Assembly (NCBI GenBank): GCA_003353795.1 | Contig: PIVY01000002.1 | Span: 12,552 to 76,551 of the forward strand | DNA length: 64,000 bases | Reading direction: 5' to 3' | Source of the DNA: a bacterium | GTDB lineage: Bacteria; Krumholzibacteriota; Krumholzibacteriia; LZORAL124-64-63 | Shown: positions 1-64,000 of the stretch, piece after piece | Layout: every line of letters starts with the position of its first letter | How positions within the stretch are numbered: the first letter of the stretch is position 1 | Position numbers and translations under genes: made by a program | The notes under the pieces: generated by a model | Told to the model about the DNA's origin: nothing | Seen by the model: the letters and a program-made list of their open reading frames with translations, nothing else | The model's database searches: none

Positions 1-4
1 CAAC

Positions 5-2104
5 GTGGAGATCGATCCGCTGGGCATCCCGGTGGGCGTGACCACGCCGGTCACCATCATCGTGACCGATCCCGACACCGGCGACGGCATGGACGTGATG
101 ATCGACGTCTCCGGTTTCGGCTTCGACGCTACGGCCGTGCAGACCGATGCGTTCGGACGCGTCACCATCGATGTCACTCCCGAGTATGGCGAGACGCTGG
201 TCGTGCGCGGCCAGGAGGTCGGCGCCACCTACTTCATGTTCCACGAGGATCTGGTGGTCACCGGCGCCGGCGTGCTCGGCGATCCCGCCGTGACCGCGGG
301 CGTGCCGGCCATCGGTCTGGACGGAGCGCTGACGCCGCACATCGAGGGCGAGATCACGGCCTCGATCCGCAATCAGGGCTTCACGCTCTTCCTCGCCGGG
401 GGCGGTCGCAACGACGTGTACGAGTCGCCGGGCACCAGCCTCACCGTTCCGTTCACGCCCACCGACCTGAGTGACGTGACGGCCACCATCGCGAGCCCCG
501 GATTCGGCATCTTCCAGCAGCAGATCGCCGTGGTGGAAGCCTTCGGCACGATCAGCGGAACCGTGGTCGACGCGGATGCCGGTCAGGCGCCCGTCGAGGG
601 CGCGCGGGTTTCCGGGTTCGCGCAGGGAGCCGATCCCCAGGGCGTGCCGCTGTTCGATCTGGTGAGCGGCGTCGACGGTTCCTTCGCCTTCGCCGACGAC
701 CTGGCGGTGGGCTACTACGACCTCTACGTGGAAAAATTCGGCTACCTGTCGCACCAGGAGATCTACTTCCAGACCTACGGGGCGGCGACCCACGGCGTGG
801 CCTTGAATCAGGCCCCGTCCGGGACGCTGTCCGGCGTGGTGACCTCGGCCGATCTGGGCACCCCGCTGGCCGGCGAGGTGAGCATCTTCCGGTCGGACAA
901 CGGCGACCTGTATGACTCGGCGACTGCCGATGTCCTCACCGGCGCCTACACCACCGGCCCGTTGCCATTCTTCGATTACGAGGTGCGCGTGACCGCGCCA
1001 GGCCATATGCCGCTCGACGAATCGGTGACCATCGCCGCAGTGAACGTGACTGCCGACTTCGCCCTGGCCGGAACGGTGGCCGACGTGCTCGTGCTGGACG
1101 ACAACAGCGCCGAGCCGCGACAGGTGCCGGCCAAGTTCGCCGCCGACGGAGCCTTCCTCGCGTCCGGCTATCCGGCCGCAGCCGACCGTGCTGCCGGCGA
1201 CCTGGTCGCGGCGCTGGAGTACCAGGGCTACGCGGTGGTGCTCGAAAGCGCCGCGGTCAGCGATCCGGCGACCTGGACCCAATACGGCATGGTGCTCGTG
1301 TCGGCGGGTTCCAATACCGGCGCCCTGGGCAGCGCCACCTTCCGCGCCGACCTGAGGACGTACTCCGAGGCGGGTGGCCGACTCATGGTCGAGGGCGGCG
1401 AGGTGGCCTACAACGTCAACTACAGCGACGTCGATTTCATGAACGAGGTGCTGTACGTGTCTGCCTGGAACGGCGACCAGAGCGGGGCGGTGGCGGTGGA
1501 GGATCCGCTGCATGCGGTGGTCACCGTGCCCAACGCCGTGACCGGTACCATCGCCAACAACTACTCCGGCTACGGCGACGCCGACCGGGCCACCCCCGCC
1601 GATCTCGGCCACATGGTGTGCGACTGGACCACCTATGCCGGCACGGCCAGCGTCATCGTCCACGACGACGACGCCGATCCGGCGTTCGGCCAGTTCGTGT
1701 TCTTCCTGTTCAACTACAGCTCCATGGGCAGCGGAGCCGCCGAGTTGCTGGAGAACGCGGTCCACTACCTCGTCGGCGCGCCGGCGCCCCTCGACACCAC
1801 GCCGGTGGACGACCAGCGCATTCCCACGGCGCTGGCCCTGCACGGCAACCATCCGAACCCGTTCAATCCGAAGACGGTGATCCGGTTCGCCCTGCCGGCC
1901 ACCGCGGACGTGACCCTCGCCGTCTACGACGTGCGCGGTCAGCGGGTGCGCACGCTGCTGCGGGATGCCCTCGAAGCCGGTCAGCACGAGGCGGTGTGGT
2001 TGGGGCGGGACGACACCGGTCGTCAGGTGGCCAGCGGCGCCTACTTCTACCGTCTCACCGCGGGGGGCGAGCAACTGGTGGGCAAGATGCTACTGGTGAA
2101 ATAG
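5..2104 (+). CDS. Secreted repeat protein, 5'-truncated at the window edge. It has CarboxypepD_reg-like/Ig-like segments and a C-terminal Por_Secre_tail/FlgD-Ig-like sorting domain.
   Basis: The ORF runs from the window start without a start codon. The last ~85 aa are 'HPNPFNPKTVIRF...VYDVRGQRV...SGAYFYRL...KMLLVK', which fits the T9SS-type C-terminal sorting domain consensus. An internal segment 'DGSFAF...GYYDLYVEKFGY' looks CarboxypepD_reg-like. Confidence 0.6.
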   Translation: MEIDPLGIPVGVTTPVTIIVTDPDTGDGMDVMIDVSGFGFDATAVQTDAFGRVTIDVTPEYGETLVVRGQEVGATYFMFHEDLVVTGAGVLGDPAVTAGVPAIGLDGALTPHIEGEITASIRNQGFTLFLAGGGRNDVYESPGTSLTVPFTPTDLSDVTATIASPGFGIFQQQIAVVEAFGTISGTVVDADAGQAPVEGARVSGFAQGADPQGVPLFDLVSGVDGSFAFADDLAVGYYDLYVEKFGYLSHQEIYFQTYGAATHGVALNQAPSGTLSGVVTSADLGTPLAGEVSIFRSDNGDLYDSATADVLTGAYTTGPLPFFDYEVRVTAPGHMPLDESVTIAAVNVTADFALAGTVADVLVLDDNSAEPRQVPAKFAADGAFLASGYPAAADRAAGDLVAALEYQGYAVVLESAAVSDPATWTQYGMVLVSAGSNTGALGSATFRADLRTYSEAGGRLMVEGGEVAYNVNYSDVDFMNEVLYVSAWNGDQSGAVAVEDPLHAVVTVPNAVTGTIANNYSGYGDADRATPADLGHMVCDWTTYAGTASVIVHDDDADPAFGQFVFFLFNYSSMGSGAAELLENAVHYLVGAPAPLDTTPVDDQRIPTALALHGNHPNPFNPKTVIRFALPATADVTLAVYDVRGQRVRTLLRDALEAGQHEAVWLGRDDTGRQVASGAYFYRLTAGGEQLVGKMLLVK

Positions 2105-2142
2105 CCGTTCTCGAGAGTCTTTCGCGACAGTTTTGCGAGACG

Positions 2143-2178
2143 GACCCCGGCCGAAATGGTCGGGGTTCGTTTTTTCTT
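2143..2178 (+). terminator. Rho-independent terminator downstream of the first CDS.
   Basis: The sequence is GACCCCGGCCgaaatGGTCGGGGTTCGTTTTTTCTTTC: a GC-rich hairpin followed by a T-run. Confidence 0.6.
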
Positions 2179-2293
2179 TCTCGAATCGTCGCGGGCTATT
2201 GATCTTGTGATGCCGATTAACGAAATTCATCGGCGTACTTCACGCCGCGCGCGATGCGCGGCTCGTCCGACAACATTCCGAGGGGGAGAACCC

Positions 2294-2914
2294 ATGTCTC
2301 GCCATTGCCTCGTCCTGCTCGCCATCATCATCCTCGCCACCGCCGCCCACGCCATCGACGAACCCGAGGATCTGGGTTTCGGCGTCCTCGGCGTCTTCAC
2401 TGCTCCCGAGGTCGGCGACGACGTCTACGACTACCACATCGACGTGTCGGCCGGCCAGCCGGTCGACCTGTACTTCACGCTCTATCACCATCGCCTGGCC
2501 AGCACCCAGATGGGTGGCTTCGAGTTCACCTGGGAAGTGCTGCCGGGCAACCTGGACTACCTGGTCCTCGACGCGGAACTGCTGGTCTGGGACTCCTTCA
2601 ACTTCGGAGACTCGAACAACCTGATCGTGGGCGTGCGCCTGCCGACGACCTACAACTTCAATCCCATTCCGCTGGTCAAGGTCACGATCATGTTCACCGA
2701 GGCTCCCGACGGTGCGTCCATTCGCCTGCAGCCGTCGTGGCTGGAGTCCATCGCCGGCGAGATGGCCTACGCCGGCTACCGCCTGCCCGACGACCTGCTG
2801 ATCATGCGGCCCAACAATGCGAACCAGTCACTGGACGATCCCGTGTTCTGGTTCAACCCCAGCGTTGCCGTTGAGAATCACAGCTTATCAAGCGTGAAGG
2901 CGCTGTTCGACTAG
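2294..2914 (+). CDS. Hypothetical secreted protein of about 206 aa.
   Basis: An ATG at 2294 follows a GGGGGAG ribosome-binding site. The N-terminus 'MSRHCLVLLAIIILATAAHA' is signal-peptide-like. Coding is contiguous, and the upstream part of the table ORF overlaps the terminator. Confidence 0.5.
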   Translation: MSRHCLVLLAIIILATAAHAIDEPEDLGFGVLGVFTAPEVGDDVYDYHIDVSAGQPVDLYFTLYHHRLASTQMGGFEFTWEVLPGNLDYLVLDAELLVWDSFNFGDSNNLIVGVRLPTTYNFNPIPLVKVTIMFTEAPDGASIRLQPSWLESIAGEMAYAGYRLPDDLLIMRPNNANQSLDDPVFWFNPSVAVENHSLSSVKALFD

Positions 2915-2935
2915 CCCGCTCCGGTTCCGACACGA

Positions 2936-2975
2936 AGGGCCCGCTCTCGGCAAGAGCGGGCCCTTTCTCTTTGGC
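2936..2975. terminator. Bidirectional hairpin terminator between convergent genes.
   Basis: The sequence is GGGCCCGCTCTcggcaagAGCGGGCCC followed by TTTCTCTTTGG. It sits between the + gene ending at 2914 and the - gene ending at 2991. Confidence 0.55.
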
Positions 2976-2990
2976 GATTGTCGCCGCGGA

Positions 2991-3605
2991 TCAGGCGAGC
3001 TGGAGGTCGATCTCGCCGCACTCGATGAGCGGGTGCACGTCCAGGCGGTTGCGCAGGTCAAGGACCAGATCGAAGCGTCCGGCCAGGATACCCGAACCGG
3101 TGGATTCGAAATCGTGCACCGCCGTGTACGACTCGATTCCCTTGGCCTCCGGGTCCGTCTCCACCTTGCGTTCGAGATCCGTGAGCTTCACGCCGCGCGG
3201 CAGATCCTTCAGCAGGATCTGGACCTCATCGTCGTAGCGCTTGGCATACGTGTGATACCGCACCTCGGCCCGCGCCTGCTTGATCCGCTTGACGGCGACC
3301 ACCACGCCGATCCCCTCCGCGGCGATGCGGCGTGTGGCGGCGCGCAGCACCTTGGCCAGCGGCGCTTCGACCACCGCCCGCACCTCGGAGACCGGCAGCA
3401 GGTGCAGCTTTTCGGCGGCGCGGCGCATGGAGGCCGACCGGTCGCCGGGAGCGATGTCCTCGTCCTGGTGGTACCAGCAGCAATGCTCCAGGTCGTGCCC
3501 CAGAGACAGGCCGGCGATCAGACCCCGCACGGCCTTGGGCGAACCCTTGATGACCACCTCGTAGTAGGCGGCCGCCGGCGTCCTCGTCTTGATGTTCTTG
3601 GCCAT
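2991..3605 (-). CDS. Hypothetical protein of 204 aa, co-operonic with and downstream of the NhaD-type transporter.
   Basis: The ORF is intact. A 16-nt spacer separates it from the upstream transporter gene on the same strand. I could not recognise a family. Confidence 0.5.
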   Translation of the reverse strand: MAKNIKTRTPAAAYYEVVIKGSPKAVRGLIAGLSLGHDLEHCCWYHQDEDIAPGDRSASMRRAAEKLHLLPVSEVRAVVEAPLAKVLRAATRRIAAEGIGVVVAVKRIKQARAEVRYHTYAKRYDDEVQILLKDLPRGVKLTDLERKVETDPEAKGIESYTAVHDFESTGSGILAGRFDLVLDLRNRLDVHPLIECGEIDLQLA

Positions 3606-3621
3606 GACGTCGCTCCTCGGG

Positions 3622-5169
3622 CTACAGGAAGAAGACGAAGGTCACCAGCACGAAGGTCGGGAGCAGGTAGACCAGCGCGTACTTGAACAGGTAGCCGAAG
3701 AAGCTGGGCATGGGGATGCCCTGTTCCTCGGCGATGGACTTGACCATGAAGTTGGGCGCGTTACCGATGTAGGTGTTGGCGCCCATGAACACCGCGCCGG
3801 CCGAGATGGCGGTCAAAGTCTTGATGAAATCGGGGTTGCGCGCCGCCTCGTCGGCGTAGCCGAGCATGTCGTCGACCATGGACTCGGGCATGCCGAGTTG
3901 GCCGAGGGCCGCGTTGAAGAAGGTCAGGTAGGTGGGGGCGTTGTCCAGGAACGACGAGAGCCCGCCCGTGACCCAGAAGTACTGCCAGGGCTCCTGGACC
4001 GCGGTCACCAGGCCGGCGAGGGCACCGTCGGCGCCCGCCTTCAGGATGGCCAGCGCCGGGATGATCGTCATGAAGATGCCGAAGAAGAGGTAGGCCACTT
4101 CCTGGATCGGGAACCAGTTGAAGCCGTTGGCCTCGCGCAGCATCTTCTTCGTGGTCACCAGGCTCAGCACGCCCATGCCCACGAGGATGAGATCCTTGAT
4201 GATGTTGCCCAGGGGGATCTCCACGTGTCCGTAGACGTGGACGGACGGCAGGCCCTTGGCCATGGCGCTGCCGCTGAAGACCACGCCCGCCATGACACCC
4301 AGCAGGAACAGGAAGTTGTGGGTGCCCTTGAGGGCGATGCCCAGGGTCCCGGAGGGCTTGGGCTTGGTGGTCTCGCGATTGTAGTGGTAGCGGTCCAGGA
4401 AGTAGAACATCACCAGCAGGATGACGACCACGAGGGTCATGTGCTTGAACAGGCCCGTGGTCACCCAGAAGAAGGGCACGCCGTGCAGGAAGCCGAGGAA
4501 CAGCGGCGGGTCGCCCAGGGGCGTGAGGCTGCCGCCGACGTTGGCGACCAGGAAGATGAAGAAGCAGATGATGTGGACCTTGGAGGATCGCCATTCGTTG
4601 GCGCGCAGCAGGGGCCGGATCATCAGCATGGCGGCGCCGGTGGTGCCGATCCACGAGGCCAGGAGCGTGCCCACCAGCAGCACCATCAGGTTGGCCTTGG
4701 GGGTGCCGCGCAGGTCGCCCTCGAGCACGATGCCGCCAGAGATGGTGAACAGCGCCCAGAGCAGGATGATGAACGGCACGTAGTCGGCCAGCATGATGTG
4801 CAGGATCGATTGGGCCGCGTCGCCTCTCATGATGATCAGGAAAGGCACGGCGAAGATCACCGCCCAGGCGAAGCTCACCTTGGGGAAGTGGCGGTGCCAG
4901 AAGTGGGGGGCCACCAGCGGGCCCAGCGCGATGCTCAGGAGCATGCCCACGAACGGCAACACGGTCCACAGGGGGAGCTGGCCCACGGGGTCGACGTGGT
5001 GGTCGCCCACACCGTGGGCGTCCACGCCGTGTCCGTCGTCGACCGCTGCGGCGTGTTCGCCGTGTTGCTGCGCGTGGGCGGGATCCAGAAGGGATCCGGC
5101 CCACAAAATGACGGCGGACAGGGTGACCAGGACGAGGATCCTGATCGTGAAGGAGCGGGGTGATTTCAT
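3622..5169 (-). CDS. nhaD: NhaD/ArsB-superfamily Na+/H+ antiporter-like membrane transporter with a His-rich N-terminal region.
   Basis: The protein is polytopic and carries the motif 'GGSLTPLGDPPLFLGF', which is typical of NhaD. A start at the ATG at 5169 (MKSPRS) with a GGGAGG ribosome-binding site gives a signal/TM segment. After it comes 'AHAQQHGEHAAAVDDGHGVDAHGVGDHHVD'. Confidence 0.7.
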   Translation of the reverse strand: MKSPRSFTIRILVLVTLSAVILWAGSLLDPAHAQQHGEHAAAVDDGHGVDAHGVGDHHVDPVGQLPLWTVLPFVGMLLSIALGPLVAPHFWHRHFPKVSFAWAVIFAVPFLIIMRGDAAQSILHIMLADYVPFIILLWALFTISGGIVLEGDLRGTPKANLMVLLVGTLLASWIGTTGAAMLMIRPLLRANEWRSSKVHIICFFIFLVANVGGSLTPLGDPPLFLGFLHGVPFFWVTTGLFKHMTLVVVILLVMFYFLDRYHYNRETTKPKPSGTLGIALKGTHNFLFLLGVMAGVVFSGSAMAKGLPSVHVYGHVEIPLGNIIKDLILVGMGVLSLVTTKKMLREANGFNWFPIQEVAYLFFGIFMTIIPALAILKAGADGALAGLVTAVQEPWQYFWVTGGLSSFLDNAPTYLTFFNAALGQLGMPESMVDDMLGYADEAARNPDFIKTLTAISAGAVFMGANTYIGNAPNFMVKSIAEEQGIPMPSFFGYLFKYALVYLLPTFVLVTFVFFL

Positions 5170-5337
5170 GGTGCCTCCCGAAGAGGGTGACGAGCAGGCC
5201 GGAATCCCGGGGCCGGCGCGGGCCGGCGGCGGTGTCGGTCGCGTGCTGGTGCCCGGCAGGAACCTAGAATATGATGCAGTGGCTGTCAAACTCAGCCTGA
5301 CGAGGCTGCAAGGTCGTTGCCGGAAGGCCCGGAAGTC

Positions 5338-6483
5338 ATGCGAATCGCCATGTTCAGTTCGCAGATGGCGTACTACGGAGGCGAGGTCCACCTGAGGGAT
5401 CTCGCTCACGGTCTGCGCGAGCGTGGTCACGAGGTCGTCGGATTCGTGAGGCCCGGCAGCGCTCTCGAACGACGTCTGCAGACCGACGGCCATACCGTGC
5501 ACGCGTTGCCCCTGGTGGACTGGTACGAGCCGCTGGGCATGGTCAGGTTGGCGCGCCGCCTACGCCGCCTGCAGCCGGACATCCTCCACACCCACAATCC
5601 TCGCGACTACTACGTGGCGGCTGCTGCCACCCTGGGCACCGGCATCCGCAATGTGGGCACGCGACATCAACTCCGGCCCATCACCTGGCCGGGTCTCAAG
5701 CGACCGTTCCTGGACCGGTTCTCCGCCATGATCGCCGTGAGCGAGGCGGTGCGCGACGGCTTGCTGGCCTCGGGCCTTCCGGCGCGCCGCCTGGTAACCG
5801 TGCCCAACGGCATCGGTACGCCGGGGGCCGGGCCGCCGGTGGCGGAACTGCGTCGGGAACTGGGCCTGCCGACGGCGAGCGGTCCGGTGGTGGGATTCGT
5901 GGGGCGGCTCTGTCCCAGCAAGGGGCCCGACACACTGCTCTGGGCCGCGTCGCTGCTGCGTGGTCGCTGGCCCGGACTCCAGGTCGTGCTCGTGGGGGGC
6001 GACACCGGTGATGGCGCCTACACCCGGCGTCTGAGAGAACTGGCCGCCGATCTGCGCCTGCAGGTGCACTTCTGCGGCTATCGCGACGGGGCGGTGCGGC
6101 TGCTGCGCGCCTTCGATCTGCTGGCGGTGCCGTCGCGGGCCGAGCCCTTCGGGCTGGTCACGGCCGAGGCTCTGGCGCAGGCAGTGCCGGTGGTGGCCAC
6201 GCGGTCGGGCGGCAGCCGCGAGGTGGTGCGCCACGAGGAGGACGGTCTGCTGGTGCCGCCGGGCGATCCGGAGGCGCTGGCCGCAGCCGTTCATCGCCTG
6301 CTGGTCGATTCGGCGTTGCGCGACCGTTGCCGCCACGCCGGGCCGCGCCGGGTGGCGGCGCACTTCACCCTGCAGCGGCAGGTGGCGGCCACCGAGAAGG
6401 TCTACGCTCTGGTGCTGGCCGACGCGCCGTTGCCCGCCGATTTCCCGGTGAACGATGCGCTGACGGCCCGCGGCGAGGGCTAG
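5338..6483 (+). CDS. GT4-family glycosyltransferase (GT-B fold).
   Basis: The N-terminus 'MRIAMFSS..YYGG' and the motif 'EPFGLVTAEALAQAVPVVATRSGGSREVV' are typical of GT4 enzymes. Confidence 0.8.
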   Translation: MRIAMFSSQMAYYGGEVHLRDLAHGLRERGHEVVGFVRPGSALERRLQTDGHTVHALPLVDWYEPLGMVRLARRLRRLQPDILHTHNPRDYYVAAAATLGTGIRNVGTRHQLRPITWPGLKRPFLDRFSAMIAVSEAVRDGLLASGLPARRLVTVPNGIGTPGAGPPVAELRRELGLPTASGPVVGFVGRLCPSKGPDTLLWAASLLRGRWPGLQVVLVGGDTGDGAYTRRLRELAADLRLQVHFCGYRDGAVRLLRAFDLLAVPSRAEPFGLVTAEALAQAVPVVATRSGGSREVVRHEEDGLLVPPGDPEALAAAVHRLLVDSALRDRCRHAGPRRVAAHFTLQRQVAATEKVYALVLADAPLPADFPVNDALTARGEG

Positions 6484-7133
6484 GACGTCAGGCTGCGGAT
6501 CACCGGCCCGATGCCGTCGATCACCAGTTGCACGGCGATCACCGTCAGCAGCAATCCCATGAGCTTCTCGATGATACGCAGGCCGGTGCGGCCGAGGCGC
6601 CCGAGCACGCGATCGGCGCCGGCGAGGATGAGCCCGGTGATGATCAGGATCAGGAGGACCGCCGCGGTCACCAGGAGGGCGCCGGTGGGGCCTTCCACCT
6701 GGGGGCGGAGCACCATGACGGTGGTGATGGAGCCGGGCCCGGCCAGTAACGGGATGGCCAGCGGCGTGATGGACGGATCCTCTTCTTCGTCCTCTTCCTG
6801 GGCCGCCTCCTGATCGCGGGCGAAGGCGCGGTTGATGCCCGTACGCCAGCGCCGCGGCTGGCTCTGCAGCATGTCCAGGCCGATGCCGAAGAAGATCACG
6901 CCGCCGGCGATGCGGAAGGCGTCGATGGTGATGCCGAAGAGGTGCAGCAGTTGCGGCCCGAACCAGACGAAGACCGAGAGCACGCAGAAGGCCACGACCA
7001 GCGCCCGCCAGAGGGTGCGGCGCTTCTGGCCGTTCTTCATGTGCGACGTCAGCCCGCTGAAGAAGGGGATGCACCCCAGCGGGTCGATGACCGCGAAGAG
7101 GGAAGAGACCGAGAGCAGGACGAATGTGATCAT
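6480..7133 (-). CDS. marC: MarC-family (UPF0056) integral membrane protein.
   Basis: The protein begins 'MITFVLLSVSSLFAVIDPLGCIPFF...' and has multiple TM segments with an acidic central loop. The start was chosen at the ATG at 7133. Confidence 0.7.
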   Translation of the reverse strand: MITFVLLSVSSLFAVIDPLGCIPFFSGLTSHMKNGQKRRTLWRALVVAFCVLSVFVWFGPQLLHLFGITIDAFRIAGGVIFFGIGLDMLQSQPRRWRTGINRAFARDQEAAQEEDEEEDPSITPLAIPLLAGPGSITTVMVLRPQVEGPTGALLVTAAVLLILIITGLILAGADRVLGRLGRTGLRIIEKLMGLLLTVIAVQLVIDGIGPVIRSLTS

Positions 7134-7299
7134 TTGCGGACCTCCAGGGCCTGCGTGCCACCATCTGGCGGCGCAAGATAGCCAACGGCCCGCGCCGGGC
7201 AAGGGAAATCAGCTCGGGGCCCTGCGTCGTGGTCGGAACTTGCCGTCGGTGGCGTTCCCGGTTTCAATGGCCGAGTGCCCTCTTGCCCGGAAGGTGACC

Positions 7300-8070
7300 A
7301 TGAATCGCATCGCTCGAGTCCTCGGTTTCTGCTTTCTGACGGTGCCGGCACTGGTGGCCGCGGTGGAGCGGCCGCTGGTCTCCGATCGTCCCACCCAGAC
7401 CTTCAGCGCACTGACCGTGCCCGCGGGGCGGGTCCAGAACGAGTTGGGCTATTCCCACGACCAGACCGGCGACGTCACCCTCGACAAGGTCGGCGAGTGG
7501 TACTTCCGCTGGGGCGTGGTCCGTGACTTTGAGATCTTCGTGGAGATCGGCAGCCTCGCCTGGGAGGAGACGGCAGGCGCCGGAACCGTCCACGGCTGGA
7601 CCGACGGCGGACTCGGTCTGCGCTGGACCAGTCAGCACGGCGAGGGGGCTCGGCCCACCGCGGCGCTTCTAGCCAGTACGACGTTGCCCACCGGAGGCGC
7701 GGACTTCAGCGAGGACACGCTGCAGCCGGAGGTCATCATCGCCATGGAGTGGGGACTGGGAGGCGGCGTGGCGCTGTCGTCGAACGTGGCCTGGGCCTGG
7801 GCCAGCGAGGACCTGGAACGGTTCGATCGCTGGTGGGGCAGCCTGGTGCTCGACGTGAATCTGGGCCGCGGATTCGGGCTGTTCACGGAGGGGTTCGGTT
7901 ACCTGAGCGAGCGGCCGGACGGCCCTTCCACCGGATATCTGAACGCCGGAGTCAGCTATCTCGTCTCGTCGCGGGTCTTGCTGGACGCCAGGGTCGAGCT
8001 GGGGCGCAACGGCCTCGATGACGACTGGCTCGTCGGCGTGGGAGCGTCGTGGCGGTCGGCGGGTCCGTGA
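7300..8070 (+). CDS. Secreted protein that is probably a small outer-membrane beta-barrel.
   Basis: An ATG at 7300 follows GGAAGGTGA. The signal peptide is 'MNRIARVLGFCFLTVPALVAA'. The composition is rich in alternating aromatic/Gly beta-strand residues and the protein ends in an aromatic-rich C-terminus. Confidence 0.5.
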   Translation: MNRIARVLGFCFLTVPALVAAVERPLVSDRPTQTFSALTVPAGRVQNELGYSHDQTGDVTLDKVGEWYFRWGVVRDFEIFVEIGSLAWEETAGAGTVHGWTDGGLGLRWTSQHGEGARPTAALLASTTLPTGGADFSEDTLQPEVIIAMEWGLGGGVALSSNVAWAWASEDLERFDRWWGSLVLDVNLGRGFGLFTEGFGYLSERPDGPSTGYLNAGVSYLVSSRVLLDARVELGRNGLDDDWLVGVGASWRSAGP

Positions 8071-8326
8071 TCGATGGCGATGGTCGTGTCGGCCCATTCC
8101 ATGCGGCCGAGTCCGGCCACGGCGATCACCGCCCGGAATACGGGTGATTCGTCCCAGGACATGAATTCCATCCCCCAAAAAGTCGTCATTCAAAGGTGTC
8201 GTTGTCTGGTTTCCCCCCGACCGCGCGAGTCGGCGCGGATGTCTGAATTTAGAGACCAGCGAGACCGGGTCAAGCGGCGTAACGTATTTTGCGGATAACA
8301 CTTAGTTGATAACGTGGGGATATCGG

Positions 8327-9355
8327 TCAACCGGCTTCGAAGCCCGTGAGATCCCGCACGCCGCCGAAAAGCGCCACGCTCTCAGCCCCTGCCCGCAGCG
8401 CGCCGGCGACGGCTTGGGCGAGGTCCGCGTCGGTGGGCAGGTGGGGCAGGTAGAGGCCCGCGTGGAGCGGTCGCGCGCCCGCCAGGGCGACCACGCCTTC
8501 CCGCACCGCCGATTCGATCCAGGCGACGTCCTGCTCGTAGAACCCGTGGTAGACCATGGGCAGCACGGCGTCCAGATTCCAGCGAGGCCAGTCCTGCCTG
8601 ACGAGGCGTCGGGCCAGGGTCGGGGTGGGGAAGACCGCCGCGGTGATCTGCTTGTCGCCATCGTGGACCGCGGCCGCGAGGCGGTTCACCAGGGTCGTCA
8701 CCCGTTCCCAGCGAAACTGTCGCCAGGCCGCCGATGCGGTGGGGTCGGCCAGCGCCGCAACATCACTGCCGGTCTCGGCTGCGAAGGCGGCGCGACAGGT
8801 ATCGCAGTAGCAGAAGTCGAACTCCGGCAGCTCGCGGTCCTGGACCAGGCCGTACTTGTCCCAGAGGCCGCGGGGGAGGATGACGTCGGGGTAGCGTACG
8901 TAGTCGAGGTGGACACCAGCGAGGTCATCGTTGGCGGCCAGTTCGGTGACCTGCTGCTCGAGGTGCGCCGCCACTTCCGGCCGCGATGGGCAGAGGAATC
9001 GGTAGTAGGGCACGTACGGAGGATGATCGCGGGTGGACTTGCCCTCGCGACTCACGGCGTAGCAATCGGGGAGTACGTCCATGAGATCGCCGCGGCAGAG
9101 GGTCCACATCCAGGCATGGACTTCGAGTCCCGCTTCCCGCGCCAGGGCGTAGGCGGCCGCCGAGCCGCCGCCCACCAGCACGCGCGCGATTCCGGCGGCG
9201 CGCAGCTCGGCGAATCGGCGACGCAGGTCGGCCGGGTCGGCGTCACGGCGAGCATTGATCCAGGCCCAGTGGCGCCGGGCGGCGCCGGCACGGGCCGTGA
9301 CGGCCAGACCCAGGACGCCGCAGCTCACGAGGTACAGGAAGTCGCGTCGATCCAT
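8327..9355 (-). CDS. Glycoside hydrolase-like family 10 (GHL10, PF02638) protein with a Tat signal.
   Basis: The N-terminus 'MDRRDFLYLVSCGVLGLAVTARA' has a twin-arginine motif. 'HLDYVRYPD' matches the GHL10 core. The protein is paralogous to the ORF at 16157..17332. Confidence 0.65.
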   Translation of the reverse strand: MDRRDFLYLVSCGVLGLAVTARAGAARRHWAWINARRDADPADLRRRFAELRAAGIARVLVGGGSAAAYALAREAGLEVHAWMWTLCRGDLMDVLPDCYAVSREGKSTRDHPPYVPYYRFLCPSRPEVAAHLEQQVTELAANDDLAGVHLDYVRYPDVILPRGLWDKYGLVQDRELPEFDFCYCDTCRAAFAAETGSDVAALADPTASAAWRQFRWERVTTLVNRLAAAVHDGDKQITAAVFPTPTLARRLVRQDWPRWNLDAVLPMVYHGFYEQDVAWIESAVREGVVALAGARPLHAGLYLPHLPTDADLAQAVAGALRAGAESVALFGGVRDLTGFEAG

Positions 9356-9450
9356 GATCGGTCGATTCTAAACCTGCGCGGCCGCCGGGTCTATGAAACA
9401 CCGACGCCGCCCCCTGGAGGAGGCGGCGTCGTGACGATCTTCGCGGTGTC

Positions 9451-11598
9451 TCAGAAGTCGGCCAGGTCGTCGTCGTCGAGGCCCAACACGTCGCAATCGA
9501 GATTGCCTGCGGGCACCGGCACCGGAGCCGGAGCCGGGGCAGCCGCCGCCGCCGGGGCCGGTCGTGAGGCCACGGGCGCCGGCCGGGGTGCGACGACCGC
9601 GCGGGCTGCGCCGGTGATCGCGGGGGCCGCTGCCGACGCACCGCCGTCGACCAGGCGTCGCAGGTCGTTCACCGAGTTGTGCACCATGAGGGCCTGGTGT
9701 TCGAGGGTCTTGCTGGCGGCGGCCGATTCCTCGCTGCTGGCAGCATTGCCCTGGGTCACCTGGTCGAGGCGGGAAACGGCGCCGTTGATCTCGCCGATGC
9801 CGTCGGCCTGCTCCTTGCTGGCCGACGCCACGTCGCCCACCAGTTGCTTGGCCCGATCCACACTTCCGGTAATCTCGCCCAGGATCTCGCTCACCTGTTC
9901 GGTGGCCTTGACGCCGCTGTCGGCCGACTGCTGGCTGGCCTCGATGAGCGTGGCCGTGCTGCGCGCCGCCTCGGCCGACCGCTGCGCCAGGTTGCGCACC
10001 TCCTCGGCCACCACGGCGAAACCCTTGCCCGCCTCGCCGGCCCGGGCCGCTTCCACGGCGGCGTTGAGGGCCAGCAAGTTGGTCTGAAAGGCGATCTCGT
10101 CGATGGTCTTGAGGATGCGCGCGGTCTCGTCGCTGCTGGCCTTGATGTCGCCGATCACGGACGACATCTGCTTCATGGCGTCCACGCCCTTGCGCGCTGC
10201 GTCGGCGGCCACGCCGGTTTCGCGGTCGGTTTCCGTGGCGTTGGCGGCGGTCTGCTGAGTGCCTGCGGACATCTCCTGCAACGAGGCGGCGATCTCCTCG
10301 AGGCTGGCGGCCTGTTCCGAGGCTCCGTCGGCCATCAACTGGCTGGTGGAGGCGATCTCGCCGGACGAGTGTCCCAGCTGGTCGGACGCGCTGCCGAGCT
10401 GGTCGGCCATGCCGTTGAGCTGCCGGCTCACGCTGCCGGCCAGGAGGAACCAGAGCACGCCCACCAGCAGCAGGGTGATGCCGCCGGTGATCAGGATGGT
10501 GATCATGTTGGCCCGGCCGAGGTCGGCCACGGCCTGCTCGGCAGCCATGAATTCCGACTCGTAGGATCCGGCGCCGATGACCCAATCCCAGGGTGCGAAG
10601 TAGGTGAGGCGCGCCACCTTCATGCGCGGCTCGGCGTCGCCCTTGTTCTGCCAGGGGTACCACTGCTCATCGATGTCGCCGGCCGGCAGGGCCTTGGCCT
10701 TGGCGATGATCTCCTGGATGAAGAGCACGCCGTTGCTGTCCTTGGCCTGCAGGATATTGTCGCCGTCGCGCTTGCCGCCGGCGGAGATGACGTAGTTGCC
10801 CTTGCTGTCCAGCACGTAGACATAACCGGTCTGGCCCACCTTGGTGTCCATGATCGACTGGCGTAGCGCCGTGGCCGATTCCATGGGTACGCCGAAGTAG
10901 CTGATGCCGACCACGTCGCCGCTCGATCCCTTGATGGGCTCGTAGGCGGTGATGTACCAGCGGTCCACTACGTAGGCCTTGCCGCGGAACGTCTGGCCGG
11001 ACATGACGGTCTGGATCACGGGGTTGGGCTGACCGTCGGGATTGATGGCCGGAATGAAGGTGCCGATGGCGCGATTGCCGTCGGTCTTCATCACGTTGGT
11101 GCACACGCGCAGCATGTCGCCGCGGTCGTTCATGCGCTGGAAGATGGTGGCCGTGCCGCCGACCATGTCGCGGGCCTCGTCCACCACGGGGCTCGCCGAC
11201 GCAGGGCTGCGGTTCTGACCCAGCCACTCGCCGCCCACCAGCATGCGCGGCAGGGCGAGCTCGGTGCTCGCCTTGGTGTACTGATTCACGGCTGTCCACT
11301 TGGCGGTGGCGTCGTCGAAGGTGACCTCGCCGTGATTGTTCATGGTCGCGCGCATGGTCGACAGCCCGTGGTTCACGTGCTCCTGGAGTACGGCCTGTTG
11401 CGCCGCGCACATGTTGTAGATGCCCTCGACGATGTGGTCGAGGTCGGTGAAGGCCAGCACGCGGCACTCTTCGGCCGCGGCAGCCCGCATCTGGTTCTGC
11501 TTGACCATCACCACGCCGGTGATGACGACCAGCGGGACCAGGATGACGACCATGCCGGTGGTCAGCAGGCGTGTGCGGAGAGACATGTTGGCGAACAT
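9451..11598 (-). CDS. Methyl-accepting chemotaxis protein with a double-Cache periplasmic sensor, a HAMP domain and an MCP signalling domain.
   Basis: The N-terminal TM segment is followed by a ~300-aa sensor, then TM2. '[37 protein letters not shown]' is the highly conserved MCP signalling motif. The start was chosen at MFANMSL (11598). Confidence 0.85.
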
Positions 11599-11845
11599 TG
11601 GCGAGCGTCCTTTCACCGAAACGGATCCTGCGGCATGCCCATCCCCCGACATCTCCCGAACGCCGCTGTCTTTCGATTCAGATCGGCGGATTCAATTCGG
11701 GCTTGAGGGCGGTTGCGAGGATTTTTGAACAAACTCCGTCCGCTGTTCACGAAGAGGGTCAAGGTCGATCTTCTTTGGCCGATATACGGAATGACAGATG
11801 CGACGGGAAGGATCCCGTCAGGGTCATCCGGAGAAGGAGCCAGTC

Positions 11846-12352
11846 ATGGATTCCATTCTTTCCACTTCTCGCAACGTGGCCGCGCCGGAGCCAAGGCCGA
11901 TGGTGCCCAGCCCGAGTACGGCGGCGCGGGAGCCCGATCAAGACAAGCCGGCCCGGCGTCTCGATCATTCGCGCAACCACGGCAAGCACCACGAGCGTGG
12001 TCGCTCGCACGTGCAGCAGGGCATGCGCCACATCATTCGCGACATCCGTCACGCCATTCGTGACGAGGTGAAGGCCGGGGTCAAGTCCGGCGAGATCGAC
12101 CTCGAGACCATGGGCTCGATCCGCGACCTCCAGCGCAGTTTCCGTCGCGATCTCCAGGGCATGTTCCTGGATGCCGGCCAGAAGGGCGGCGTCGATCGCA
12201 ATCAGGTGCTCGAGGGCATGATCGAAGCGCTGCAGAGTCTGGCGGCTGGACTGCGGGAGATCACCGGCAACGAGCCGGAGCCGGCCAAGCTGGACCCCGA
12301 GATCCCGGTCGTGAGCAGCGAGCCCGGATCGTTGCTGGACCTCACGGTCTAG
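11846..12352 (+). CDS. Hypothetical small basic protein with a His/Arg-rich, probably disordered N-terminus.
   Basis: An ATG at 11846 follows GGAGAAGGAG. No family was recognised. Confidence 0.45.
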   Translation: MDSILSTSRNVAAPEPRPMVPSPSTAAREPDQDKPARRLDHSRNHGKHHERGRSHVQQGMRHIIRDIRHAIRDEVKAGVKSGEIDLETMGSIRDLQRSFRRDLQGMFLDAGQKGGVDRNQVLEGMIEALQSLAAGLREITGNEPEPAKLDPEIPVVSSEPGSLLDLTV

Positions 12353-13457
12353 GCGCGGTCGGTGCAGCCAGCGCGGCGGCCATCTCGGCCACCAGCGCAT
12401 CCGCGAGATGACGCCCGTTCACGGCGTCGTGATTGAGGATTGCGCCAGACACCGTCACGTCCAGCGACGGGACGTGGAAGGCGAACGTGTTCCAGAACCC
12501 CTGGTGACCCCAGGCCAGGGATCCGCCTAGCTCCATGCACATCAATCCCAGTCGATAGGGCGGCGTGCCCGAACCGGTCATGGCGGCCAGGGTCGCCTCG
12601 TCGTGCAGCACCGTGCCCGCCAGGAGCGCGCGCATGAAGGCGGCCAGGTCGCGCGCGTCGCAGACCAGACCGCCGCCGCCGTAGAGGTCGAACGAGGGAT
12701 GGAAGTCGGTGCAGTCGACCTCGCCATAGTACTGGTGCGCGCGGGGGCCGGCCGTGGTGGGTTGCGGCTCCAGGGTCTCCCACCAGGTGGCGTCGAGGCC
12801 GAGACGCCGGTAGTCGATCAGGTCGCGAGTCGCCTCGCCGAGGTTGCGACCGGTGGTGCGCTCGATGATGGCCCCGAGCAGCACGTAGCCCGTGTCGGAA
12901 TACTTGTAGCGCTCGCCGGGCGCTCCCACCGGATCGAAGAGTTTCACGCACATGGTGAGCACCTCGTGCCGCGTCCAGTGGTGCTGAGGCTCGGCGAAGA
13001 TGCGCTCGCCGTAGGTGTCGCCGTCGCTGTGATCGGCGAGACCGGCGGTGTGGCTGAGTACGTGGCGCAGGGTGATGGCGTCGAGGTCGTAGCCGTCGCC
13101 GGCCAGGAGGGCACGCTCTTCGACCATGAGGTGTCGGCCGAGGGGGTCGTCCAGTCCGAGACGACCCTGCTCCACCAGGCGCAGCATCGCGGCGGCGGTG
13201 TAGGTCTTGGTGTTGCTGGCGATGCGCACGGTGTGGTTGGCCGCCAGGGGCGTCGGATCGTCGTGAGAGACGGTGCCGGCGGTTCCCGTCCAGTCGAGAT
13301 CGAGGCCAGGACAGGTCACGTGGACCACGATCCCGGGGGCGATCGGATTCTCGGCGAGGGTGCGGTCGACGACGGTCTGCAGGTCGCCGACGATACCCGC
13401 AGAGGCGGCCGTGGCGGAGATCAGCAGCAGGAAGAGGCTCGTGGCGCGGAGGTTCAT
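12342..13457 (-). CDS. Serine hydrolase of the beta-lactamase/penicillin-binding-protein-like (class C) family, secreted.
   Basis: The N-terminus 'MNLRATSLFLLLISATAASA' is a signal peptide. An 'ASNTKTYTAAA' segment contains the SxxK motif. The ATG at 13457 overlaps the sfsA stop as ATGA. Confidence 0.7.
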   Translation of the reverse strand: MNLRATSLFLLLISATAASAGIVGDLQTVVDRTLAENPIAPGIVVHVTCPGLDLDWTGTAGTVSHDDPTPLAANHTVRIASNTKTYTAAAMLRLVEQGRLGLDDPLGRHLMVEERALLAGDGYDLDAITLRHVLSHTAGLADHSDGDTYGERIFAEPQHHWTRHEVLTMCVKLFDPVGAPGERYKYSDTGYVLLGAIIERTTGRNLGEATRDLIDYRRLGLDATWWETLEPQPTTAGPRAHQYYGEVDCTDFHPSFDLYGGGGLVCDARDLAAFMRALLAGTVLHDEATLAAMTGSGTPPYRLGLMCMELGGSLAWGHQGFWNTFAFHVPSLDVTVSGAILNHDAVNGRHLADALVAEMAAALAAPTAPRP

Positions 13458-14272
13458 GCTCGAACTCCCGGAAGGTTGGTGGGATCGGTGATCACGGCAA
13501 TGGAGCCGGCAGGTTCGACACCGGCCGGGGAGACGCGGGCCAGCAAGCCGCAGCAGGCCACGCCGGACAGCGCGGCCTGGTGCAGGGCGACGGCGTAGTC
13601 GGGGTCGATGTCGGCGGCGGCCGCCACGCAATGGGCGTCGCCGCGCTGGACGCAGAGCACGAGTGCCGCGCGCTGGCCGCGATCCACGCACCGTGCCAGG
13701 TCGGCCAGATGCTTGCGGCCGCGCTCGGTGGGCGCGTCGGGAAAGCCTGCCACGCCGCCACGGGTCCAGGTCACGTTCTTGATCTCGACCCAGACCGGCG
13801 CACCGGCCGGGTCGCGCAGGAGCAGGTCCGCGCGGCTCCGGGGGGCGATGTCGGCGGGGTAGCGGGCTTCCTGGCGATCCAGGGTACAGTCTGCCAACTC
13901 GGCGATGAGGCCGGCCTCCAGGGCGGCGATCACGATGCCGTGCGGCGCCGCGGTATTCACGCCCACGAGCACCTGATCCGGCGCCGGTGCCGGTGCGTCC
14001 AGGGGAATCGGCGCTTCAGGCGCTGAGGACGAGGCAGCCATGCCGTTGGGCCAGGCGGGAGCTTCCATGACTTCCAGGGTCCAGGGCAGCTTGCGGCGAG
14101 GATTCGACGCCGGGCTCAGCCAGCATCGGGCGCCGGGTTCGCCGCAGCCGGTGAGGCGGCCGGTGTTGTTGGTGTGCACGGTCACCCGCTCGCCGCCGGC
14201 CAGTTCGGCATGCACGGTGAAGCGTTTCTCGCGCCCGAGGTATCGCGCCACGGTCCAGGGTGCGTCGGCCAA
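13454..14272 (-). CDS. sfsA: Sugar fermentation stimulation protein SfsA (DNA-binding protein).
   Basis: 'YLGREKRF...HTNNTGRLTGC...GVNT...FPDAPTERGRKHL' aligns with E. coli SfsA. A likely TTG start at 14272 is preceded by GGGAGG. The longer table ORF has an unsupported N-terminal extension. Confidence 0.7.
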   Translation of the reverse strand: MADAPWTVARYLGREKRFTVHAELAGGERVTVHTNNTGRLTGCGEPGARCWLSPASNPRRKLPWTLEVMEAPAWPNGMAASSSAPEAPIPLDAPAPAPDQVLVGVNTAAPHGIVIAALEAGLIAELADCTLDRQEARYPADIAPRSRADLLLRDPAGAPVWVEIKNVTWTRGGVAGFPDAPTERGRKHLADLARCVDRGQRAALVLCVQRGDAHCVAAAADIDPDYAVALHQAALSGVACCGLLARVSPAGVEPAGSIAVITDPTNLPGVRA

Positions 14273-14419
14273 GCTGGCCTCCCGTTGGCGGCTGTTGTGC
14301 CGCGCCAGATCCTGGGTTAAGTTCCAACGGTGCCGGCCTTGCCGGGCCGGTCCCGCGCGAACCCCACAACCCGCGGGTCGCGACGCTTCGTGCGACGCGA
14401 GTTCCGCTTCCGGGATAGC

Positions 14420-15274
14420 ATGCAACTCGGTAACTGGACCTTCAAGATCTTCAGCGACGGCTTCTTCCGGCTGGACGGCGGCGCATCCTTCGGGATCGTG
14501 CCCAAGCCCATGTGGGAAAAGCAGATACCGGCGGATGGCCGCAATAGAATTCGGGTGGCCCTTCGCTGCCTATTGGCCGAGGGCCACGGCCGCCGCGTCC
14601 TCATCGACACGGGAATCGGCGATCGCTGGGACGCCAAGCAGCGCGAGATCTACGGCATGGACCGCCGCGCCGGTCAGCTCCTCACCGAGTTGGGCGACGC
14701 CGGTATCTCGCGCGAATCCATCACCGACGTGGTCCTCACCCACCTGCACTTCGATCATGCCGGCGGCGCTTGCCTGGATATGGCCAGCGGCATGGCCCCG
14801 GCCTTTCCCCGCGCCCGCTGGTGGTTGCAGCGCGCCCACTGGGAATGGGCCCGCAACCCCAGCGAACGCGACCAGGGCAGCTTCCGTCCCGACGACTTCG
14901 AGGCCCTGGCCGACACCGATCGCCTCGAACTGGTGGAAGGAAACGTGGAGATCCTGCCCGGACTGCGCGTCAGCCCCGTGGGCGGACACACACCGGGCAT
15001 GCAGATCCCCGAGTTTCACACCGAGGACGGCACGCTCGTGTTCCTGGCCGACCTCATCCCTTCGGTGGCGCACATCCACCTGCCGTGGGTGGCGGGATTC
15101 GATCTCAACCCGCTGCTGACCCTCAGCGAGAAACGCCAGCTCCTGAGCCGCGCCGTGGAGGACGACTATCTGCTTGTCTTCCAGCACGATCCCGACCACG
15201 AGGCCTGTCGGGTCACGTTCCAGGACGGCCGTTTCCAGGCCCGCGAGACCCTGACGCTGAATCAGTCGGAATAG
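14420..15274 (+). CDS. MBL-fold metallo-hydrolase.
   Basis: 'VVLTHLHFDHAGGA' contains the HxHxDH motif. The start was chosen at MQLGNW (14420). Confidence 0.75.
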   Translation: MQLGNWTFKIFSDGFFRLDGGASFGIVPKPMWEKQIPADGRNRIRVALRCLLAEGHGRRVLIDTGIGDRWDAKQREIYGMDRRAGQLLTELGDAGISRESITDVVLTHLHFDHAGGACLDMASGMAPAFPRARWWLQRAHWEWARNPSERDQGSFRPDDFEALADTDRLELVEGNVEILPGLRVSPVGGHTPGMQIPEFHTEDGTLVFLADLIPSVAHIHLPWVAGFDLNPLLTLSEKRQLLSRAVEDDYLLVFQHDPDHEACRVTFQDGRFQARETLTLNQSE

Positions 15275-15287
15275 AAAGGAGCGCTCC

Positions 15288-16160
15288 TTGAGCCCACGCA
15301 TCACCGAGCGCAAACCCGATTGGTTGCGCATGCCGCGCCAGGGTGGCGAAGCATACAACCGCATGCAGCGGCTGCTGCGCACGGCGTCCCTGAGCACGGT
15401 GTGCGAGTCGGCCAATTGCCCCAACCGAGGCGAGTGTTTCGCCAGCGGTACGGCCACCTTCCTGCTCATGGGCCACACCTGCACCCGCCACTGCACGTTC
15501 TGCAACATCCCCGGCGGTCGTGTCACCGCGCTCGATCCCGACGAGCCGCGCCGCGTCGCCGACACGGTACAGCACCTGGGCCTGGAGTTCGCCGTGGTGA
15601 CCAGCGTGACCCGGGACGACCTGCCCGACGGTGGCGCCGCCCACATCGCGGCGGTCATCGGTGAGATCCGCCGGCTCAATCCCGGCTGTGGCGTGGAGGT
15701 GCTCATTCCGGATCTGCGCGGAGAGCATCGCAGCCTGGAGACCGTGTTCGAGGCCGCGCCCGACGTGCTCAACCACAACCTCGAGATCGTGCCACGCCTC
15801 TACCCGGCCATGCGGCCCCAGGCCAGCTACGACACCTCGTTGCAGGTGCTGCGCCGGGCGCGCCGGTCGGGGACCATGACGGTGAAGACCGGGATCATGG
15901 TGGGCGTGGGCGAACGCCGCGACGAGGTCACGAGGGTCATGAGCGACGCGGTCGATCACGGTGTGGAGGTGTTCACCATCGGCCAGTACTTGCAGCCGAG
16001 CCGCGCGCACCATCCCGTGGAGCGGTACGTCGAGCCCGCCGAATTCGACGAGCTGGCGGCCCTCGGTCGCGAGCTCGGCCTGATCTGGGTGGAGGCCGGC
16101 CCCATGGTCCGGTCCAGCTACCACGCACGTCAGCAGAGCGAAGCGGTGGGTCGATCGTGA
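15288..16160 (+). CDS. lipA: Lipoyl synthase LipA.
   Basis: It has 'CESANCPNRGEC' and 'CTRHCTFC' radical-SAM/auxiliary-cluster motifs. The protein is full-length at 290 aa. Confidence 0.92.
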   Translation: MSPRITERKPDWLRMPRQGGEAYNRMQRLLRTASLSTVCESANCPNRGECFASGTATFLLMGHTCTRHCTFCNIPGGRVTALDPDEPRRVADTVQHLGLEFAVVTSVTRDDLPDGGAAHIAAVIGEIRRLNPGCGVEVLIPDLRGEHRSLETVFEAAPDVLNHNLEIVPRLYPAMRPQASYDTSLQVLRRARRSGTMTVKTGIMVGVGERRDEVTRVMSDAVDHGVEVFTIGQYLQPSRAHHPVERYVEPAEFDELAALGRELGLIWVEAGPMVRSSYHARQQSEAVGRS

Positions 16161-17332
16161 CGCGTCCGGCCCGGATCGCGGTGCTGATCATGGTGGCGTT
16201 GCTCGCCGGTTGTGCGGGCTCGCCACCGCCGCCCGTCGAACAACCGGGATTCGAACCCGAACCCGAGCCGGAGGTGGCCGCCTTCCGTGGACTCTGGATC
16301 ACCCGCTGGGATTACCGCACCGCCCAGGACGTGGAGCGCGCCATCGACGAGTCCGCGGACCTCGGCGTGACCGACGTTTTCTTCCAGGTGCGCGGACAGG
16401 CCGACGCGTTCTACCGCAGCGATCTCGAGCCCTGGGGCCATCAGCTCGGCGACGACCCCGGCTACGATCCTCTGGCCCTGGCGGTGGTGCGCGCCCATCA
16501 CCGGGGATTGCGGCTGCACGCCTGGGTCAACGTCTATCCGCTCTGGAAGGGCCTCGACGAACCCACCAATCCAGAGCATCCGTATCTGGTCCATCCCGAG
16601 TGGCGTCTCCACGACGAGACCGGCGCCGAGCAGCCCCGGAGCGAGTACTACGTGGTGGCCGATCCCACCAATCCGGAGGCCCAGGAGCACATCGCTGCAG
16701 TGATGCGCGACATCTGCAGCCGCTACGAGATCGACGGCTTGCACCTGGACTACGTGCGCTTCGTGGGCGAGACCCTGGATCAGGGGCATCTCTGGCCCGG
16801 CGACGCCGCCAGCATCGCGCGCTGGCGCGCTGCCGGCGGCACCAGCGACCCGAACACGCCGGACGGACGAATTCTGCATCGGGCGTGGGTTCGCGCCGAG
16901 ATCTCCGCGCTGGTCATGCGTATCGGCCACGAGTGCCGTGCTCTGCGACCCTCGCTCGCCTACACTGCCGCGGTCCTGCGAAATCCCGACATCGCTCGCG
17001 ACACATACTTGCAGGACGCCGCCGCGTGGGTCCGGGACGGTCATCTCGACCAAGTGTTGCCCATGATCTACACCACCGACGAGGCCGCTTTCCGCGTCGA
17101 TCTCGATGCCTGGCGCGCCGCCGCGCCGCCCGATCGCGTCGTGGCCGGCATCGGCGTCTACAAGCACGCGGCCACTGATCTGGGTCCACAGATCGCGGCC
17201 AGCGCCGGGACCGCCGGGTGGTCGTTGTTCGCTTACAGCTCGCTGCTCGAGAGCGCCAATCCCGAGCAGGATCGCAGCGACGAGGCCCGCGAACTGAGGC
17301 GCCAGCTCCGGGCGGTTCTCGGCGCCCCTTGA
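16157..17332 (+). CDS. Glycoside hydrolase-like family 10 (GHL10) lipoprotein.
   Basis: The GTG start overlaps the lipA stop as GTGA. The N-terminus 'MTRPARIAVLIMVALLAGC' has a lipobox. 'WITRWDY...DGLHLDYVRF' matches GHL10. It is paralogous to 8327..9355. Confidence 0.65.
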   Translation: MTRPARIAVLIMVALLAGCAGSPPPPVEQPGFEPEPEPEVAAFRGLWITRWDYRTAQDVERAIDESADLGVTDVFFQVRGQADAFYRSDLEPWGHQLGDDPGYDPLALAVVRAHHRGLRLHAWVNVYPLWKGLDEPTNPEHPYLVHPEWRLHDETGAEQPRSEYYVVADPTNPEAQEHIAAVMRDICSRYEIDGLHLDYVRFVGETLDQGHLWPGDAASIARWRAAGGTSDPNTPDGRILHRAWVRAEISALVMRIGHECRALRPSLAYTAAVLRNPDIARDTYLQDAAAWVRDGHLDQVLPMIYTTDEAAFRVDLDAWRAAAPPDRVVAGIGVYKHAATDLGPQIAASAGTAGWSLFAYSSLLESANPEQDRSDEARELRRQLRAVLGAP

Positions 17333-17359
17333 CGTTGCCTCGCCTCCTGGAGGAATCGA

Positions 17360-18166
17360 TTGTCGGCCTGGTCGTATGCTCGCAAGACCATCTTCAATGG
17401 ACGCTCGCGGGCGTGCTTCTGGAAGCATCCGGTGCGGGCGGCGAGCATGGTCCTGGGCGCCGGGGGGAACCGACTCCTGGATTTCGAGGAGCGATTCCGA
17501 TCGCGACACGACCAGACCTGCCCCGTGTGTCGCTGGGAGGGGCGCCGCTTCCGGACCTTCGTGTCACCTGACGTGGTGATTCCGGCGAGCATCTGTCCGG
17601 TGTGTGGATCATTCGACCGACATCGCCACCTGGTCCTGGGCATGCGCGAGGTGCTGTCGGACCAGGATCGGGTTCCGCGCACCTTACTGGGCCTCTCTTT
17701 GGCACCGGCCATGAGCTATCTGCTGGCCCACGAGGGTCTGGGTCGGTGTTTCAAGAGCGACTACGACGGCCGCGATCCTCGCCACGAGCACGAGGTCATC
17801 GCAGACCTGGCGCGGGCAGGCTTCGGCGATGCGGTATTCGACTGGGTGGTCTGCAGCCATGTCCTGGAGCATGTACCGGATCTCGAGCCGGCGGTGGATG
17901 AACTGGTGCGCGTCCTGCGCCCCGGGGGGCTTGCCTGGATCCAGGTGGCCTACCAGCAGGGCCTGGTGCAGAGCTGCCGCATTCCTCTGGATCCCCACGA
18001 CTTCGACGCACACGTCTGGCGGTTCGGCACCGACTTCACCGCGCGCCTGGCGCGGCCGGGCTGGGAGGTGATCTGCGAACAGGCGGCCTCCCTGACGCCG
18101 ACCGCGCGGCAGCGCCACGGAATCCACCCGGTCGAGCGTTACTGGCTGGCGCGCAAGCTCCCTTGA
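17360..18166 (+). CDS. Class I SAM-dependent methyltransferase with an N-terminal CxxC...CxxC zinc-ribbon-like segment.
   Basis: 'CPVCRWEG...CPVCGSFDRHRH' is followed by the Methyltransf_11-like 'VVCSHVLEHVPDLEPAVDELVRVLRPGGLAWI'. Confidence 0.7.
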   Translation: MSAWSYARKTIFNGRSRACFWKHPVRAASMVLGAGGNRLLDFEERFRSRHDQTCPVCRWEGRRFRTFVSPDVVIPASICPVCGSFDRHRHLVLGMREVLSDQDRVPRTLLGLSLAPAMSYLLAHEGLGRCFKSDYDGRDPRHEHEVIADLARAGFGDAVFDWVVCSHVLEHVPDLEPAVDELVRVLRPGGLAWIQVAYQQGLVQSCRIPLDPHDFDAHVWRFGTDFTARLARPGWEVICEQAASLTPTARQRHGIHPVERYWLARKLP

Positions 18167-18241
18167 CCCGCGGTCCTTGTCCCCATGGCCGAAAAGCGGG
18201 ATAATCATGGGTGCCACCTCCGCTCTGTCCGGGAGAGACCC

Positions 18242-19909
18242 ATGCGTATCGCTCTCATGTTCGCCTGTTGCTGGCTCGCCGGCGCCGCCGCGGCCCAGCA
18301 GGTCCCGCTTCCCACCGCGCCGACCTGGATGTCGGACGAGACCGAATACAATGGGACGGGCCTCGACATCGGCGACGTCGACCTCGACGGCTGGCTCGAC
18401 CTTGCCGTGAGCAACGGCAACGACATCACCCAGTCGCCCAATCTGGTCTACCTCAACGACGGCACCGGCCACCCGCTCACCACGGCCGACTGGGCCAGCA
18501 CCGACGAGCGCTACAGCGGCCACTGCCAGCTCGCCGACGTCGACCAGGACGGCTATCCCGAGCTCATGGTGGCCAACTACATCGGCACCGCCTGGGGTCC
18601 TGCCCAGGTGCAGGTCTACAAGAACAACGGCGGTGTCCTCGAGCTGTGGCCCAGCTGGGAGTCGCCCAACGACATCCACACCTTCCGGGCTTCGTTCGGC
18701 GATCCCGACGGCGACGGTGACCTGGATCTGGCCGTGGCCACCGGCGAGTCGTACAACAGCTACGACGAGCAGAACCTGATCTTCTTCAACACGGGCGGTC
18801 AACTCGAGGCCACCGCGAGCTGGCGCAGCACGATCTACGACGCCTGCTACGACACCAAGTTCGTGGATTACGACGGCGACGGCGACCAGGACGTGGCCTT
18901 CCTCGGCGGCGGCGGCCGCACCACCATCTACGAAAATGTGGGCGGCGTGATCGCCACCTCGCCGGTCTGGATGACCGCCACCAACGACGACGGCAACACC
19001 TTCGACTTCGACGACCTCGACGGCGACGGTCGCATGGACATGCTCGTGGGATTCAACTCCCAACTCGGCGGCAGCGGACGCTTTGCCGTGTTCCTCACGG
19101 GCGGTGGCGACCTGCCCACGTCGCCCACCTGGACCAGCGACTTCATCGGCTACTGCTCGGCCGTGGTCTGCGCCGACATGGACCAGCAGAACGGCCCCGA
19201 CCTGGTGACAGGCGGCTGGTGGGAGCCCATGCGCATCTACCTCAACGACGGCAGCGGCGGCTTCGCCACCACGCCGGAGTGGGAGTCCGACGCAGCCTGG
19301 GAGTCAGTGGTGGAGAATATCGCCCTGGCGGACCTGGACGAGGCCGAGACGCGCCTCGAGGTCGCCAATTTTCCGGCGGGCGCGCAGTTGCTCGAACTGC
19401 CGGATCGGCATCTGCAACGCATCGTGAGGGTGAGCACGACCAGCGGTCCGATCCCGGGCGATCGCTGGTGCTCCAGCCTGCGCGACGGCTGGGTGTCGCT
19501 GGACGCTCCCCTGACCGAAGCGGGCACCGTGGAGTACGCCGTGTCCGACGCTCTCGACCTCGCGATCAGCAACTGGGACGACGCCACCTTCGTGTTCCAC
19601 AGCTTGCTGACCACGGCGGCCGTCGACGAACAGACTCCAGGCGTGGTGCTGACCGACGTGCGGGCCTGGCCGAATCCGTTCAATCCGCGGACCACCATCG
19701 GGCTGCGGCTCACGACGGACGTGGGCACGGCCCGGTTGCGGGTGTTCGATCTGCGGGGCCGACTGGTGGAGGTCTTGCACGACGGGCCGTTGCCGGCGGG
19801 CGATCATCGCGTCGATTGGATGGCGCGGGGTGTGCCGAGTGGAGTGTATCTCTACCGGCTGGAGGCGGGCGGCGAGGTCCAGAGCGGCAAGGTCGTGCTC
19901 GCCAAGTGA
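18242..19909 (+). CDS. Secreted FG-GAP/VCBS repeat protein with a C-terminal Por_Secre_tail/FlgD-Ig-like sorting domain.
   Basis: An ATG at 18242 follows GGGAGAG. The signal peptide is 'MRIALMFACCWLAGAAAAQQ'. It has repeated 'D.D.DG..DL' FG-GAP motifs. The C-terminus is 'WPNPFNPRTTIGL...VFDLRGRLV...SGVYLYRLEAGG...KVVLAK'. Confidence 0.75.
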   Translation: MRIALMFACCWLAGAAAAQQVPLPTAPTWMSDETEYNGTGLDIGDVDLDGWLDLAVSNGNDITQSPNLVYLNDGTGHPLTTADWASTDERYSGHCQLADVDQDGYPELMVANYIGTAWGPAQVQVYKNNGGVLELWPSWESPNDIHTFRASFGDPDGDGDLDLAVATGESYNSYDEQNLIFFNTGGQLEATASWRSTIYDACYDTKFVDYDGDGDQDVAFLGGGGRTTIYENVGGVIATSPVWMTATNDDGNTFDFDDLDGDGRMDMLVGFNSQLGGSGRFAVFLTGGGDLPTSPTWTSDFIGYCSAVVCADMDQQNGPDLVTGGWWEPMRIYLNDGSGGFATTPEWESDAAWESVVENIALADLDEAETRLEVANFPAGAQLLELPDRHLQRIVRVSTTSGPIPGDRWCSSLRDGWVSLDAPLTEAGTVEYAVSDALDLAISNWDDATFVFHSLLTTAAVDEQTPGVVLTDVRAWPNPFNPRTTIGLRLTTDVGTARLRVFDLRGRLVEVLHDGPLPAGDHRVDWMARGVPSGVYLYRLEAGGEVQSGKVVLAK

Positions 19910-19926
19910 CGCTGTGATCGAGCTGA

Positions 19927-19947
19927 CAGGCGCCGGGGCGGCGCCTG
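19927..19947. terminator. Perfect 9-bp GC hairpin between convergent genes; a possible bidirectional terminator without a U-tract.
   Basis: The sequence is CAGGCGCCGgggCGGCGCCTG. It lies between the + gene ending at 19909 and the - gene ending at 19972. Confidence 0.35.
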
Positions 19948-19971
19948 CAGCTCATCACGCGACCGGGTGGG

Positions 19972-20655
19972 CTAGAAATCTTCCCCGATGGCATTGCAGA
20001 GGAACTTGAGCATGGGCTTCATGTCCTTGTAGAGGGCGCCCAGGCGGTCGGGGGCGTCGGCGGCGAGGACGTCCTTCTGGCTCAGGGGCACCCACAATCC
20101 CCAGTCCTTCCACTTCAATTCCTCGGCGGCGGGGTGGTCCTTGGGATACCCGGCGGGGACGCGTTGCAGGCTTTCGCTAAAACGCCTCATGCCGGCCAGG
20201 GCCGGGGCGTCGTTGATCTTGCGCCACTTCGCGTGGTTGCCGGCGACGGCCTCGCGGATGAGCCGGAGTTGCTCGGTGGGCGGTCGCCAGAGGCCGGCGG
20301 CGGCGCCGCAGTTGCCGGGCTCGAGATGCAGGTAGAGACCGGGAGCGTGGGCATCCTTGCCGGCCTCGTGCCGGAACTGCAGGGCGCAGTGGGTCTTGTA
20401 CGGGCTCTTGTCCTTGCTGAAGCGGACGTCGCGATAGATGCGGAAGAGCGCGCCGCCGGTGGGGCGCGGGTCGCAGACGATGTGTGGGCTCACGGCGCGC
20501 ACCTGGGGACCGAAGTCGGCGACGAAGCGCAGGGCGGGCTGTTTGAGCGACTCCTCGTAGCGCTCCTTGTTGGCCTGGAACCAGTCGCGGTTGTTGTTGG
20601 CGGCGAGGTCCTTGAGGAAGTCGAAGAGCGCCTTGGTGAAGTAGGGCTTGGCCAT
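19972..20655 (-). CDS. DUF2461 (TIGR02453) family protein.
   Basis: The start was chosen at MAKPYF (20655). 'FRIYRDVRFSKDKSPYKTH' is typical of TIGR02453. The longer table ORF has an N-terminal extension with no support. Confidence 0.65.
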   Translation of the reverse strand: MAKPYFTKALFDFLKDLAANNNRDWFQANKERYEESLKQPALRFVADFGPQVRAVSPHIVCDPRPTGGALFRIYRDVRFSKDKSPYKTHCALQFRHEAGKDAHAPGLYLHLEPGNCGAAAGLWRPPTEQLRLIREAVAGNHAKWRKINDAPALAGMRRFSESLQRVPAGYPKDHPAAEELKWKDWGLWVPLSQKDVLAADAPDRLGALYKDMKPMLKFLCNAIGEDF

Positions 20656-20687
20656 GGGCGATTCCTTTTCTCGGTCGAAGGCCCGCT

Positions 20688-21446
20688 TCAGGGCAGGGCG
20701 ATGGCTTCGAAGCTGCGGTCGGGATAGGAGACCCACAGCTGATCGTCCACCACGGAGATGCCGCTGGCCTGGACGTCCTGGATGACGATGCTGTAGGTGT
20801 TGCCGCCGCCGTCGTGGCCCAGGATCAGCGTATTCCCATTCTCGTCGAAGCCCAGCTTCCAGAGCCAACCCGGCGACCAGGCCGCGGCGATCACGCCGGG
20901 ATCGGTGGCGAACTGCGGCCAGTAGTGCTGCACGGGTTCGCTCGACTCGCCCTCGAAGCCGGGGCCGTAGTTGAGCGTGGTGTAGCTCGCCGTTCCGGGC
21001 TGCCGGTAAATCACCACGAACGAGTCCACGTCGGCGCTGTAGGCCATGCCACTGGCCCGCTGGTCACTGCCGGCGAAGGGGTCGACGCGGGTCCAGTCCA
21101 TCTCGCCCACGGCGGACACGCGGAAGAGCTGACCGTTGTCGCGGGTCTGCAGGTAGACGAAGTCGCCGTCAGTGGCTGCGGCCAGGTAGCCCACGTGGTT
21201 GATGCCCAGATCGAAGCGATCCACGGCGAACCCGTCGGTGGCGAACTTGAAGAGGTCGACCTGGCTGCCACCGTTGCCGGAGCGGTCGTCGTTGGTGGCG
21301 AAGAGGTGGCCGTCGAGGGCCACGATGTCGCCGAGCGGGTCGCCGAGGGTGTCCTTGGTGAGGTCGACCTCGGGATCCTCGTTGCAGGCGGCCAGGGCCA
21401 GCAACGAGCAGGCGAGGAGCACAAAGAGCAGGGCACGATTCGTCAT
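20688..21446 (-). CDS. Hypothetical lipoprotein.
   Basis: An ATG at 21446 follows GGAGG. 'MTNRALLFVLLACSLLALAAC' is a lipobox. The gene is co-directional with, and upstream of, the DUF2461 gene. Confidence 0.55.
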   Translation of the reverse strand: MTNRALLFVLLACSLLALAACNEDPEVDLTKDTLGDPLGDIVALDGHLFATNDDRSGNGGSQVDLFKFATDGFAVDRFDLGINHVGYLAAATDGDFVYLQTRDNGQLFRVSAVGEMDWTRVDPFAGSDQRASGMAYSADVDSFVVIYRQPGTASYTTLNYGPGFEGESSEPVQHYWPQFATDPGVIAAAWSPGWLWKLGFDENGNTLILGHDGGGNTYSIVIQDVQASGISVVDDQLWVSYPDRSFEAIALP

Positions 21447-21589
21447 GTCGGACCTCCTGGTCGGTATCATTGAACGGCGAATCATCGGGTCCGTCAACCG
21501 GGCCCATCCCGCAGAGTTCCGTTTCGGCGGGAACTTCCGCGCCTTCCGCGCTATTATCCCTGGCGACCCCTGCCCGAAAGGACCCGATC

Positions 21590-22408
21590 ATGCGCCGCCT
21601 TCTCGCCCTCACGGCCGCTTTGCTCGCGGCCGGCCTCGTCATTGCACAGGACGAAACCGACCTGCCGGAAACACCGCCCGACGAGACCACCCCCATCACC
21701 AAGCTCGTCCTCGTGCCTGCCGGCGAGTTTACCATGGGCTGGCCCGGCAGCGACGAGATGCCCGCACATCGGGTCCGCGTGGATGCCTTCATGCTCGACG
21801 AGCACGAGGTCACCAACGAGCAGTACAAGGCCTACTGCGACGCCACCGGCGCCAAGCTGCCCGTCTACTGGGGCATGGAGGAGTTCCGCAGCGGCGACGA
21901 ATGGCTCGACCATCCTGTGGTGGGCGTGAGCCACGGCGCGGCGCGCAAGTACGCCCGCTGGGTGGGCAAGCGGCTGCCCAGCGAGGCGGAGTGGGAGTAC
22001 GCCGCCCGCGCGGGGACCAAGCTCAAGTACGCCGTCACCGACACCATCAATCCCGACCTCGCCAACTACAAGTCGAGCAAGCGCGGCGGCCCCGTGGCGG
22101 TGAAGAGCTACCCGGGCAACCCCTTCGGCCTCTACGACCTGATCGGCAACGTGCGCGAGTGGTCGGCCGACTTCTACGGCATCGTGCTGCCCGAGGGCGC
22201 GCTGATTCCCGACGAGGGCGAGGGCCCGCTGGACGGGGTCGTGCCGATGGAGAACCCGGTGAACATCGAGCGCAACAAGCTGGGCATCGTTCGGGGCGGC
22301 GGCTGGTACTCCGGCGGCGGCTGCAACTCGGCGTACGTGCGCAACGGGTATCCGCGGGGGTGGGGCGACTTCGCGGTGGGATTCCGCTGCGCGCGGAGCG
22401 TGGACTAG
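21590..22408 (+). CDS. Formylglycine-generating-enzyme (FGE-sulfatase/SUMF1) family protein, secreted.
   Basis: An ATG at 21590 follows AAAGGA. It has a signal peptide. 'HRVRVDAFMLDEHEVTNEQY' and 'GNVREWSADFY...GGGWYS...RNGYPRG...GFRCAR' are FGE-family hallmarks. Confidence 0.75.
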   Translation: MRRLLALTAALLAAGLVIAQDETDLPETPPDETTPITKLVLVPAGEFTMGWPGSDEMPAHRVRVDAFMLDEHEVTNEQYKAYCDATGAKLPVYWGMEEFRSGDEWLDHPVVGVSHGAARKYARWVGKRLPSEAEWEYAARAGTKLKYAVTDTINPDLANYKSSKRGGPVAVKSYPGNPFGLYDLIGNVREWSADFYGIVLPEGALIPDEGEGPLDGVVPMENPVNIERNKLGIVRGGGWYSGGGCNSAYVRNGYPRGWGDFAVGFRCARSVD

Positions 22409-22421
22409 CTCGACTAGTCTC

Positions 22422-24290
22422 TCAGCGCGCCAGCAACAGTTTGCCCACAGCTGTCTCGTGGGGCGTGGTGATCCGACAGAAGTACACGCCCGACGCCACG
22501 GCGGAACCCCGCTGGTCAGTGCCGTCCCAGCGCCAGCTGCATCGGCCGGCCGCAATCGGGCCTCGAACCAGTTCACGCACCAGCATGCCTCGGGCGTCAT
22601 GGATTCGTACCTGCACCGTCGCGGCGCGGTAAAGGTCGTATTCGATGACGGTGCTGGGATTGAAGGGATTCGGGTGGACTCTCACGCCAGGCGCCACCAG
22701 CGGTGTCGAACCAACCGCCGTGGCGTATCCCTCATTGACCAGAGAAGTATTCGCGATGCCACGAACTTCAATGTTCACGCTGCCGATCTCCATGGGCGCG
22801 GCGAAGTCCAGGTAGAACAGGGTGCCGGGCTGATCGACCACTGCGTCCTCGCCGATGAGGGCGTAGGTGACGTCGAATGGGAACACGTCATCCAGGCCGT
22901 GGAAACCGACGCCGGCCAGTTGCTGGGCCAGAGGACCTTCGCGGCAATCCACGTCGCCCAGCGGTACGGGTCCCGTGAGGTGAAGGCCGATGAATCCCGG
23001 ACCCGGATCGATGACCTCGCAGAGCACCTCTGTGTCGCTGAACTGGGTGAGACGGACATCGGCGACCAGCGGACCGTCTATCGCCGGCCGCGGTTCGTAG
23101 GCGTAGATAGCGCCGAATCCGGTCGTGGCCAGCATCAGATCCTCGAAGTCGATGCGCCCGTCGGGAATCGGGAAGCCGTCGACGTAGCCGGAGCTGTTCG
23201 GGGCAATGTCGGCGATGGGCTCGAAGAGCGGGTCTCCGTCGCCGGTCGCGAACAGGTTGACGAAACGGCCGAGGTCGAACCAGTCCACGGCGCCGTCCTC
23301 GGCCGCGACGTCTCCGATGAGGTAATTGGTTCCGGCGTTCTCCGCGATCATCGCCGACGTGTACTGCTCGCCTGCCAGTTCGGTGAACAGCACGTAATGG
23401 TACCGACCACGCGTGACCAGGACGTCCTCGTAGTAGACGACGTGCGCCGGCACGGTATTGACCAGTTCCCACAGCGGCGAATCTACGGCGTCCTGGCGCG
23501 AGCTCGGATTGACGGGAACGACGGCATCGGGATGGCGCTCGTAGAGAGGGTACGCCGACGCGCCGTCCGGTGTGGCCACGACGGCGCGGTAGATCTCCGT
23601 GGCCACGATCTCGACCCCGACGGGATTGACCCAGTCGAGCACGATCCGACCGTGACGGGGAGAGACGGCGAGCCGGGGAATGGACGTGTCGGTCACCGCG
23701 ACGAAGTCGTAGGCGACGGATGCCTCAGCCGCCGAGCCGCCCACGAAGCAGGCCATGGCCAGACCGCCGGTCGTGTACGGCGGAGCCCAGGAATCGAACG
23801 TGAGGGCAAGCTCGCCGTCAATGGCCGCGGTGAACGATTGGCCTTGCGCTTGGACCTCGATGTCGAACCATTGCAGGTTGAACGCCGGTGGCACGTCCGC
23901 GTTGGCAAGCAGAGTCGAGTTACCGCCGGCGACCCAGTAGAGCCTGATGTCGTCGAAGGGCGTCGTGCGATAATTGAGGTGGTAGTGGTCGCCCGTCTCC
24001 TGCATCAGGAAATTCATGATATGGTTGGCGCCGACGTCAGACCGCATGCGATAGGAGACGACGAAATCTACGTCGAGGACGTCGAGATCGGTGATCGCCT
24101 GTGACAGGGTTCCGGAGCCTTGAATCGAGCAACGCGCGGCTCCGGCGCTGACCGACCAGCCGGTGTCGCGATAGAAGAACGGACCGAAAGTGCCGTCCTC
24201 GAAATCGACCATGCCGATCCAGCCTGCCGTCGATGGTCCCGCGGCCGCAAAGAGGCTCACCACGAAAAGGGCACCAATAGACATACGCAT
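22422..24290 (-). CDS. Large secreted protein with a C-terminal Por_Secre_tail/FlgD-Ig-like sorting domain.
   Basis: An ATG at 24290 follows GGGAGGAGG. The signal peptide is 'MRMSIGALFVVSLFAAAGPSTA'. The C-terminus is 'HPNPFNPSTVIEY...IHDARGMLV...SGVYFCRI...KLLLAR'. Confidence 0.65.
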   Translation of the reverse strand: MRMSIGALFVVSLFAAAGPSTAGWIGMVDFEDGTFGPFFYRDTGWSVSAGAARCSIQGSGTLSQAITDLDVLDVDFVVSYRMRSDVGANHIMNFLMQETGDHYHLNYRTTPFDDIRLYWVAGGNSTLLANADVPPAFNLQWFDIEVQAQGQSFTAAIDGELALTFDSWAPPYTTGGLAMACFVGGSAAEASVAYDFVAVTDTSIPRLAVSPRHGRIVLDWVNPVGVEIVATEIYRAVVATPDGASAYPLYERHPDAVVPVNPSSRQDAVDSPLWELVNTVPAHVVYYEDVLVTRGRYHYVLFTELAGEQYTSAMIAENAGTNYLIGDVAAEDGAVDWFDLGRFVNLFATGDGDPLFEPIADIAPNSSGYVDGFPIPDGRIDFEDLMLATTGFGAIYAYEPRPAIDGPLVADVRLTQFSDTEVLCEVIDPGPGFIGLHLTGPVPLGDVDCREGPLAQQLAGVGFHGLDDVFPFDVTYALIGEDAVVDQPGTLFYLDFAAPMEIGSVNIEVRGIANTSLVNEGYATAVGSTPLVAPGVRVHPNPFNPSTVIEYDLYRAATVQVRIHDARGMLVRELVRGPIAAGRCSWRWDGTDQRGSAVASGVYFCRITTPHETAVGKLLLAR

Positions 24291-24488
24291 GACGGACCTC
24301 CTCCCAGAGACATTCGGGCAATGAACACAGCATATCATGATTGGCGGCCCGCTTCAACGGTGTCCGTTGGTGGCTCACTTTCGATTCATGGGCGCGCGTG
24401 TTATCTTCCTGCGGCCCGTAGGGCGATTCTGTGGGCCCGAACTCGAACCCAAACTCGTTCGACCAGAACGAAAAAGGACCAATGACCC

Positions 24489-25970
24489 ATGGCCGACATC
24501 ACCAAGCGCTCCGAGGACTACAGCCGCTGGTACCAGGACGTCATCCGCGAGGCCGAACTGGCCGACAACTCGCCGGTACGCGGCTGCATGGTCATCCGCC
24601 CCAACGGCTACGCCATCTGGGAGAACATCCAGGCCACCCTGGACAAGCGCTTCAAGGAGCTCGGCCACGTCAACGCCTACTTCCCGCTCCTGATCCCCAA
24701 GAGCTTCCTGGCCAAGGAAGCCGAGCACGTGGATGGGTTCGCCAAGGAGTGCGCCATCGTCACGCACCACCGGCTCAAGCAGGTCACGCGCGACGGCAAG
24801 GTCGACCTCATCCCCGATCCCGATTCGAAGCTGGAGGAGGAGTACATCATCCGCCCCACCAGCGAGACGGTGATCTGGGACATGTACCGCAAGTGGATCC
24901 AGAGCTACCGCGACCTGCCCATCCTGATCAACCAGTGGGCCAACGTCATGCGCTGGGAAATGCGTACGCGCATGTTCCTGCGCACCACCGAGTTCCTCTG
25001 GCAGGAGGGCCACACCGCCCACGCCACCGAGAAGGAAGGTCGCGACGAGACCCTGCAGATGCTCGAGACTTATCGCTGGTTCGCGGAGGACATCCTGGCC
25101 ATGCCCGTGATCACCGGCACCAAGACCGCCAACGAGCGGTTCGCCGGGGCGGTGGAGACGTTCTCCATCGAGGCCATGATGCAGGACAACAAGGCGCTGC
25201 AGGCGGCCACCAGTCACGACCTCGGTCAGAATTTCGCCAAGGCCTTCGACGTGAAGTACCAGCCCGCCGAGGGCAAGGTCGACTACGTGTGGGCCACGAG
25301 CTGGGGCATGTCCACGCGTATCGTGGGCTCCTTGATCATGGTCCACAGCGACGACGACGGCCTCGTGCTGCCCCCGAAGATCGCCGGCACCAAGGCCGTG
25401 ATCGTGCCCATCTGGAAGAGCGACGAGGAGAAGGCCGCGGTGTGCGAGGCGGCGCAGAAGCTGGCGGCCGAACTGCGCCCCGTGATCGGCCCTGTGCACA
25501 TCGACGACCGCGACAACCTGCGCCCCGGCTGGAAATACAGTGAGTGGGAGCGCAAGGGCGTGCCGCTGCGCCTGGAGCTGGGTCCTCGCGACCTGGCCGG
25601 CGAGTCGGTCATGCTCAAGGCGCGGCACGACCGGGCCAAGAACATCGTGCCCTTCGCCGATGTCGTTGCGGGCGTGCAGGCCGAACTGGACCGCATCCAG
25701 CAGGACCTCTACGACCGCGCCAAGCAGCGCATGGTCGAGAACACGCACGTGATCGACAGCTGGGACCAGTTCACCGACCTGTTCGAGAACAAGGACGGCG
25801 GCTTCGCCATGGCTCACTGGTGCGGCGACGGCACTTGCGAACAGACCGTGCAGGACAAGACCAAGGCCACCATTCGCAACATCCCCTTCGAGCGGGACGA
25901 GACCAAGGGCGAGTGCGTGCACTGCGGCAACGAGTCCATCGGGCGGGTGGTGTTCGCGCAGGGGTACTAG
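24489..25970 (+). CDS. proS: Proline--tRNA ligase (class II, archaeal/eukaryote-like short form).
   Basis: The N-terminus 'MADITKRSEDYSRWYQDVIREAEL...GCMVIRPNGYAIWE' is typical of ProRS. The length of 493 aa fits the form that lacks the editing insertion. Confidence 0.9.
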   Translation: MADITKRSEDYSRWYQDVIREAELADNSPVRGCMVIRPNGYAIWENIQATLDKRFKELGHVNAYFPLLIPKSFLAKEAEHVDGFAKECAIVTHHRLKQVTRDGKVDLIPDPDSKLEEEYIIRPTSETVIWDMYRKWIQSYRDLPILINQWANVMRWEMRTRMFLRTTEFLWQEGHTAHATEKEGRDETLQMLETYRWFAEDILAMPVITGTKTANERFAGAVETFSIEAMMQDNKALQAATSHDLGQNFAKAFDVKYQPAEGKVDYVWATSWGMSTRIVGSLIMVHSDDDGLVLPPKIAGTKAVIVPIWKSDEEKAAVCEAAQKLAAELRPVIGPVHIDDRDNLRPGWKYSEWERKGVPLRLELGPRDLAGESVMLKARHDRAKNIVPFADVVAGVQAELDRIQQDLYDRAKQRMVENTHVIDSWDQFTDLFENKDGGFAMAHWCGDGTCEQTVQDKTKATIRNIPFERDETKGECVHCGNESIGRVVFAQGY

Positions 25971-25994
25971 GCGCGCTGATCGACGAATGAATCA

Positions 25995-26031
25995 GGGCCC
26001 CGGCCATCGCGGCTGGGGCCCTTCGTTCTTG
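25995..26031. terminator. Hairpin terminator after proS, between convergent genes.
   Basis: The sequence is GGGCCCCGGCCatcgcGGCTGGGGCCC followed by TTCGTTCTTG. Confidence 0.55.
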
Positions 26032-26042
26032 TCGGTGCGGTG

Positions 26043-27302
26043 TCAGGCCAGCGTTTCCCGCCCGACCGGCAACGTCATGCACCGGCACCCGCCCCCGCCG
26101 CGCGCCAGCTCCGACCCGTCGATGGTGATCACGCAACGCTCGTGCGCCTCGATGTCGGCCTTGCCGGCGATCACGTCGGGCGCTGCGAGGACGGTGAAGC
26201 CCCGGCGGTCGAGCTCCTCGATGGTGTGCACGTTGCGCGCGTAGCCGATGACCTTGCCGGGAGCCAGGGCGAAGAAGTTGGTGCCCGAGTGCCACTGCTC
26301 GCGCTCCATGAGCCAGCGGTCGTCGCCACCGCCGCAGGGAATCGCCTCGAGGTCGAAGTCCAGGTCGCGCAGGCCGTCCATGAGGCAGTCGATCTCGCGG
26401 ATGCGCTTGACCTCGCCGCCTTCCACGTGGATGTGCACGGTGGGGAAATGGTTGTGCTCGGTCACCAGCGGCGCGTAGACCACGCAGGCGTTGCGGTCGA
26501 CGAAGGTGAAGACCATGTCGAGGTGGATGAACGACTCCGGTTTCTCGGGCATGACCTGCACCAGGAGGTGCCGCGCCACACCGTGGGCCTTGAGCCGCTC
26601 GATGAGGAAATCGACGCCCTCGGTGGACGTGCGCTGGCCCACGCCGACCATGAGCACGTCCTCGCGGGCCACCAGCACGTCGCCGCCCTCGATGGTCACG
26701 CCGGGCCCGGGGGCGCCCAGGCGCACGGGGTTGACGGTCTCGGTCTCGAAGCCCGGATGGTGATCGAAGATGGCCTCCATGATGAGCGCCTCGCGCTCGC
26801 GGACGGCGCTGGCCATGCGGCCTACCAGGATGCGATTGCCCACCGCGGCGGCGGCGTCGCGCATGAAGAAGAAGTTGTGCAAGGGCGGCAGGGAGAAGCG
26901 GTCCTCGCTGAGGAAGCGCGTGAGATTGTCGCGTACGATGGGCACGCCTTCGATGAGGGCGCGGGTCAGGTCGACCGGCTCGAGTTCGCGCAGGGCGTCA
27001 CGGATCAGGCCGGCCTTTTCCTGGACGCAGATCCGGCTCACGACCGACTCGCGGACCCGGTCGTTGGCCAGGATGTCGGTGAGCAGGTCGCGCACCTGGA
27101 ACGTCGTGGTCCAGCGCTCGAGCACGCCATGGAGCTGGTCGTACTGGGTCTCGGCCACATCCAGATTGAGGATGTCGCTGTAGAGGGCGCGTTCGGCCGT
27201 GGCCGGGGTCATGGCGGCCACTTCGGGGCCGGGGCGGTGCAGGATCACGCCGGTGAGGCGTCCTACCTCGCTCTGGACGTCGACGGTGAACTTCTGGGTC
27301 AT
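26043..27302 (-). CDS. arcA: Arginine deiminase.
   Basis: An ATG at 27302 gives MTQKFTV. It has 'FFMRD', 'HLDMVFTFVD' and a C-terminal 'GGGGCRCMT' with the catalytic Cys. The upstream part of the table ORF is an unsupported extension. Confidence 0.85.
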   Translation of the reverse strand: MTQKFTVDVQSEVGRLTGVILHRPGPEVAAMTPATAERALYSDILNLDVAETQYDQLHGVLERWTTTFQVRDLLTDILANDRVRESVVSRICVQEKAGLIRDALRELEPVDLTRALIEGVPIVRDNLTRFLSEDRFSLPPLHNFFFMRDAAAAVGNRILVGRMASAVREREALIMEAIFDHHPGFETETVNPVRLGAPGPGVTIEGGDVLVAREDVLMVGVGQRTSTEGVDFLIERLKAHGVARHLLVQVMPEKPESFIHLDMVFTFVDRNACVVYAPLVTEHNHFPTVHIHVEGGEVKRIREIDCLMDGLRDLDFDLEAIPCGGGDDRWLMEREQWHSGTNFFALAPGKVIGYARNVHTIEELDRRGFTVLAAPDVIAGKADIEAHERCVITIDGSELARGGGGCRCMTLPVGRETLA

Positions 27303-27580
27303 GGTCGGCTCGATCTCCGTTGAAGGTGTCGAATGATGCCCCGGGCGCCGGCGCCGATCCTGACGAACACGCCCTGGCAGGGAATCGCGCGCCACGCTAC
27401 CACAAGACTGCCGTTCTCGGCGAGTATCGTCGGCGCCGACGGCTGCGGCCGTACTTCCAAGATAAAGCTTGCGTACCGGTATTCGAGGAGATAATCGTGC
27501 GGACAAATAGATGGTGGTCGGTCCGTTCGGACCACGATCGGCCGCGCTTCCGGAACGGGCCACGACGAAAGGATCATAGC

Positions 27581-28426
27581 GTGCGTATCAAGCACCTCGC
27601 CCGCCTAGTCGCTCTCTGTTTCTGTTTCCCCCTTCTGGCGTCAGTCGCAACGGGCCAATCGGTCACCGCTTCCGATTTCCGCAGCGCCGGTCGCTTCCTC
27701 GAGTTCAGCTACGGCACGGCTACGCCGAAGTTCAAGGGCATGGATGGTTCGTTCGCCAGCCTGGGTATCCTGGAATTCAAATCGGGCTACAGTCTCCGCG
27801 ACAGCGTCACCGCGAACGTGATCGGCATGGACGACTTCTATTCCTTCGGCAGCTACATGGACGAAGACCTCCGGGCCTTCGGTACGACCGGGGCCGACGA
27901 GGACGTGGCTCGGCTCGGTCGGTTCGGAATCGGCAACCGGATGGGCTACGGCTACGACTGGCAAGGCACCGCTCTCGAGCTGTACAACCAGAACTCCATC
28001 AACTGGACCACCCTGCACGCGGACCACTATCCGGACGCCTCGGACGACGCCCAGGCCATCTTCGACCGCTACGGTACCCAGCTCCGGTTCGGACAGCTCA
28101 TGGAAGCCGGCGCGAAGTTCCACGTGTCGCAGACTGTCGCATTCACCGGTGGTATGGAGGGTGCGGTGATCTTCCCGCGGTACGTGTTCTGGCCCTGGCT
28201 GGGAAGCGTGGCGATCTACTCGATCGCCGAAGGTGCTGTCGAGCTGATCGCCGATCAGATCATGGAGTCCAACCCGACCATTGGTCCCGTCGCCTACTTC
28301 TTGCTCAAGAACGGACTGTCGCTCGCCTACTACTCGCTCCTGCGCGGCGACATGGCCTGGCCCTTCAACTACGAGCAGCCGCTCACCGTGGAGTCATTCA
28401 AGCTGGGGTTGAACCTCACGTTCTAG
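27581..28426 (+). CDS. Hypothetical secreted, aromatic/Gly-rich protein, probably in the outer membrane.
   Basis: A GTG at 27581 follows AAAGGA. The signal peptide is 'RIKHLARLVALCFCFPLLASVATGQ'. The protein ends in ...LNLTF. Confidence 0.5.
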   Translation: MRIKHLARLVALCFCFPLLASVATGQSVTASDFRSAGRFLEFSYGTATPKFKGMDGSFASLGILEFKSGYSLRDSVTANVIGMDDFYSFGSYMDEDLRAFGTTGADEDVARLGRFGIGNRMGYGYDWQGTALELYNQNSINWTTLHADHYPDASDDAQAIFDRYGTQLRFGQLMEAGAKFHVSQTVAFTGGMEGAVIFPRYVFWPWLGSVAIYSIAEGAVELIADQIMESNPTIGPVAYFLLKNGLSLAYYSLLRGDMAWPFNYEQPLTVESFKLGLNLTF

Positions 28427-28478
28427 CGGGATCGTCGACGATCGTTCGGGCCCGGCGCCATGCCGGGCCCGAGCAGAG

Positions 28479-29330
28479 TCACGGTGCGGGGACCGCCAGT
28501 TCGTGGAGGCGCCGCTGCGCCGATTCCAGGTCCGGACATCCCGCGACTCCCAGTGCCCCACTGTCGGTTTTCCGCATGACCACCACTCCCTGATAAGGGA
28601 TCTCGCGCCACGCGACCACGTGGCCGCCGTCTTCCTGCACGTGCCACTGGCGGGAGATGGTGGCGAAGGGGTCGCCGCCGGCCCGCATGGCGAACACCTG
28701 GTACGCCTGTCCCGAGTCCGGATCCTCGTAGTCGGCGTGGAGGCAGTTGCGCAGGTCGGCCAGGCCGAGGTAGTCGCGACCGGTGTAGGCGACCGAGCCC
28801 GGAACACGATCGGCGTTGGGAATCAGGGCGAGTTCGGCGGGCGGGGAGTCCGCTCCTTCCAGGCCCGCGGCCGCGGCGGCGAGGATCTCGCGCAGCAGCG
28901 TTTCGTCGACATCGCCGCCGCCGGCCTCGACCTTCACGTAGAAGCGGTCCTTGTACATGAGGCCCTGGTAAGGCGGCTGCAGGATCGCACCGGCGCCGGG
29001 TTCGTCGAGGATCTCCCGATCGGCGGGACTCTCGCGCTCGAAGATGCCGAAGGCGCTCATGGGGTGGCCCATGTCGTAAACGCTGAGGGTGGCGTACTGG
29101 TCGCCGCGTTCGAGGTCGCGCACCGCCAGTTCCCGGAAGTTGTAGGTGAGATAAAGCTCGGCCGCGCCGTTGATGTACTCCCAGAGGTTGTCGGGACCGT
29201 AGCGATATTCCTGGTCGGGGGCGTCCCAGCCCTCGGGGATGGGCACGATGTTCTCCTCGCCGGTCGTCTGGGCGACGACCGACGAGACGGTGCAGGCGGC
29301 GATCAGGATGGCCGCGAAGATGGCGCGCAT
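28479..29330 (-). CDS. Hypothetical secreted protein; last gene of the Tat/Fe-S redox operon.
   Basis: The signal peptide is 'MRAIFAAILIAACTVSSVVAQ'. A 12-nt spacer separates it from the upstream aldo-keto reductase gene. Confidence 0.5.
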   Translation of the reverse strand: MRAIFAAILIAACTVSSVVAQTTGEENIVPIPEGWDAPDQEYRYGPDNLWEYINGAAELYLTYNFRELAVRDLERGDQYATLSVYDMGHPMSAFGIFERESPADREILDEPGAGAILQPPYQGLMYKDRFYVKVEAGGGDVDETLLREILAAAAAGLEGADSPPAELALIPNADRVPGSVAYTGRDYLGLADLRNCLHADYEDPDSGQAYQVFAMRAGGDPFATISRQWHVQEDGGHVVAWREIPYQGVVVMRKTDSGALGVAGCPDLESAQRRLHELAVPAP

Positions 29331-29342
29331 GTCGATTCCTTC

Positions 29343-30726
29343 CTAGGCCATGGTGAGCAGGCCGTGAGCCTCGAACAGACGGGCGGGCACCGCCACGCCG
29401 CGGGAGCAGGCTCCCACGCAGGGGGCGTCGCAGTCGAGGCAGACACCGGCGTTGCGAGCGCCGAGCTTGGCGTACTTCTGCATGGCGTGCTTCTGCCGCC
29501 CCTGCTTCTGGTAGTAGTAGGCGTAGCGCATGATGGTGCTCACGGGCAACTGCTCCGGGCAGGCGCCGAAACACTCGGTGCAACCGAAGCGGCAGTCGCG
29601 TGCAGCGTAGGCCGCGGCGTACTCCTCGAGCAGGCGGGCGCCGCTGTCGGAGATCTCGGTGCCGGACAGTGGCAGGAACTTGTCGAGCATGTCGAAGTTG
29701 GGCATGGACGGCACGATGGTGTGAGCGTCGGGATTGCGCAGCACCCACTGGAGGCTGGCGTAGTCCAGCTCGTCCTGGGTCTTGATGCCGTGCTTCTCCA
29801 TGAACGGCTTGGCCGCCGCCACGCCCTTCTCGAATTCCGGCTTCTGCCGCTCCATGTAGGTGCGGATCCGCTCGATGGCCTCCTCGCGGGTGGCGCCGGT
29901 GCCCATGACGTAGTCGATCCAGCCCTGGACCTGCTCGCTGGGGTTGTCGGGATCGAGGACCGGCATCTCAAGCAGCCCCGTCACCGACTTCATGATGGTG
30001 GTGCCGATGTCCTTGTCCTTGCAGACCTTCAGGATGTTCTCGCCCTCTTCCTGGTTCGTGAAGCCGTAGCTCAGCAGCATGACGTCGAAGCGACCGTCCT
30101 CGGCGGCCAGGCCGAGCACCTTCTCCATGCTGTCGGGCTCGTCGCCGCGGGGGCCGTGGCTGGAGATGCCGGCGTGCTTGAGCCTGCCGTCGGCCTTGAG
30201 CTTGGCCACCGCGATATGGAAGGGCTCGTGGGTGATCAGCTTCACGTCGGCGATACCGTGCATGTAGAGCGCGTCGGCGTAGGGGGTCTGCAGGCGCTCG
30301 AGGCTCTTCATGTAGCGGTCGATGATCTCCTGCTCGTCGGGGTACTCGTCGATGCCCATCTTGGTGACGATGAAGATCTTCTCGCGGTCCATGTACTGCA
30401 TGGCCTGGCCGATCTTGGTCTCGGAATCGCCATTTCCGTAGCTCTCGGCGGTGTCGAAGCAGTTGATGCCGTGGTCGTAGGCGTAGCGGATCACGTTGGG
30501 GTCGGCGATGGAACCGCAGCCCATACCCAGGTCGGAAACCTGGAACTCGGTGCGACCGAGGCGGCGGTGGCGTGTGACCTTGGCGACGGCGGGCTCCGCG
30601 GCGGCGACGGGGTCGGACTGCGCTTCGGGCTTGCTGCCGCAGCCCGCGGCGGCCAGGCCGAGAGCGGCGGTGCCTCCCAGCTTGAAGAACGCGCGGCGGT
30701 CGAGCTTGCTCTGTTCGGTCTTCATG
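29343..30726 (-). CDS. Tat-exported aldo/keto reductase fused to a C-terminal Cys-rich Fe-S (ferredoxin-like) domain.
   Basis: An ATG at 30726 follows GAGG. 'MKTEQSKLDRRAFFKLGGTAALGLAAAGC' is a Tat signal. 'YDHGINCFDTAESYGNGDSE' is an aldo-keto-reductase motif. The C-terminus is 'CRFGCTECFGACP...CLDCDAPCVGACSRG'. Confidence 0.75.
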
Positions 30727-30742
30727 ATCTCGCCCTCTCTTT

Positions 30743-32389
30743 TCAATAACCTAGATCTTGGCCATAGGGATCGTTGCCGCCCGGCAGGACGGGCTGGTTG
30801 TCGGGATGCCGATCCTCGCCGGCACTGGTGACGCGGATCGCGGCCAGGTCCTGGAACGGACACTTGGTCTCGCAGATGCCGCAGCCGGTGCACAGGTCGG
30901 GATCGACCACGGGAAATTTCAGGGTGCGCGAGGAACCGTCACGCAGTTCGACGTCGCGCAGTTCGAAGGTGATGGCCTTGGTGGGGATGGGACAGTGCTC
31001 CTCGCAGACGATGCACTCGCGGTCGTAGGCGAAGGGCAGGCAGCGGGTGGTGTCGATCACCGCCAGGCCGATGTTGGCCTTCTTCTTCACGTCCAGAGTC
31101 AGCGGCTCGATGGCCTGCGTGGGGCAGACCTGTCCGCAGGCGTGACACTCGAACTCGCAATAGCCGATGGCCGGCACCAGCACCGGCGACCAGAGGCCCT
31201 CGAGGCCCGCCTGCTCCCAGGCCGGTTGCAGCGCCGCCGTGGGGCAGACCTGCATGCAGAGGCCGCACTGCACGCAGCGTTGCAGGAATTCGCGCTCGGC
31301 ACGCGAGCCGGGCGGGCGGATGAGCGCCGGATTGAAGGTCTTGCCGTGGGCCTGCGGCGTCATGCGCATGAGCGCGAGGCCGCCGGCGCCGGCGACCAGC
31401 GAGGTGATCAGGCGGCGTTTGCCCACATCGAGCGTGCCGCTGGAGGTCTTCGCCGTGGGCAGATGCCAGGTGAAGTCGAGGCTGCCGTTCTTGCACGCGT
31501 CCACGCAGTTCCAGCAGCCGAAGCACTCGGTGCCGAGCCACTGGTCGGGCTTCTCGGGCTGGGCAGCCGCGGGGCAGCTGAGGGTGCACTTGCCACAGCT
31601 GTTGCAGCTCTCGCTGTCGCTGGTCAGGCGCAGGAGTGGTCGGATGGAGAAGGCGCCAAGCAGACCGCCCAACGGGCAGAGATAGCGGCACCAGAAACGG
31701 TTGCGCACCAGGTTCAGGGCCAGCGCGGTCATGAAGATCAGGAAGATGAAGCCGGCGCCGGAGAAGACGCGCAGTTCGGTGGCCGTGACCTGGTTGCGCC
31801 ACCAGGTGTAGACCGGTTCGGTGAGGTCGCGCAGGTGCAGCGCGCCCAGGTGCGGATCGCCCATGTAGATCGCGTTGGCGACGGCGCCCACGGCCACGTC
31901 CAGGGCGGGGACCACGGTGAGGGAGAGGCTGCGGTAGAGGAGGGAGAAGGGGTCGAGGACCCCGATCCAGTTGGCGCCGCAGACCGCGAGCAGGAGAAGC
32001 GCGGCGAGGATGTAGTACTTGCCGCGTTGCCAGCGGCTGTAGCCCTCGACGCGCGGCGTGATGCGGCGGAACTGGTCGCGAAGGGAACCCACCATGTTGT
32101 GGAGCGTGCCGAGGGGGCAGAACCAGCCGCAGAAGACCCGGCCGAACACGAGGGTGACGGCGATAGTCGCCAGGCCCAGCAGCGACGCGCCGGCCAGGGT
32201 GTGGGTCGACAGCCAGGTGGCAATCATCACCAGCGGGTCGAGATCGAAGAACACGCCGACCGGTGCGTCCGGCGCCAGGCCGGTGGTGGGGCGGTTGGCG
32301 GCGAGCAGCACGACGAACAGCAGAAGCGCGAGGCCTTGGACCGTGCGGCGCGTCCAGATGAGGCGGCGGGCTCGCGCGTGGGCGCTCAC
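30743..32389 (-). CDS. Membrane-bound NapH/MauN/RdxA-like polyferredoxin with an integral membrane domain and four 4Fe-4S motifs.
   Basis: A GTG start at 32389 overlaps the upstream DUF362 stop as GTGA. The N-terminus has 'RRLIWTRRTVQ'. Membrane CX3CP motifs are 'FCGWFCPLG' and 'FWCRYLCPLG'. The C-terminus has 'CVQCGLCMQVCP', 'CHACGQVCP', 'CIVCEEHCP' and 'CTGCGICETKCP'. The Arg-rich N-terminus in the table ORF overlaps DUF362 and is rejected. Confidence 0.75.
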   Translation of the reverse strand: MSAHARARRLIWTRRTVQGLALLLFVVLLAANRPTTGLAPDAPVGVFFDLDPLVMIATWLSTHTLAGASLLGLATIAVTLVFGRVFCGWFCPLGTLHNMVGSLRDQFRRITPRVEGYSRWQRGKYYILAALLLLAVCGANWIGVLDPFSLLYRSLSLTVVPALDVAVGAVANAIYMGDPHLGALHLRDLTEPVYTWWRNQVTATELRVFSGAGFIFLIFMTALALNLVRNRFWCRYLCPLGGLLGAFSIRPLLRLTSDSESCNSCGKCTLSCPAAAQPEKPDQWLGTECFGCWNCVDACKNGSLDFTWHLPTAKTSSGTLDVGKRRLITSLVAGAGGLALMRMTPQAHGKTFNPALIRPPGSRAEREFLQRCVQCGLCMQVCPTAALQPAWEQAGLEGLWSPVLVPAIGYCEFECHACGQVCPTQAIEPLTLDVKKKANIGLAVIDTTRCLPFAYDRECIVCEEHCPIPTKAITFELRDVELRDGSSRTLKFPVVDPDLCTGCGICETKCPFQDLAAIRVTSAGEDRHPDNQPVLPGGNDPYGQDLGY

Positions 32390-33327
32390 GAGAGGACGCG
32401 ATCCACGGGTGCCAGCGAGGCGTAGTCGATGGTGCCCAGGCCGGCGGCGACCGCGGCGTTCAGGGTGCTGATCGCCGTGGGGTCGTGCCCGAGGAGCGTG
32501 GACCCGAAGGCGTCGAGGGCCACGATGTCGGTGCCGGCGGCCACGATGCCGTGCACGGTGACGTCGCCCGGGTCGCCGCCCTGGGGACCGTGGGCGTCGA
32601 GTACGCGCACCGCGTCGATCACCGTGAGGCGGGGACGCATGAAGCGGGTGATGTCCACCAGACAAGGATCCATGTGCTGGTGCCAAGCGGTGCGCTGGCC
32701 GCCGATGGTGCCCATGTAGTTCTTCATGGCCAGCGACGCGTTAGTCAGGCCGTGGTGCTTGACCACCGGCACGTTGATCACCAGGTCGGCCTCTGCGATC
32801 TCGGTGTAGACGGGCCACGTCTCGAGCCGGTCGCCGCCCAGCTCCATGTCGCGGAAGCGGCGCTCGTCGAGGTAGACCACCTGGCCTCCGCCCGCCTTGG
32901 TGGCTGCCGCGATGCCGCTGGTGCGGTAGGCCTGCTTGGCGGGATGGCAGGGGTGATCGCCCACCTTGACGGTCTTGGCGCCGGCCTCGACACAGAGGCG
33001 TACCAGGGTGCCGACCACGTCCGGGTTGGTGTTGGCGGCCAGCTCGGGGCGGCGATTCCAGCCGATGTTGGGCTTGATCCAGACCACGTCGCCCTTGCTG
33101 ACGAATCGGGTCATGCCGCCGATGGACGACATGGCGGCCTCGGTGAGGCGAGTGGCGGCCGCGGTGAGATCGGCGTCGGCGAGGGCGGCCTGGTCCCAGC
33201 GGGCGATGGCCATCTGGGCGGGGTCGTCGGCGGCTCGAGCGAGACGGATCAGCGGATCGGAAAGGGCGATGGCGCCGGTGGCCAGGGCCGCGTTCCGCAG
33301 GAACTCGCGACGGTCGCAGCGGGGCAT
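32386..33327 (-). CDS. DUF362 domain protein with a Tat signal (ferredoxin-associated family).
   Basis: The N-terminus 'MPRCDRREFLRNAALATGAIALS' has a twin-arginine motif. The DUF362 core 'DVVWIKPNIGWN...VINVPVVKHHGLT' follows. It is the first gene of the operon. Confidence 0.7.
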   Translation of the reverse strand: MPRCDRREFLRNAALATGAIALSDPLIRLARAADDPAQMAIARWDQAALADADLTAAATRLTEAAMSSIGGMTRFVSKGDVVWIKPNIGWNRRPELAANTNPDVVGTLVRLCVEAGAKTVKVGDHPCHPAKQAYRTSGIAAATKAGGGQVVYLDERRFRDMELGGDRLETWPVYTEIAEADLVINVPVVKHHGLTNASLAMKNYMGTIGGQRTAWHQHMDPCLVDITRFMRPRLTVIDAVRVLDAHGPQGGDPGDVTVHGIVAAGTDIVALDAFGSTLLGHDPTAISTLNAAVAAGLGTIDYASLAPVDRVLS

Positions 33328-33723
33328 GATGCCTCCTCACAGGTGGTCGGGCGAGCCGGGCAGCTCGCCGACAGGTGCTGGCGAGCATACGGCGTTGATT
33401 CTAGCGCGGTTGCAGGGGATGTGTCCAGGGGGCGACAGGATCGGTCGTCGATCTACGAGGAATCCGCCAAGAATCCTAAACCTTGAACTCACGCTTGGTG
33501 AAGTTCTCGCTAATTGACCGATGATTATCGGCGTTCTATTGTGCCCTGGCTGGCGAATCTCCCGAGTATCGCAACGTGGGTCGGCAACGGCGAGATCTTA
33601 TTCAAGTTGTTTATTTGATACCAGTTATCGTTTCAGTGTCTCGACAAAGGAGGCCTCTCTGTCGCCTCTTCGATCAACTCGCCCGTTCCATTTTCCGGAT
33701 CGATCAATGAGGAGGATTCCGAC

Positions 33724-36700
33724 ATGAATCATCGCCCAACCCGACTGATCATCGTGCTGCTCACCTTGTTTGCCATCGTCCTCTCCGCGTCGTCGGCGCT
33801 GGCGGCGCTGGAGTGGGAGAAACGGGCCGCCATCGATCACGGCCTCGTGTGGCTGGCAACCAACCAGTCCATCAACGGCGACCTGGGATACTGGAGCTAC
33901 TCCAACGACGGCACCCTCGCCTGCACCGCCGCTGCGGCGCTGGCATTCATCGAGGAGGACTTTCTGCCCGGCGAGGACGTTGTCATCGACGACATCAACT
34001 ACGGCGACGTGGTGGGCTTCGCGCTCAACTACGTCTTCAATCACGCCGTCGCGGACTCGCGATTCGGCGTGGAGTACGCGGTCTACGAGCGATATGCCGA
34101 GGACTACGACAACGACGGCATCTACGACGACGGTAACGACCAGGCCATCTACTTCGATCCGGGGAATCCCAACCGGCGGGTCTACACCACCGGCATCTGC
34201 GTGCCCATGGTCTTCGCTCTGGGCGAACGTCTGGGAATCAATACCGTCATCGGTCGCGGCTCGGCGGTCGTCAGCGGCATGACCTACGCCGAGGCCATGC
34301 AGGATCTCATCGACTGGTTCTGCTTCGCCCAGGTCGAGCCGAATCGCGGCAACTACCGCGGAGGCTGGCGCTACGATGCGAACTACCCCGACTCGGACAA
34401 TTCCACCGCGCAGTGGGGATCCCTTCCGTTGCTCTACGGCGATTCGTGGGGGCTGGGAGCGCCCGACTACGTGTTCGCCGAACTGGAACTCTGGGTGAAC
34501 TACATCCAGAACGCCAACGGCGGCTCCGGGTATTCCAATCCCGGTAACTACGTCAACGTGGCCAAGACGGGCGGACTCCTGCTCGAGTTGGCGGCCATCG
34601 GCGCACCGGTGAGCGACGCACGGGTGCAGGCGGCGATCGGCTTCATCAACGGCCGCTGGAACACCGGGCCGTCTGGCACCTGGTACGGCAACCTGAATCA
34701 TCCCTATGCCATGTGGGCGGTCTTCAAGGGGCTCGAGGTCTATGACCTCATGGATACCATCACTCTGGATGATCTCGAGATCCTCTTCGGTTTCGGAATG
34801 TCCGCTGCACCTGGCGGCTTCCCCATCGGCACCGTCGACGACTTCGTCATATCCGAGAGTGGCGATTGGTACTCGCACTACTGCGACTACCTCGTGGGGA
34901 TCCAGAACGGAGATGGGGGCTGGAACGGCTATCTGCACTGGGTCGGCGCCATGGCGACCGGCTGGTACATCAACATCCTCGATGGCATCCGCGTGCCGGG
35001 AATCGGCAATCCGGCCATCAGGCTGGTCTCCGAGATTCCCGATGCTTGCGCCAATCCTGGCGACCCGGTGCTCCACACCGCCGCATTCTGGTACGGCACG
35101 CCGGGCTTCCCCGATCCCGACACGCTGCCGGCCGAGAACGTCGAGGTGCTGCTCACCCTCAATCAGCACATGACGTTCGTCGCAGCCAGCGATGGCGGCA
35201 CCTACGACGTGGGCGCCCATACGGTCACCTGGTCCATCGGTGAACTGGCCGACGGAGAGGTGGATACGGTCACCGTGGACGCGGTCGTCGCCGGCACGGC
35301 GCCTGCCGACGCCGAGCTGATCACCGAAGTCGACGTGAGTGCGACCAACGTACAGGAGGAGGACTGGGGCCACGACGAGACGGAGGTTCTCACCTGCGTG
35401 TCCACCTGCGTCTGGAACGTCGCTACCGACGTGGTCGAGCGCGGCGCCACCCACGGCGTGGCCTGGGGCGATTACGACAATGATCAGGACCCCGATCTCC
35501 TGGTCACCGGCAGCGGCTTGAACCACCTGTACGAGAACGTGGACGGCGTGCTCGTGATGGTCGAGGGCTGGTGCGAAGACGAGGAGCCGTCCTACGGAGC
35601 CGCCTGGGCCGACTACGACAACGACGGCGATCTCGATGTCTACGTCGTGAACTCCCTGGTGGCCAACGCGCTCTACAACAACGACGCCGGCGTGTTCACC
35701 CGGGTCGCCGCCGGCGATGCCGAGGACGCCGGAGACGGCTACAATGCCGCCTGGGCGGACTTCGACGGCGACGGCGATCTCGATCTCTACATCTGCAACC
35801 GAGACGGCACCAACCGGTTGCTCGAGAACGACGGCGGCATGTTCACCTCGGTGGGCGGCGTGACCGAGTACACGGGCATCACCCGCGGCTGTGCATTCGC
35901 CGACTACGACAACGACGACGATCCGGACCTCTACATCAGCGTCTACGGCGACAACATGCTCTTTCGCAACGACGGCGGCGTGTTCGTCGACGTCTCGGCC
36001 CCGCCGATGAACGACGGCGGCGAGGGCAAGGGCGTGGCCTGGGCCGACTACGACAACGACGGCGATCTGGATCTCTACCTGGTCAACACCCACGGCGCCA
36101 ACAAGCTGTTCCGGAACGACCTCGATGCCGGCTTCGTCGACGTGACCGACGCACTTCTCGGCGACGAGAACAACGGTCGCACGTGCGCCTGGGCCGACTA
36201 CGACAACGACGGCTGGATGGACCTCTTCTTCACCAACATCACCAGCGGTCGGAACATCCTCATCGAGAACGACGAGGGTGTGTTCACGGATGCCAATTGC
36301 GGTGTGCTCGAGGACACGGCGACGCTGGAATCGTGGGGCTGCGCCTTCGCCGACTACGACGGTGACGGCGACCAGGATCTGGCCATGGCGGTGCGCACGC
36401 TCAACGGTCCGAGCAAGGTGTTCCGCAACGATCTGACGTTCGGCGAGCCGGCGAACTGGCTGCAGATCGACCTGCGCGGCGTGGCCAACAATCGCTTCGG
36501 TGTGGGCGCCCGCATCGTGGTCGATACCGGCGAGCAGACCCTGATGCGCGCCGTGAATGCCAACGGCGCCTACCTGGGGCAGCAGCCGCTCACCGCCAGC
36601 TTCGGGCTGGGCGCGGCCACGCACGTGGATCTGACCGTGCACTGGCCCAACGGCGAGGTCCAGACCCTGGCGAATCTGCCGGTGAACCGCCGGCTGGAGA

Positions 36701-37026
36701 TCGTGGAAGCCGCCGGCGCGGTGGGCGTGGACGAGTTGCCGACGTCGCCGCTCCTGACGGTGACCAACTATCCGAATCCGTTCAACCCCAGCACGACCCT
36801 GGAGTTCTCGCTGCCGCGCAGCGCCGAGGTCGAGTTGAAGGTGCTGGATGCGCGCGGTCGGCTGGTCAGGACGTTGCTGGCCGGCGAGACCATGGTTGCC
36901 GGCGTGCATCGCGTGCGGTGGCAGGGCGGCAGCGACTCCGGTCGGGATGTGCCGTCGGGCGTGTACTTCTATCGGTGCGGTGCGGGCGGTGAGGTCGTGA
37001 CCGGAAGGATGGTGCTCTTGAAGTAG
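33724..37026 (+). CDS. Giant secreted CRTAC1-like protein. It has an N-terminal prenyltransferase/terpene-cyclase-like alpha-toroid region, about 10 FG-GAP/VCBS repeats, ASPIC/UnbV domains and a C-terminal Por_Secre_tail/FlgD-Ig-like sorting domain.
   Basis: The signal peptide is 'MNHRPTRLIIVLLTLFAIVLSASSALA'. 'WADYDNDGDLDLY' type repeats occur about 10 times. 'RFGVGARIVVDTGEQTLMRAVNANGAYLGQQ' is an ASPIC/UnbV motif. The C-terminus is 'YPNPFNPSTTLEF...VLDARGRLV...SGVYFYRC...RMVLLK'. Confidence 0.75.
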   Translation: MNHRPTRLIIVLLTLFAIVLSASSALAALEWEKRAAIDHGLVWLATNQSINGDLGYWSYSNDGTLACTAAAALAFIEEDFLPGEDVVIDDINYGDVVGFALNYVFNHAVADSRFGVEYAVYERYAEDYDNDGIYDDGNDQAIYFDPGNPNRRVYTTGICVPMVFALGERLGINTVIGRGSAVVSGMTYAEAMQDLIDWFCFAQVEPNRGNYRGGWRYDANYPDSDNSTAQWGSLPLLYGDSWGLGAPDYVFAELELWVNYIQNANGGSGYSNPGNYVNVAKTGGLLLELAAIGAPVSDARVQAAIGFINGRWNTGPSGTWYGNLNHPYAMWAVFKGLEVYDLMDTITLDDLEILFGFGMSAAPGGFPIGTVDDFVISESGDWYSHYCDYLVGIQNGDGGWNGYLHWVGAMATGWYINILDGIRVPGIGNPAIRLVSEIPDACANPGDPVLHTAAFWYGTPGFPDPDTLPAENVEVLLTLNQHMTFVAASDGGTYDVGAHTVTWSIGELADGEVDTVTVDAVVAGTAPADAELITEVDVSATNVQEEDWGHDETEVLTCVSTCVWNVATDVVERGATHGVAWGDYDNDQDPDLLVTGSGLNHLYENVDGVLVMVEGWCEDEEPSYGAAWADYDNDGDLDVYVVNSLVANALYNNDAGVFTRVAAGDAEDAGDGYNAAWADFDGDGDLDLYICNRDGTNRLLENDGGMFTSVGGVTEYTGITRGCAFADYDNDDDPDLYISVYGDNMLFRNDGGVFVDVSAPPMNDGGEGKGVAWADYDNDGDLDLYLVNTHGANKLFRNDLDAGFVDVTDALLGDENNGRTCAWADYDNDGWMDLFFTNITSGRNILIENDEGVFTDANCGVLEDTATLESWGCAFADYDGDGDQDLAMAVRTLNGPSKVFRNDLTFGEPANWLQIDLRGVANNRFGVGARIVVDTGEQTLMRAVNANGAYLGQQPLTASFGLGAATHVDLTVHWPNGEVQTLANLPVNRRLEIVEAAGAVGVDELPTSPLLTVTNYPNPFNPSTTLEFSLPRSAEVELKVLDARGRLVRTLLAGETMVAGVHRVRWQGGSDSGRDVPSGVYFYRCGAGGEVVTGRMVLLK
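35590..36430 (+). repeat. Intragenic near-identical DNA repeats encoding FG-GAP units, of the form gcctgggccgactacgacaacgacggcgatctcgat.
   Basis: About 27-40-nt near-identical units are visible at 35596, 35744, 36031, 36187 and 36340. Confidence 0.6.
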
Positions 37027-37094
37027 GCGGCATCTCCAGCAGGAGAATCGATCCGCAATCGTAATGGGCCCGGGGCGTCAGCGCTCCGGGCTCG

Positions 37095-39887
37095 TCATCG
37101 GGGGAGATGTCCGACCTCCAGTTCGTAGGTCAACCAGGTGAGGTTCGCCCCGGAATCTGCTGCGATGTGGCGGCGGCGGACCTCGCTGAGCGCGTCCCAC
37201 GCGCCGGTCAGCCCCGCGCCGCGGGTGCGTGCGAGGAACTCGCTCATGAACGCCGCCGCGGCGGCGTCCTCGATGGTCCAGCGGGCGGCGATCACGCCCG
37301 CAGCGCCGGCGTCCGTGAAGGCATCGGCGAGGGACGGTCCGGTCACGGTTCCGATCGCGTGGCCCGAGGCGCTCCGGCAACTGGAGAGCACCACCAGCTC
37401 GCAGCCGGAGAGGTCCCGGCCCAGGATGTCGGCAAAGGTGAGCCGGTCACCGACGGGATCGTGATCGGCCGGGTCGGCGGCGCAGGGCAGGTAGCTGCGG
37501 TAGGGCATCTCCGGGTCATGGGTGGCGTGGCCCGCGAGGTAGATCATGCGGGCCCGGGGCAGGTGCTCGAGGATGGCCTGCTTGCGGGCGGCGGCGTCCA
37601 TCAGCAGCACGGGGTCGGGCAATCGCGCGGCGGCCAGCTCGGCCTCGACCCGGACGTACGGCAGGGAGCGGAGCGATGGGCGCTCGCGCTTCAGGGACGA
37701 CGAAAGCTCCGGCACGCCGACCACGCAGCTCAGGCGGTTGTCGCTTGCCGCGGTGGGCCCGTCGTCCACGAGCCGCAGGTAGGCCGTCTGCCAGCGCGCC
37801 GCGAGGGGCTGATAGTCCGCCGGATCGCCGAGATTGCAGGCCTCGAGCGCCAGCGGATCCACTGCTGCGGTGGTGGCGATGAGCAGGCGGCCGCCCGTGT
37901 CGGCCCGCACCCAGTCCGGCATGAGAACCTCGGTGACCTCGGCGAGCTCTCGCGCCAGCTCGCGGGATACGGGCGCGTGCGGCGTGGCTACCCCCTCGGC
38001 GAGGCGTAGAGGTACCACTGCCAGCAGGGGCGCCACGGCGTTCGCCGGGATCGAGTCGCAGGCGACGCTGCCGTCGATGATCTGCCAGCGGAGCACCTGG
38101 TCGCCGAGCCGGGCATACACCAGCGCCCGGTCGTCGCCGGTTCGCGTCCAGTCGGCGAGCTCGTCGGCCTCGCTGCGGCCAAAGGCCAGCAGGCGCTCCA
38201 CCGTGCCGCCTGCGCCGGTGACGTGGTGGGTGGTCGCGTATCGTCGGAGTTGTCGCCACGCCAGTTCGACGGCGAGGCCGCCGCGCGGATCGTCGGCGAA
38301 GTGGCGGTGGAGCTGCTCACGGAATCCGTCGAGGCGGCTCAGCATGAGGTACACCTCGACCCGCTCGCCCCAGGCCGAGAGCCTGGTCAACAGGTCGGCG
38401 AGAGCCGCGTCCGCGTGCACTGCAGCGAGGCTGGCGTCGCCCTGCAGCTCGGCGATCTGCAGCGCGAGGCGGCTAGTCTCGAAGCTCGGCGGCCCCGCGT
38501 CGACGGACCTGGCCAGGTGAATCGCGGCGCTGTCCGCCCGTCCCGCCGCCACGTGGCCCGACGCGATGATGGTGTGGAGGCGGCGGCCGTGGTCGCCGAG
38601 GCCTTCCCGCCGGACGTAGGCGAGGCCCTCGTAGGCAAGGGCGATGGCGCGGCGGTGCTCCCCCCGCTCGACGAGCCAGGATGACCAGTCGGCCAGGACG
38701 GTGGCGTAGTCGTAGTTCCGCGGCAATGAGGTCGTCAACTCGGCGAGGCACGCGTAGACCGAGTCCGCCGCGGCATGCCGACCCACGTGTGTCAGGTAGC
38801 CAGCCTGGGTGCGGAGGGTGACCGCCAGGTAGCTGGCCTGCCGCGGTTCGGCATTCAGGAGCGTGACCTGCCCGAGCAGCAGTTCGGCCCGCGGCAGTCT
38901 GCGGCCGACCAGGTCCCAGCAGCCGAGGTCAGCGTGGAAGGCGAGCCTGGCCGCCAGGAAGCGGACCTCGATGTATCCGGCGTCGAGCCGGCGCGCCACG
39001 GCCACGGCCTCGTCGTAGTGCTCGGCCGCCAGGCTGAGCTCGCCGCGACCGCGATGGTAGGCGGCCAGGATGGTGTGGATCCGGCCGGCCTGGGCGGGGA
39101 GTCGGGCTGCGAGGGCTAGTTCGAGGGCCTCGTCGGCCAGCAGCATGGCGGTGTCCCGGCGGCCGGCAGCGAGACGGTCGTCGCAGAGCGTTCCGAGCAT
39201 ATGGCTGAGCTGGGGCGTGAGTCCCGCCTCGCGAGCGAGGCGGATTCCGCGGTAGAGGTGCGCCCGCTTGCGGTGGTCCTGGCCGGCGTCGGCGGACAGT
39301 TCGACCATCCGGCTCTCGATATAGGTCTCGGACCAGGGGCAGCCGGCGAGGGAATCGGATAGGGCCTGCATGGCTCGGTACTTCTCGTCGACCGGGGCGT
39401 CGGTGGTCCGGTGGACGCGCATCACCTCATTCTTGAGGCGGGTCACGCGCAGGCCTTCGCTCGTCGGGTGCTCGCGCAGGTAGCGGACCAATGTCTGTGG
39501 ACCCTGCGAGTGACCGCGGTCGGCGACGATGGCGGCCAGGCGTTCGATGGCCGGCATCGTCTGCGCCAGTGACGATTCGTAGGCTGCGAGAGAGGTGTCG
39601 TCGATCGAGTCGATGATCAGGCCGACGTGGTCGATGAGCTGATGCGCATCGAGCGCGTCGCAGACCGCGGCGAGCTCGTCGTCGGTGCCGGAGACCAGGG
39701 CGTCGGCGAGGCGGGGGTCGAGGTTGGGCGCATGGCGGATCAGGATCGCGCCGGGAGCTTCGGCACCGGTGAGGCGCATGAGGACGATCACGGCCACGAC
39801 GACCACGATCGACGCGGCGGCGATCGACCATTTCGAAAGGGAACCGTGCCGGTGGGTGAAGGCCATCATCACGGGGTCACGGTTCAC
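37095..39887 (-). CDS. Membrane-anchored TPR-repeat protein with a C-terminal CHAT (caspase-like) peptidase domain.
   Basis: A GTG start at 39887 overlaps the anti-sigma stop as GTGA. The N-terminal TM segment is 'WSIAAASIVVVVAVIVLMRL'. A long TPR-like helical region follows. The C-terminus has 'YLAGHATHD' and 'VVLSSCRSASG', the CHAT His/Cys dyad. Confidence 0.75.
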   Translation of the reverse strand: MNRDPVMMAFTHRHGSLSKWSIAAASIVVVVAVIVLMRLTGAEAPGAILIRHAPNLDPRLADALVSGTDDELAAVCDALDAHQLIDHVGLIIDSIDDTSLAAYESSLAQTMPAIERLAAIVADRGHSQGPQTLVRYLREHPTSEGLRVTRLKNEVMRVHRTTDAPVDEKYRAMQALSDSLAGCPWSETYIESRMVELSADAGQDHRKRAHLYRGIRLAREAGLTPQLSHMLGTLCDDRLAAGRRDTAMLLADEALELALAARLPAQAGRIHTILAAYHRGRGELSLAAEHYDEAVAVARRLDAGYIEVRFLAARLAFHADLGCWDLVGRRLPRAELLLGQVTLLNAEPRQASYLAVTLRTQAGYLTHVGRHAAADSVYACLAELTTSLPRNYDYATVLADWSSWLVERGEHRRAIALAYEGLAYVRREGLGDHGRRLHTIIASGHVAAGRADSAAIHLARSVDAGPPSFETSRLALQIAELQGDASLAAVHADAALADLLTRLSAWGERVEVYLMLSRLDGFREQLHRHFADDPRGGLAVELAWRQLRRYATTHHVTGAGGTVERLLAFGRSEADELADWTRTGDDRALVYARLGDQVLRWQIIDGSVACDSIPANAVAPLLAVVPLRLAEGVATPHAPVSRELARELAEVTEVLMPDWVRADTGGRLLIATTAAVDPLALEACNLGDPADYQPLAARWQTAYLRLVDDGPTAASDNRLSCVVGVPELSSSLKRERPSLRSLPYVRVEAELAAARLPDPVLLMDAAARKQAILEHLPRARMIYLAGHATHDPEMPYRSYLPCAADPADHDPVGDRLTFADILGRDLSGCELVVLSSCRSASGHAIGTVTGPSLADAFTDAGAAGVIAARWTIEDAAAAAFMSEFLARTRGAGLTGAWDALSEVRRRHIAADSGANLTWLTYELEVGHLPR

Positions 39888-40744
39888 TCATCACCGTGAC
39901 GCGCGAGGATGGCCGCCGCGCGCGCGGCAACGGCCGATGGCGCGTGTCCGGCAAGCTGCTGGAGTGTCGGCAGGGCGTCGTCGGCATGGCCCAGGTCCAG
40001 CTGCACGATGGCCAGGTTCAGCAGCGTGGCTGGCTCCGTGTCGCCCGCCGCGATGGCGTCCTGTAGGAGAGCCTGCGCCCGTTCGAACTCTCCGCCGCGG
40101 TAGGCGACCACGGCGGCTGCCACAAGGACGGTCTCCGCGTCGGGGTAGCGCCGCAGGGCGTCCGTGGCAAAGGTGCGGGCGGTGGAGACCTCGTCCAGGG
40201 CGAGGTAGCCGCCGATCAGCCACATCGCGGCCGAGGGGTCGTTTGCCGAGTCGTGGTAGCGGTCGGCCAGGGCCTGCACGGAGGCCACGAGCGCCGAGTC
40301 TTCGGCGATGCCGCGCAGCGCCGGGCCGGCCTCGGGTTCGCCGACGGCGCCGGGGAAGACCATGGCGCCACCGTGCCGATCGGCCAGGACCCCGGCGATG
40401 GGGCCGACCAGTTCCGGCGCCAGCGGCGGCGGGTCGACGACGGGCGATACGATCAGGAACACCAGCACTGCGGCCATTGGCAGTCCCACGATCGCCGCCC
40501 AGCGCCGACGGGCCACGCGGGGTCTGACGCTGCCGCTCGTGCTGGCCAGAATGGTCGCCACCATCGAGGCCGGCGCGGCGAGCCCCTTCCGGGCGCGGAA
40601 TTCACGGCTCGTCGCCTCCGCCTCGAATACCGCATCCCGGCAATGCCGGCAGGACGCGAGGTGATCGCGTTGCCCTCGGCTCAGGCCGGACTCGCCGTGA
40701 TCGGCCAGCCGCGCCAGGAGTGCCGGGGACAGGTGCACGTTCAC
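39884..40744 (-). CDS. Anti-sigma factor with an N-terminal zinc-finger anti-sigma domain, one TM segment and a C-terminal TPR-like domain.
   Basis: A GTG start at 40744 overlaps the sigma-factor stop as GTGA. 'HLASCRHCRD' is the zinc-finger motif. The TM segment is 'WAAIVGLPMAAVLVFLIVSPVV'. The C-terminus is TPR-like. The Arg/Pro-rich N-terminus in the table ORF is a shadow of the sigma-factor gene. Confidence 0.7.
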   Translation of the reverse strand: MNVHLSPALLARLADHGESGLSRGQRDHLASCRHCRDAVFEAEATSREFRARKGLAAPASMVATILASTSGSVRPRVARRRWAAIVGLPMAAVLVFLIVSPVVDPPPLAPELVGPIAGVLADRHGGAMVFPGAVGEPEAGPALRGIAEDSALVASVQALADRYHDSANDPSAAMWLIGGYLALDEVSTARTFATDALRRYPDAETVLVAAAVVAYRGGEFERAQALLQDAIAAGDTEPATLLNLAIVQLDLGHADDALPTLQQLAGHAPSAVAARAAAILARHGDE

Positions 40745-41640
40745 GACTTTGCCTCCAGCCCGAGGACGAGACGGCCGGCGCTGACGCCGTCGGCGACGCC
40801 GAAGGCCTTGCGGAGCTTCCGCAGGGCCCGTTCGACCACGGTGTAGGCCTGCCGCTGGTTCTTCAGCTTCATTTCCGACGCGATCTGGCGGGCCGACAGG
40901 TTGCGGCCGAAGCGCATGGCCAACGCCTGGCGCTCCTGCTCGTCGAGGCGGGCGAGTTCCGCGCGCATCCTGCTGAGCAAGTGGTCCCGCTCGTCGGTGT
41001 GCGACTCCGCCTCCGGCTCGATCTCGACGGTTCGGGACGAGGCCTCGTAGCGCACATGGTCCACGTACTCGAGCCAGCGACCCGAGGGCACGCCGAGGCG
41101 GTGGGCCTGGCGGTCGAAGCGCAGTCGACGGCGCGCACGGTGGTCCAGCTGTCCGTCCATGTCCGAGAGCAACGACAGGAAGTCTTCGTAGTCGAGCCGT
41201 GCGCCTTCCGATTGCATCCGGCCGTAGACCGCTTTCGACGGCCAGCCCTGGACGAAGAACAGCTCGAAGACCCGCTGGTCCGTGGCCGGACGGCGCAGGA
41301 TCGGTGCGGGCAGGCGCACACGGCCGCGTTCGCGGCGGAGGCGGTCGACGGCCGCGTTGCGGACGATGAGTACCAGCCAGGTCCCGAAGGACGAGCGGCC
41401 GTCGAACTGCTCGAGCTTGCCGCGGAAGAGGCACTCGAATACGTCGGCCACGACGTCGCGGGCGAGGTCGTGATCATGGAGATGTCTATGGGCGACGGAT
41501 AGGGCGAGGCCCGTATAGTCCGTCACGAGGTCGCGCCAGGCCTCCGTGGAGCCAGAGACGGCAGACTGGACCTGGGCGAGATCCTGGTGTCCTTGCAAGA
41601 GTGGTATCGCTCCGGTAGCTGCGGGGTTCGGCGCCGGCAA
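40741..41640 (-). CDS. Sigma-70-family (ECF-like) RNA polymerase sigma factor with a long insertion between regions 2 and 4.
   Basis: Region 2 is 'DVFECLFRGKLEQFDGRSSFGTWLVLIVRNAAVDRLRRER'. Region 4 is 'LDEQERQALAMRFGRNLSARQIASEMKLKNQRQAYTVVERALRKLRK'. At 299 aa it is longer than typical ECF factors. Confidence 0.7.
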   Translation of the reverse strand: MPAPNPAATGAIPLLQGHQDLAQVQSAVSGSTEAWRDLVTDYTGLALSVAHRHLHDHDLARDVVADVFECLFRGKLEQFDGRSSFGTWLVLIVRNAAVDRLRRERGRVRLPAPILRRPATDQRVFELFFVQGWPSKAVYGRMQSEGARLDYEDFLSLLSDMDGQLDHRARRRLRFDRQAHRLGVPSGRWLEYVDHVRYEASSRTVEIEPEAESHTDERDHLLSRMRAELARLDEQERQALAMRFGRNLSARQIASEMKLKNQRQAYTVVERALRKLRKAFGVADGVSAGRLVLGLEAKS

Positions 41641-41816
41641 ACGCCGTGGTTCCGCGACGATTGTAACACATACTCGCCGTGCGTGTAATCCTCGGGACTC
41701 GTCCGTCTATAGCTACCATAGTTGGGGGATGAGGGAGAGACGCCGTCGGGACCGTCCAGCCATCGGGGCTGGGCGGTCCTTTTTGGTATCGGCACGGGAA
41801 TCGATCCTGATTGGTC

Positions 41817-41845
41817 TTGACGGATCGCGCTCGTTGTCGTAATAT
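41817..41845 (+). promoter_or_regulatory. Sigma70-like promoter of the trp-aro supraoperon: TTGACG-N17-TAATAT.
   Basis: TTGACG is at 41817-41822, then a 17-nt spacer, then TAATAT at 41840-41845. This is about 55 nt upstream of the leader peptide start. Confidence 0.6.
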
Positions 41846-41896
41846 TAAACATCAAATTCAAGCGCGCCGAGGTGCGCGCCCCGTCCGGAACCCGGA

Positions 41897-41986
41897 ATGG
41901 ACCCGATGACCCGCATCCGCAGCATCCTGATCGCGACCGACAGCCACCGTTATTGGTGGTCCTGGCGCGATCTGCCTTGCGGATAG
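41897..41986 (+). CDS. trpL: trp leader peptide MDPMTRIRSILIATDSHRYWWSWRDLPCG, with three Trp codons within four codons.
   Basis: In-frame ATGs occur at 41897 and 41906. TGG TGG TCC TGG lies at 41954-41965 and the TAG stop at 41984. The peptide sits between the promoter and trpE, immediately upstream of the terminator hairpin. It is too short to appear in the ORF table. Confidence 0.7.
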   Translation: MDPMTRIRSILIATDSHRYWWSWRDLPCG

Positions 41987-42041
41987 GGGTCGTTCCGGAC
42001 ATCGAGACCAGCTGACAGACAGCCACCGGAACCGAAGCAGA

Positions 42042-42072
42042 CCCGCTATCCGCAAGGAGCGCGGGTTTTTTT
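42042..42072 (+). terminator. Intrinsic terminator (attenuator) in the trp leader, 40 nt upstream of trpE.
   Basis: CCCGCtatCCGCaaggagcGCGGG is followed by TTTTTTT. The segment 42046-42057 (CTATCCGCAAGG) is perfectly complementary to 41975-41986 (CCTTGCGGATAG) at the 3' end of the leader ORF, which is an alternative anti-terminator pairing. Confidence 0.7.
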
Positions 42073-42111
42073 GTGCCCGGCAATGGCGCCGGGCGAACAA
42101 GGAGCGACCCC

Positions 42112-43590
42112 ATGGTCACGCCCGGCCTCTCGGACTTCCTCGATCTCGCACGCGACGGACGCACGGCGCCCCTGCGCCGCCGCATCCCCGCCGACCTGGA
42201 GACGCCGGTCTCTGCGTATCTCAAGCTGGCGCCCCTCGGTGCGGTCTGTCTGCTGGAGAGCGTGGAGCAGGGGATCCAGGTGGGGCGCTACTCGTTCATC
42301 GGCCTGGCGCCGCGATGCGCGGTCACCATCGAGGGCGACGCGGTCACCGTTGAGCGGGGCGGCGTCACCGAAACCAGCGACCTCGATCCCGCCGCGCCCT
42401 TCGCCGCCATCCAGGCCGAGCTCGAGCGGGCGCTGGACCTGGCCACCGGTGATCTGCCCGGCCCTCTCGGCGCGGCCGTGGGCTACCTCGGCTGGGAAAC
42501 CGTCCGCTACTTCGAGCGTGTGCCGCTGCCCACCGAAGGCCACGACGGTCTGCCCGATGCGCGCTTCGTGTTCCCGTCGCAGCTGGTGGTGTTCGACCAC
42601 GTGAAGAGCGAGATCGAGGTGGCGGTGCTGCCGCCGACCGAGCTTGCCGCGGAACCGGGATACGCGGCGGCGCAAGAGCACCTCGACCGTCTGCTCGCCG
42701 CCCTGCGCAGCCCGCTGCCGGCCGGCGCCATGCCCGAGCCGTGCGACCCGCTGGAGCCGGCGTCGCCCGAGATCCCGCGCGAACGTTTCGAGGCCTCCGT
42801 CGAGACCGCTCGCGAGCACATCCTGGCCGGCGACGCCTTCCAGATCGTGCTCTCGCAGCGTCTGCGTGGCCGCACGGCGGCGCATCCGTTCACGGTCTAC
42901 CGCGCGCTGCGCATCCTGAATCCTTCGCCCTACCTCTTCTACCTCGACTTCGGCGACTCCCAGCTCATCGGTTCGTCGCCCGAATCGCTGGTGGCCCTGG
43001 AGGGCGACCGCGCCCAGGTCTGCCCCATCGCCGGCACGCGGCCTCGTGGCGCCACGCCGGCCGAGGACAGCGAACTGGAAGCCGAGCTGCTGGCCAGCGA
43101 GAAGGAGAGGGCCGAACACCTGATGCTGGTGGACCTCGGCCGCAACGACCTCGGTCGCGTCTGTCGGCCGGGGACGGTCCGTCCGTCGAGCTTCCAGCAG
43201 GTGGAGCGCTACAGCCACGTCATGCACCTGGTCTCGCGGGTGGACGGTCGATTGCGGGAAGGTCTGGACGGCTGGGACCTGCTGCGCGCCACCTTCCCCG
43301 CGGGCACTCTCAGCGGCGCGCCGAAGATTCGCGCCATGGAGATCATCGGGGAGCTGGAGGACCGTCGGCGCGGTCCCTACGGCGGCGCGGTGGGCTACTT
43401 CGCGCCCGGCGGCGACCTCGACCTGTGTATCGCCATCCGCACCCTCGTGATGCAGGGCGACCGCTGGTGGGCCCAGGCCGGCGCCGGCATCGTGGCCGAC
43501 AGCGATCCCGCCTTCGAGTACGAGGAGACCCTGCACAAGCTGCAGGCCGTGACCCGCGCGGTGACCCGCGCCGAAGGAGGTCTGGAGTGA
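42112..43590 (+). CDS. trpE: Anthranilate synthase component I.
   Basis: An ATG at 42112 follows GGAG. 'LLESVEQG..GRYSFIG' and the C-terminal chorismate-binding region are typical of TrpE. Confidence 0.9.
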   Translation: MVTPGLSDFLDLARDGRTAPLRRRIPADLETPVSAYLKLAPLGAVCLLESVEQGIQVGRYSFIGLAPRCAVTIEGDAVTVERGGVTETSDLDPAAPFAAIQAELERALDLATGDLPGPLGAAVGYLGWETVRYFERVPLPTEGHDGLPDARFVFPSQLVVFDHVKSEIEVAVLPPTELAAEPGYAAAQEHLDRLLAALRSPLPAGAMPEPCDPLEPASPEIPRERFEASVETAREHILAGDAFQIVLSQRLRGRTAAHPFTVYRALRILNPSPYLFYLDFGDSQLIGSSPESLVALEGDRAQVCPIAGTRPRGATPAEDSELEAELLASEKERAEHLMLVDLGRNDLGRVCRPGTVRPSSFQQVERYSHVMHLVSRVDGRLREGLDGWDLLRATFPAGTLSGAPKIRAMEIIGELEDRRRGPYGGAVGYFAPGGDLDLCIAIRTLVMQGDRWWAQAGAGIVADSDPAFEYEETLHKLQAVTRAVTRAEGGLE

Positions 43591-44180
43591 TGTTGCTCAT
43601 GATCGACAACTACGACAGCTTCACCTACAACGTGGTGCAGGCGCTCGGCGAACTGGGCGCCGAGGTGACCGTGCGGCGCAACGACGCCGTCTCGCCGGAC
43701 GAGGCGGCGGCCCTGGCGCCGGCGGGCCTCATCATCTCGCCGGGCCCCGGCACGCCCGCCGACGCCGGCGTCTCCGCCGCGCTCATCGAGCAGTTTGCCG
43801 GACGCGTTCCGGTGCTCGGCATCTGTCTCGGCCACCAGACCATCGTCGAGGTCTTCGGCGGACGGATCCAGCGGGCCGAGCGGGTGATGCACGGCAAGAC
43901 CAGCCCGGTCTACAACGACGGCCGCACCATCTACTCCGGTCTGGGCAATCCGTTCACGGCCACCCGGTACCACTCGCTCATCGCCGTGGAGGGCGACCTG
44001 CCCGAAGCGCTCGAGATCAGCGCCTACACCGCCGAGGGCGAGATCATGGGCGTGCGCCATCGCCAGCTCGCCATCGAGGGCGTGCAGTTCCACCCCGAAT
44101 CGGTGATGACGCCCGAGGGCGCCCAGCTCCTTGGCAACTGGCTGCAGATCTGCACCGCGACGGGAGCGGTGGCGACATGA
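43590..44180 (+). CDS. trpG: Anthranilate synthase component II (glutamine amidotransferase).
   Basis: An ATGA overlap joins it to the trpE stop, and GGAGG lies upstream. 'MLLMIDNYDSFTYN...GICLGHQ...HPES' are the class-I amidotransferase motifs. The long table ORF is an alternate-frame extension. Confidence 0.9.
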   Translation: MLLMIDNYDSFTYNVVQALGELGAEVTVRRNDAVSPDEAAALAPAGLIISPGPGTPADAGVSAALIEQFAGRVPVLGICLGHQTIVEVFGGRIQRAERVMHGKTSPVYNDGRTIYSGLGNPFTATRYHSLIAVEGDLPEALEISAYTAEGEIMGVRHRQLAIEGVQFHPESVMTPEGAQLLGNWLQICTATGAVAT

Positions 44181-45223
44181 ACGAGAATGTGATGAACGAC
44201 CTCCTCGCCGGACGTAGCCTCGATGCCACCGGCGCCGAGGCCCTCATGGGCGACATCATGACCGGCGCTCTGGACGCGGCTCGTCTCGGCGCCGTGCTGG
44301 CGGCGCTCCAGGTTCGGGGCGTCACGGCCGTCGAGCTCGGCGGCTTCGCCCGGGGCATGCGGGCCCGCGCTGTACCGGTCACCGCCGACTGCATCGACCG
44401 CGCCATCGACACCTGCGGCACCGGCGGCGACGGTCAGGGCACCTTCAACATCTCCACGGCCGCGGCGCTGGTGGCCGCCGCTGCGGGTGCGCCGGTGGCC
44501 AAGCACGGCAATCGCGCGGCCAGTTCCCTGTGCGGATCGGCCGATGTGCTCCAGGCCCTGGGCGTGAATCTGGACCTGGAGCCGGCCGCTCTGGGCCGCC
44601 TGCTCGACGAGGTCGGCATCGCCTTCCTGTTCGCACCGAATCACCACCCGGCCATGCGCCATGCCGTGCCGGTGCGGCGGTCGCTGGGCGTGCGCACGGT
44701 GTTCAACCTGCTGGGGCCGCTGACCAATCCAGCCGGCGTCCGTCGACAACTCCTCGGGGTGTACGCGCCCGAACTGGTGGACCTCATGGCCGGCGCCCTG
44801 CTCGAACTGGGCGCGGTGCGGGCGCTGGTGGTTCACGGCCACGACGGTCAGGACGAACTGGCGCTCACCGGCGAGACGCTGGTGGCCGAGATCGCGGACG
44901 GCAGCGTGACGCGACACACGGTGACGCCCGAGGATGCGGGACTGCAGCGGTGCGCCGCGGCCGACCTGGCCGGCGGTGACGCCGCGGCCAATGCCGACCT
45001 GATGCGCGGCGTGCTGACCGGCGAACCCGGACCGCGTACCGACGCCGTCCTTTTCAACGCGGGAGGCGCGCTCATGGCCGCCGATCTCGCCATCGATTTG
45101 CGCGAGGGCGTGGGTCTCGCGCGCGCGGCCGTGGGCGACGGCCGCGCCGCGACGCTGCTGGCCGATCTGGCCGCGGCTACCCACGACCTCGCGCGTGAAT
45201 CCAACGTGGGAGGCGAATCGTGA
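44177..45223 (+). CDS. trpD: Anthranilate phosphoribosyltransferase.
   Basis: An ATGA overlap joins it to trpG. 'CGTGGDGQGTFNISTAAA...KHGNRA' is the TrpD signature. Confidence 0.9.
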   Translation: MNENVMNDLLAGRSLDATGAEALMGDIMTGALDAARLGAVLAALQVRGVTAVELGGFARGMRARAVPVTADCIDRAIDTCGTGGDGQGTFNISTAAALVAAAAGAPVAKHGNRAASSLCGSADVLQALGVNLDLEPAALGRLLDEVGIAFLFAPNHHPAMRHAVPVRRSLGVRTVFNLLGPLTNPAGVRRQLLGVYAPELVDLMAGALLELGAVRALVVHGHDGQDELALTGETLVAEIADGSVTRHTVTPEDAGLQRCAAADLAGGDAAANADLMRGVLTGEPGPRTDAVLFNAGGALMAADLAIDLREGVGLARAAVGDGRAATLLADLAAATHDLARESNVGGES

Positions 45224-46026
45224 ACGGATTCCTGGAACGCGTCCGGGCCCAGAAGGAGGCCGAGGTCACCGTCGGTCAAGCCGGCCGCAGCCTGGCCGAT
45301 CTGCGCGCGGGGGTCGCCGACATGGCGCCGTGCCGCGATTTCCGCGGGGCGCTCACCGCGGGCAGCGACCGCATCATCGCCGAGGTGAAGCGCCGGTCGC
45401 CCAGCGTGCCGCAGTTCCTGCGACGGGAGCCGCCCGCCGAACTGGCCGCTCTTTACCACGAGGCCGGCGCCGCCGCGCTGTCGCTGGTGACCGACCGGGC
45501 CAATTTCGGCACGGGTCCGGCCGACATCGCACCCATGCGAGCGGCGGCGCCCCTGCCGCTCATCGCCAAGGACTTCATCATCGACCCCTGGCAGGTCCTG
45601 GCCTTGCGCGCCGCGGGCGCCGACGCCGTGCTACTCATCGCTCGATTGCTGGAGCCGAACCAGCTGGCCGACCTCCACGGACTCGCGCACGAGCTGGGTC
45701 TCGCCGCACTGGTGGAATGCCACACGGCGGGCGACCTGCGCGCCGCCCTCGCCGGCGGCGCCGACCTGGTGGGATTCAACAATCGAAACCTCGATACCTT
45801 CGAGGTCTCCCTGGACGTGAGCCGAGCCCTCCTGCCACAGGTGCCCGTGGGTTGCGCAGCCGTGGTGGAAAGCGGGCTGGCCGGACGGGCCGAGGTGGCG
45901 GCGCTGCAGGGCCTGGGCGCCACGGCGTTCCTGGTCGGCGGGTCGCTGCTCCAGTCGGATGATCCGGCCGCGATGCTGCGGGCCCTGCGAGGCGCCGACG
46001 ATTCGCGCCGCGAGGAGGTGTCGTGA
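45220..46026 (+). CDS. trpC: Indole-3-glycerol phosphate synthase.
   Basis: A GTG start gives a GTGA overlap with trpD. 'IIAEVKRRSPS' is the IGPS motif. Confidence 0.88.
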   Translation: MNGFLERVRAQKEAEVTVGQAGRSLADLRAGVADMAPCRDFRGALTAGSDRIIAEVKRRSPSVPQFLRREPPAELAALYHEAGAAALSLVTDRANFGTGPADIAPMRAAAPLPLIAKDFIIDPWQVLALRAAGADAVLLIARLLEPNQLADLHGLAHELGLAALVECHTAGDLRAALAGGADLVGFNNRNLDTFEVSLDVSRALLPQVPVGCAAVVESGLAGRAEVAALQGLGATAFLVGGSLLQSDDPAAMLRALRGADDSRREEVS

Positions 46027-46682
46027 TGCGACCGCTCGTGAAGATCTGCGGCCTGACCCGGCCCGAGGACGCGCGCCTCTGCCGCGACGCCGGCGCCGAT
46101 CTGCTCGGCGTCATCTTCGCCGATAGTCCGCGCCAGGTAACCGTTGGACAGGCCGCCGACATCCGCGCCGCCTGTAGCCACGCGCCCCTGGTCGGCGTGT
46201 TCACCGACGGAACGCCCACGGCCATCGCCGAGGTGGTGGCCGCCGTGGGGCTCGACCTGGTGCAGTTGCACGCCTGCGACGACCCTGCTCGCTGGGAGGC
46301 GGTGGGCCGGGCGTCCGGAGTGTCGGTGCTGCCGGCGGTCACGGCCGACCGTGCCGACGACGCGGTCTCCGCCATGCTCGCGCGGCCCGACCTCTTGCTG
46401 GCGGGCCTGCTCCTCGACCTCCCCAAGCGTACCCGCGACGCCGGATCCGACGGCCGGGTCACATTGATCGAGACGGCGCGGCGTTGCCGCGATCGCGGTA
46501 TCCGCGTCATGCTTGCCGGCGCGCTCGATGCTGCTACCGTGCCGCTCGCCATGCGCGAGGTGAAACCGTTTGGGTTGGACGTTTGCCGCGGCGTGGAATC
46601 GGCGCCCGGTGTGAAGGATCCCGAACTGGTCGCACGATTCCTCGCCGCCGTCGATCATCCGGAGGTGGATCATGTCCACTGA
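46026..46682 (+). CDS. trpF: Phosphoribosylanthranilate isomerase.
   Basis: An ATGA overlap joins it to trpC. '[12 protein letters not shown]' is the PRAI motif. Confidence 0.88.
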
Positions 46683-47850
46683 GATTACTCGCGCCGGCCG
46701 CTTCGGCCCTTTCGGCGGACAGTACGTGCCGGAGACCCTCATGCCGGCGATCACCGAACTGGCCGCCGCTCACATCGAGGCGCTCGCCGACCCGGCGTTC
46801 GCCGCGGAACTCGATGCTCTGCTGGCCGACTTCGCCGGCCGGCCCACCCCGCTGTATCGCGCGCGCCGACTCGAGTCGGTGTTGCCCGGGGAAGCGCAGG
46901 TGTGGCTCAAGCGGGAAGACCTGGTCCACACCGGCGCCCACAAGCTCAACAACTGCCTCGGTCAGGTGCTGCTGGCGCGGCGCATGGGCAAGCGGCGCAT
47001 CATTGCCGAGACCGGCGCCGGCCAGCATGGCGTTGCCACCGCCGCGGTATGCGCCCACTTCGGCCTGGAGTGCACCGTCTACATGGGCGAGACCGACATG
47101 CAGCGGCAGCGTCCCAACGTGCAGCGCATGCGGCTGTTCGGCGCCGAGGTCCGGCCCGCGCTCACCGGCAGCCGCACCCTCAAGGACGCCACCAGCGAGG
47201 CCATCCGCGACTGGGTGGCCTCGGTGGCGACGACCCACTACATCATCGGATCGGTGGTCGGTCCGCATCCGTATCCGTCGCTGGTGGCCGACTTCCAGGC
47301 GGTGATCGGTCGCGAGGCGCGCGAGCAGATCTTCGCCGCCGCCGGCCGCCTTCCCAGCCACGCCCTGGCCTGCATCGGCGGCGGCAGCAATGCCATGGGA
47401 TTGTTCCGCGGCTTCCTCGATGACGGCGACGTCCGGCTGGTCGGCGTGGAGGCCGGCGGCGGTCCCGAGGGGCATGCTGCGACTCTCGGAAAGGGCGATC
47501 CCGGGGTGCTGCACGGCACGCTCTCGCTCCTGCTACAGGATCAGGACGGCCAGGTCGCGCCGGTGCACTCCATTTCCGCCGGCCTCGACTACCCGGGGGT
47601 CGGCCCCCAGCTGGCGCACCTCAAGGACAGCGGCCGGCTCGCCGTGGCCAGCGCCACCGATGCCGAGGCGCTGGACGCGCTGCGGTCGCTCTGCCGGCTC
47701 GAAGGCATCTTGCCGGCCCTGGAAACGGCCCACGCTCTGGCGCACCTGCAGACGCTCGCTGCCGATCCCGATGCCGATCTCATCGTGGTGAACCTTTCCG
47801 GGCGCGGCGACAAGGACCTCGACCACTTGCCCCCGGAGGTGTCGGCATGA
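46672..47850 (+). CDS. trpB: Tryptophan synthase beta chain.
   Basis: An ATG at 46672 follows GGAGG. '[13 protein letters not shown]...HTGAHKLNN' contains the PLP lysine motif. Confidence 0.92.
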
Positions 47851-48650
47851 CCGCTCTCGAACGCGCGTGCCGCGACCGCCGCCAGCGAGGCGAGAAGGCG
47901 CTGGTGCCGTTCCTCACCGCGGGCTTCCCGGACGAGCGCACGTCGCTGGAACTGCTGGCCGCCTGCGCGCGGCGCGGCTGCGAGGTGGTGGAGATCGGCG
48001 TGCCGTTCTCCGACCCCGTGGCCGACGGCCCCGTGATCCAGCAGGCCAGCCAGGCCGCCCTGGCCGGCGGCATGACCCTGCGCCGAGCCCTCGACCTGGT
48101 GACCGAACTGAAGGACGAGGCGGTGCAGCCGGTGATGATGACCTACCTAAATCCGGTGCTGCGCCTGGGTCTGGACGAGTTCGCACGGCGGTCTGCGCGC
48201 GCCGGTTGCGCCGGCGTGATCGTGCCCGACCTGAGCAGCGAGGAAACGGCGCCGCTGCGCGACGCCCTCTCCGGCGAAGGCGTGGCCCTCGTCGACCTGG
48301 TGGCACCGACCACCACCGAGGATCGCATGGCCGCGATCACCGCCACCGCCGGCGGCTTCCTCTACCTGGTGGCGGTGGCTGGCGTGACCGGCACGACCAG
48401 CGCGAATGCTGCCGACCTGCAGTCCTTCACCGACCGCGTCCGCCGGCACACCGACCTGCCGCTCTACGTCGGCTTCGGCATCGACGGCGCCGTGAAGGCC
48501 CGCGAGGCCGTCCAGGCCGCCGACGGCGCCATCGTGGGCAGTGCGCTCATCCGGCGCCTGCTCGACAACCCGGATTCCGGCGGCGTGACAGCCGTCCTCG
48601 ACCTGGTCGACGAAATGCTCGCCGCCCTTTCCCGGAGGACCACCTCATGA
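47847..48650 (+). CDS. trpA: Tryptophan synthase alpha chain.
   Basis: An ATGA overlap joins it to trpB. '[11 protein letters not shown]...[17 protein letters not shown]' is the TrpA signature. Confidence 0.9.
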
Positions 48651-49699
48651 TGATCGTGACCATGCAGCCCGGCGCCTCGGTGGCCCAGATCGGCGCCGTG
48701 TTGCGGCACTGTCAGGAGCGCGACCTGCGACCGGTACCCAGCCACGGAACCGAGCGCACGGTGATCGGCGTCATCCATGCCGATCAACGCACCGACCTGT
48801 CCGCCGTGGCGTCCCTGCCGGGCGTGGACCAGGTCACGCCCGTGTCGGCCGCGCTCCAGCTGGTGAGCCGCGAGTTCCGCGACGAACCCACCGTGGTGCA
48901 CGTCGGCGGCGTGGCCATCGGCGGCCCCGAGTTCGTGGTCATGGCGGGCCCGTGTTCGGTGGAGACCGAGGCGCAAATCAATGCCTGTGCCCGTCAGGTG
49001 GGCGCCTGCGGCGGTCGCATCCTGCGAGGTGGCGCCTACAAGCCGCGCACGTCGCCGTACAGCTTTCAGGGACTGGGCGAGGAGGGGCTGCAACTCTTGA
49101 CCGCGGCCGGCCGCGCGGTGGGATTGCCCACGGTCACCGAGGTCATGCACCCCGATCTGGTGGAGACAGTGGCGAGGTATGCGGATATCCTGCAGATTGG
49201 CGCCCGCAACGTGCAAAACTACGCGTTGTTGTCGGCAGTGGGCAGGGTGCGCAAGCCCGTCCTTCTCAAGCGTGGGCTCATGACCACCATCGAGGAACTG
49301 CTCATGGCGGCCGAGTACATCCTGGCCGGAGGCAATGGACAGGTGATCCTCTGTGAACGCGGCATCCGCACCTTCGAGACGTCCGTGCGCAACACGCTGG
49401 ACGTGTCGGCCGTGCCGGTGATCAAGAGCCAGAGTCACCTGCCGGTGATCCTCGACCCGAGCCACGCTGCCGGCAAGCGCGAGTTCGTGCCGGCGCTGGC
49501 GCTGGCGTCGCTCGCCGCCGGCGCCGACGGCATCATGGTGGAGATGCATCCGGTGCCCGAGGAGGCGTACAGCGACGGTCGGCAGAGTCTCGACTTTCCC
49601 GGCTTCGCGGCGCTCATGGATTCGTTGCGGCCCGTGGGCGCGGCCCTGGGCCGACACGTGGCCGCGGTCCGGCCCGATCTGACGGAGGCGTCTGCATGA
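48647..49699 (+). CDS. aroG: 3-deoxy-7-phosphoheptulonate (DAHP) synthase, type I-beta, with an N-terminal regulatory (ferredoxin/ACT-like) extension.
   Basis: An ATGA overlap joins it to trpA, and GGAGG lies upstream. '[11 protein letters not shown]...[18 protein letters not shown]' is typical of DAHPS I-beta/KDO8PS-like enzymes. An N-terminal domain of about 80 aa precedes the catalytic barrel. The long table ORF is an alternate-frame extension. Confidence 0.85.
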
Positions 49700-51024
49700 G
49701 AGCGGTGGTGCGCGGCGCCCGAGGCGTGAACGGCGAGTTGAGTCTGCCGGGCGACAAGTCCCTGGCTCACCGCGCCCTCCTCTTCGGCGCGCTGGCCGAC
49801 GGCGAGATGCGCGTACGCGGACTGCCACCCGGCGGCGACGTTGCGAGCACGCGGAGCTGTCTCGAAACTCTCGGCGCACGTTTCGAGGACATCCCCGGCG
49901 GCGTGCGCGTGCTGCCGCCCGAGTCATGGCGTACCGGCGAGACGCTCGATTGCGGCAACTCCGGCACCACGACTCGCCTGCTCGCCGGCGTGCTCGCGGG
50001 CCTCGGCCTGGCGACCACCCTTGACGGCGACGCCTCGCTTCGCCGTCGTCCCATGCGCCGCGTGGCCGATCCGTTGCGCCTGCTTGGCGCGTCGGTGACG
50101 ACCCGCGAGGACGGCTGCCTGCCCCTGATAATCGCACCGCCGCGCGACCGGCTCGACGGCATCCGCGTGGAACTGGCCGTGGCCAGCGCACAGGTCAAGA
50201 GCGCGATCCTGCTGGCGGGATTGTTCGCCACCGGTCCGACCACCGTGGTCGAGCCGGCCCTGAGCCGCGACCACACCGAGCGCATGCTCGCGGCCATGGG
50301 TGTCGACGTGCAGCGCGACGGCCTGGCGGTGACCGTTCCCGGGCGACGCGACGACGGTGCCGCTCCCCGCCTTCACGGCCTGACGCTGGACCTGCCGGGC
50401 GACATCTCCACGGCGGCATTCTACCTCGCTGCCGGCGCCATGCGGCCGGGGTCGTCGGTGATTCTCCGGGGTGTGGGGATCAACCCGTCGCGCACCGGAA
50501 TCCTGGATGCCCTTCACGGCATGGGGGCGGCCGTGAAGCTGGCCAACGAACGCACGGCCGCCGGCGAGCCCGTGGCCGATCTGGCCACCGAGAGCTCGCC
50601 CATGCGGGGCATCTCGATCGGCGGCGACCTGGTGCCGCGCCTCATCGACGAGCTTCCCATTCTCGCAGTGGCGGCCACGGCGGCCGATGGCGCCACCGAG
50701 GTACGCGACGCCGCCGAGTTGCGGCACAAGGAATCCGACCGCATCGCGACCACGGTGACCCAGCTCGCACGCCTGGGCGCCGACATCCACGAACGGCCGG
50801 ACGGTTTCACCATTCACGGTCCTTGCCGCTTGCGCGGCGCCGAGGTGGATGCCGGCGGCGATCATCGTCTGGCCATGGCATTGGCCGTGGCGGCGCTGTC
50901 GGCCGAGGGCGAAACGGTGATCTCCGGCGCGGAGGCGGCCTCGGTCTCGCATCCCGACTTCTGGTCGGACGTGGCGCGCCTCGCCGGTCCCGATGCCGTG
51001 CGCCTCGAGGAGGAGAACGCGTGA
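49696..51024 (+). CDS. aroA: 3-phosphoshikimate 1-carboxyvinyltransferase (EPSP synthase).
   Basis: An ATGA overlap joins it to the upstream gene. '[20 protein letters not shown]' is the canonical N-terminus. Confidence 0.9.
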
Positions 51025-51875
51025 CCGTTGGCGGCGCTTCCCGCGTATACGGCCTCATCGGCGACCCCGTGGCGCACAGCCTGTCCCCGCGCCTGATGAA
51101 CGACGCCTTCGCGCGGCTGGGCATCGACGCGGTGTACGTGGCCTGGCGCCTGGCGTCCGACTACGTGGGCTCGGCCGTGGCCGGCCTCGTGACCCTGGGC
51201 GTGGCCGGCGTCAACGTGACCTACCCGCACAAGGCCGCGGTGCTGCCTCACGTGGCGTCCCGCTCCAACGCGGTCGCAACGCTGGGCGCGGCCAATGTAC
51301 TGGCCCTCGACGCCGACGGTTTCCGGGCCGAGAACACCGACGCCGGGGGGACCGCACTGGCCTTGACCGAGTTGCTCGACTGGCCGGTGACCCACCGTCG
51401 CGTGGTGATCCTCGGCGCCGGCGGCGCGGGCCGGGCGGCGGCGCTGGGCCTGCTGGTCGCGGGAGCCGAGCGCGTCGACTTCCTGGTGCGCGACCGTTCG
51501 CGTGCCGAAGCCGGACTTGTCGGCTTGCGCGCGGCTCATGAAGCGGTCGCCGTCCACGTTCTCGACAGCCGCGACGCAGCCGGGTGCCTGGACGCTGCCC
51601 ACCTCGTGGTGCAGGCCACCCCGGTGGGTCTCGACGATCCCGGCGCTGCTTCCCTAATCGACCCGGCACAGGCGCCGAACGCCGCGGGATTCGAACTGGT
51701 CTACGGCGAACGCCCCACCGCGTTCGCCGCCGCCTGGCGCGGCGCCGGTCGACCGTGTCTCGACGGACGCGATCTGCTGGCGGCCCAGGCCCACCTGGCT
51801 CTTCATGTCTGGCTGAACGACGCGCCCGACCTGGCCGACATGCGCCGGGTCATTGCGCCCGAGGAGGTCGCGTGA
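51021..51875 (+). CDS. aroE: Shikimate dehydrogenase.
   Basis: A GTG start gives a GTGA overlap. 'VYGLIGDPVAHSLSP' and 'ILGAGGAGRA' are the SDH motifs. Confidence 0.85.
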   Translation: MTVGGASRVYGLIGDPVAHSLSPRLMNDAFARLGIDAVYVAWRLASDYVGSAVAGLVTLGVAGVNVTYPHKAAVLPHVASRSNAVATLGAANVLALDADGFRAENTDAGGTALALTELLDWPVTHRRVVILGAGGAGRAAALGLLVAGAERVDFLVRDRSRAEAGLVGLRAAHEAVAVHVLDSRDAAGCLDAAHLVVQATPVGLDDPGAASLIDPAQAPNAAGFELVYGERPTAFAAAWRGAGRPCLDGRDLLAAQAHLALHVWLNDAPDLADMRRVIAPEEVA

Positions 51876-53545
51876 CCACGACGAAACGCAACGTGGTGCT
51901 CACCGGATTCATGGGCACCGGCAAGACCGCCGTCGGCCGCGTTCTGGCCGACCTGCTCGGCCGCCCCTTCTGCGATCTGGATGCGGTGATCGAGGAGGCG
52001 GCCGGCTGTCCGGTGGCCGAGATCTTCGCGGCCGAAGGCGAGGACGGTTTCCGACGCCGCGAGCGGGAGGCCGCCGCCGCGGTTGGTGCCCGGCGCGGCC
52101 TGGTGGTCGCCACTGGCGGCGGCACCCTCATCGACCCGGCCAATCGCGAGGCACTCTCCGCCGGCGGCGACCTGGTCCTCCTGACCACTGCGGCGCCCGA
52201 ACTGGCCGACCGCCTCGGCGACGGCGCCGGGCAACGCCCGCTGCTGGCTGGCCACGATGACCTGCGCGCCCGCATCGCTGAACTCCTCGCCGAGCGCGCG
52301 TCCGTCTATGCCGGCTGCGACCACGAATTCGACACGACAGCGCTCGATGCCGACGAGGCCGCCGCCCTGCTGGCTGCGCGCCTGGCCACGCCGTTGACGG
52401 AGATCGACATCCCCGTTCCCGGCGCCGCCGGTCTGCCCGTGCTCGCTGCCCGCGAGCTCACCGGATCGCGCGTGGTCACCGGCCGCGGCACGGTCTGTCG
52501 GCTCGGCGCCGAACTGCGCGACCGCGGTGTCACCGGCCGCGTGGTGCTGGTCATGCCCGAGGTGGTGCGCGATCACTACCTTCCGCGCCTGGTCGCCTCT
52601 CTCGACGCCGCCGAACTGTCGTGGGGCCTGCTGGGAATTCGCGACGGCGACCAGGAGAAGACCTTCGCCCAGGTGGAGGATCTGGTGGACGCCCTGGCCG
52701 GCCTCAGCGCCGATCGTGGCACCTGCGTGGTGGCCGTGGGCGGCGGCGTGACCGGCGACCTGGTGGGCTTCAGCGCCGCGGTCTACATGCGCGGCGCGGC
52801 CCTGGCCATGGTGCCGACCACCCTGCTGGCCCAGGTCGACGCCCACATCGGCGGCAAGACCGGCGTCAACGGTCGCCGCGTCAAGAACCTGGCCGGCTGT
52901 TTCCATCCGCCCATTCTGGTGGTGGCCGACCCCTGCATGCTGGCCACCCTGCCGGACCGTGAGCTGGCCGGCGGCATGGCCGAGGTGGTCAAGTCGGCGC
53001 TCATCGGCGACCCCGCGCTCTTCGACCAGCTCGAGGCGGCGCTTGTCGATCCGGCCGAGAATCGCGACGGCGATCCGCGCCGCGACCCAGAACTGCTCGA
53101 GACCTGTGTGGCGGCTTGCGCCGCCGTGAAGGGCGGCGTGGTCAGTCGCGATCCCTGGGAACTGGGGGAGCGGCGCTTGTTGAACCTGGGCCACACTCTC
53201 GGCCATGCCCTCGAAGCCCAGAGCGCCTACGGTCTGAGCCATGGCGAGGCCGTGTCCATCGGCACCGTGGCGGCCCTGCAAGTGGCCGTGGCGCGCGGCG
53301 CCGCCGAGGCCGATCTCCTCGACCGTACCCGCCGCCTGCTGCAGGCCTGCGGGCTGCCCACCACACCGCCCGAATACGATGCCGCCGACCTCCTCTCGCG
53401 ATTGCATCTGGACAAGAAGCGGCGTGACGGTCGACAGTTCTTCGTGCTGCCACTCGCCGCGGGCGACGTGGTGGTCGTGGACGACGTCGACGATGACGAG
53501 GCCCTCGCGGCCCTGGCCAGGGAGCAAGCGTGCGCATCCTCGTGA
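51872..53545 (+). CDS. aroKB: Bifunctional shikimate kinase / 3-dehydroquinate synthase (AroK-AroB fusion).
   Basis: A GTG start gives a GTGA overlap, and GAGGAGG lies upstream. The N-terminal ~175 aa '[15 protein letters not shown]' is the shikimate-kinase P-loop. The C-terminal ~380 aa '[14 protein letters not shown]...HIGGKTGVN' is DHQ synthase. One uninterrupted 557-codon frame spans both. Confidence 0.85.
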
Positions 53546-53991
53546 TTCACGGACCGAACCTGAACCTCTTGGGCATCCGCGAGCCGGAAGTCTACGGCAA
53601 GACGACCCTGCAGGAGATCAACCGGAGCCTGCGGGCGCGCGGCGAGGAGATCGGCGCGGCCATCTCCGATTTCCAGAGCAACCACGAGGGCGACATCGTC
53701 GACCGCATCCAGGCGGCGGCCCTCGATATTCCTCGGGCCGACGGCATCATCCTCAACCCGGCGGGCTACACCCACACCAGCGTGGCCATCCGCGATGCGC
53801 TCACGGCGGTGAGCCTGCCCACCTGGGAGATCCACATCTCCGATCCGTCGAAACGCGAGAAGTTCCGCCACGTGTCGCTGGTGCGCGACATCTGCGTGGG
53901 CTGCACCGCCGGCCGCGGCTCGGGCGGCTACATCGAGGCACTGGACGGGCTCGTGGCACACTTGAATTCCGGCGGGGAGGCGTCGTCATGA
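53530..53991 (+). CDS. aroQ: Type II 3-dehydroquinate dehydratase.
   Basis: A GTG at 53530 gives '[14 protein letters not shown]...HISD', the type II DHQase signature. It overlaps the 3' end of aroKB by 16 nt. Confidence 0.88.
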
Positions 53992-55073
53992 GTAGCGTCT
54001 TCGGCCGCCTGTTTCGCGTGAGCACTTTCGGCGAGAGCCATGGCGCCGGCCTCGGAGCGGTGGTGGACGGCTGCCCGCCCCGGCTGCCCCTCTCGGTGAC
54101 CGACATCCAGGCCGCTCTCGATCGTCGGCGTCCCGGCCAGAGCGCGCTGACCACGCCGCGCCAGGAGCCTGATCAGGTGGAGATCCTCTCCGGCGTTCAG
54201 GATGGCGCCACCCTGGGAACGCCCATCGGCCTCCTGATCCGCAACACCGACCAGAAGCCGGCCGACTACAAGGACACCGACGAGGTCCCGCGGCCGAGTC
54301 ACGCCGACTACACCTACCAGATGAAGTATGGTATGCGCGCCCGCAGCGGCGGCGGTCGGGCCAGCGCTCGCGAGACGGCAGCCCGGGTCGCAGCCGGCGC
54401 CGTGGCCTCGCAGCTCCTGCGCTTGCGCTGGGGCGTGGAGGTGGTGGCCTGGGTGGACGCGGTGGGCGACGAGGATCCCGCCCTCGTGGATCCCGCGACC
54501 GTCACCCAGGATGCCGTCGATACCAATGCCGTGCGTTGCCCCGACATCGACGCGGCCGATCGCTTCACCGATCTGATCACCAGCGCCCGCGACGCCGGCG
54601 ATTCGGTGGGCGGCGTGGTGGCCTGCGTGGTGCGCGGCTGTCCTGCCGGCTGGGGCGAGCCGGTGTTCGAGAAGGCCGAGGCACGCCTGGCCGGCGCCAT
54701 GCTGTCGCTGCCGGCGAGCAAGGGATTCGAGATCGGCAGCGGATTCGCCGGCACGCGGTTGCGCGGCAGTCAGCACAACGATGCGTTCGTGGCGCGGGCC
54801 GATGGTTCTCTCGGCACGGCTACCAATCGCAGCGGCGGTGTGCAGGGCGGCATCACCAACGGGGAGCCGGTGGTCATCCGGGTGGCGTTCAAGCCGACGT
54901 CGACCATCGCCATGCCGCAGCCGACGGTGGACTACGAGGGCAAGGCGACGGTGCTGGAGGCGAAAGGGCGCCATGATCCCTGCGTGTTGCCGCGGGCGGT
55001 GCCCATCGTGGAGGCGATGGCGGCGCTGGTGATGGCGGATCTGGGGATGTTGCAGGCGGGGCGGGACGACTAG
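53988..55073 (+). CDS. aroC: Chorismate synthase.
   Basis: An ATGA overlap joins it to aroQ, and GGGGAGG lies upstream. 'FGESHG..LG.VVDGCP' and 'GRSSARETA' are chorismate-synthase motifs. The long table ORF is an alternate-frame extension. Confidence 0.9.
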
Positions 55074-55476
55074 GGCCAGCCAGTGGGAAGCCGGGCGGCG
55101 GTCATCCGACCTGCCCCGCGATCTTGTAGAGTACAAAGGTCGAGCACCCCGTCCTGCCGCGCAGTGCCTCGAGCCGCACCTCATCGAGCTGAATCCGGCA
55201 CCGGCGCACGGACTGCAGTTTCCGCCAATTGGGGGCGTCATTGTTGCGGAGCCAGGCCGTTCGGGCTCCGATTCCAGCCTGTGAATCGAAGGCACACTGG
55301 GCAGGGCGCGCACTCGTCGGCAAGCCTGGTCGGCGTCATCCGGTTCATTATGTAACTCATATAACAACAAAGTTTTGCGGTTGCCGTGGGACGTGTCGTT
55401 CACGATGGCACGACCGCTGCTTTGCCGGCTGGTGAAGCAACGGTTCCTCAACCATCGACTCTGTGGAGGCAACACC

Positions 55477-56160
55477 ATGCAATCCTTCGTCGCAGAATTC
55501 TTCCGCTCCGGCGGCCCCCTCATGTGGGTCATCCTGGCGGTCCTCGCGGCGGCCGCCGCAGTCATCGTCGAGCGACTGCACTTCTACCTGGTGGTCTGCC
55601 GCGACGACGCCGACCACCTCGCTACCGGCGCCATCCGCCGGCTCAACGGCGGCGACTTCAAGGGTGCTCTCGCCCAGGTCAGCGGCCGCCGCAGCCCGGC
55701 GGCCGCGATCCTCGGCCAGGCCGTCTCGCGCTTCAATGCCGGCCACTCGCTCACCGAGGTCCGCCACGGTGTCGAGGAAGTGGCCATCCGCGCGGTGCCG
55801 CTCTACGGACGGCGCGTGGGCTACCTTGCCATGCTCGCCAACATCGCCACGTTGACCGGTCTGCTGGGCACCATCTTCGGGTTGCAGAAGAGCTTCAGTT
55901 CGCTGGCCATGGTGGAGGCGGCGGAGAAGGCGTCGGTGCTGGCCGGCGGCATCAGTCAGGCCATGAACACCACCGCCTTCGGCCTCATCGTGGCCATCCC
56001 CTGCCTGGTGGCCTACACCCGGCTGTCCAGCCTGCAGTCGCGCAAGACCGAGGAGTGCGACGCCGCGGCCGTGAAGCTGCTCAACTACCTGGAGGCCCGT
56101 CAGGACGCCGACGATGTCGAGACCGAGACCGTGCGCTCCCTGCAGCGCGCGGCGGTGTGA
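55477..56160 (+). CDS. exbB: MotA/TolQ/ExbB-family proton channel.
   Basis: An ATG at 55477 follows GGAGG. There are three TM segments, and 'LGTIFGL...AMNTTAFGLIVAIP' is typical of the family. Confidence 0.85.
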   Translation: MQSFVAEFFRSGGPLMWVILAVLAAAAAVIVERLHFYLVVCRDDADHLATGAIRRLNGGDFKGALAQVSGRRSPAAAILGQAVSRFNAGHSLTEVRHGVEEVAIRAVPLYGRRVGYLAMLANIATLTGLLGTIFGLQKSFSSLAMVEAAEKASVLAGGISQAMNTTAFGLIVAIPCLVAYTRLSSLQSRKTEECDAAAVKLLNYLEARQDADDVETETVRSLQRAAV

Positions 56161-56165
56161 TCACC

Positions 56166-56672
56166 ATGAGCGCGCGCCAGGCATCGATCCTCTCGCGGCG
56201 GCCGACCGCACTCGGTGATTCCGTCGAGATCGACGTGACCCCCATCATGAACATGTTCATCATCCTGATCCCCTTCCTGGTGAGCATGGCGGTGTTCACC
56301 CACCTCGCGACGCACACGTTCAGCCTGCCCGCCGAGGATGGTCCGAGCCAGGCCCGCACCGCCGACGAGGTGCCGCTGACGGTGGCCGTCACTTCCAGTG
56401 CCGTGGCCGTGGTCTGGGGTGACGTGGAGGTGGCGCGCTTCGTCGTGGCCGCCGACGGCTCTTTCGACACGGTCGCCCTCGAGACCGTGCTGGCTGCCGA
56501 GCGCACGCGCCGCCCCGAAGTGGACCAGGTGGTGGTCGCCGTGGACGACGGCGTGATCTGCGCCGATGTGGTGCGCTGCCTTGATCATTGCAAGGCCGCC
56601 GGATACCGGGACGTGGGGCTGGCTGCCGGCGCCAATCTCGGCTCTTCGCAGGACCCGGAGGTGACGCCGTGA
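56166..56672 (+). CDS. exbD: ExbD/TolR-family biopolymer transport protein (paralogue 1).
   Basis: It has 'IDVTPIMNMFIILIPFLV', a single TM segment and a periplasmic domain. Confidence 0.8.
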   Translation: MSARQASILSRRPTALGDSVEIDVTPIMNMFIILIPFLVSMAVFTHLATHTFSLPAEDGPSQARTADEVPLTVAVTSSAVAVVWGDVEVARFVVAADGSFDTVALETVLAAERTRRPEVDQVVVAVDDGVICADVVRCLDHCKAAGYRDVGLAAGANLGSSQDPEVTP

Positions 56673-57133
56673 TCGCCGCCCGCAACGCCCTGCCGCGTTC
56701 CCGGCCGAAGACCAACGGTATTGCGCGGCCTCAGCTCACCTCGCTGGTCGACATGATGGTCATCCTGCTGGTGTTCCTGCTGAAGAGCTTCTCGGTGGAG
56801 GGCCAGCTCGTCACGCCGTCGCCCGATCTGCACCTGCCCGAGTCCGCCGCCACGACGCCGGTGGAGTCGGCGTTGAGCCTGGAAGTGACCACCGGCGGCA
56901 TCGTGCTCGACGGTCGCCACGTGGCCGACCTGCCCACGGCGAGCACCGACAGCCTGCTCATCGCGCCGCTCGCCAGCGCGCTGCGCGACCTCGGGCCCGG
57001 TGGCGAAGGCCAGGCGCTCTCCATCCAGTGCGACCGTCGCGTGGACTTCGCCGTGCTCAAGCGGGTGCTCTTCACCTGCGACCGCACCGGACACGACGAC
57101 CTGTCGCTGCTGGTGATCCGGGAGGATGCGTGA
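56669..57133 (+). CDS. exbD: ExbD/TolR-family biopolymer transport protein (paralogue 2).
   Basis: A GTG start gives a GTGA overlap, and GGAGG lies upstream. It has 'QLTSLVDMMVILLVFLL'. Confidence 0.8.
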   Translation: MIAARNALPRSRPKTNGIARPQLTSLVDMMVILLVFLLKSFSVEGQLVTPSPDLHLPESAATTPVESALSLEVTTGGIVLDGRHVADLPTASTDSLLIAPLASALRDLGPGGEGQALSIQCDRRVDFAVLKRVLFTCDRTGHDDLSLLVIREDA

Positions 57134-57936
57134 TGTCGGCCCATGCGAGCAAGCTCGCCGTCTACGCCCAGCCGGCCGCCCGCCACGGCCGCGGCGGATT
57201 CCTCTCCGGCAGCCTCGGCACGAGCCTGCTGATCTTCGGGGGTCTCGGTCTGTTGCTACTGGCCGTGGACCTGCCCGAGGTGGTCCGCAGTCCCCAGCGG
57301 GTCGCCCATCGCATCGCTTTCCACGCGCCGACGCCGGCACCGGCGCCGGTTCCCGACATCAAGCCGGTAGTGGCCGAGATCGTTCCGGATACCCGGCTCG
57401 CGCAACCCATCGACCGACCGGCAACCGTGCCGGTGATCGAAACGCCCGTGGTGGCTGCACCGGATCCCGAGCCGGTGCCCACCGCGCCGGCGCCTCGTCG
57501 CGTCTATGGCGTGCGCAAGGTCATGGCCCGCGGCCTCGGCAGCGGCAGCGGCGCCGGGTCGGTGGGCCTGGTGACCAGGCGCGGCAACGTGCTCGACGGC
57601 GTGGCCGACACTCTCACCGCCACCGCCGGCGACCTGCGCGGCGATCTGGCCGCCCTCAGCACCGTGGAGCGCGCGCCCGAGCCCGTGCACCAGGTGAAGC
57701 CGCGCTACAGCGAGGCGCTCATCGCCGCCCGCGCCGGCGGCGTGGTCACCGCCAAGCTACTCGTCGACGCCGAAGGATCGGTGGCCGACGTCGTGGTGCT
57801 CGAGCACATCGGCCACGATTCGGCCCAGCTCGCCGCCGACGCCTTCCGGCAATTCCGCTTTCACCCCGCACTGCGTCACGGTGAGGCCGTGGCGGTGTGG
57901 ATCGTCTATCGCATGCGTTTCGAGTTCCAGAAGTGA
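57133..57936 (+). CDS. tonB: TonB-family energy transducer.
   Basis: An ATGA overlap joins it to the upstream exbD. It has an N-terminal TM segment, a Pro/Ala-rich linker 'PTPAPAPVPDIKP' and a C-terminal TonB_C domain 'VKPRYSEALIAARAGGVVTAKLLVDAEGSV'. Confidence 0.8.
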   Translation: MSAHASKLAVYAQPAARHGRGGFLSGSLGTSLLIFGGLGLLLLAVDLPEVVRSPQRVAHRIAFHAPTPAPAPVPDIKPVVAEIVPDTRLAQPIDRPATVPVIETPVVAAPDPEPVPTAPAPRRVYGVRKVMARGLGSGSGAGSVGLVTRRGNVLDGVADTLTATAGDLRGDLAALSTVERAPEPVHQVKPRYSEALIAARAGGVVTAKLLVDAEGSVADVVVLEHIGHDSAQLAADAFRQFRFHPALRHGEAVAVWIVYRMRFEFQK

Positions 57937-57944
57937 GCCAGAAC

Positions 57945-60599
57945 ATGATGCTTCGCACCCTGATCCCCGTCGTGCTCCTGCTGGCCCTGCCTGCCATGGC
58001 GACCGCGCAGGACGATGCTCCCGAGATCCTCGAACCCGACGTGGCTCCCACGCTGAGCCACTTCGCCGAGGCCGTCTATCCACCGGTCGCCCTGCGCGAG
58101 GGACGCGAAGGCGCCGTGTTGCTGGAGATGCTGGTCCTGGAGACCGGCCGGGTCGACTCGGTGATCGTGGTCGACGGCCTCGCGCCTGACCTCGACGCCG
58201 CCGCCGCGGCCGCCGTCGCAGAGTTCGTCTTCACGCCGGCCGAGGCCGGCGGCGAGCCCGTACCCGTCTGGGTGCAGTTCGAGTACGTCTTCTCCATCAG
58301 CGAGCAGACCCGATTCATCGCCGAGTACGTCAACGTCCGTGGCCGGCTGCGCGAGATGGGCACTCGGGTGCCGCTGGCAGGCGCCATGGTGGTTGCCGCG
58401 TTTCCGGATTCGTTGGCGCGCCCGGCGCTGGACGTTCCCTGGGACGCGTACCTCGACCGCATCGGACACTTCGCCGGCCAGTACCTGGAGGAGGGCCGGC
58501 TCGTCGCCTTCACTGACGATGACGGGCGCTTCTCGTTCAAATCGCTGCCGCCCGGCGAGGTCGTGTTCTCCTTTCCCAACGCCGGCTACGAGGCTTTCCA
58601 GGAGACCGTCCTGATCGCGGCGGAAGAACTCGTGGAGGTGGATTCCTGGGCCCGCCGCAGCGCCTACAACGAGTACGAGGTCGTGGTCTACGGCCGCGGC
58701 GAGGAAACCGAAGTCTCGCGGCAGACCCTGTCGGTGACCGAGGTCGAGCGCATCGCCGGCTTCGGCGGTGACGTCATCAAGAGCATCCAGGCCCTGCCCG
58801 GCGTGGCTCGGCCCACCATGGAAAATCCCGCGGCCATCGTGATCCGCGGCAGCGGCAACTACGACACCCGCTTCTTCCTGGACGGCATCGACATCCCGTT
58901 GCTCTTCCACTACGGCGGCCTCAAGTCCACCTACAACTCGCTGTCACTGGGTAGCGTCGACATGTATCCCGGCGGCTTCGGCACCTCGTTCGGCAACGCC
59001 ATCGGCGGTGTGGTGGAGCTCAAGGGTCGGCCCGGTCGCAAGGATCGCTGGCGCACCGTGCTCGACGCCAGCATGCTCGACGCCAGCTTCCATACCGAGG
59101 GGCCCCTGGGCGACAAATTCTCCCTCACCCTCAGCGCCCGCCGCAGCTTCATCGGCGAAGTCATGGACGCCGCACTCTCGGGCAACGACGATTTCAACAT
59201 GGCCATGGCGCCCTACTACTGGGACGCGATCGGCCGGCTCGACTACGACCCGGCACCGGGCCACCACCTCTTCGCCACGGCCTTCGCGGTGAAGGACAAG
59301 ATGTCCATGGTGGTGGCCGACGCGCAGGAGGGCAGCGCCTCGGTCAACGCGGCCACCGACGAGGTCGCCATGGACATTCGCTTCAGCCGCTACATCCTCG
59401 GCTACGACGCGCGGCTGGGCGAGCGTGTCCAGAATACATTCCGCGCCGCCTACGGCCGTCAAAGCGAATCCGGCCACGTGTTCGGCCACTTCGACTGGGA
59501 GGGCGGGGGACCCTTGTGGCAGCTGCGCGACGAGCTGTCGGTGTCGTGGAATCCCTGGCTGGCCACCGTGGTGGGCGGCGAGTGGATCCGCACGCCGTAC
59601 ACCTATTCGGTGGCCGCCGAGGGCTGGCGTCGCAGCACCGTGGAGCAGACGTTCGGGCTGCAGGGCGTCTGGGCCAATCTCGAGCTGCGCCCCACCAAGA
59701 ATCTTCTGCTCATCCCGGGCGTCCGCTACGACTACTACGACCACCTCGACAAGGACGAGGTGTCCTACCGGTCGAGCGCCCGCTGGCGCTATCATCCCGA
59801 CCGCTCCTTCACCGCGTCCTACGGAACCTACAACCAGATGCCCGCTCCCTCCGGCCAGTCCACCGATCCGGTCTTCGGCAATCCCGACCTGCCGCCCACG
59901 CTGGCCCGCCACGCGACCCTGGGCCACGAGTGGCGCATCAACGACCGCCTCTCGCTCAAGGTGGAGGGCTACCACAACACCCAGGAACTGATCCCGTCGG
60001 AGACCGACAGCCTTGGCCTGAACTTCGCGCCCGACACCGACGCCCGCATGTACGGCTTCGAGTTCATGCTCCGCCACGAACCCAGCGAGCGTTTCTTCGG
60101 CTGGATCAGCTACAGCCTCGGTCGTAGCGAGCGCCAGTACTCGCGCCGACCCAGCACCTCGGTGACCGAGTGGGATCCGGCGGACTGGATCCTCTTCGAG
60201 ATGGACCAGACTCACCACGTCGAGGCCGTGGGCTCGTGGAACCTGGGACGGAACTGGAGCTTCGGCACCCGCATCCAGTACGTCAGCGGCGTGCCCGTGA
60301 CCCCGCTGCTCAGCTATTCCTCGGGTCTCTTCGAGTTCGACGCCGACTCCGGCGAGTACATCGAGGTGGGCGGCGAGTACCTGTCCGACCGTATGGAGCC
60401 GTACTTCCGCACCGACCTGCGTCTCGACAAGAAGTGGATCAACAAGCGCACCATCTGGACGGCGTATCTCGATCTGCAGAACGCGAACTACTTCGTCCAC
60501 AACAGCCCCGAGGGCTTCACCTACAACTACGATTACTCGGAGCGCGAGGAGTACGGCTGGATCTTCATGCCGTCTCTCGGGCTGCGCGTGGAATTCTAG
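57945..60599 (+). CDS. TonB-dependent receptor-like outer-membrane protein (Oar-like) with N-terminal TonB_C-like and CarboxypepD_reg-like domains.
   Basis: It has a signal peptide. 'AVYPPVALREGREGAVLLEMLVLETGRVDSVIVV' is a TonB_C-like motif. 'DDDGRFSFKSLPPGEVVF' is CarboxypepD_reg-like. The plug region is 'IQALPGVA...IVIRGSG...FLDGIDI'. The C-terminal beta-barrel ends in an aromatic residue (…RVEF). Confidence 0.75.
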   Translation: MMLRTLIPVVLLLALPAMATAQDDAPEILEPDVAPTLSHFAEAVYPPVALREGREGAVLLEMLVLETGRVDSVIVVDGLAPDLDAAAAAAVAEFVFTPAEAGGEPVPVWVQFEYVFSISEQTRFIAEYVNVRGRLREMGTRVPLAGAMVVAAFPDSLARPALDVPWDAYLDRIGHFAGQYLEEGRLVAFTDDDGRFSFKSLPPGEVVFSFPNAGYEAFQETVLIAAEELVEVDSWARRSAYNEYEVVVYGRGEETEVSRQTLSVTEVERIAGFGGDVIKSIQALPGVARPTMENPAAIVIRGSGNYDTRFFLDGIDIPLLFHYGGLKSTYNSLSLGSVDMYPGGFGTSFGNAIGGVVELKGRPGRKDRWRTVLDASMLDASFHTEGPLGDKFSLTLSARRSFIGEVMDAALSGNDDFNMAMAPYYWDAIGRLDYDPAPGHHLFATAFAVKDKMSMVVADAQEGSASVNAATDEVAMDIRFSRYILGYDARLGERVQNTFRAAYGRQSESGHVFGHFDWEGGGPLWQLRDELSVSWNPWLATVVGGEWIRTPYTYSVAAEGWRRSTVEQTFGLQGVWANLELRPTKNLLLIPGVRYDYYDHLDKDEVSYRSSARWRYHPDRSFTASYGTYNQMPAPSGQSTDPVFGNPDLPPTLARHATLGHEWRINDRLSLKVEGYHNTQELIPSETDSLGLNFAPDTDARMYGFEFMLRHEPSERFFGWISYSLGRSERQYSRRPSTSVTEWDPADWILFEMDQTHHVEAVGSWNLGRNWSFGTRIQYVSGVPVTPLLSYSSGLFEFDADSGEYIEVGGEYLSDRMEPYFRTDLRLDKKWINKRTIWTAYLDLQNANYFVHNSPEGFTYNYDYSEREEYGWIFMPSLGLRVEF

Positions 60600-60611
60600 G
60601 AGGCGCGAGCC

Positions 60612-61769
60612 ATGAAGACCCTGCTGACCGCGATCCTGCTCGTGTCCGCATTGCTGACCGGCTGCGGCGACGGCTTCCCCGGCCAGGAGATGAGCCTGGG
60701 CACCGAGGACAAGACCCGGCCCTACGCCGTCACCGTCGAGCCGCCCGAGGTGGCGCCCGGCGACACCGTGACCGTGCGCCTGCGGTACCAGGCGGCGCGA
60801 CCCAGCGACGTCGTGTCCACGTGGCGCGTGGCCCTCGACTACGCCACCGGTCCCTACGAGGCCGACGAGATCGAGCGTAGGCTGGTGCCGCTGCCCGACG
60901 TGGCGCCGCCGGTGGTCGACCAGTTCGGATTCATGACCCAGGTCTTCCAGTACGCGGTGCCCGATTCGGTGCCGCTGTGGTCGACCGCCATTGCCGACGT
61001 GATCACGGACCCGTCCATGCTCTACATCCTCGACCTCCTGGAGCCCGACGGCGTCGGCGAGCCGCCGCACAAGACCGAGGTGGACGCCTGGTTGCGCGGC
61101 CTCACTCCCGACGACCTCGCCGCCATGAACCCGCTCGAACGCACGGCCACCCAGCGCCTGGCCGACCTCTTCAGCTGCTCCATCCGGTTCCGCGTCACCC
61201 TTGACGCCAACACGTCGGTGGACGTGACCCGCAACCTCACCGTGCGGTACAGCAGTCGGCTGGGCAGCGACAACGTCAACGTCAACGCCGAGATTACGCG
61301 GTTCGAGATCGGCGTGATCCCGGCGCCCGACGTGGACATCTCCGATCTCGAGGAGTGGGAGGACCGGATCGTGTGGTACGCCTTTGATGGTACGTCGGAG
61401 AACGGCCTGCCCGAGGCGCGGGTGCCCAACGAGCCGGGTAATACCTACCTCGTAAGCGTGCGACAGGATCCGCAGCTATACACGTCGCCGTTCGAACTGG
61501 ACCAGACGCTCGAGGAGCAAGGTGACTACCGCTGGTACTTCCTGCGCCTCGACGCGCCCGAATCCGGCCACGATCTCTACGTGGACGAGGAGGGTGAGCC
61601 CACCGAGATGTTCATGCTGGACGAGGATGTCCGGATGCTGCTGCCGGGAGGCGACTCGAACTTCCGGCTGCTGTCGGTGGTGTACGACAAGCGGCCCGAG
61701 TGGATCCAGTACGCGGCCGTGCCCGGGGCTACCGTGACGGTGGGGGAGGTGGTGTTCGAGGCGCCCTGA
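60612..61769 (+). CDS. Hypothetical lipoprotein downstream of the receptor.
   Basis: An ATG at 60612 follows GGAGG. 'MKTLLTAILLVSALLTGC' is a lipobox. Confidence 0.55.
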   Translation: MKTLLTAILLVSALLTGCGDGFPGQEMSLGTEDKTRPYAVTVEPPEVAPGDTVTVRLRYQAARPSDVVSTWRVALDYATGPYEADEIERRLVPLPDVAPPVVDQFGFMTQVFQYAVPDSVPLWSTAIADVITDPSMLYILDLLEPDGVGEPPHKTEVDAWLRGLTPDDLAAMNPLERTATQRLADLFSCSIRFRVTLDANTSVDVTRNLTVRYSSRLGSDNVNVNAEITRFEIGVIPAPDVDISDLEEWEDRIVWYAFDGTSENGLPEARVPNEPGNTYLVSVRQDPQLYTSPFELDQTLEEQGDYRWYFLRLDAPESGHDLYVDEEGEPTEMFMLDEDVRMLLPGGDSNFRLLSVVYDKRPEWIQYAAVPGATVTVGEVVFEAP

Positions 61770-61796
61770 TTCCGGACGCCCCGATGATGTTCGGAA

Positions 61797-61830
61797 AGAG
61801 CCCCCGCCGGTCGGCGGGGGCTCTTCGTGC
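61797..61830. terminator. Strong GC hairpin acting as a bidirectional terminator between convergent genes.
   Basis: The sequence is AGAGCCCCCGCCGgtCGGCGGGGGCTCT, flanked by T-rich runs on both strands. Confidence 0.55.
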
Positions 61831-61846
61831 AATCGTCGGTCGCGGA

Positions 61847-63118
61847 TCAGTGGGCGATCTCGTAGCAGACGACCGCTGGCAACGCGGGCTCGCCGTCCTC
61901 GCCGCCGTAGGTGCTGCCGTCGCCGAACTGGGCGGCCAGGGATTCGAAGTAGCTCTCGATCACCAGGATGCGATCCGGTCCGGCCAGGACGATGCCCACC
62001 TCGCTGGCCCGGTGCGGCGCCTTCAGCGCCACCTGCTCGGCAAACTCGCCGCTCGGCTCGAACACGTCGTACACGGCCATCACGCCGGGCGCGTCGGGTC
62101 GCGCGCCACGGCCGCTGAGGACCCAGAGGCGTCCGTCGACAGCCACCTGGATGCCGCGGGCCAGGCTCATGACGGCGGCCTCCTGACGCTCCACCTCGAT
62201 GCGGACCTCCATGGGCATCCCGGTCATCGCCGTCTCGATCATGCCGTAGAGCGCCCGATACTCGCGATCGGTCCGTTGCAGCGGCTCGTAGTCCCGTTCG
62301 ATGACCCGGCTCACCGAGCCGTCCGGCGCGTGGACCGTGATTGCGTAGCGGTCGCGGTCGTGGACCGTGTAGACCGAGCCGTCGGCGCCGGCGGCGAAGC
62401 AGAACCAGAACGGGGGCAGGTGCTCGCGCTCATCGAAGACGAAGTCGTTGAAATCGTACTGGGAAAGGGCGCTCACGAAATGGGCCTTCAGCGTGCTGTC
62501 GGAGTCGTAGCTCTCGAGAAAGTTGTCGCGAAGACTGATACCCGGGCCGCCGTCGCTCTGGTGGGTTCCCGAGAGCACGACCCGATCGCCGGCGCCCTGG
62601 CAGGCGGTGAGACTGTGGGCGCCGCCGTCGGTGCCGCCGACCCTCAGACGCCCGGCCGGCAAGCCCTCGCCGTCGACCATCACCACCATGCCGGGAAACT
62701 CCTGGATCAGCCCCACGCGACCGTCGTCGAGCAACAGCATGTCGCGCGGCCGCCGTACCTCGCCCGGTCCCTCGCCCTCGCGGAACAGGGTGCGCACCAG
62801 CTCGCCGTCGGTGTCGTAGACGGAGACCTGGCAGAGCTGAGAGTCGAGGACGTAGGCATGGCCGCTAGCGTCGGCGGCGACGCGGGGGATGAGCCCGAAG
62901 AAAGCATCGTCGTCCTCGCCGCCCACGCGCCAGACTTCACGCAACTCCACGGTGCGCAGGCCGTCGCGGGATTCGGCGCCGTTGCGGACGTGGGGGACGC
63001 CGTCGATGATCGTCGTCTCGGCGGCCCTGGTAGGCTCGACGAGGCCGATGATTACGAGGTGGATGAGCAGCAGTCCGGCGAGCCATGCCGTCAACTGGGC
63101 GGAGACGCGGGGATTCAT
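61847..63118 (-). CDS. Secreted beta-propeller-like hypothetical protein.
   Basis: It has an N-terminal signal/TM segment 'LTAWLAGLLLIHLVII'. Repeated 'DG..Y' strand motifs suggest a 6-bladed beta-propeller (TolB/NHL-like). Confidence 0.5.
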   Translation of the reverse strand: MNPRVSAQLTAWLAGLLLIHLVIIGLVEPTRAAETTIIDGVPHVRNGAESRDGLRTVELREVWRVGGEDDDAFFGLIPRVAADASGHAYVLDSQLCQVSVYDTDGELVRTLFREGEGPGEVRRPRDMLLLDDGRVGLIQEFPGMVVMVDGEGLPAGRLRVGGTDGGAHSLTACQGAGDRVVLSGTHQSDGGPGISLRDNFLESYDSDSTLKAHFVSALSQYDFNDFVFDEREHLPPFWFCFAAGADGSVYTVHDRDRYAITVHAPDGSVSRVIERDYEPLQRTDREYRALYGMIETAMTGMPMEVRIEVERQEAAVMSLARGIQVAVDGRLWVLSGRGARPDAPGVMAVYDVFEPSGEFAEQVALKAPHRASEVGIVLAGPDRILVIESYFESLAAQFGDGSTYGGEDGEPALPAVVCYEIAH

Positions 63119-63188
63119 GGTGGGTCCTCTCTGCGGTCGGTCGGTGATGGAACATCACCGAGACGCACCGCCGCCATACCGGGTTGCA

Positions 63189-63503
63189 TCAGGTGAGGAG
63201 ACTGAGCAGCCAGAGCGCCGCCATCCCCGCCGCGAGCGTGGCGAAGATGCTCCGAGTGCGTACGGCGGTCACCGTCGCCAGCACTGCGGCCACGGGCCGA
63301 ATCCAGCTTGCCCAGTCCGCGGCTCCCGCGCCGGTGTCCGGCACCACCGCCGGCACGACCAGCGCCGCCAGCACCGCCGCCGGCACGAGCCGGAGGATCC
63401 GTTGCACGAGCAGCGGTACGTCTCCACGCACCAGGGCCAGGAACGAGAGCCGCAGCAAGAAGGTGCCGGCGCCGGCGACCAGCATGAGAGACCAGGGGGT
63501 CAT
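63189..63503 (-). CDS. azlD: AzlD-family branched-chain amino acid transport accessory protein.
   Basis: An ATG at 63503 overlaps the azlC stop as ATGA. It is a small hydrophobic protein of about 105 aa. Confidence 0.6.
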   Translation of the reverse strand: MTPWSLMLVAGAGTFLLRLSFLALVRGDVPLLVQRILRLVPAAVLAALVVPAVVPDTGAGAADWASWIRPVAAVLATVTAVRTRSIFATLAAGMAALWLLSLLT

Positions 63504-64000
63504 GCCGCCGACCTCCGGGATTCGGTCGCCTCGACCGCCCGGGTGCGGTTCTCGACCAGCAGCCCGACCGCAATGCCCACCACGGCCGCCACGATCAACC
63601 CGAGGTTCCAGGGCAGTCCGCGCCCCACGAGCGCCACGGCGCCTGCGACACCGGCGGTCACCAGGCTGGCGCGGTCGCTGACCAGCGGCACCAGCAACGC
63701 CAGGAACGCCAGCGGCACCGAGAAATCCAGATGCCACGACGCCGGCACCAGCGAGCCCACCAGCACGCCGACCACGGTGCCGGTCTGCCAGGTCAGCCAC
63801 AGCGAGATCGCGGCGCCGAAGTAGTACCACGGCAATCCGGCCGCGTCGGGGCGGCGCCGTTGCCGGGCCACGGTGACGGCGAAGGCCTGGTCGGTGATCA
63901 GGTAGGCAAGCACCGCCTTGATGCGAAGGGGCAGGTGCGACAGCCAGGGCGCCAGCACGGCGCTGTACATGACGAAGCGCAGGTTGATCACCAGGATGGT
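63500..64000 (-). CDS. azlC: AzlC-family membrane protein, 5'-truncated at the window end.
   Basis: It is hydrophobic and matches AzlC-family architecture, positioned upstream of azlD. The N-terminus lies beyond the window edge. Confidence 0.5.
   Translation of the reverse strand, partial: TILVINLRFVMYSAVLAPWLSHLPLRIKAVLAYLITDQAFAVTVARQRRRPDAAGLPWYYFGAAISLWLTWQTGTVVGVLVGSLVPASWHLDFSVPLAFLALLVPLVSDRASLVTAGVAGAVALVGRGLPWNLGLIVAAVVGIAVGLLVENRTRAVEATESRRSAA

Follow-up and report, generated by a model that had tools for sequence, protein, structure and literature searches.

What kind of regulator lies between the promoter and trpE at the head of a 13-gene trp-aro operon in a lineage known from metagenomes only is the question raised by this locus, which we analysed within a stretch of 64,000 nucleotides (the window). 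The locus shows the hallmarks of a leader-peptide attenuator: an ORF with clustered Trp codons, a terminator before trpE, and an antiterminator that is mutually exclusive with it (Table 1). A sequence-only reading had proposed ribosome-mediated attenuation, and this proposal gains support from conservation, covariation, constraint folds and the exclusion of a T-box, TRAP and Trp_leader. From sequence comparison and modelled structures, we regard it as very probable that the element is a ribosome-mediated (leader-peptide) transcription attenuator sensing charged tRNA-Trp.

Table 1. Features of the leader region and of the operon behind it (window coordinates)
Feature	Position	Strand	Remarks
sigma70-type promoter	41817..41845	+	TTGACG-N17-TAATAT; predicted transcription start near 41852
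5'-proximal GC hairpin	41862..41879	+	GCGCGC-cgaggt-GCGCGC; folds
"1:2" protector hairpin	41883..42000	+	minimum-free-energy and centroid structure of 41852-42080
Leader peptide ORF	41897..41986	+	29 codons from ATG 41897, 26 from ATG 41906; stop TAG 41984-41986
Regulatory Trp codons TGG TGG TCC TGG	41954..41965	+	putative stall site when charged tRNA-Trp is scarce
Antiterminator 5' strand	41976..41998	+	last three sense codons, stop codon and 12 nt beyond; from stalled-ribosome folds
Antiterminator 3' strand	42026..42056	+	CCGGAAC, GACCC and CTATCCGCAAG; spans the entire terminator 5' arm
Intrinsic terminator	42041..42072	+	stem 42041-42066, T7 42066-42072; ends 39 nt before trpE ATG 42112
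GC-rich hairpin	42074..42095	+	(U)GCCCGGC-aauggc-GCCGGGC(G); -17.3 kcal/mol; between terminator and trpE ribosome-binding site
trpE Shine-Dalgarno and start	42099..42114	+	AAGGAG 42099-42104, ATG 42112-42114
13-gene operon	42112..55073	+	trpEGDCFBA-DAHPS-aroA-aroE-aroKB-aroQ-aroC; Pfam, NCBIfam

The sigma70-like promoter that had been claimed is present as described, with TTGACG at 41817-41822 separated by a 17-nt spacer from TAATAT at 41840-41845. It is the only promoter-like site on the + strand of 41000-43000 (shuffles give 0.2), and a TTGAC(A/G)-N16-18-TAnnnT promoter occupies the equivalent relative place in 14/14 related attenuator loci. The leader ORF of 26-29 codons suggested earlier is likewise there before trpE, running from ATG 41897 or the in-frame ATG 41906 to TAG 41984-41986 and yielding the product M(DPM)TRIRSILIATDSHRYWWSWRDLPCG; we favour the 26-codon form, MTRIRSILIATDSHRYWWSWRDLPCG, from ATG 41906. 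The N-terminal MTR(I/L) of the peptide is common to the loci L001, L083 and L163. Its Shine-Dalgarno sequence is weak in the window (GGAA/GGA, 5-12 nt upstream of 41906) in contrast to the GGAGG before every structural gene, whereas several relatives have a good one before the leader ORF, namely GGAG in L001 and L162 and GGAGGAG in L082. Gene callers never call this ORF, and in L170 they mis-start trpE inside the terminator.

The three Trp codons in four that the earlier reading singled out, TGGTGGTCCTGG at 41954-41965, compare with a Trp content of 0.48% for the proteins of the operon. As at least three TGG in four codons occur 14 times over the six frames of the window, the DNA of which is 68% G+C, such a run is not rare by itself, and it draws its weight from position and conservation rather than from presence alone. 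The GC hairpin that had been reported just past the transcription start does exist, at 41862-41879 rather than 41863-41880; it may stabilise the 5' end of the transcript, and hairpins without conserved sequence are seen at the equivalent place in some relatives only. The hairpin that follows the terminator (42074-42095) has no T tract after it; it recurs at the equivalent place in L081, L083 and L161, and is absent from the other relatives. Both hairpins were dropped as parts of the mechanism on account of this inconsistent presence.

The claimed intrinsic terminator and its T7 were confirmed, the distance to trpE measuring 39 nt instead of forty. It has an ACCCGC/GCGGGT outer stem and a UCC/GGA inner stem with a GCAA loop (-15.5 kcal/mol). 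The complementarity on which the earlier reading built its antiterminator is exact: the 12 nt at 41975-41986, CCTTGCGGATAG, are the reverse complement of 42046-42057, a length found in 0/5000 shuffles of the leader (mean 5.1, maximum 11). A second pairing had been suggested between CGTTCCGG (41991-41998) and CCGGAACC (42026-42033); it holds over 7 of the 8 nt, and in the folds becomes part of an extended antiterminator, an interrupted helix of 23 bp in three blocks with a conserved core, GGATAG, at 41981-41986 and a fold energy of -40 kcal/mol from 41976. In the protector hairpin, the ribosome-binding region and 5' half of the leader pair with its 3' half, including the antiterminator strand, and the Trp codons lie inside the apical stem CCACCG-uuau-UGGUGG. 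This hairpin persists without a ribosome in a truncated fold of the transcript cut at 42055, and is part of the minimum-free-energy fold in the window, L081 and L083, whereas the predictions for L001 and L082 lack it. The leader as a whole folds with z = -5.5 relative to shuffles, 0/200 of which fold as well.

Folding under constraint, with the segment covered by the ribosome occluded, bears out the expectation that pairing with the upstream complement breaks up the terminator: in the window, the pair probability of the terminator is 0.00 whichever of the three Trp codons holds the stalled ribosome, versus 0.98 with a ribosome at the stop codon. Truncated transcripts, folded as a stand-in for co-transcriptional order, behave comparably, in that 41981-41990 captures 10/11 nt of the 5' arm of the terminator under a stalled ribosome, and 0 nt in the absence of a ribosome. 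At equilibrium and without a ribosome the terminator of the window attains a pair probability of only 0.2-0.3, so that termination in this state relies on the 5'-to-3' order of folding. In 6/14 relatives the terminator is stronger (-23 to -27 kcal/mol) and wins every equilibrium fold, the antiterminator being seen only in truncated, kinetic folds.

Comparison with related genomes upheld the element: of the 15 loci whose TrpE is 58% or more identical (range 58-87%), 14 keep the Trp-codon cluster as well as the terminator, the sole exception being L168, where a recognisable attenuator was not found. Several sources name the proteins of these relatives Candidatus Krumholzibacteria, and a near relative, a Krumholzibacteriia MAG with a 76% identical TrpE, has an identical gene order. 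All 14 related leaders carry 3-4 Trp codons within 4-6 codons, and outside this cluster both the peptide and the nucleotide sequences are poorly conserved. From an unanchored MAFFT alignment of five leaders, RNAalifold retrieved the terminator alone; for the antiterminator we therefore used alignments with the GGATRG core as anchor (12 sequences), a procedure that inflates invariant columns but not A:U/G:C covariation. The core GGAT(A/G)G:C(U/C)AUCC is paired in 12/12 sequences, one position being split evenly between A:U and G:C (six each), and 82.7% of the cells of the antiterminator alignment are paired versus 32-44% after a shift of the partner strand by 1-3 columns. For the outer stem of the terminator, 93% of cells are paired over 12 relatives, with a covariation score reached by 0/500 shuffles. 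The GGATRG core falls in all three reading frames (0 for the window, 1 for L081 and L082, 2 for L001 and L083) and is therefore conserved as RNA and not as peptide. Between the last Trp codon and the start of the antiterminator lie 14-20 nt in 13/14 loci (14-15 nt in nine), which places that start just past the front edge of a ribosome stalled at this codon. A covariance model built from the clade matched the element only within the clade when 170 loci were searched.

From the above observations, we infer ribosome stalling, its timing relative to the polymerase and the response to Trp, and propose the following sequence of events. The transcript would start near 41852 from the sigma70-type promoter, and a ribosome would translate the 26- or 29-codon leader while RNA polymerase heads for the terminator. 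When Trp is scarce, the ribosome is predicted to stall when any of the three UGG codons at 41954-41965 enters its A site; its leading edge would then lie at approximately 41966-41975, and the stall would break the 1:2 protector and set 41976-41998 free. Once 42026-42056 has been made, the freed strand could pair with it to form the 23-bp antiterminator, which would sequester the 5' arm of the terminator and allow the polymerase to read on through trpE and the remaining 12 genes. With ample Trp, the ribosome would reach the UAG at 41984, inside the antiterminator strand, and mask that strand; the terminator (42041-42066 and U7) could then form, and the transcript would end near 42072. Were the leader not translated at all, the antiterminator strand may remain locked in the 1:2 hairpin, and termination could again win.

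The genes under control fit the attenuator reading because trpEGDCFBA comes first, and the 13 downstream genes that had been counted were verified by Pfam and NCBIfam matches. The DAHP synthase has an N-terminal ferredoxin-like domain, and aroK-aroB is a fusion. These contiguous trp and aro genes, on one strand and with no intervening terminator, constitute a trp-aro supraoperon. How far the attenuator's influence extends along it is less clear-cut: the attenuator could be real and act mainly on the trp genes, with expression of the six aro genes after trpA sustained from at least one internal promoter within coding sequence. Shutdown of the whole pathway under plentiful Trp would, as a physiological inference, starve Phe and Tyr synthesis, and the aro supraoperon of Bacillus subtilis, with its internal promoters, provides a precedent. 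The stretch behind trpA also varies among relatives, comprising DAHPS only in L166, DAHPS-aroA in L165 and L167 and longer runs in others, and the trpA-DAHPS gap of 90-100 nt in L170 and L083 could hold a promoter. Against this, every junction in the window's operon overlaps or abuts, each with a GGAGG-type Shine-Dalgarno, and the TGA of trpA overlaps the ATG of DAHPS; scans of 42112-55073 found neither an internal sigma70-like promoter nor a terminator, the sole + strand terminator-like match in the scanned range lying after aroC (55218-55236). Moreover, DAHPS follows trpA in every relative examined, however variable the aro run behind it, and attenuation is usually leaky, so that basal read-through alone could supply the aro enzymes. 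We consider separate aro promoters possible, albeit on the unlikely side.

The opposite extreme, in which charged tRNA-Trp, read through the attenuator, would be the only transcriptional signal for all seven shikimate steps and the Trp branch, with Phe and Tyr signaling solely by allostery on the ferredoxin-like domain of the DAHP synthase, is somewhat more doubtful still, and is offered as a tentative idea. If true, it would represent a logic of aromatic control unlike that of any studied model organism, and one conserved throughout a candidate phylum that lacks cultured members. Either way, the locus poses the question of how Phe and Tyr starvation is avoided with a Trp-only sensor heading the whole shikimate pathway.

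A further possibility is that the terminated leader RNA (~220 nt) or the leader peptide also acts in trans, as do rnTrpL and peTrpL of Sinorhizobium meliloti (PMC6614838, PMC7298713). The terminated RNA would be stable-looking and highly structured and the MTR(I/L) N-terminus recurs in some relatives; however, nothing in the analysis points to a target, the peptide is poorly conserved outside the Trp cluster, and all trp genes are in one operon, leaving no second trp operon to coordinate, unlike in the Sinorhizobium rationale. Such an additional role appears improbable.

Still less probable, to the point of being a marginal option, is that the leader is untranslated and operates as a protein- or ligand-binding RNA switch (a T-box, TRAP-like or another riboswitch) with incidental Trp codons. 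The weak Shine-Dalgarno of the window's leader, the chance occurrence of TGG runs in G+C-rich DNA and the high degree of structure of the leader RNA would be compatible with this. However, no Rfam family matched the window at gathering score, and, at E up to 10, neither the T-box (RF00230) nor Trp_leader (RF00513) nor any other such switch was matched in 41700-42200. The only leader-type match was to Leu_leader (13.8 bits versus a gathering score of 50), and this, together with weak ctRNA and CRISPR-DR9 matches, was set aside as generic hairpin similarity. A T-box, which would bring a specifier loop and a T-box sequence ahead of the terminator, had been entertained for the vaguely T-box-like GGTGGTCCTGGCG, and was rejected both for want of an Rfam match and for the position of this sequence ~80 nt before the terminator. 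A TRAP site was also rejected: 41852-42111 holds only 5 scattered GAG/TAG triplets versus the 9-11 (G/U)AG repeats spaced 2-3 nt and overlapping the antiterminator that are needed, and shows no regular array of them. Furthermore, 14/15 relatives retain an unbroken ORF with a cluster of 3-4 in-frame Trp codons despite differing surroundings, the interval between these codons and the antiterminator is held constant at roughly half a ribosome footprint, and the leaders of L001, L162 and L082 have the good Shine-Dalgarno sequences described above. Least credible is a chance arrangement of an unrelated small ORF beside the terminator of something else, since, although a TGG run alone is ~4% likely in a 200-nt stretch of the + strand (derived from the six-frame count), the conservation, covariation and spacing over 14 loci, along with the 12-nt complement (0/5000 shuffles) and the fold z of -5.5, appear effectively to refute it.

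With a leader-peptide attenuator thus the preferred reading, the element is new and specific to its clade, but the kind of regulator is a well-known, E. coli-style one, and the understanding of the mechanism is unchanged. What is gained is a well-supported regulatory annotation for Candidatus Krumholzibacteria and relatives, and an attenuator RNA family absent from Rfam, distinguished by the core GGAURG/CYAUCC and a leader stop codon often inside the antiterminator. A 2010 survey considered leader-peptide attenuation to be confined to Proteobacteria and Actinobacteria (PMC2965389); the present locus adds to the evidence against that view, pointing to its use beyond these two groups. The sequence-only reading had held such a layout to be unexpected for the lineage. 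This surprise proved modest, given that Trp-leader candidates (an ORF with WW/WWW plus a terminator) also precede trpE in several other phyla: L015 and L106 (Bacteroidetes-labelled), L009 (Victivallales), L006 (Spirochaetales), L037, L084, L086 and L092. The clade covariance model does not detect any of these candidates, which therefore represent separate RNA families or independent inventions.

Among characterized systems, the aro supraoperon of Bacillus subtilis, aroFBH-trpEDCFBA-hisC-tyrA-aroE, resembles the operon of the window in uniting trp and common-pathway aro genes in one long unit with a terminator/antiterminator switch just before trpE. There, a protein, TRAP, acts as the sensor by binding 11 (G/U)AG repeats (PMC4027176), in place of a translating ribosome. 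The Bacillus attenuator is internal, so that the upstream aro genes escape it, whereas in the window the trp genes come first and all aro genes are downstream of the attenuator. The gene order differs, and the likeness is one of organisation and not of homology.

The closest parallel in mechanism is with E. coli trpL (see also PMC6614838), where a short ORF containing a cluster of Trp codons lies in the leader directly before trpE, the RNA can form 1:2 (protector), 2:3 (antiterminator) and 3:4 (terminator, followed by a U tract) pairings, and a ribosome at the stop codon masks segment 2. The window nevertheless displays neither sequence nor covariance-model similarity to the enterobacterial Trp_leader (RF00513), and departs from the E. 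coli arrangement in several respects. Its leader has 26-29 codons with three Trp in four, as against 14 codons and two Trp; its stop codon falls within the antiterminator strand, whereas that of E. coli trpL immediately precedes it; its antiterminator is long, with 23 bp in three blocks; and its operon also carries the whole shikimate pathway. Outside enterobacteria, leader-peptide attenuation of trp genes has been described for trpLE(G) of Sinorhizobium meliloti, and in Corynebacterium glutamicum and Streptomyces venezuelae (PMC6614838, PMC1262725, PMC4833913). The Sinorhizobium attenuator controls trpE(G) only and its RNA also acts in trans, whereas that of the window heads a single 13-gene operon. 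The trpL elements of Alphaproteobacteria and Actinobacteria thus have a mechanism in common with the window while belonging to other phyla and having unrelated RNA sequences, which shows that the leader-peptide design is widespread and has been re-used with unrelated sequences.

The leader ahead of trpE very probably operates by attenuation through a Trp leader peptide. The sequence-only reading had described here a promoter, a Trp-codon ORF, a terminator and a 12-nt complement, and a base-level recheck agrees with it almost throughout; its 5' GC hairpin, placed at 41863-41880, actually lies at 41862-41879. Between 41000 and 43000 the + strand shows a single promoter-like site (TTGACG-17-TAATAT), as against 0.2 in shuffles of the region. 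The start at ATG 41906 is favored for the predicted leader ORF because an MTR(I/L) N-terminus is common to the window and the trpE-region loci L001, L083 and L163 of other genomes. Runs of TGG codons are in themselves nothing unusual in DNA of 68% G+C (14 instances in the window, all six frames counted); the evidential weight of this one lies in its context and conservation. Segments 41975-41986 and 42046-42057 are exact reverse complements of each other, a 12-nt complement seen in 0 of 5000 shuffles, and the folding of the whole leader is well above that of its shuffled versions (z = -5.5). The terminator is separated from the trpE ATG (42112) by 39 nt, and in this interval, ahead of the trpE Shine-Dalgarno, lies a GC-rich hairpin without a T tract (GCCCGGC-aatggc-GCCGGGC, 42074-42095, +), with a counterpart at the equivalent place in L081, L083 and L161 and none in the other relatives.

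Features of the window's trp leader and operon, and leader elements of loci from other genomes
Feature	Locus	Position	Strand	Details
Sigma70-type promoter	window	41817-41845	+	TTGACG-17-TAATAT
Leader ORF	window	ATG 41897 or in-frame ATG 41906 to TAG 41984-41986	+	peptide M(DPM)TRIRSILIATDSHRYWWSWRDLPCG
Trp codons	window	41954-41965	+	TGG TGG TCC TGG; in leader ORF
Intrinsic terminator	window	stem 42041-42066, T7 42066-42072	+	-15.5 kcal/mol, GCAA loop
Operon	window	42112-55073	+	trpE, trpG, trpD, trpC, trpF, trpB, trpA, DAHP synthase, aroA, aroE, aroK-aroB fusion, aroQ, aroC; Pfam + NCBIfam
Leader peptide	L161			...SWRWWSWRGLSCG
Leader peptide	L001			...GWWWWRSVPVDGGRRPD
Leader peptide	L163			...STWWWWHGALAGRGRGPDG
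Leader peptide	L165			...NWWYWPGLSSG
Leader peptide	L083			...RQWWPWWIMRRADGSCGSAL
Leader peptide	L170			...GWWWPLTLSLAECGRIETGSA
Short ORF with WW or WWW, then terminator (candidates)	L015, L106, L009, L006, L037, L084, L086, L092, L136, L144	upstream of trpE

For folding, a ribosome was assumed to cover some 12 nt past the first base of its A-site codon, as toeprinting shows; no pairs were allowed to span it, and only the RNA downstream of its position was folded. When any one of the three Trp codons occupies the A site, the terminator of the window has a pair probability of 0.00, versus 0.98 with the ribosome at the stop codon, bearing out the claim that the upstream complement disrupts it. 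The stalled state forms an interrupted antiterminator of 23 bp (41976-41998 with 42026-42056; the fold from 41976 has -40 kcal/mol). An equilibrium switch is seen in 8 of 14 loci, and in the remaining six the terminators are so stable (-23 to -27 kcal/mol) that they always win at equilibrium; in transcripts of these six cut before the terminator 3' arm, the leader strand has nevertheless already paired with 8-11 nt of the 5' arm, and by the usual kinetic argument these loci may switch by kinetics. Geometrically, the best evidence comes from spacing. In 13 of 14 loci the antiterminator strand begins 14-20 nt after the last Trp codon (14-15 nt in nine), which puts the antiterminator strand just past the front edge of a Trp-stalled ribosome.

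In the absence of a ribosome, the antiterminator strand of the window is sequestered by the 5' half of the leader in a long hairpin (41883-42000), and the terminator arm stays unpaired; at equilibrium the terminator then has a probability of only 0.2-0.3, and therefore folding order matters. In this untranslated fold GUCCGGAAC (41883-41891), overlapping the weak leader Shine-Dalgarno region, pairs with GUUCCGGAC (41992-42000), a pairing that would also block new initiation on the leader. The same 3' segment alternatively pairs with CCGGAAC (42026-42032) in the antiterminator, giving one strand two partners. CCGGAACC occurs twice, both copies being complementary to CGTTCCGG(AC) (sites 41883-41892, 41991-42000 and 42026-42033), and the stalled-ribosome fold would use the second copy to lengthen the antiterminator. 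The long protective hairpin of the untranslated fold is not predicted in L001 and L082, which may represent a simpler two-state switch. The stop codon of the window lies inside the antiterminator strand (GGA UAG), an arrangement common to L161, L165, L166 and L169, and because of this a ribosome terminating at the UAG would mask that strand directly; in L167 the stop is likewise GGA-UAG, but there the antiterminator strand precedes it.

Among the genomes of the species-representative collection, the nearest is the Candidatus Krumholzibacteriia MAG L001, with a TrpE that is 76% identical and with the genes from trpE to aroKB in the same order. The names Candidatus Krumholzibacteria or Krumholzibacteriia are given by their sources to several of over 120 TrpE relatives (at least 57% identity), a similarity by which kinship to the Krumholzibacteria is provisionally assigned. 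We compared 15 loci (L001, L081-L083, L161-L170 and the window as the fifteenth; TrpE 58-87% identical to that of the window) for a TTGAC(A/G)-16..18-TAnnnT promoter, a short ORF in which a stretch of 4-6 codons includes 3-4 for Trp, and a hairpin with a T tract. All three precede trpE in 14 of the 15, so that the Trp-codon cluster and the terminator have the conservation expected of an attenuator. The exception, L168 (TrpE 63% identical), is the sole relative of the set without a recognizable attenuator, its match to a covariance model being weak; its region 3280-3525 shows a 30-codon WW-containing ORF ending 20 nt before trpE without a terminator, and a terminator-like hairpin after the upstream sigma54-activator gene. 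Its attenuator may have been lost or replaced. The leader ORFs are uncalled in all fetched records, and in L170 the database places the trpE start at a GTG that falls within the attenuator terminator (ACCCACTTCC...GGAAGTGGGT, then T6; region 10001-10046), the actual start being the ATG at 10046 (conserved MVTP), 45 nt downstream. In L162 (GCA_942491225.1, 11479-21482) many trp/aro genes are fragmented, which looks like assembly frameshift errors, and the leader and terminator are intact.

At the RNA level, the antiterminator core is formed by GGAT(A/G)G, located towards the 3' end of the leader ORF, and its pairing partner C(T/C)ATCC in the 5' arm of the terminator. An alignment of 12 attenuators was anchored at this core, which inflates invariant columns but not covariation. 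Its six core pairs form in all 12 sequences, one position being A:U in six and G:C in the other six with zero exceptions. The 14-pair antiterminator helix is 82.7% paired, against 32-44% with its 3' partner slid by 1-3 columns, and the outer stem of the terminator is 93% paired, with G:C, A:U, U:A and G:U at one position and a covariation score reached by no shuffle. The leader ORFs differ in the frame in which they read GGATRG: it is 0 for the window (Gly-stop), 2 for L001 and L083, and 1 for L082 and L081, so that the core is conserved as RNA rather than peptide. A covariance model built from the 12 sequences detects L163, which had not been used in training, with a score of 34 bits (E about 3e-6) and finds no match upstream of trpE in about 155 loci of other phyla, which makes the attenuator a clade-specific RNA family.

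The 13 genes that the leader was claimed to precede are confirmed by Pfam and NCBIfam, and make up the complete shikimate pathway and the Trp branch; the DAHP synthase (DAHPS) has an N-terminal ferredoxin-like domain and AroQ is a type II dehydroquinase. Their proteins have a Trp content of 0.48% (21 residues in about 4330; none in TrpD, TrpA and DAHPS), which fits enzymes needed during Trp starvation. The six aro genes could depend on an internal promoter besides the leader promoter and attenuator: the aro extension varies in length (DAHPS only in L166, DAHPS-aroA in L165 and L167, longer elsewhere), and some relatives have gaps of 90-100 nt between trpA and DAHPS, room for a promoter. However, DAHPS with its ferredoxin-like domain follows trpA in every relative examined, and in the window all 12 junctions are overlapping or abutting, each start has a GGAGG-type Shine-Dalgarno and a consensus scan of the operon finds no internal sigma70-like promoter or terminator. 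Downstream of trpA in L165, L166, L167, L169 and L170, the orders of aroE, aroKB and aroC differ among the longer operons, and in L166 the operon ends at DAHPS, with aroC on the opposite strand beside a chorismate mutase/prephenate dehydrogenase gene.

Neither flank of the operon is related to the attenuator: upstream, on the opposite strand (37095-41640, -), are genes for an ECF-type sigma factor, a TPR protein and a 930-aa CHAT-domain protein, and downstream (55386-60599, +) those for an ExbD/TolR-like protein and a TonB-dependent receptor with a TonB C-terminal domain. A strong terminator-like hairpin (41748-41785, +; 14 bp, 10 G:C, then TTTTT) precedes the -35 of the trp promoter by about 30 nt, in the interval that separates the leader from the divergent ECF-sigma gene (40741-41640, -). 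There is no + strand gene for it to terminate within about 4.7 kb upstream and Rfam gives only generic hairpin matches (ctRNA_pGA1, ftsZ-DE); it could insulate the trp promoter against read-in or end a small transcript.

To the extent that sequence tools can decide, an untranslated RNA switch (T-box, TRAP or another riboswitch) is excluded: the window has no Rfam match at gathering score, the leader matches neither T-box nor Trp_leader at E up to 10, nor a TRAP site or other riboswitch model, and it lacks a regular (G/U)AG array. Such a switch would also leave the conserved in-frame Trp clusters and the ribosome-sized spacing unexplained. Nothing supports a trans-acting role of the released leader RNA or peptide, for which Sinorhizobium offers a precedent (PMC6614838, PMC7298713). 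A chance arrangement is excluded by the comparative data.

Scanning the fetched loci also recovered Trp-leader and terminator candidates before trpE in MAGs labeled Bacteroidetes, Victivallales, Spirochaetales and others; by covariance model search, the ten from other phyla are unrelated in sequence to the RNA family of the window. The leader-peptide design is clearly widespread, and Trp leader peptides seem much more so than the Rfam family suggests. Lopatovskaya and colleagues reportedly predicted leader-peptide systems in further phyla in 2010. A survey of that year had them known only in Proteobacteria and Actinobacteria, plus a newly found case in Firmicutes (PMC2965389). The leader of the window is a new, clade-specific instance of a textbook regulator in a candidate phylum, unsurprising in kind, useful for annotation and raising a modest physiological question, that of Trp-only control over the shikimate pathway. 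Its mode of operation is that of the E. coli trp attenuator and of trpL in Alphaproteobacteria and Actinobacteria (PMC6614838, PMC1262725, PMC4833913), and by sequence it does not belong to Rfam Trp_leader. In joining trp with aro genes, the operon resembles the aro supraoperon of Bacillus subtilis, where, unlike in the window, the sensor is TRAP (PMC4027176) and the gene order is different.

Follow-up and report, generated by a model that had tools for sequence, protein, structure and literature searches.

A thirteen-gene trp-aro cluster behind a predicted tryptophan attenuator in a Krumholzibacteriota bacterium

A total of 13 full-length open reading frames (ORFs) were found to form a trp-aro cluster on the + strand (42112-55073) of the window, that is, the whole stretch of 64,000 nucleotides analysed. 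Their assignment by NCBIfam and Pfam profile searches upheld the initial annotation, according to which every step from PEP and E4P to chorismate and from there to tryptophan is covered. The layout combines a canonical trpEGDCFBA operon with a 3′ block of DAHP synthase (DAHPS), aroA, aroE, fused aroK-aroB, aroQ and aroC. The best explanation, given with good confidence, is that the 13 cistrons and a leader constitute one biosynthetic operon controlled by an attenuator, by which an uncultured bacterium would make tryptophan from central-metabolism sugars with 13 genes behind one leader.

Gene content and junctions of the cluster

Each of the 13 ORFs aligned across almost the entire length of its profile, so none of them is considered a pseudogene. 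The Pfam gathering scores were reached by all of them; the clade-specific NCBIfam equivalog cut-offs were missed by trpC, trpF and aroE, and aroB scored 304.8 against 305 (Table 1). The ORF assigned to the AroE step is taken as such from its family membership and its context. In the aroK-aroB fusion, shikimate kinase occupies residues 4-170 and 3-dehydroquinate synthase residues 200-546.

The DAHPS belongs to type Iβ (TIGR01361) and carries the N-terminal ferredoxin-like regulatory domain PF18152. Like the Thermotoga maritima DAH7PS (1RZM/3PG9), which it matched end to end with the regulatory domain included (E 7e-104), it would be open to allosteric control, and since the domain is of the Thermotoga type, carbon entry is probably feedback-controlled at the enzyme level too. 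Unlike that enzyme, it has Val at the residue aligned with His29, a Tyr-contacting residue in T. maritima, and its effector specificity may differ.

The 12 junctions comprise 10 ATGA/GTGA overlaps of 4 nt, one of 11 nt (trpF/trpB) and one of 16 nt (aroKB/aroQ), and the overlaps initially described were thereby borne out by the coordinates. A few junctions offer another in-frame start, such as ATG 48650 for the DAHPS gene, which would give a 1-nt TGATG overlap with trpA, or GTG 53542 for aroQ. The starts chosen are backed by profile alignments beginning at residues 1-9 and by the identical 11-nt and 16-nt overlaps of the relative L001, the former being present also in the gene calls of L085. 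Moreover, a Shine-Dalgarno motif (GGAG/GAGG at -17 to -5) was found at 13 of 13 starts, compared to 10.8% of background positions. Since every downstream cistron has its own Shine-Dalgarno within the 3′ end of the gene before and a start overlapping the preceding stop, translation is probably coupled along the cluster, which would balance enzyme amounts.

Table 1. Features of the trp-aro cluster and its leader (positions in the window)
Feature	Position	Strand	Evidence or remarks
Putative σ70-like promoter of leader and operon, TTGACG-17-TAATAT	41817-41845	+	9/12 consensus match
Putative leader peptide ORF (trpL-like), 26 codons	41906-41986	+	MTRIRSILIATDSHRYWWSWRDLPCG, then stop
Candidate regulatory codons UAU-UGG-UGG-UCC-UGG	41951-41965	+	Tyr-Trp-Trp-Ser-Trp, 3 Trp codons
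Segment 2, predicted antiterminator 5′ arm	41975-41991	+	holds leader stop codon (41984-41986)
Predicted intrinsic terminator	42040-42072	+	hairpin GACCCGCUAUCCGCAAGGAGCGCGGG, then U7; -15.5 kcal/mol
trpE, anthranilate synthase component I, 492 aa	42112-43590	+	TIGR00564 530.7 bits (cut-off 517.7); AAGGAG 8 nt 5′ of start
trpG, glutamine amidotransferase component II, 197 aa	43587-44180	+	TIGR00566 236 bits, PF00117; GTGA overlap with trpE
trpD, anthranilate phosphoribosyltransferase, 348 aa	44177-45223	+	TIGR01245 392 bits; ATGA overlap
trpC, indole-3-glycerol-phosphate synthase, 268 aa	45220-46026	+	NF001377 224 bits (below equivalog cut-off of 260); PF00218 206.7 bits, full profile; GTGA overlap
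trpF, phosphoribosylanthranilate isomerase, 219 aa	46023-46682	+	PF00697 92.7 bits; GTGA overlap
trpB, tryptophan synthase beta, 392 aa	46672-47850	+	TIGR00263 563 bits; 11-nt overlap with trpF
trpA, tryptophan synthase alpha, 267 aa	47847-48650	+	TIGR00262 225.6 bits; ATGA overlap
DAHP synthase, type Iβ, 350 aa	48647-49699	+	NF006421 470 bits, TIGR01361 384 bits, PF18152 + PF00793; ATGA overlap with trpA
aroA, EPSP synthase, 442 aa	49696-51024	+	TIGR01356 366.9 bits; ATGA overlap
aroE, shikimate dehydrogenase family, 284 aa	51021-51875	+	TIGR00507 161 bits (below cut-off of 200), PF08501 76 bits; GTGA overlap
aroK-aroB fusion, 557 aa	51872-53545	+	TIGR01357 304.8 bits, NF010553 137.6 bits, PF01202 + PF01761 + PF24621; GTGA overlap
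aroQ, type II 3-dehydroquinate dehydratase, 153 aa	53530-53991	+	NF003805 171.9 bits (cut-off 146), alignment from residue 1; PF01220; 16-nt overlap with aroKB
aroC, chorismate synthase, 361 aa, final gene	53988-55073	+	NF003793 460 bits; TAG stop; ATGA overlap

Leader, promoter and predicted attenuator

The single Trp leader-peptide attenuator claimed to lie 5′ of the cluster could be located there as a leader ORF followed by a terminator. The site at 41817 was the only one detected by a σ70-like scan of the + strand in 40500-57500, and relatives present TTGACA-17-TA(T/A)GAT at the equivalent position 5′ of their leaders. Segment 2 has two alternative partners, namely 41915-41924, early in the leader ORF, and 42040-42057. 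Its predicted pairing with the latter, which is also the 5′ arm of the terminator, gives an antiterminator duplex of 17 bp (-31 kcal/mol), mutually exclusive with the terminator hairpin. The minimum free energy structure of 41975-42072 was the antiterminator (-43.3), and the leader hairpin had a value of -50.5. Furthermore, the leader RNA, which ends in the terminator, folded much more stably than shuffled sequences (z -5.6).

Short leader ORFs with two to four Trp codons and hairpin-U-tract terminators were found 5′ of trpE in 16 related loci, those named being L001, L003, L009, L029, L083-L087, L091, L100, L103, L107, L118 and L124. In L083, L085, L087, L029 and L091 the terminator hairpin is homologous and has a G-C pair replaced by A-U, a compensatory change, and blastn gave 90% identity over the terminator stretch in L083 and L091. 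No Rfam family matched the leader when it was searched, so the attenuator is proposed on its anatomy and on comparison rather than on a curated model.

Following the classical attenuation model, transcription would start at the σ70-like promoter and then meet a ribosome-mediated attenuator. With charged tRNA-Trp plentiful, the ribosome would reach the leader stop inside segment 2, the terminator would form and most transcripts would end there. If the ribosome stalled at the Tyr-Trp-Trp-Ser-Trp codons, segment 2 would be free to pair with 42040-42057, and the RNA polymerase would continue through the 13 genes. Termination at the leader would in this way depend on tryptophan, and chorismate for phenylalanine, tyrosine and folate would come from basal read-through.

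Transcription units, copy number and conservation

Besides the leader terminator, an intrinsic terminator scan found none on the + strand in 41800-55073. No σ70-like site scoring at least 9/12 was present inside 42112-55073, and a permissive scan within the operon gave two sites at 8/12 against 1.9 expected from codon shuffles, the scans following the σ70 consensus, by which coding-sequence promoters departing from it would be missed. Such a scan is appropriate here, since the leaders of the lineage appear to be served by canonical TTGACA/TATAAT promoters. No signal dividing the unit first proposed was thus detected, the region near 48600 at the start of DAHPS included, and the absence of both gaps and such signals points to a putative single mRNA of 13 kb. 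No convincing intrinsic terminator was found in the 300 nt 3′ of aroC to mark where the unit ends. Past those 300 nt lies an exbB-exbD-exbD-tonB-receptor cluster.

Promoters hidden inside genes such as trpA or trpB would instead divide the cluster into more than one transcription unit and make the aro half constitutive and independent of the attenuator, and the supply of phenylalanine, tyrosine, folate and quinones would then not depend on read-through. There are analogies for it, namely a weak promoter inside trpD of the E. coli trp operon and the several promoters of the B. subtilis aro supraoperon. In addition, the distal aro genes can part from the trp block in evolution, most of them being missing from L083, L085 and L091, and aroC lies on the opposite strand, separately transcribed, in L083-L086; being absent or separately transcribed in relatives, these genes can work outside Trp control. 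Nevertheless, no junction has an intergenic gap, the 8/12 sites are as many as shuffling predicts with neither near 48600, and stronger sites are lacking, so this explanation is regarded as unlikely.

The claim that pheA and tyrA are missing from the cluster was confirmed and extended to the whole window, where chorismate mutase and aromatic aminotransferase genes were not found either, nor a second copy of any aro gene. The last result counts against the supraoperon being redundant with a housekeeping aro set, including pheA and tyrA, elsewhere in the genome. With such an arrangement the regulatory paradox would disappear. Nostoc/Anabaena offers a documented example of a redundant trp/aro supraoperon (PMC1173090), and it is common for other loci (L023, L052, L064, L080, L081, L118 and L124) to have DAHPS genes in tandem or a second one. 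It is rather improbable, as the clusters of close relatives are themselves short of one or another aro gene (L083 retains aroG and aroA alone, and L085 and L091 aroG alone) and aroC is adjacent but convergent in L084 and L086. This pattern hints that the genes are single-copy and have entered and left the operon, and not that they form a self-contained duplicate set.

Little or no synthesis of phenylalanine and tyrosine, because of auxotrophy or salvage, would leave the shikimate pathway mainly for tryptophan, and its placement under Trp attenuation would carry no conflict. The missing branch genes agree with this, and so does the inclusion of chorismate mutase and tyrA in the analogous operons of Ignavibacteria and Chloroflexota. 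Against it, an absence from 64 kb says little for a genome of several megabases, and a chorismate mutase-prephenate dehydrogenase fusion is encoded directly beside the cluster in L083 and L084, so the lineage generally makes tyrosine; the idea is very doubtful.

Finally, the gene order is borne out by the synteny of relatives, with the identical 13-gene order in the independent assemblies L001 (NCBI GCA_964637835.1) and L002 (Logan SRR15425352), whose DAHPS is 77% identical. All 13 genes with aroC moved were found in L087, shorter versions of the trp→DAHPS→aro layout in L083-L086 and L089-L091, and the aroK-aroB fusion also in L001, L084, L086 and L087. In a Krumholzibacteriota-like clade, the layout is therefore conserved apart from distal genes that have been lost or rearranged. 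An assembly chimera of the trp operon with an unrelated aro operon found no support and is effectively refuted, since the trpA/DAHPS junction and the full order recur across NCBI, Logan, JGI and ENA sources (L001, L002, L083-L092), the G+C content is uniform across the junction (0.70-0.72) and, at the junction itself, start and stop overlap by 4 nt and a Shine-Dalgarno is present.

Comparison with known trp and aro clusters

As in E. coli-type trp operons, trp genes for the whole pathway follow a short ORF in which Trp codons stand in tandem, a terminator and an antiterminator exclude each other, the leader stop lies next to segment 2 or within it, and cistrons overlap at start and stop, trpE/trpD and trpB/trpA being translationally coupled in E. 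coli. In contrast, trpG/trpD and trpC/trpF are unfused here, six more cistrons with the whole shikimate pathway follow trpA, a Tyr codon immediately precedes the Trp codons, and the leader has no sequence homology to the enterobacterial Trp leader of Rfam. The aro half presumably resembles the T. maritima aro operon, DAHPS-tyrA-aroA-aroE-aroC-aroK·B-aroQ, in gene set and aroK-aroB fusion and nearly in order; the order in L087 would be exactly the same, tyrA apart. It differs by having no tyrA, aroC in last position and the block fused to a trp operon.

The placement of the common pathway downstream of the trp genes was initially called unusual, with Bacillus as the nearest precedent. The former was an overstatement, given the conservation in the clade and the fuller trp→aro clusters of Ignavibacteria and Chloroflexota, and the latter is not supported, the same layout being present in clade relatives. 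In a sample of species genomes, trp genes lay upstream of DAHPS in 13 of 80 loci. The B. subtilis aro supraoperon (aroFBH-trpEDCFBA-hisC-tyrA-aroE) likewise unites trp and common-pathway aro genes in one co-directional cluster (PMC1173090), but its trp operon is nested inside an aro operon with only some aro steps, hisC and tyrA are included, and regulation is by TRAP through (G/U)AG repeats, whereas no run of such repeats was found in the present leader and neither tyrA nor hisC in the cluster.

Published trp/aro supraoperons include those of Desulfovibrio vulgaris and Nostoc/Anabaena (PMC1173090). The former (aroA′-aroB′-aroQ·pheA-aroF-tyrA, then a 7-gene trp operon) and the aro→trp clusters of L009, L100, L103 and L107 have in common with the present cluster a complete trp operon joined to common-pathway genes, and attenuation, but their order is reversed, with aro first and trp last. 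Unions of trp and aro genes other than trp→aro were frequent, a nested form appearing in L118 and L124. In the aro→trp loci that were retrieved, the Trp leader with its terminator comes after aroC and before trpE, which restricts attenuation to the trp genes, while here the attenuator precedes all genes. The 'redundant' supraoperon of Nostoc/Anabaena also links trp genes to early common-pathway genes including DAHPS, but it has tyrA and no trpC, stops after the second step of the common pathway and consists of genes with duplicates elsewhere, compared to all 7 + 7 steps here. The trpA→aroG/aroH adjacency is known from marine contigs of the Sargasso Sea, where the DAHPS gene, 3-20 bp after trpA, was judged co-expressed (Kagan et al. 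2008; PMC2395257); DAHPS alone was noted there, whereas the remaining six shikimate steps follow here.

The longer trp→aro clusters of Ignavibacteria and Chloroflexota MAGs (L029, L055 and L069) have trpEGDC(F)BA and then, on the same strand, DAHPS, aroA, aroC, aroB and aroQ, and in L029 the leader peptide contains Trp and the terminator is homologous to that of the cluster. They differ in having a type I chorismate mutase before DAHPS, a prephenate dehydrogenase after it and intergenic gaps, and the L029 leader contains Phe and Tyr codons besides Trp. Compared to them, the present cluster is stripped to Trp-only content and fully overlapped, and makes a neat variation on a known theme, with 13 overlapping genes behind one predicted Trp-sensing leader.

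Gene content and junctions of the trp-aro cluster

The window had a G+C content of about 68-72% and its six-frame ORF lists were crowded, but a single unambiguous chain of ORFs was found on the forward strand throughout the cluster. According to NCBIfam and Pfam, these genes were, in order, trpE, trpG, trpD, trpC, trpF, trpB, trpA, a DAHP synthase gene, aroA, aroE, an aroK-aroB fusion (PF01202, PF01761 and PF24621), a type II aroQ and aroC. The seven trp genes were complete and co-directional, forming a whole-pathway trp operon in the order E-G-D-C-F-B-A. Moreover, all 13 products aligned across essentially the full profile and, therefore, the seven shikimate steps and every step of the Trp branch are encoded by intact genes, which confirmed the content and order proposed in the initial annotation. 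The products of trpC, trpF and aroE scored under the lineage-specific NCBIfam equivalog cut-offs, as did aroB by a narrow margin (304.8 vs. 305), which is usual for deep-branching uncultured lineages, while all cluster products passed the Pfam gathering scores.

Taking the gene starts as initially proposed, 4-nt ATGA/GTGA overlaps were found at 10 of the 12 junctions, the remaining ones being of 11 nt (trpF/trpB) and 16 nt (aroKB/aroQ), so that start and stop overlapped at all 12 junctions and none had an intergenic gap. Some junctions offer alternative in-frame starts. However, a GGAG/GAGG motif appeared 5-17 nt upstream of all 13 chosen starts, compared with 10.8% of the positions in the region and 10% of the other ATG/GTG triplets; the profile alignments began at residues 1-9; and identical 11- and 16-nt overlaps were found in independent gene calls of relatives (L001). 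As these three lines of evidence agreed, both the chosen starts and the reported overlaps were supported. For the DAHP synthase, the alignment with the Thermotoga enzyme begins at the second Met, and the start of the gene may therefore be 48650 instead of 48647, with a 1-nt TGATG overlap with trpA. Overlaps at every junction, together with Shine-Dalgarno motifs inside the upstream gene, represent the anatomy of a polycistron in which translation is probably coupled.

Attenuator and predicted extent of the transcription unit

The only σ70-like match on the forward strand within 40500-57500 was located upstream of trpE, followed by a leader ORF with a run of Trp codons immediately preceded by a Tyr codon (Y-W-W-S-W) and by an intrinsic terminator. 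The leader RNA folded far more strongly than shuffled controls (z = −5.6). In particular, the segment containing the leader stop codon (segment 2) had two pairing options. One of them, with 41915-41924 in the 5′ portion of the leader ORF, gives a leader hairpin of −50.5 kcal/mol; the other, with 42040-42057, gives a 17-bp antiterminator duplex of −31 kcal/mol, to which the terminator hairpin (−15.5 kcal/mol) loses its 5′ arm. Such a layout is that of a textbook ribosome-mediated (leader-peptide) attenuator with a putative Trp response. Thus, a ribosome stalled on the Trp codons would leave segment 2 unoccupied and the antiterminator would form, while a ribosome reaching the leader stop codon would cover segment 2 and the terminator would form.

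No Rfam family was matched by the whole window at gathering thresholds or by the leader region at E ≤ 1, which places the window leader outside the enterobacterial Trp-leader family by sequence; the attenuator was therefore argued from its anatomy and by comparison. A total of 16 related loci, from other genomes or metagenome contigs, presented, upstream of trpE, a short ORF containing two to four Trp codons and, after it, a terminator made up of a hairpin and a U-tract. Furthermore, recognizable homologues of the terminator stem (CCCGCUAUCC…GGAUGGCGGG) were found in L083, L085, L087, L091 and L029, with a compensatory change from G-C to A-U in L085 and L029 (CCCAC…GUGGG). This comparative evidence argues for the attenuator more strongly than the window leader by itself. 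Overall, the claim of a Trp attenuator upstream of every gene was upheld as anatomy, by the leader ORF, the mutually exclusive pairings, the terminator and the 16 related loci.

Coordinates of the features in the window and in the compared loci
Feature	Sequence	Position	Strand	Description
trp-aro cluster	Window	42112-55073	+	13 genes
σ70-like promoter	Window	41817-41845	+	TTGACG-17-TAATAT
Leader ORF	Window	41906-41986	+	26 codons, MTRIRSILIATDSHRYWWSWRDLPCG; W at codons 17, 18 and 20
Segment 2	Window	41975-41991		5′ arm of the antiterminator
Leader stop codon	Window	41984-41986		Within segment 2
Intrinsic terminator	Window	42040-42072	+	GC-rich hairpin and U7; ends 39 nt before the trpE start
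DAHP synthase gene	Window	48647-49699		
Region of the FL motif	Window	48647-48850		Motif at residues ~28-34
Sigma-factor gene (σ70 family)	Window	40741-41640	-	Divergent, upstream of the trp promoter
Terminator-like hairpin	Window	41748-41780	+	14-bp stem, then UUUUU
TonB-dependent-receptor-like ORF	Window	57028-60599	+	900 aa
ProRS gene	Window	24489-25970		
Arginine deiminase gene	Window	26043-27563	-	~15 kb upstream of the cluster
Arginine deiminase gene	L001	810-2102	-	Immediately upstream of the cluster
Large predicted secreted proteins	Window	5-2104, 18185-19909, 22422-24338, 33724-37026		FlgD-Ig-like/Por_Secre_tail ends
Second PRAI gene	L085	117-767	-	Divergent, directly upstream of the trp-DAHP synthase operon
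aro→trp cluster	L009	6860-17839		
Nested cluster	L118	1390-16474		
Nested cluster	L124	1396-17607		
Leader, Trp-rich part	L001			TWWWWH
Leader, Trp-rich part	L083			NWWYW
Leader, Trp-rich part	L084			SWRWW
Leader, Trp-rich part	L085			TWWAW
Leader, Trp-rich part	L086			WAWRWW
Leader, Trp-rich part	L087			RRWWWC
Leader, Trp-rich part	L091			SWWYW
Leader, Trp-rich part	L003	3365-3469		YWRWY, in RYWRWYG
Leader, Trp-rich part	L029	3085-3189		YYWWWY, in FGVFTYGYYWWWY
Leader, Trp-rich part	L009, L100, L103, L107			WWW
Leader, Trp-rich part	L118	1147-1287		WFYWW, in FAPVFGVWFYWWRS
Leader, Trp-rich part	L124	1153-1293		WFYWW, in FAPVFGVWFYWWRS

Between the leader terminator and position 55073, neither a terminator-like site nor a promoter-like site (≥9/12) was found on the forward strand. 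A permissive scan for internal promoters found two weak sites, while codon shuffles gave an expectation of 1.9. Neither site preceded the DAHP synthase gene, where an internal promoter had been suggested as a point to be checked. Since there were no internal terminators, no promoters above chance and no gaps, a single transcription unit is predicted from the sequence, and the best-supported reading of the cluster is that of a putative Trp-attenuated, translationally coupled 13-cistron operon. Downstream, no convincing intrinsic terminator was found in the 300 nt after aroC (55074-55374), which folded no better than shuffles, and an exbB-exbD-exbD-tonB-receptor cluster unrelated to the aromatic synthesis genes followed; read-through from aroC into exbB is possible.

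Other observations were made at both ends of the cluster. Upstream, a strong orphan terminator-like hairpin was located between a divergent sigma-factor gene and the trp promoter, with no forward-strand gene upstream of it. It could be the end of a small RNA or an insulator, and neither a conserved counterpart (blastn against all compared loci) nor an Rfam match was found. In the Ton cluster, the receptor-like ORF carried a TonB_C domain of its own close to the N-terminus (residues 59-133), with the CarboxypepD_reg, Plug and barrel domains after it, and the preceding TonB gene also had a terminal TonB_C. Either this ORF is an unusual fusion, or its start was set wrongly.

Conservation among relatives, and regulatory domain of the DAHP synthase

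The gene order and overlaps were identical to those of the window in L001 (GCA_964637835.1, with a DAHP synthase 77% identical) and in L002 (Logan). This repetition in independent assemblies ruled out an assembly chimera of separate trp and aro operons. In L087 (63%; a contig family present in 55 collection blocks), all 13 genes were found with aroC between aroE and aroKB, while L084 and L086 had 12 genes and a convergent aroC directly downstream, beside which L084 carried a chorismate mutase-prephenate dehydrogenase fusion. Shorter forms were trpEGDCFBA-DAHP synthase-aroA followed by convergent aroC and the same type of fusion gene (L083), trpEGDCFBA-DAHP synthase only (L085 and L091), and a cluster running from trp through DAHP synthase and aroA to aroE up to the contig end (L089 and L090). 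From these orders, the trp-DAHP synthase core is stable and the distal aro genes have been gained, lost or inverted, the compaction by overlaps being strongest in the high-GC relatives closest to the window. A second PRAI gene was also found in L085, divergent from the operon.

Beyond the cluster, an arginine deiminase gene was located upstream in both the window and L001, and the ProRS gene shared one contig with the trp-aro cluster in the organism of L001, which indicates that regional synteny is conserved between them. The best named relatives of the ProRS were Candidatus Krumholzibacteria MAGs (79-83% identity), and DAHP synthase relatives of 60-64% identity were labelled Krumholzibacteria or Latescibacteria. 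FlgD-Ig-like or Por_Secre_tail domains were found at the ends of many window proteins, among them several large predicted secreted proteins with FG-GAP/CarboxypepD_reg repeats, which agrees with sorting by a T9SS-like signal and with an organism of the FCB group. Taken together, these relatives and domains point to an uncultured, Krumholzibacteriota-like FCB member as the probable source. A literature search on Krumholzibacteria and tryptophan retrieved nothing relevant.

The DAHP synthase was of type Iβ (TIGR01361, NF006421; PF00793, 257 bits; PF18152, 59 bits) with an N-terminal ferredoxin-like (FL) domain of the Thermotoga type. It aligned with residues 1-335 of 1RZM, with the FL domain fully aligned to the Tyr-regulated T. 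maritima enzyme. His29 and Ser31 of the latter are residues that we take to have a role in regulation by the FL domain; the equivalent of His29 was Val in the window enzyme, while Ser31 was conserved. Moreover, the window enzyme and those of L001, L083-L086, L003 and L004 carried a clade-specific motif, [V/R]-P-S-H-G, in place of the H-x-S-x-G of T. maritima and of most other sequences. The allosteric effector in the window clade may thus differ from that of T. maritima. Exact-protein look-up returned no record for the window DAHP synthase or for the cluster member P0133.

Regulatory tension and comparison with known systems

A Pfam scan of essentially all other predicted genes of the window found no chorismate mutase, prephenate dehydratase or dehydrogenase, or aromatic aminotransferase, and no second aro or trp gene within the 64 kb. 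Therefore, the initial claim that only Trp-branch genes are present, without pheA or tyrA, stood for the cluster and across the window. The tension is real for this architecture, as the chorismate for Phe, Tyr and folate lies behind a Trp sensor. It could be resolved by a basal level of attenuator read-through, as the considerable one of E. coli, by unrecognized internal promoters, by a second aro set elsewhere in the genome or by a leader sensing more than Trp, all of which are possible.

Regarding the leader, mixtures of Phe, Tyr and Trp codons were found in several trp+aro loci (L029, L118/L124, L003 and L083/L091), while the attenuators placed before trp genes alone (L009, L100, L103 and L107) had pure WWW runs. 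This suggests that the mixed-codon leaders may be attenuators reading several aromatic amino acids, although the loci compared are few and not independent of each other in phylogeny, the four WWW leaders being related to one another, and thus the codon mixture is a lead only. Joining the Tyr codon before the Trp run, the mixed leaders and the replacement of H-x-S by [V/R]-P-S-H in the DAHP synthase, a re-wired two-level control can be proposed, in which a multi-aromatic leader would set the transcription of the sole shikimate pathway and the altered allosteric domain would set its flux, but we regard this as rather improbable.

Should the genome contain no other aro genes, the chorismate needed for Phe, Tyr, folate and quinones would be tied transcriptionally to Trp sufficiency alone, and the cluster would offer a clean natural test of how far a shared pathway is buffered by attenuator read-through and enzyme feedback. 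No part of the cluster is new and, therefore, its value is comparative rather than mechanistic. The series comprises trp→aro forms, nested forms and aro→trp forms in which the attenuator is internal; chorismate mutase and tyrA are included in some versions and missing from others, and the Trp attenuator lies ahead of all genes or of the trp genes alone. It represents a data set on how the order of operon fusion and the logic of regulation evolve together. From an applied point of view, the 13 kb of the cluster form a small, self-sufficient cassette leading from central metabolites to tryptophan.

The layout had been called unusual, which was overstated, as the same order appeared in the clade and the joining of trp and aro genes recurred across phyla. 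A GTDB scan with the DAHP synthase alignment gave at least 80 loci in many phyla, with identities of up to 63% among the matches listed. Among these listed matches, trp genes were found upstream on the same strand in 13 of 80 loci, and six or more trp genes in 6 of the 35 loci whose flanks were complete, three of which also had at least four aro genes downstream (L029, L069 and L055, from Ignavibacteria, Anaerolineae and Chloroflexia MAGs, respectively). The order in L029 and L069 was trpEGDC(F)BA, type I chorismate mutase, DAHP synthase, prephenate dehydrogenase and aroA onward. The opposite arrangement, DAHP synthase-aroB-…-aroA-aroC-trpE-trpG…, was found in L100, L103 and L107 (metagenome scan) and in L009 (GTDB sample), where aroC and trpE are separated by a Trp leader and one or two terminators. 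Thus, only the trp genes are attenuated in these loci and the common-pathway genes are spared, in contrast to the window, where the attenuator precedes every gene. Furthermore, a nested form on one strand (~16 kb), trpE-trpG-[DAHP synthase-aroA-…-aroKB-aroC-aroQ-DAHP synthase 2]-trpD-C-F-B-A, was found in L118 and L124 (metagenome scan), the first DAHP synthase having an FL domain and the second lacking it.

Published supraoperons include those of Bacillus, the aro+trp genes of Desulfovibrio vulgaris and the trp/aro genes of Nostoc/Anabaena (PMC1173090), while DAHP synthase genes lie 3-20 bp after trpA in Sargasso Sea contigs (PMC2395257). Given these published and newly found architectures, the joining of trp and common-pathway genes is a recurrent theme. 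The choice of Bacillus as the nearest precedent also went too far, since in Bacillus the trp genes have aro genes on both sides and are followed by hisC and tyrA, while in the window the trp genes come first and the aro genes close the cluster; neither hisC nor tyrA was present in the window, and TRAP-type regulation was ruled out, with no run of ≥6 spaced (G/T)AG triplets in 41846-42111. Compared with the enterobacterial trpL, the window leader has the same working layout but no sequence membership in the Rfam Trp leader. The broad concept of the aromatic supraoperon, proposed by Jensen and co-workers, comprises common-pathway and terminal-branch genes in one conserved co-directional cluster (PMC1173090), which the window cluster fits, with co-transcription being predicted. 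Within it, the window cluster is particular for its Trp-only content, its trp-first order, by which the whole common pathway is placed after the Trp attenuator, and its lack of intergenic space.

Follow-up and report, generated by a model that had tools for sequence, protein, structure and literature searches.

A predicted TonB-dependent transporter carrying its own TonB_C-like domain, encoded directly behind exbB-exbD-exbD-tonB

The window, i.e. the whole 64-kb stretch of DNA that was analysed, contains a tightly packed operon with the gene order exbB-exbD-exbD-tonB-receptor-lipoprotein (Table 1). The stop codon of exbB and the start codon of the first exbD gene are separated by 5 nt, the two exbD genes share a GTGA overlap, the second exbD gene and tonB share a TGATG overlap, and the receptor gene follows tonB after a gap of 8 nt. 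This is in line with the gene set that had been proposed in an earlier sequence-only reading of the same DNA. An AGGAGG motif is located 6–11 nt 5' of the ATG of the lipoprotein gene. The lipoprotein belongs to no known family; searches against Pfam and NCBIfam gave no match and no SusD signature was detected. The hairpin between the lipoprotein gene and the convergent beta-propeller gene probably marks the end of the operon. It had been read as a strong terminator at 61797 and the 12-bp stem with its folding energy of −33.4 kcal/mol is indeed present, but it is without a T tract and a terminator pattern scan made no call. Besides the ton genes and the lipoprotein gene, the receptor gene is accompanied by shikimate-pathway genes. 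Neither sigma or anti-sigma genes in the receptor locus nor siderophore genes nearby were found.

Table 1 Genes, protein domains and other features of the receptor locus. Positions refer to the window; residue numbers refer to the respective protein.
Feature	Position	Strand	Basis
exbB, proton-channel subunit of the Ton motor, 227 aa	55477..56160	+	Pfam MotA_ExbB, E 7.2e-25
exbD paralogue 1, 168 aa	56166..56672	+	Pfam ExbD, E 1.4e-13
exbD paralogue 2, 154 aa from GTG	56669..57133	+	Pfam ExbD, E 2.1e-10
tonB, 267 aa, with hydrophobic anchor at the N-terminus, Pro-rich spacer and TonB_C at the C-terminus	57133..57936	+	Pfam TonB_C, residues 189-264, E 2e-11
TonB-dependent transporter with TonB_C + CarboxypepD_reg-like N-terminal extension, 884 aa	57945..60599	+	Pfam, AF2 model, Foldseek
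Receptor: signal peptide MMLRTLIPVVLLLALPAMATA, residues 1-21	57945..58007	+	By-eye reading of the sequence
Receptor: TonB_C-like domain, residues ~30-125 (Pfam core 43-117)	58032..58319	+	Pfam, TIGR01352, fold match
Receptor: CarboxypepD_reg-like (transthyretin/Ig-like) domain, residues ~129-236	58329..58652	+	Fold match; Pfam below cut-off
Receptor: TonB box EYEVVVYG, residues 243-250	58671..58694	+	Conservation in homologues
Receptor: plug domain, residues 254-356	58704..59012	+	Pfam Plug (PF07715)
Receptor: beta-barrel, residues ~370-884	59052..60596	+	Pfam PF00593, model, fold matches
Partner lipoprotein, 385 aa, lipobox LLTGC	60612..61769	+	Sequence; conserved in relatives
G+C-rich hairpin, flanked by the lipoprotein gene and the convergent beta-propeller gene	~61797..61824	.	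MFE −33.4 kcal/mol, z −5.6

The receptor gene extends from an ATG at 57945 to a stop codon at 60597-60599, and its length and signal peptide were as previously described. Potential AxA cleavage sites are located after residue 19 or 21, and this region shows a low pLDDT in the full-length AF2 model. Equivalent signal peptides precede the TonB_C domain in homologues and the alignment runs through both. Together with the typical signal peptide in front of the domain, this places the start codon upstream of the TonB_C domain and not, as had been considered as a pitfall, downstream of it. The plug matched PF07715 with 25.2 bits (curated cut-off 23.9) and the barrel matched PF00593 over residues 475-846 with 70.6 bits (E 3.2e-19). 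The full-length model reached a pLDDT of 82.8, with a barrel of long alternating high-confidence strands, and Foldseek retrieved FptA, BtuB and FepA with E-values of ~1e-24 and target TM-scores of up to 0.77. The barrel is of the 22-strand type and is, with ~640 residues including the plug, of ordinary size. The C-terminus (...GLRVEF) ends, as judged by eye, with the aromatic residue typical of outer-membrane barrels. A phmmer search of the whole receptor against PDB sequences returned nothing at E ≤ 0.01, and no further copy of a TonB_C-bearing receptor was found within the window. Plug, barrel, a TonB box before the plug, a signal peptide and a C-terminal aromatic residue are the features by which TonB-dependent transporters are recognised, and the gene very probably encodes a genuine outer-membrane transporter of this kind from an uncharacterised family, the closest named relatives of which are found in Krumholzibacteriia genomes. 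That its transport depends on TonB and the proton-motive force is suggested by the genomic association with exbB-exbD-exbD-tonB.

The N-terminal domain was recognised by the Pfam profile TonB_C (PF03544) over residues 43-117 with an E-value of 1.5e-14 and 54.6 bits (curated cut-off 24.6), which is a higher score than that of the adjacent TonB (44.6 bits), and by the NCBIfam model tonB_Cterm (TIGR01352) with 37.1 bits (cut-off 27.1). An AF2 model of residues 22-245 had a pLDDT of 94.6 (~97 over the TonB_C domain) and a pTM of 0.85. The modelled domain shows the TonB C-terminal fold of a helix, two strands, a second helix and a third strand. It superposed on the P. aeruginosa TonB C-terminal domain 6i97_D with a TM-score of 0.85 and an rmsd of 1.6 Å (87 columns, 25% identity). 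This best structural match represents the TonB-box-bound form of TonB. Further fold matches were 9ddz (TM 0.75) and 8rd6 (TM 0.63), the domain also superposed on the N. meningitidis and Salmonella TonB C-terminal domains, and phmmer connected it to the solved TonB C-terminal domains 6fip and 6i97. A different fold, which would have contradicted the initial assignment of TonB_C, can therefore be dismissed. The receptor domain has kept the canonical signature, namely the conserved last strand and the Y-P motif of the TonB_C consensus, at the position of which the adjacent TonB has Y-S. The domain may function as a strand-addition module for a TonB box.

The succession of a CarboxypepD_reg-like domain, plug and barrel behind the TonB_C domain, already noticed from the sequence, was borne out by Pfam and fold matches. 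The CarboxypepD_reg profiles PF13620 and PF13715 remained below the cut-off at residues 185-248 of the receptor (22-23 bits versus 32) and were above it in the relatives L064, L074 and P0242. The model of this second domain matched the transthyretin-like domain of carboxypeptidase D (5aq0_B) with a TM-score of 0.85, and also 3mn8. As its CarboxypepD_reg domain is located after the signal peptide and before the TonB box, the receptor falls into the Oar-like subclass, of which the extra TonB_C domain is, as described so far, no part. The TonB_C and Ig-like domains would form one two-domain unit in the periplasm, the fixed geometry of which is confidently predicted (pTM 0.85). The TonB box begins ~6 residues past the last strand of the Ig-like domain. 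Given this short spacing and the modelling of the two domains as a unit, any TonB domain that occupies the box would have to adjoin the N-terminal unit. Across 45 homologues, the box residues E245, V248 and G250 never vary and V247 and Y249 hardly do. Paralogues that lack the TonB_C domain have the same motif, and no class-specific difference in the box was found between domain-bearing and domain-less paralogues. This argues that ordinary TonB-box coupling is retained.

The receptor domain had been said to closely parallel the C-terminus of the adjacent TonB. This did not hold, as the two domains align with only 34% identity over 73 residues and belong to distinct classes. In a comparison of 66 receptor domains and the C-terminal domains of 33 cognate TonB proteins, identity amounted to 45% within the receptor domains, 46% within the TonB domains and 28% between the two classes. 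Cognate receptor-TonB pairs were 28.7% identical and thus no closer than non-cognate pairs. The nearest neighbour of each of the 66 receptor and 33 TonB domains was always a member of its own class, and the classes formed separate clades. These observations indicate that the fusion is old and did not arise by local duplication; a recent origin from the neighbouring TonB domain is ruled out. The similar within-class identities (45% and 46%) suggest that the receptor domain is under purifying selection comparable to that on real TonB C-terminal domains. The equal similarity of cognate and non-cognate pairs gives no positive sign of co-adaptation between receptor domain and TonB.

An alignment-based scan of species-representative genomes revealed at least 575 relatives, from Krumholzibacteriia, Eisenbacteria, Fibrobacterota, Raymondbacteria and Myxococcota, while a scan with the single protein gave none that was confirmed. 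The TonB_C domain was present in 66 of the best 79 loci. In addition, there were 220 database homologues, with PF03544 in most of the full-length ones, and the two-domain unit occurred among 50%-identity representatives in 41 clusters at E ≤ 1e-30 and 906 clusters at E ≤ 1e-10. Counting only loci with at least 3 kb of upstream sequence, 29 of 58 domain-bearing receptors were encoded directly after exbB-exbD-exbD-tonB, compared to none of eight domain-less paralogues (Fisher p 0.007). Among close relatives (≥ 49% identity), the ton operon was upstream in 12/12 domain-bearing and 0/8 domain-less cases. The link is not universal, since the other half of the domain-bearing receptors (29/58), mostly from Fibrobacterota and Myxococcota, lie away from ton genes. 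A search for alternative partners upstream of ton-less domain-bearing receptors (L028, L035, L053 and L032) yielded unrelated genes only, coding for DUF6345, a beta-CASP RNase, NUDIX, an epimerase, DUF218 and an HZS_alpha-like protein. The lipoprotein gene comes after the receptor gene in every close relative, irrespective of whether the receptor has the TonB_C domain, and a distant lipoprotein homologue is present in Fibrobacteres loci. The family has receptor and lipoprotein as its conserved core, and the N-terminal modules vary among paralogues. Since the TonB box and the lipoprotein partner are unchanged in domain-less paralogues, the TonB_C domain should be dispensable for the basic transport cycle.

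Compared to known systems, the receptor resembles the Oar/SusC-type transporters (M. xanthus Oar; Bacteroides BT1763 and SusC) in its succession of signal peptide, CarboxypepD_reg domain, TonB box, plug and barrel. It shares the neighbourhood of ton genes with the Oar type and the downstream gene for a partner lipoprotein with SusCD-like systems. Oar itself is encoded beside tonB1, exbB1, exbD1 and exbD2 (PMC6434023, PMC11658791), and deletion of its CarboxypepD_reg extension did not abolish function (PMC6434023). Unlike these transporters, the receptor carries an extra TonB_C domain before the Ig domain and has an ordinary-size barrel with FptA, BtuB and FepA as best folds, and its lipoprotein lacks the SusD signature. 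The N-terminal domain resembles TonB C-terminal domains in passing the Pfam and TIGRFAM models, in its Y-P motif and in its superposition on solved domains. It differs from TonB in its location at the N-terminus behind a cleavable signal peptide, with a barrel after it, in having neither inner-membrane anchor nor Pro-rich spacer, and in its separate clade from the TonBs of the same operons. Hence, the label 'TonB family protein' that some homologues bear is misleading. Transporters with an STN or AMIN extension are different as well: the receptor gave no STN (PF07660) or AMIN match and, with neither STN nor a sigma/anti-sigma pair, does not belong to the transducer type involved in cell-surface signalling.

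A further parallel may be the MxcH family of myxochelin receptors. Positions 1-90 of the curated NCBIfam profile for MxcH (NF038079) match the N-terminal domain of the receptor (E 2.7e-16) and equally the one at the C-terminus of the neighbouring TonB (E 2.6e-12), which indicates that MxcH-type transporters start with a TonB_C-like domain, too. The receptor is no MxcH: its score was 58.8 bits, whereas 925 bits are required for the family, it matched with its N-terminal domain only, and plug and barrel show no likeness to MxcH. The relatives L064 and L074 from Myxococcota also remained far below the required score. Paired domains are described for B. thetaiotaomicron, in which TonB9 and TonB10 have two TonB_C domains and TonB7 and TonB11 combine CarboxypepD_reg with TonB_C (PMC10350073). 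The likeness to our system lies in the same two domain types in one protein, or in two TonB_C domains per system. These four proteins are TonB homologues without a barrel, and the order of Ig domain and TonB_C is the reverse of that in the receptor. Unlike in TonB9 and TonB10, a TonB_C pair would here be split between TonB and receptor.

The receptor had been called unusual in carrying a domain normally found on its energising partner. This stands insofar as a survey of 34,893 transporters distinguished five N-terminal architectures, none of which includes TonB_C (PMC6434023). It does not stand in the sense of a one-genome rarity, given the conserved family in several phyla. Our full-text literature search found no description of a TonB_C-bearing transporter and no paper discussing the N-terminal domain of MxcH. 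The class is thus missing from published surveys of transporter architecture, and its members are named inconsistently in databases, as 'TonB family protein' or as 'TonB-dependent receptor'. [quoted passage not shown] A conserved family with a TonB_C domain beside its own TonB box offers a test case for this debate. Its spread over Fibrobacterota, Krumholzibacteriota, Eisenbacteria and Myxococcota, apparently including the myxochelin receptor type, means that tractable relatives should exist.

Taken as a whole, the data are best explained by ordinary Ton-energised transport with an accessory TonB_C coupling module beside the TonB box, an explanation that we consider somewhat better than even. 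Substrate transport would be energised in the usual way by pairing of the C-terminal domain of the adjacent TonB with the TonB box of the receptor, next to which the receptor's TonB_C domain would be held. Homotypic contacts with TonB had been raised as a possibility in the initial reading. In the version that we favour, the receptor's TonB_C domain would contact the incoming TonB domain or add to the TonB-box strand at its unoccupied edge. The two TonB_C domains, one per partner, would then jointly grip the box, and the force-bearing contact to the dedicated Ton motor could thereby become more stable or be positioned in advance. Any such specific coupling mechanism is put forward tentatively and may well be wrong. 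Unlikely, although worth stating, is its most explicit form, in which TonB and the receptor's TonB_C domain would sit on opposite edges of the box strand, or form a heterodimer around it, and build one continuous intermolecular sheet. If this were true, the junction between the receptor and its dedicated motor would be mechanically reinforced and partner-specific, and the family would represent a natural experiment on the long-disputed part that dimerisation of TonB C-terminal domains plays in force transmission. Purifying selection, ton-operon association, geometry and the precedents of paired or tandem TonB_C domains were counted for the coupling model. The non-universal ton link, the domain-less paralogues, the Oar deletion and the lack of a sign of co-adaptation were counted against it.

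Instead of assisting TonB, the domain might bind the TonB box of its own chain by strand addition at rest, conceal it from TonB or shield it, and act as an autoinhibitory or gating cap until substrate binding releases the box. This corresponds to the decoy or regulator that had been considered in the initial reading. The preserved Y-P motif and last strand, the Pfam score above that of a real TonB, the box-bound form as best structural match and the high local concentration of domain and box in one chain would all fit. We nevertheless regard this as rather improbable. In the full-length AF2 model the box is not docked in cis on the TonB_C domain and residues 243-254 have a pLDDT below 50, which weakly disfavours a pure cis decoy. 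Moreover, the tether of ~6 residues between Ig domain and box may not reach the binding edge, the box is alike in domain-bearing and domain-less paralogues, and constant competition with TonB would cut transport, yet the domain prefers loci with a dedicated Ton motor. The domain could also act in trans and capture a TonB-box or box-like strand of a second receptor, of another transporter or of a periplasmic or inner-membrane partner, leading to clustering or to signalling comparable to that of STN-bearing receptors. Proteins with five to eight tandem TonB_C domains, or with TonB_C and TPR repeats, occur in the protein library and speak for a generic strand-addition module in non-TonB contexts, and the 29 of 58 domain-bearing receptors away from ton genes would be accounted for. 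We give this possibility a low probability, as there is no sigma/anti-sigma or other conserved candidate partner beside the receptor, here or in the inspected Fibrobacteres loci, the upstream genes of which are unrelated housekeeping genes. The N-terminus of the lipoprotein (RPYAVTVEPPE...) resembles a TonB box at first sight and was rejected as a domain-specific ligand, since it is equally conserved in loci without the domain.

Equally slight is the chance that the domain is a structural tether, which would fix the receptor to, or keep it at a distance from, peptidoglycan or periplasm and would take no part in recognising the TonB box. Binding to peptidoglycan has been reported for the C-terminal domain of E. 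coli TonB and would favour such a role. So would cyanobacterial transporters, to which the peptidoglycan-binding AMIN domain is fused N-terminally (bioRxiv 10.64898/2026.07.30.741596). On the other hand, the sequence gives no hint of a peptidoglycan-binding motif, and the ton-operon association in close relatives (12/12 versus 0/8) is not expected for a mere tether. Finally, the domain might be an artefact of annotation or assembly, or the decaying, non-functional relic of a tonB-receptor fusion. With tonB only 8 nt upstream, a historical fusion or duplication is plausible. This reading nevertheless has next to no probability left. The operon also encodes an intact TonB that has a C-terminal domain of its own, and a signal peptide stands in front of the receptor domain. 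The reading is effectively refuted by a model with pLDDT above 90, by the fold matches to solved TonB domains, and by the 45% identity of a domain that forms its own clade across 66 loci and at least four phyla.

The open reading frame at 57945-60599 (+) was confirmed, and the TonB_C segment claimed for the N-terminus of the encoded TonB-dependent transporter was recovered by Pfam as well as by the NCBIfam model of the TonB C-terminus, in both cases above the cut-off and in agreement with the fold match. That translation starts only after the domain could be ruled out, since a signal peptide lies ahead of the domain and alignments with homologues run through it. The modelled TonB C-terminal fold likewise excluded a different fold for this segment.

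Table. Genes and structural features of the receptor region, and domains of the encoded proteins (residue numbers where stated, otherwise nucleotide positions).
Feature	Position	Strand	Remarks
Fused shikimate kinase / 3-dehydroquinate synthase (aroK-aroB)	51872-53545	+	
Type II dehydroquinase	53530-53991	+	overlaps aroK-aroB fusion gene
Chorismate synthase	53988-55073	+	
TonB	57133-57936	+	267 aa
TonB_C of adjacent TonB	residues 189-264		Pfam
Receptor	57945-60599	+	884 aa
TonB_C (PF03544) of receptor	residues 43-117		Pfam E 1.5e-14, 54.6 bits, curated cut-off 24.6
CarboxypepD_reg matches of receptor	residues 185-248		Pfam, under cut-off
TonB box of receptor	residues 243-250		EYEVVVYG
Plug of receptor	residues 254-356		Pfam 25.2 bits, cut-off 23.9
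TonB-dependent receptor barrel	residues 475-846		Pfam 70.6 bits
Lipoprotein	60612-61769	+	385 aa, lipobox LLTGC; 12 nt after receptor, AGGAGG ahead
G+C-rich hairpin	~61797-61824		between receptor operon and convergent gene; perfect 12 bp, -33.4 kcal/mol, z -5.6
Convergent 423-aa protein	61847-63118	-	weak beta-propeller / NHL-like matches (DUF5128, ScyF-like), both under cut-off
AzlD and AzlC branched-chain amino-acid transport genes	63189-63830, 63500-63991	-	beyond 423-aa gene; AzlC frame continues past window end

An AlphaFold2 model of the full-length receptor (alignment of 45 homologues) reached a mean pLDDT of 82.8, with values of ~90 in the TonB_C region (30-125), ~87 in the next domain (129-236), mostly 85-94 in the barrel and below 50 in the TonB-box linker (243-254). 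Foldseek matched this model to the classical transporters FptA, BtuB, FepA, FoxA and FhuA in the PDB (E ~1e-24 to 1e-20). Residues 22-245, modelled separately, gave a pLDDT of 94.6 and a pTM of 0.85, which implies a fixed mutual arrangement of the TonB_C and the CarboxypepD_reg-like (Ig) domain. The first domain was superposable on the Pseudomonas aeruginosa TonB C-terminal domain of the FoxA complex (6i97_D; TM 0.85, rmsd 1.6 Å, 87 columns, 25% identity) and on those of Neisseria meningitidis and Salmonella, the second on carboxypeptidase D transthyretin-like domains (5aq0_B, TM 0.85). A plain sequence search of the TonB_C domain against PDB chains also returned TonB C-terminal domains (6fip, E 8.5e-4; 6i97, E 1.2e-3).

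The sequence-only reading had described a close parallel to the C-terminus of the adjacent TonB. This did not hold, as the two share 34% identity over 73 residues (E 2e-8) and belong to distinct classes. In particular, the comparison covered 66 receptor domains and the C-terminal domains of 33 cognate TonB proteins. Identity was 45-46% within the classes and 28% between them, and the nearest neighbour of every sequence fell in its own class. Cognate receptor-TonB pairs (28.7%) were no closer than non-cognate pairs. The fusion of TonB_C to the receptor is therefore ancient and has been maintained; a local duplication of the adjacent TonB domain was rejected on the same values. Against the Pfam TonB_C model the receptor domain even scores higher than the adjacent TonB (54.6 versus 44.6 bits), and receptor domains have the consensus Y-P at the position where the operon TonB proteins have Y-S or Y-T. 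The latter variants were seen in the TonB of the window and its orthologues in the related loci L001-L065. They may reflect a specialisation of this TonB for receptors with the domain.

Immediately N-terminal to the plug lies the TonB box. Across 45 homologues, its residues E245, V248 and G250 show no variation, and V247 and Y249 almost none. The receptor therefore retains the normal handle for TonB. Only ~6 residues separate the last strand of the Ig domain from the box, so the TonB_C/Ig unit immediately adjoins it.

A word-indexed protein search yielded 220 homologues, and most full-length ones (880-940 aa) contain PF03544. The few that are named, as 'TonB family protein' or 'TonB-dependent receptor', come from Krumholzibacteriia, which supply the best named relatives, Eisenbacteria, Fibrobacterota and Elusimicrobia-labelled genomes. 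An alignment-based scan with one genome per species revealed at least 575 relatives. The best 79 loci belong to Krumholzibacteriia, Eisenbacteria, Fibrobacterota including Chitinivibrionia, Raymondbacteria and Myxococcota (Myxococcaceae, Polyangia, Bradymonadia), and 66 of them have an in-frame TonB_C ahead of the receptor. Hence the domain is widespread among relatives, although its claimed unusualness stands with respect to a survey of 34,893 transporters, in which none of five N-terminal architectures contains TonB_C (PMC6434023). Residues 22-245 were also used in an exhaustive HMMER search against 1.84 billion cluster representatives. It produced 41 matches at E <= 1e-30 and 906 matches at E <= 1e-10, among them many proteins of 850-1020 aa with the two-domain unit at the N-terminus. 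Spot checks confirmed additional transporter clusters bearing TonB_C at the N-terminus, the Ig domain being recognisable or not. As this search also recovered proteins with five to eight tandem TonB_C copies and one combining TPR repeats with three copies (P0155, P0159, P0171 and P0173 of the representative library), TonB_C evidently behaves, judged by domain content, as a promiscuous periplasmic module used well outside classical TonB.

By sequence and fold the receptor is a TonB-dependent transporter. It shares the CarboxypepD_reg extension with the Oar/SusC subclass and, like Oar, is encoded beside tonB-exbB-exbD-exbD. It is not an STN-type transducer, and unlike TonB it lacks a membrane anchor and a proline-rich spacer and carries the domain at the opposite end. 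The curated NCBIfam equivalog model NF038079 ('TonB-dependent siderophore myxochelin receptor MxcH') matches it at profile positions 1-90 only (E 2.7e-16), a pattern repeated in Myxococcota relatives and other clusters. The receptor scores 58.8 bits, below the cut-off of 925, and is not a member. Since the same positions match the adjacent TonB C-terminal domain (E 2.6e-12), the MxcH family also starts with a TonB_C-like domain and shares the fusion. Cross-matches of this model to ordinary TonB proteins (E ~1e-12) are harmless given its cut-off. We found no paper describing a TonB_C extension on a transporter in the full-text literature, in which subscription journals were largely outside coverage. 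As coverage is incomplete, the extension can provisionally be called undescribed; the architecture is already implicit, unremarked, in public domain annotations and the MxcH model. Xanthomonas XCC1041 (Blanvillain 2007, PMC1790865) is at most a candidate for such an extension. The receptor represents a conserved, phylum-spanning but seemingly uncharacterised variant of a well-known system.

Three genuine architectures occur in the family, all of them with a signal peptide of their own and a similar TonB box: TonB_C, Ig domain, plug and barrel; Ig domain, plug and barrel; or plug and barrel. Close paralogues (52-62% identical) without TonB_C or without both N-terminal domains occur at L007-L011, L016-L020 and L027. 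None of these follows a ton operon, all carry a signal peptide of their own, and together they can be compared as naturally occurring deletion variants. Among loci with at least 3 kb of upstream sequence, 29 of 58 domain-bearing receptors directly follow exbB-exbD-exbD-tonB compared to 0 of 8 domain-less paralogues (Fisher p 0.007); for close relatives (>=49% identity) the counts are 12/12 and 0/8. Domain-bearing receptors are thus preferentially linked to a dedicated Ton motor. Upstream genes are unrelated where neighbouring ton genes are missing, and some Fibrobacterota genomes contain both kinds of locus (e.g. L030 and L061, or L039 and L057).

The lipoprotein, which has no Pfam or NCBIfam family match, always lies 3' of the receptor in the window, L001-L020 and L035 (9618-10760). 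The N-terminal part of the mature protein shows striking conservation (C-x3-FPDEEMHLG-x4-K-x-RP-x-A-x4-EPPEAAPGDTV), equally so in all architecture classes with or without TonB_C, and Fibrobacteres loci encode a distant homologue at this place (23% identity over 300 residues, E 2e-6). It is probably a surface or periplasmic partner of the receptor. Because lipoprotein and TonB box are kept in all three architectures, and the lipoprotein even in Fibrobacteres, the receptor-lipoprotein pair is the family core, and the modules in the periplasm are additions to it.

The adjacent TonB would energise the receptor via the TonB box, with the receptor-borne TonB_C as an accessory coupling module. In solved TonB-transporter complexes one edge of the TonB-box strand is left free. 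We favour a mechanism in which the receptor TonB_C would contact this edge or the incoming TonB C-terminal domain, and two TonB_C domains together may grip the junction. This is favoured because the geometry forces TonB_C and TonB box into proximity, the receptor domain keeps canonical TonB_C features, and Bacteroides TonB homologues repeatedly pair TonB_C domains or join CarboxypepD_reg to TonB_C (PMC10350073).

Alternatively, the domain might sit on its own TonB box as a cis cap or decoy, which the model weakly disfavours, as the linker is undocked and of low confidence and the tether is short. It could also bind another, putative partner in trans, but neither the lipoprotein N-terminus nor the genes upstream of domain-bearing receptors without adjacent ton genes provided a candidate. 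By analogy with AMIN-fused cyanobacterial transporters, a role as peptidoglycan or periplasmic tether is conceivable. An artefact or relic is excluded by the separate conserved class, the confident model of residues 22-245 and the fold matches. The observation of the sequence-only reading was borne out, and its interpretation was supported in part. For the questions of how TonB C-terminal domains interact with receptors and what role N-terminal extensions play, the receptor is a useful and directly testable system.

The proposed gene order from exbB to the lipoprotein was found, with tight or overlapping junctions up to tonB: exbB, two exbD paralogues and tonB are joined by a 5-nt gap, a GTGA overlap and a TGATG overlap, followed by an 8-nt gap before the receptor. 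A hairpin exists where a strong terminator had been claimed (61797), but it is not flanked by a T tract on either side and was not called by the consensus terminator scan. In this organism of high G+C content (~0.66-0.73 around the operon), it might terminate transcription in both directions. The convergent 423-aa protein has a signal-anchor-like N-terminus, and a shikimate-pathway cluster (51872-55073, +) lies directly upstream of the ton operon.
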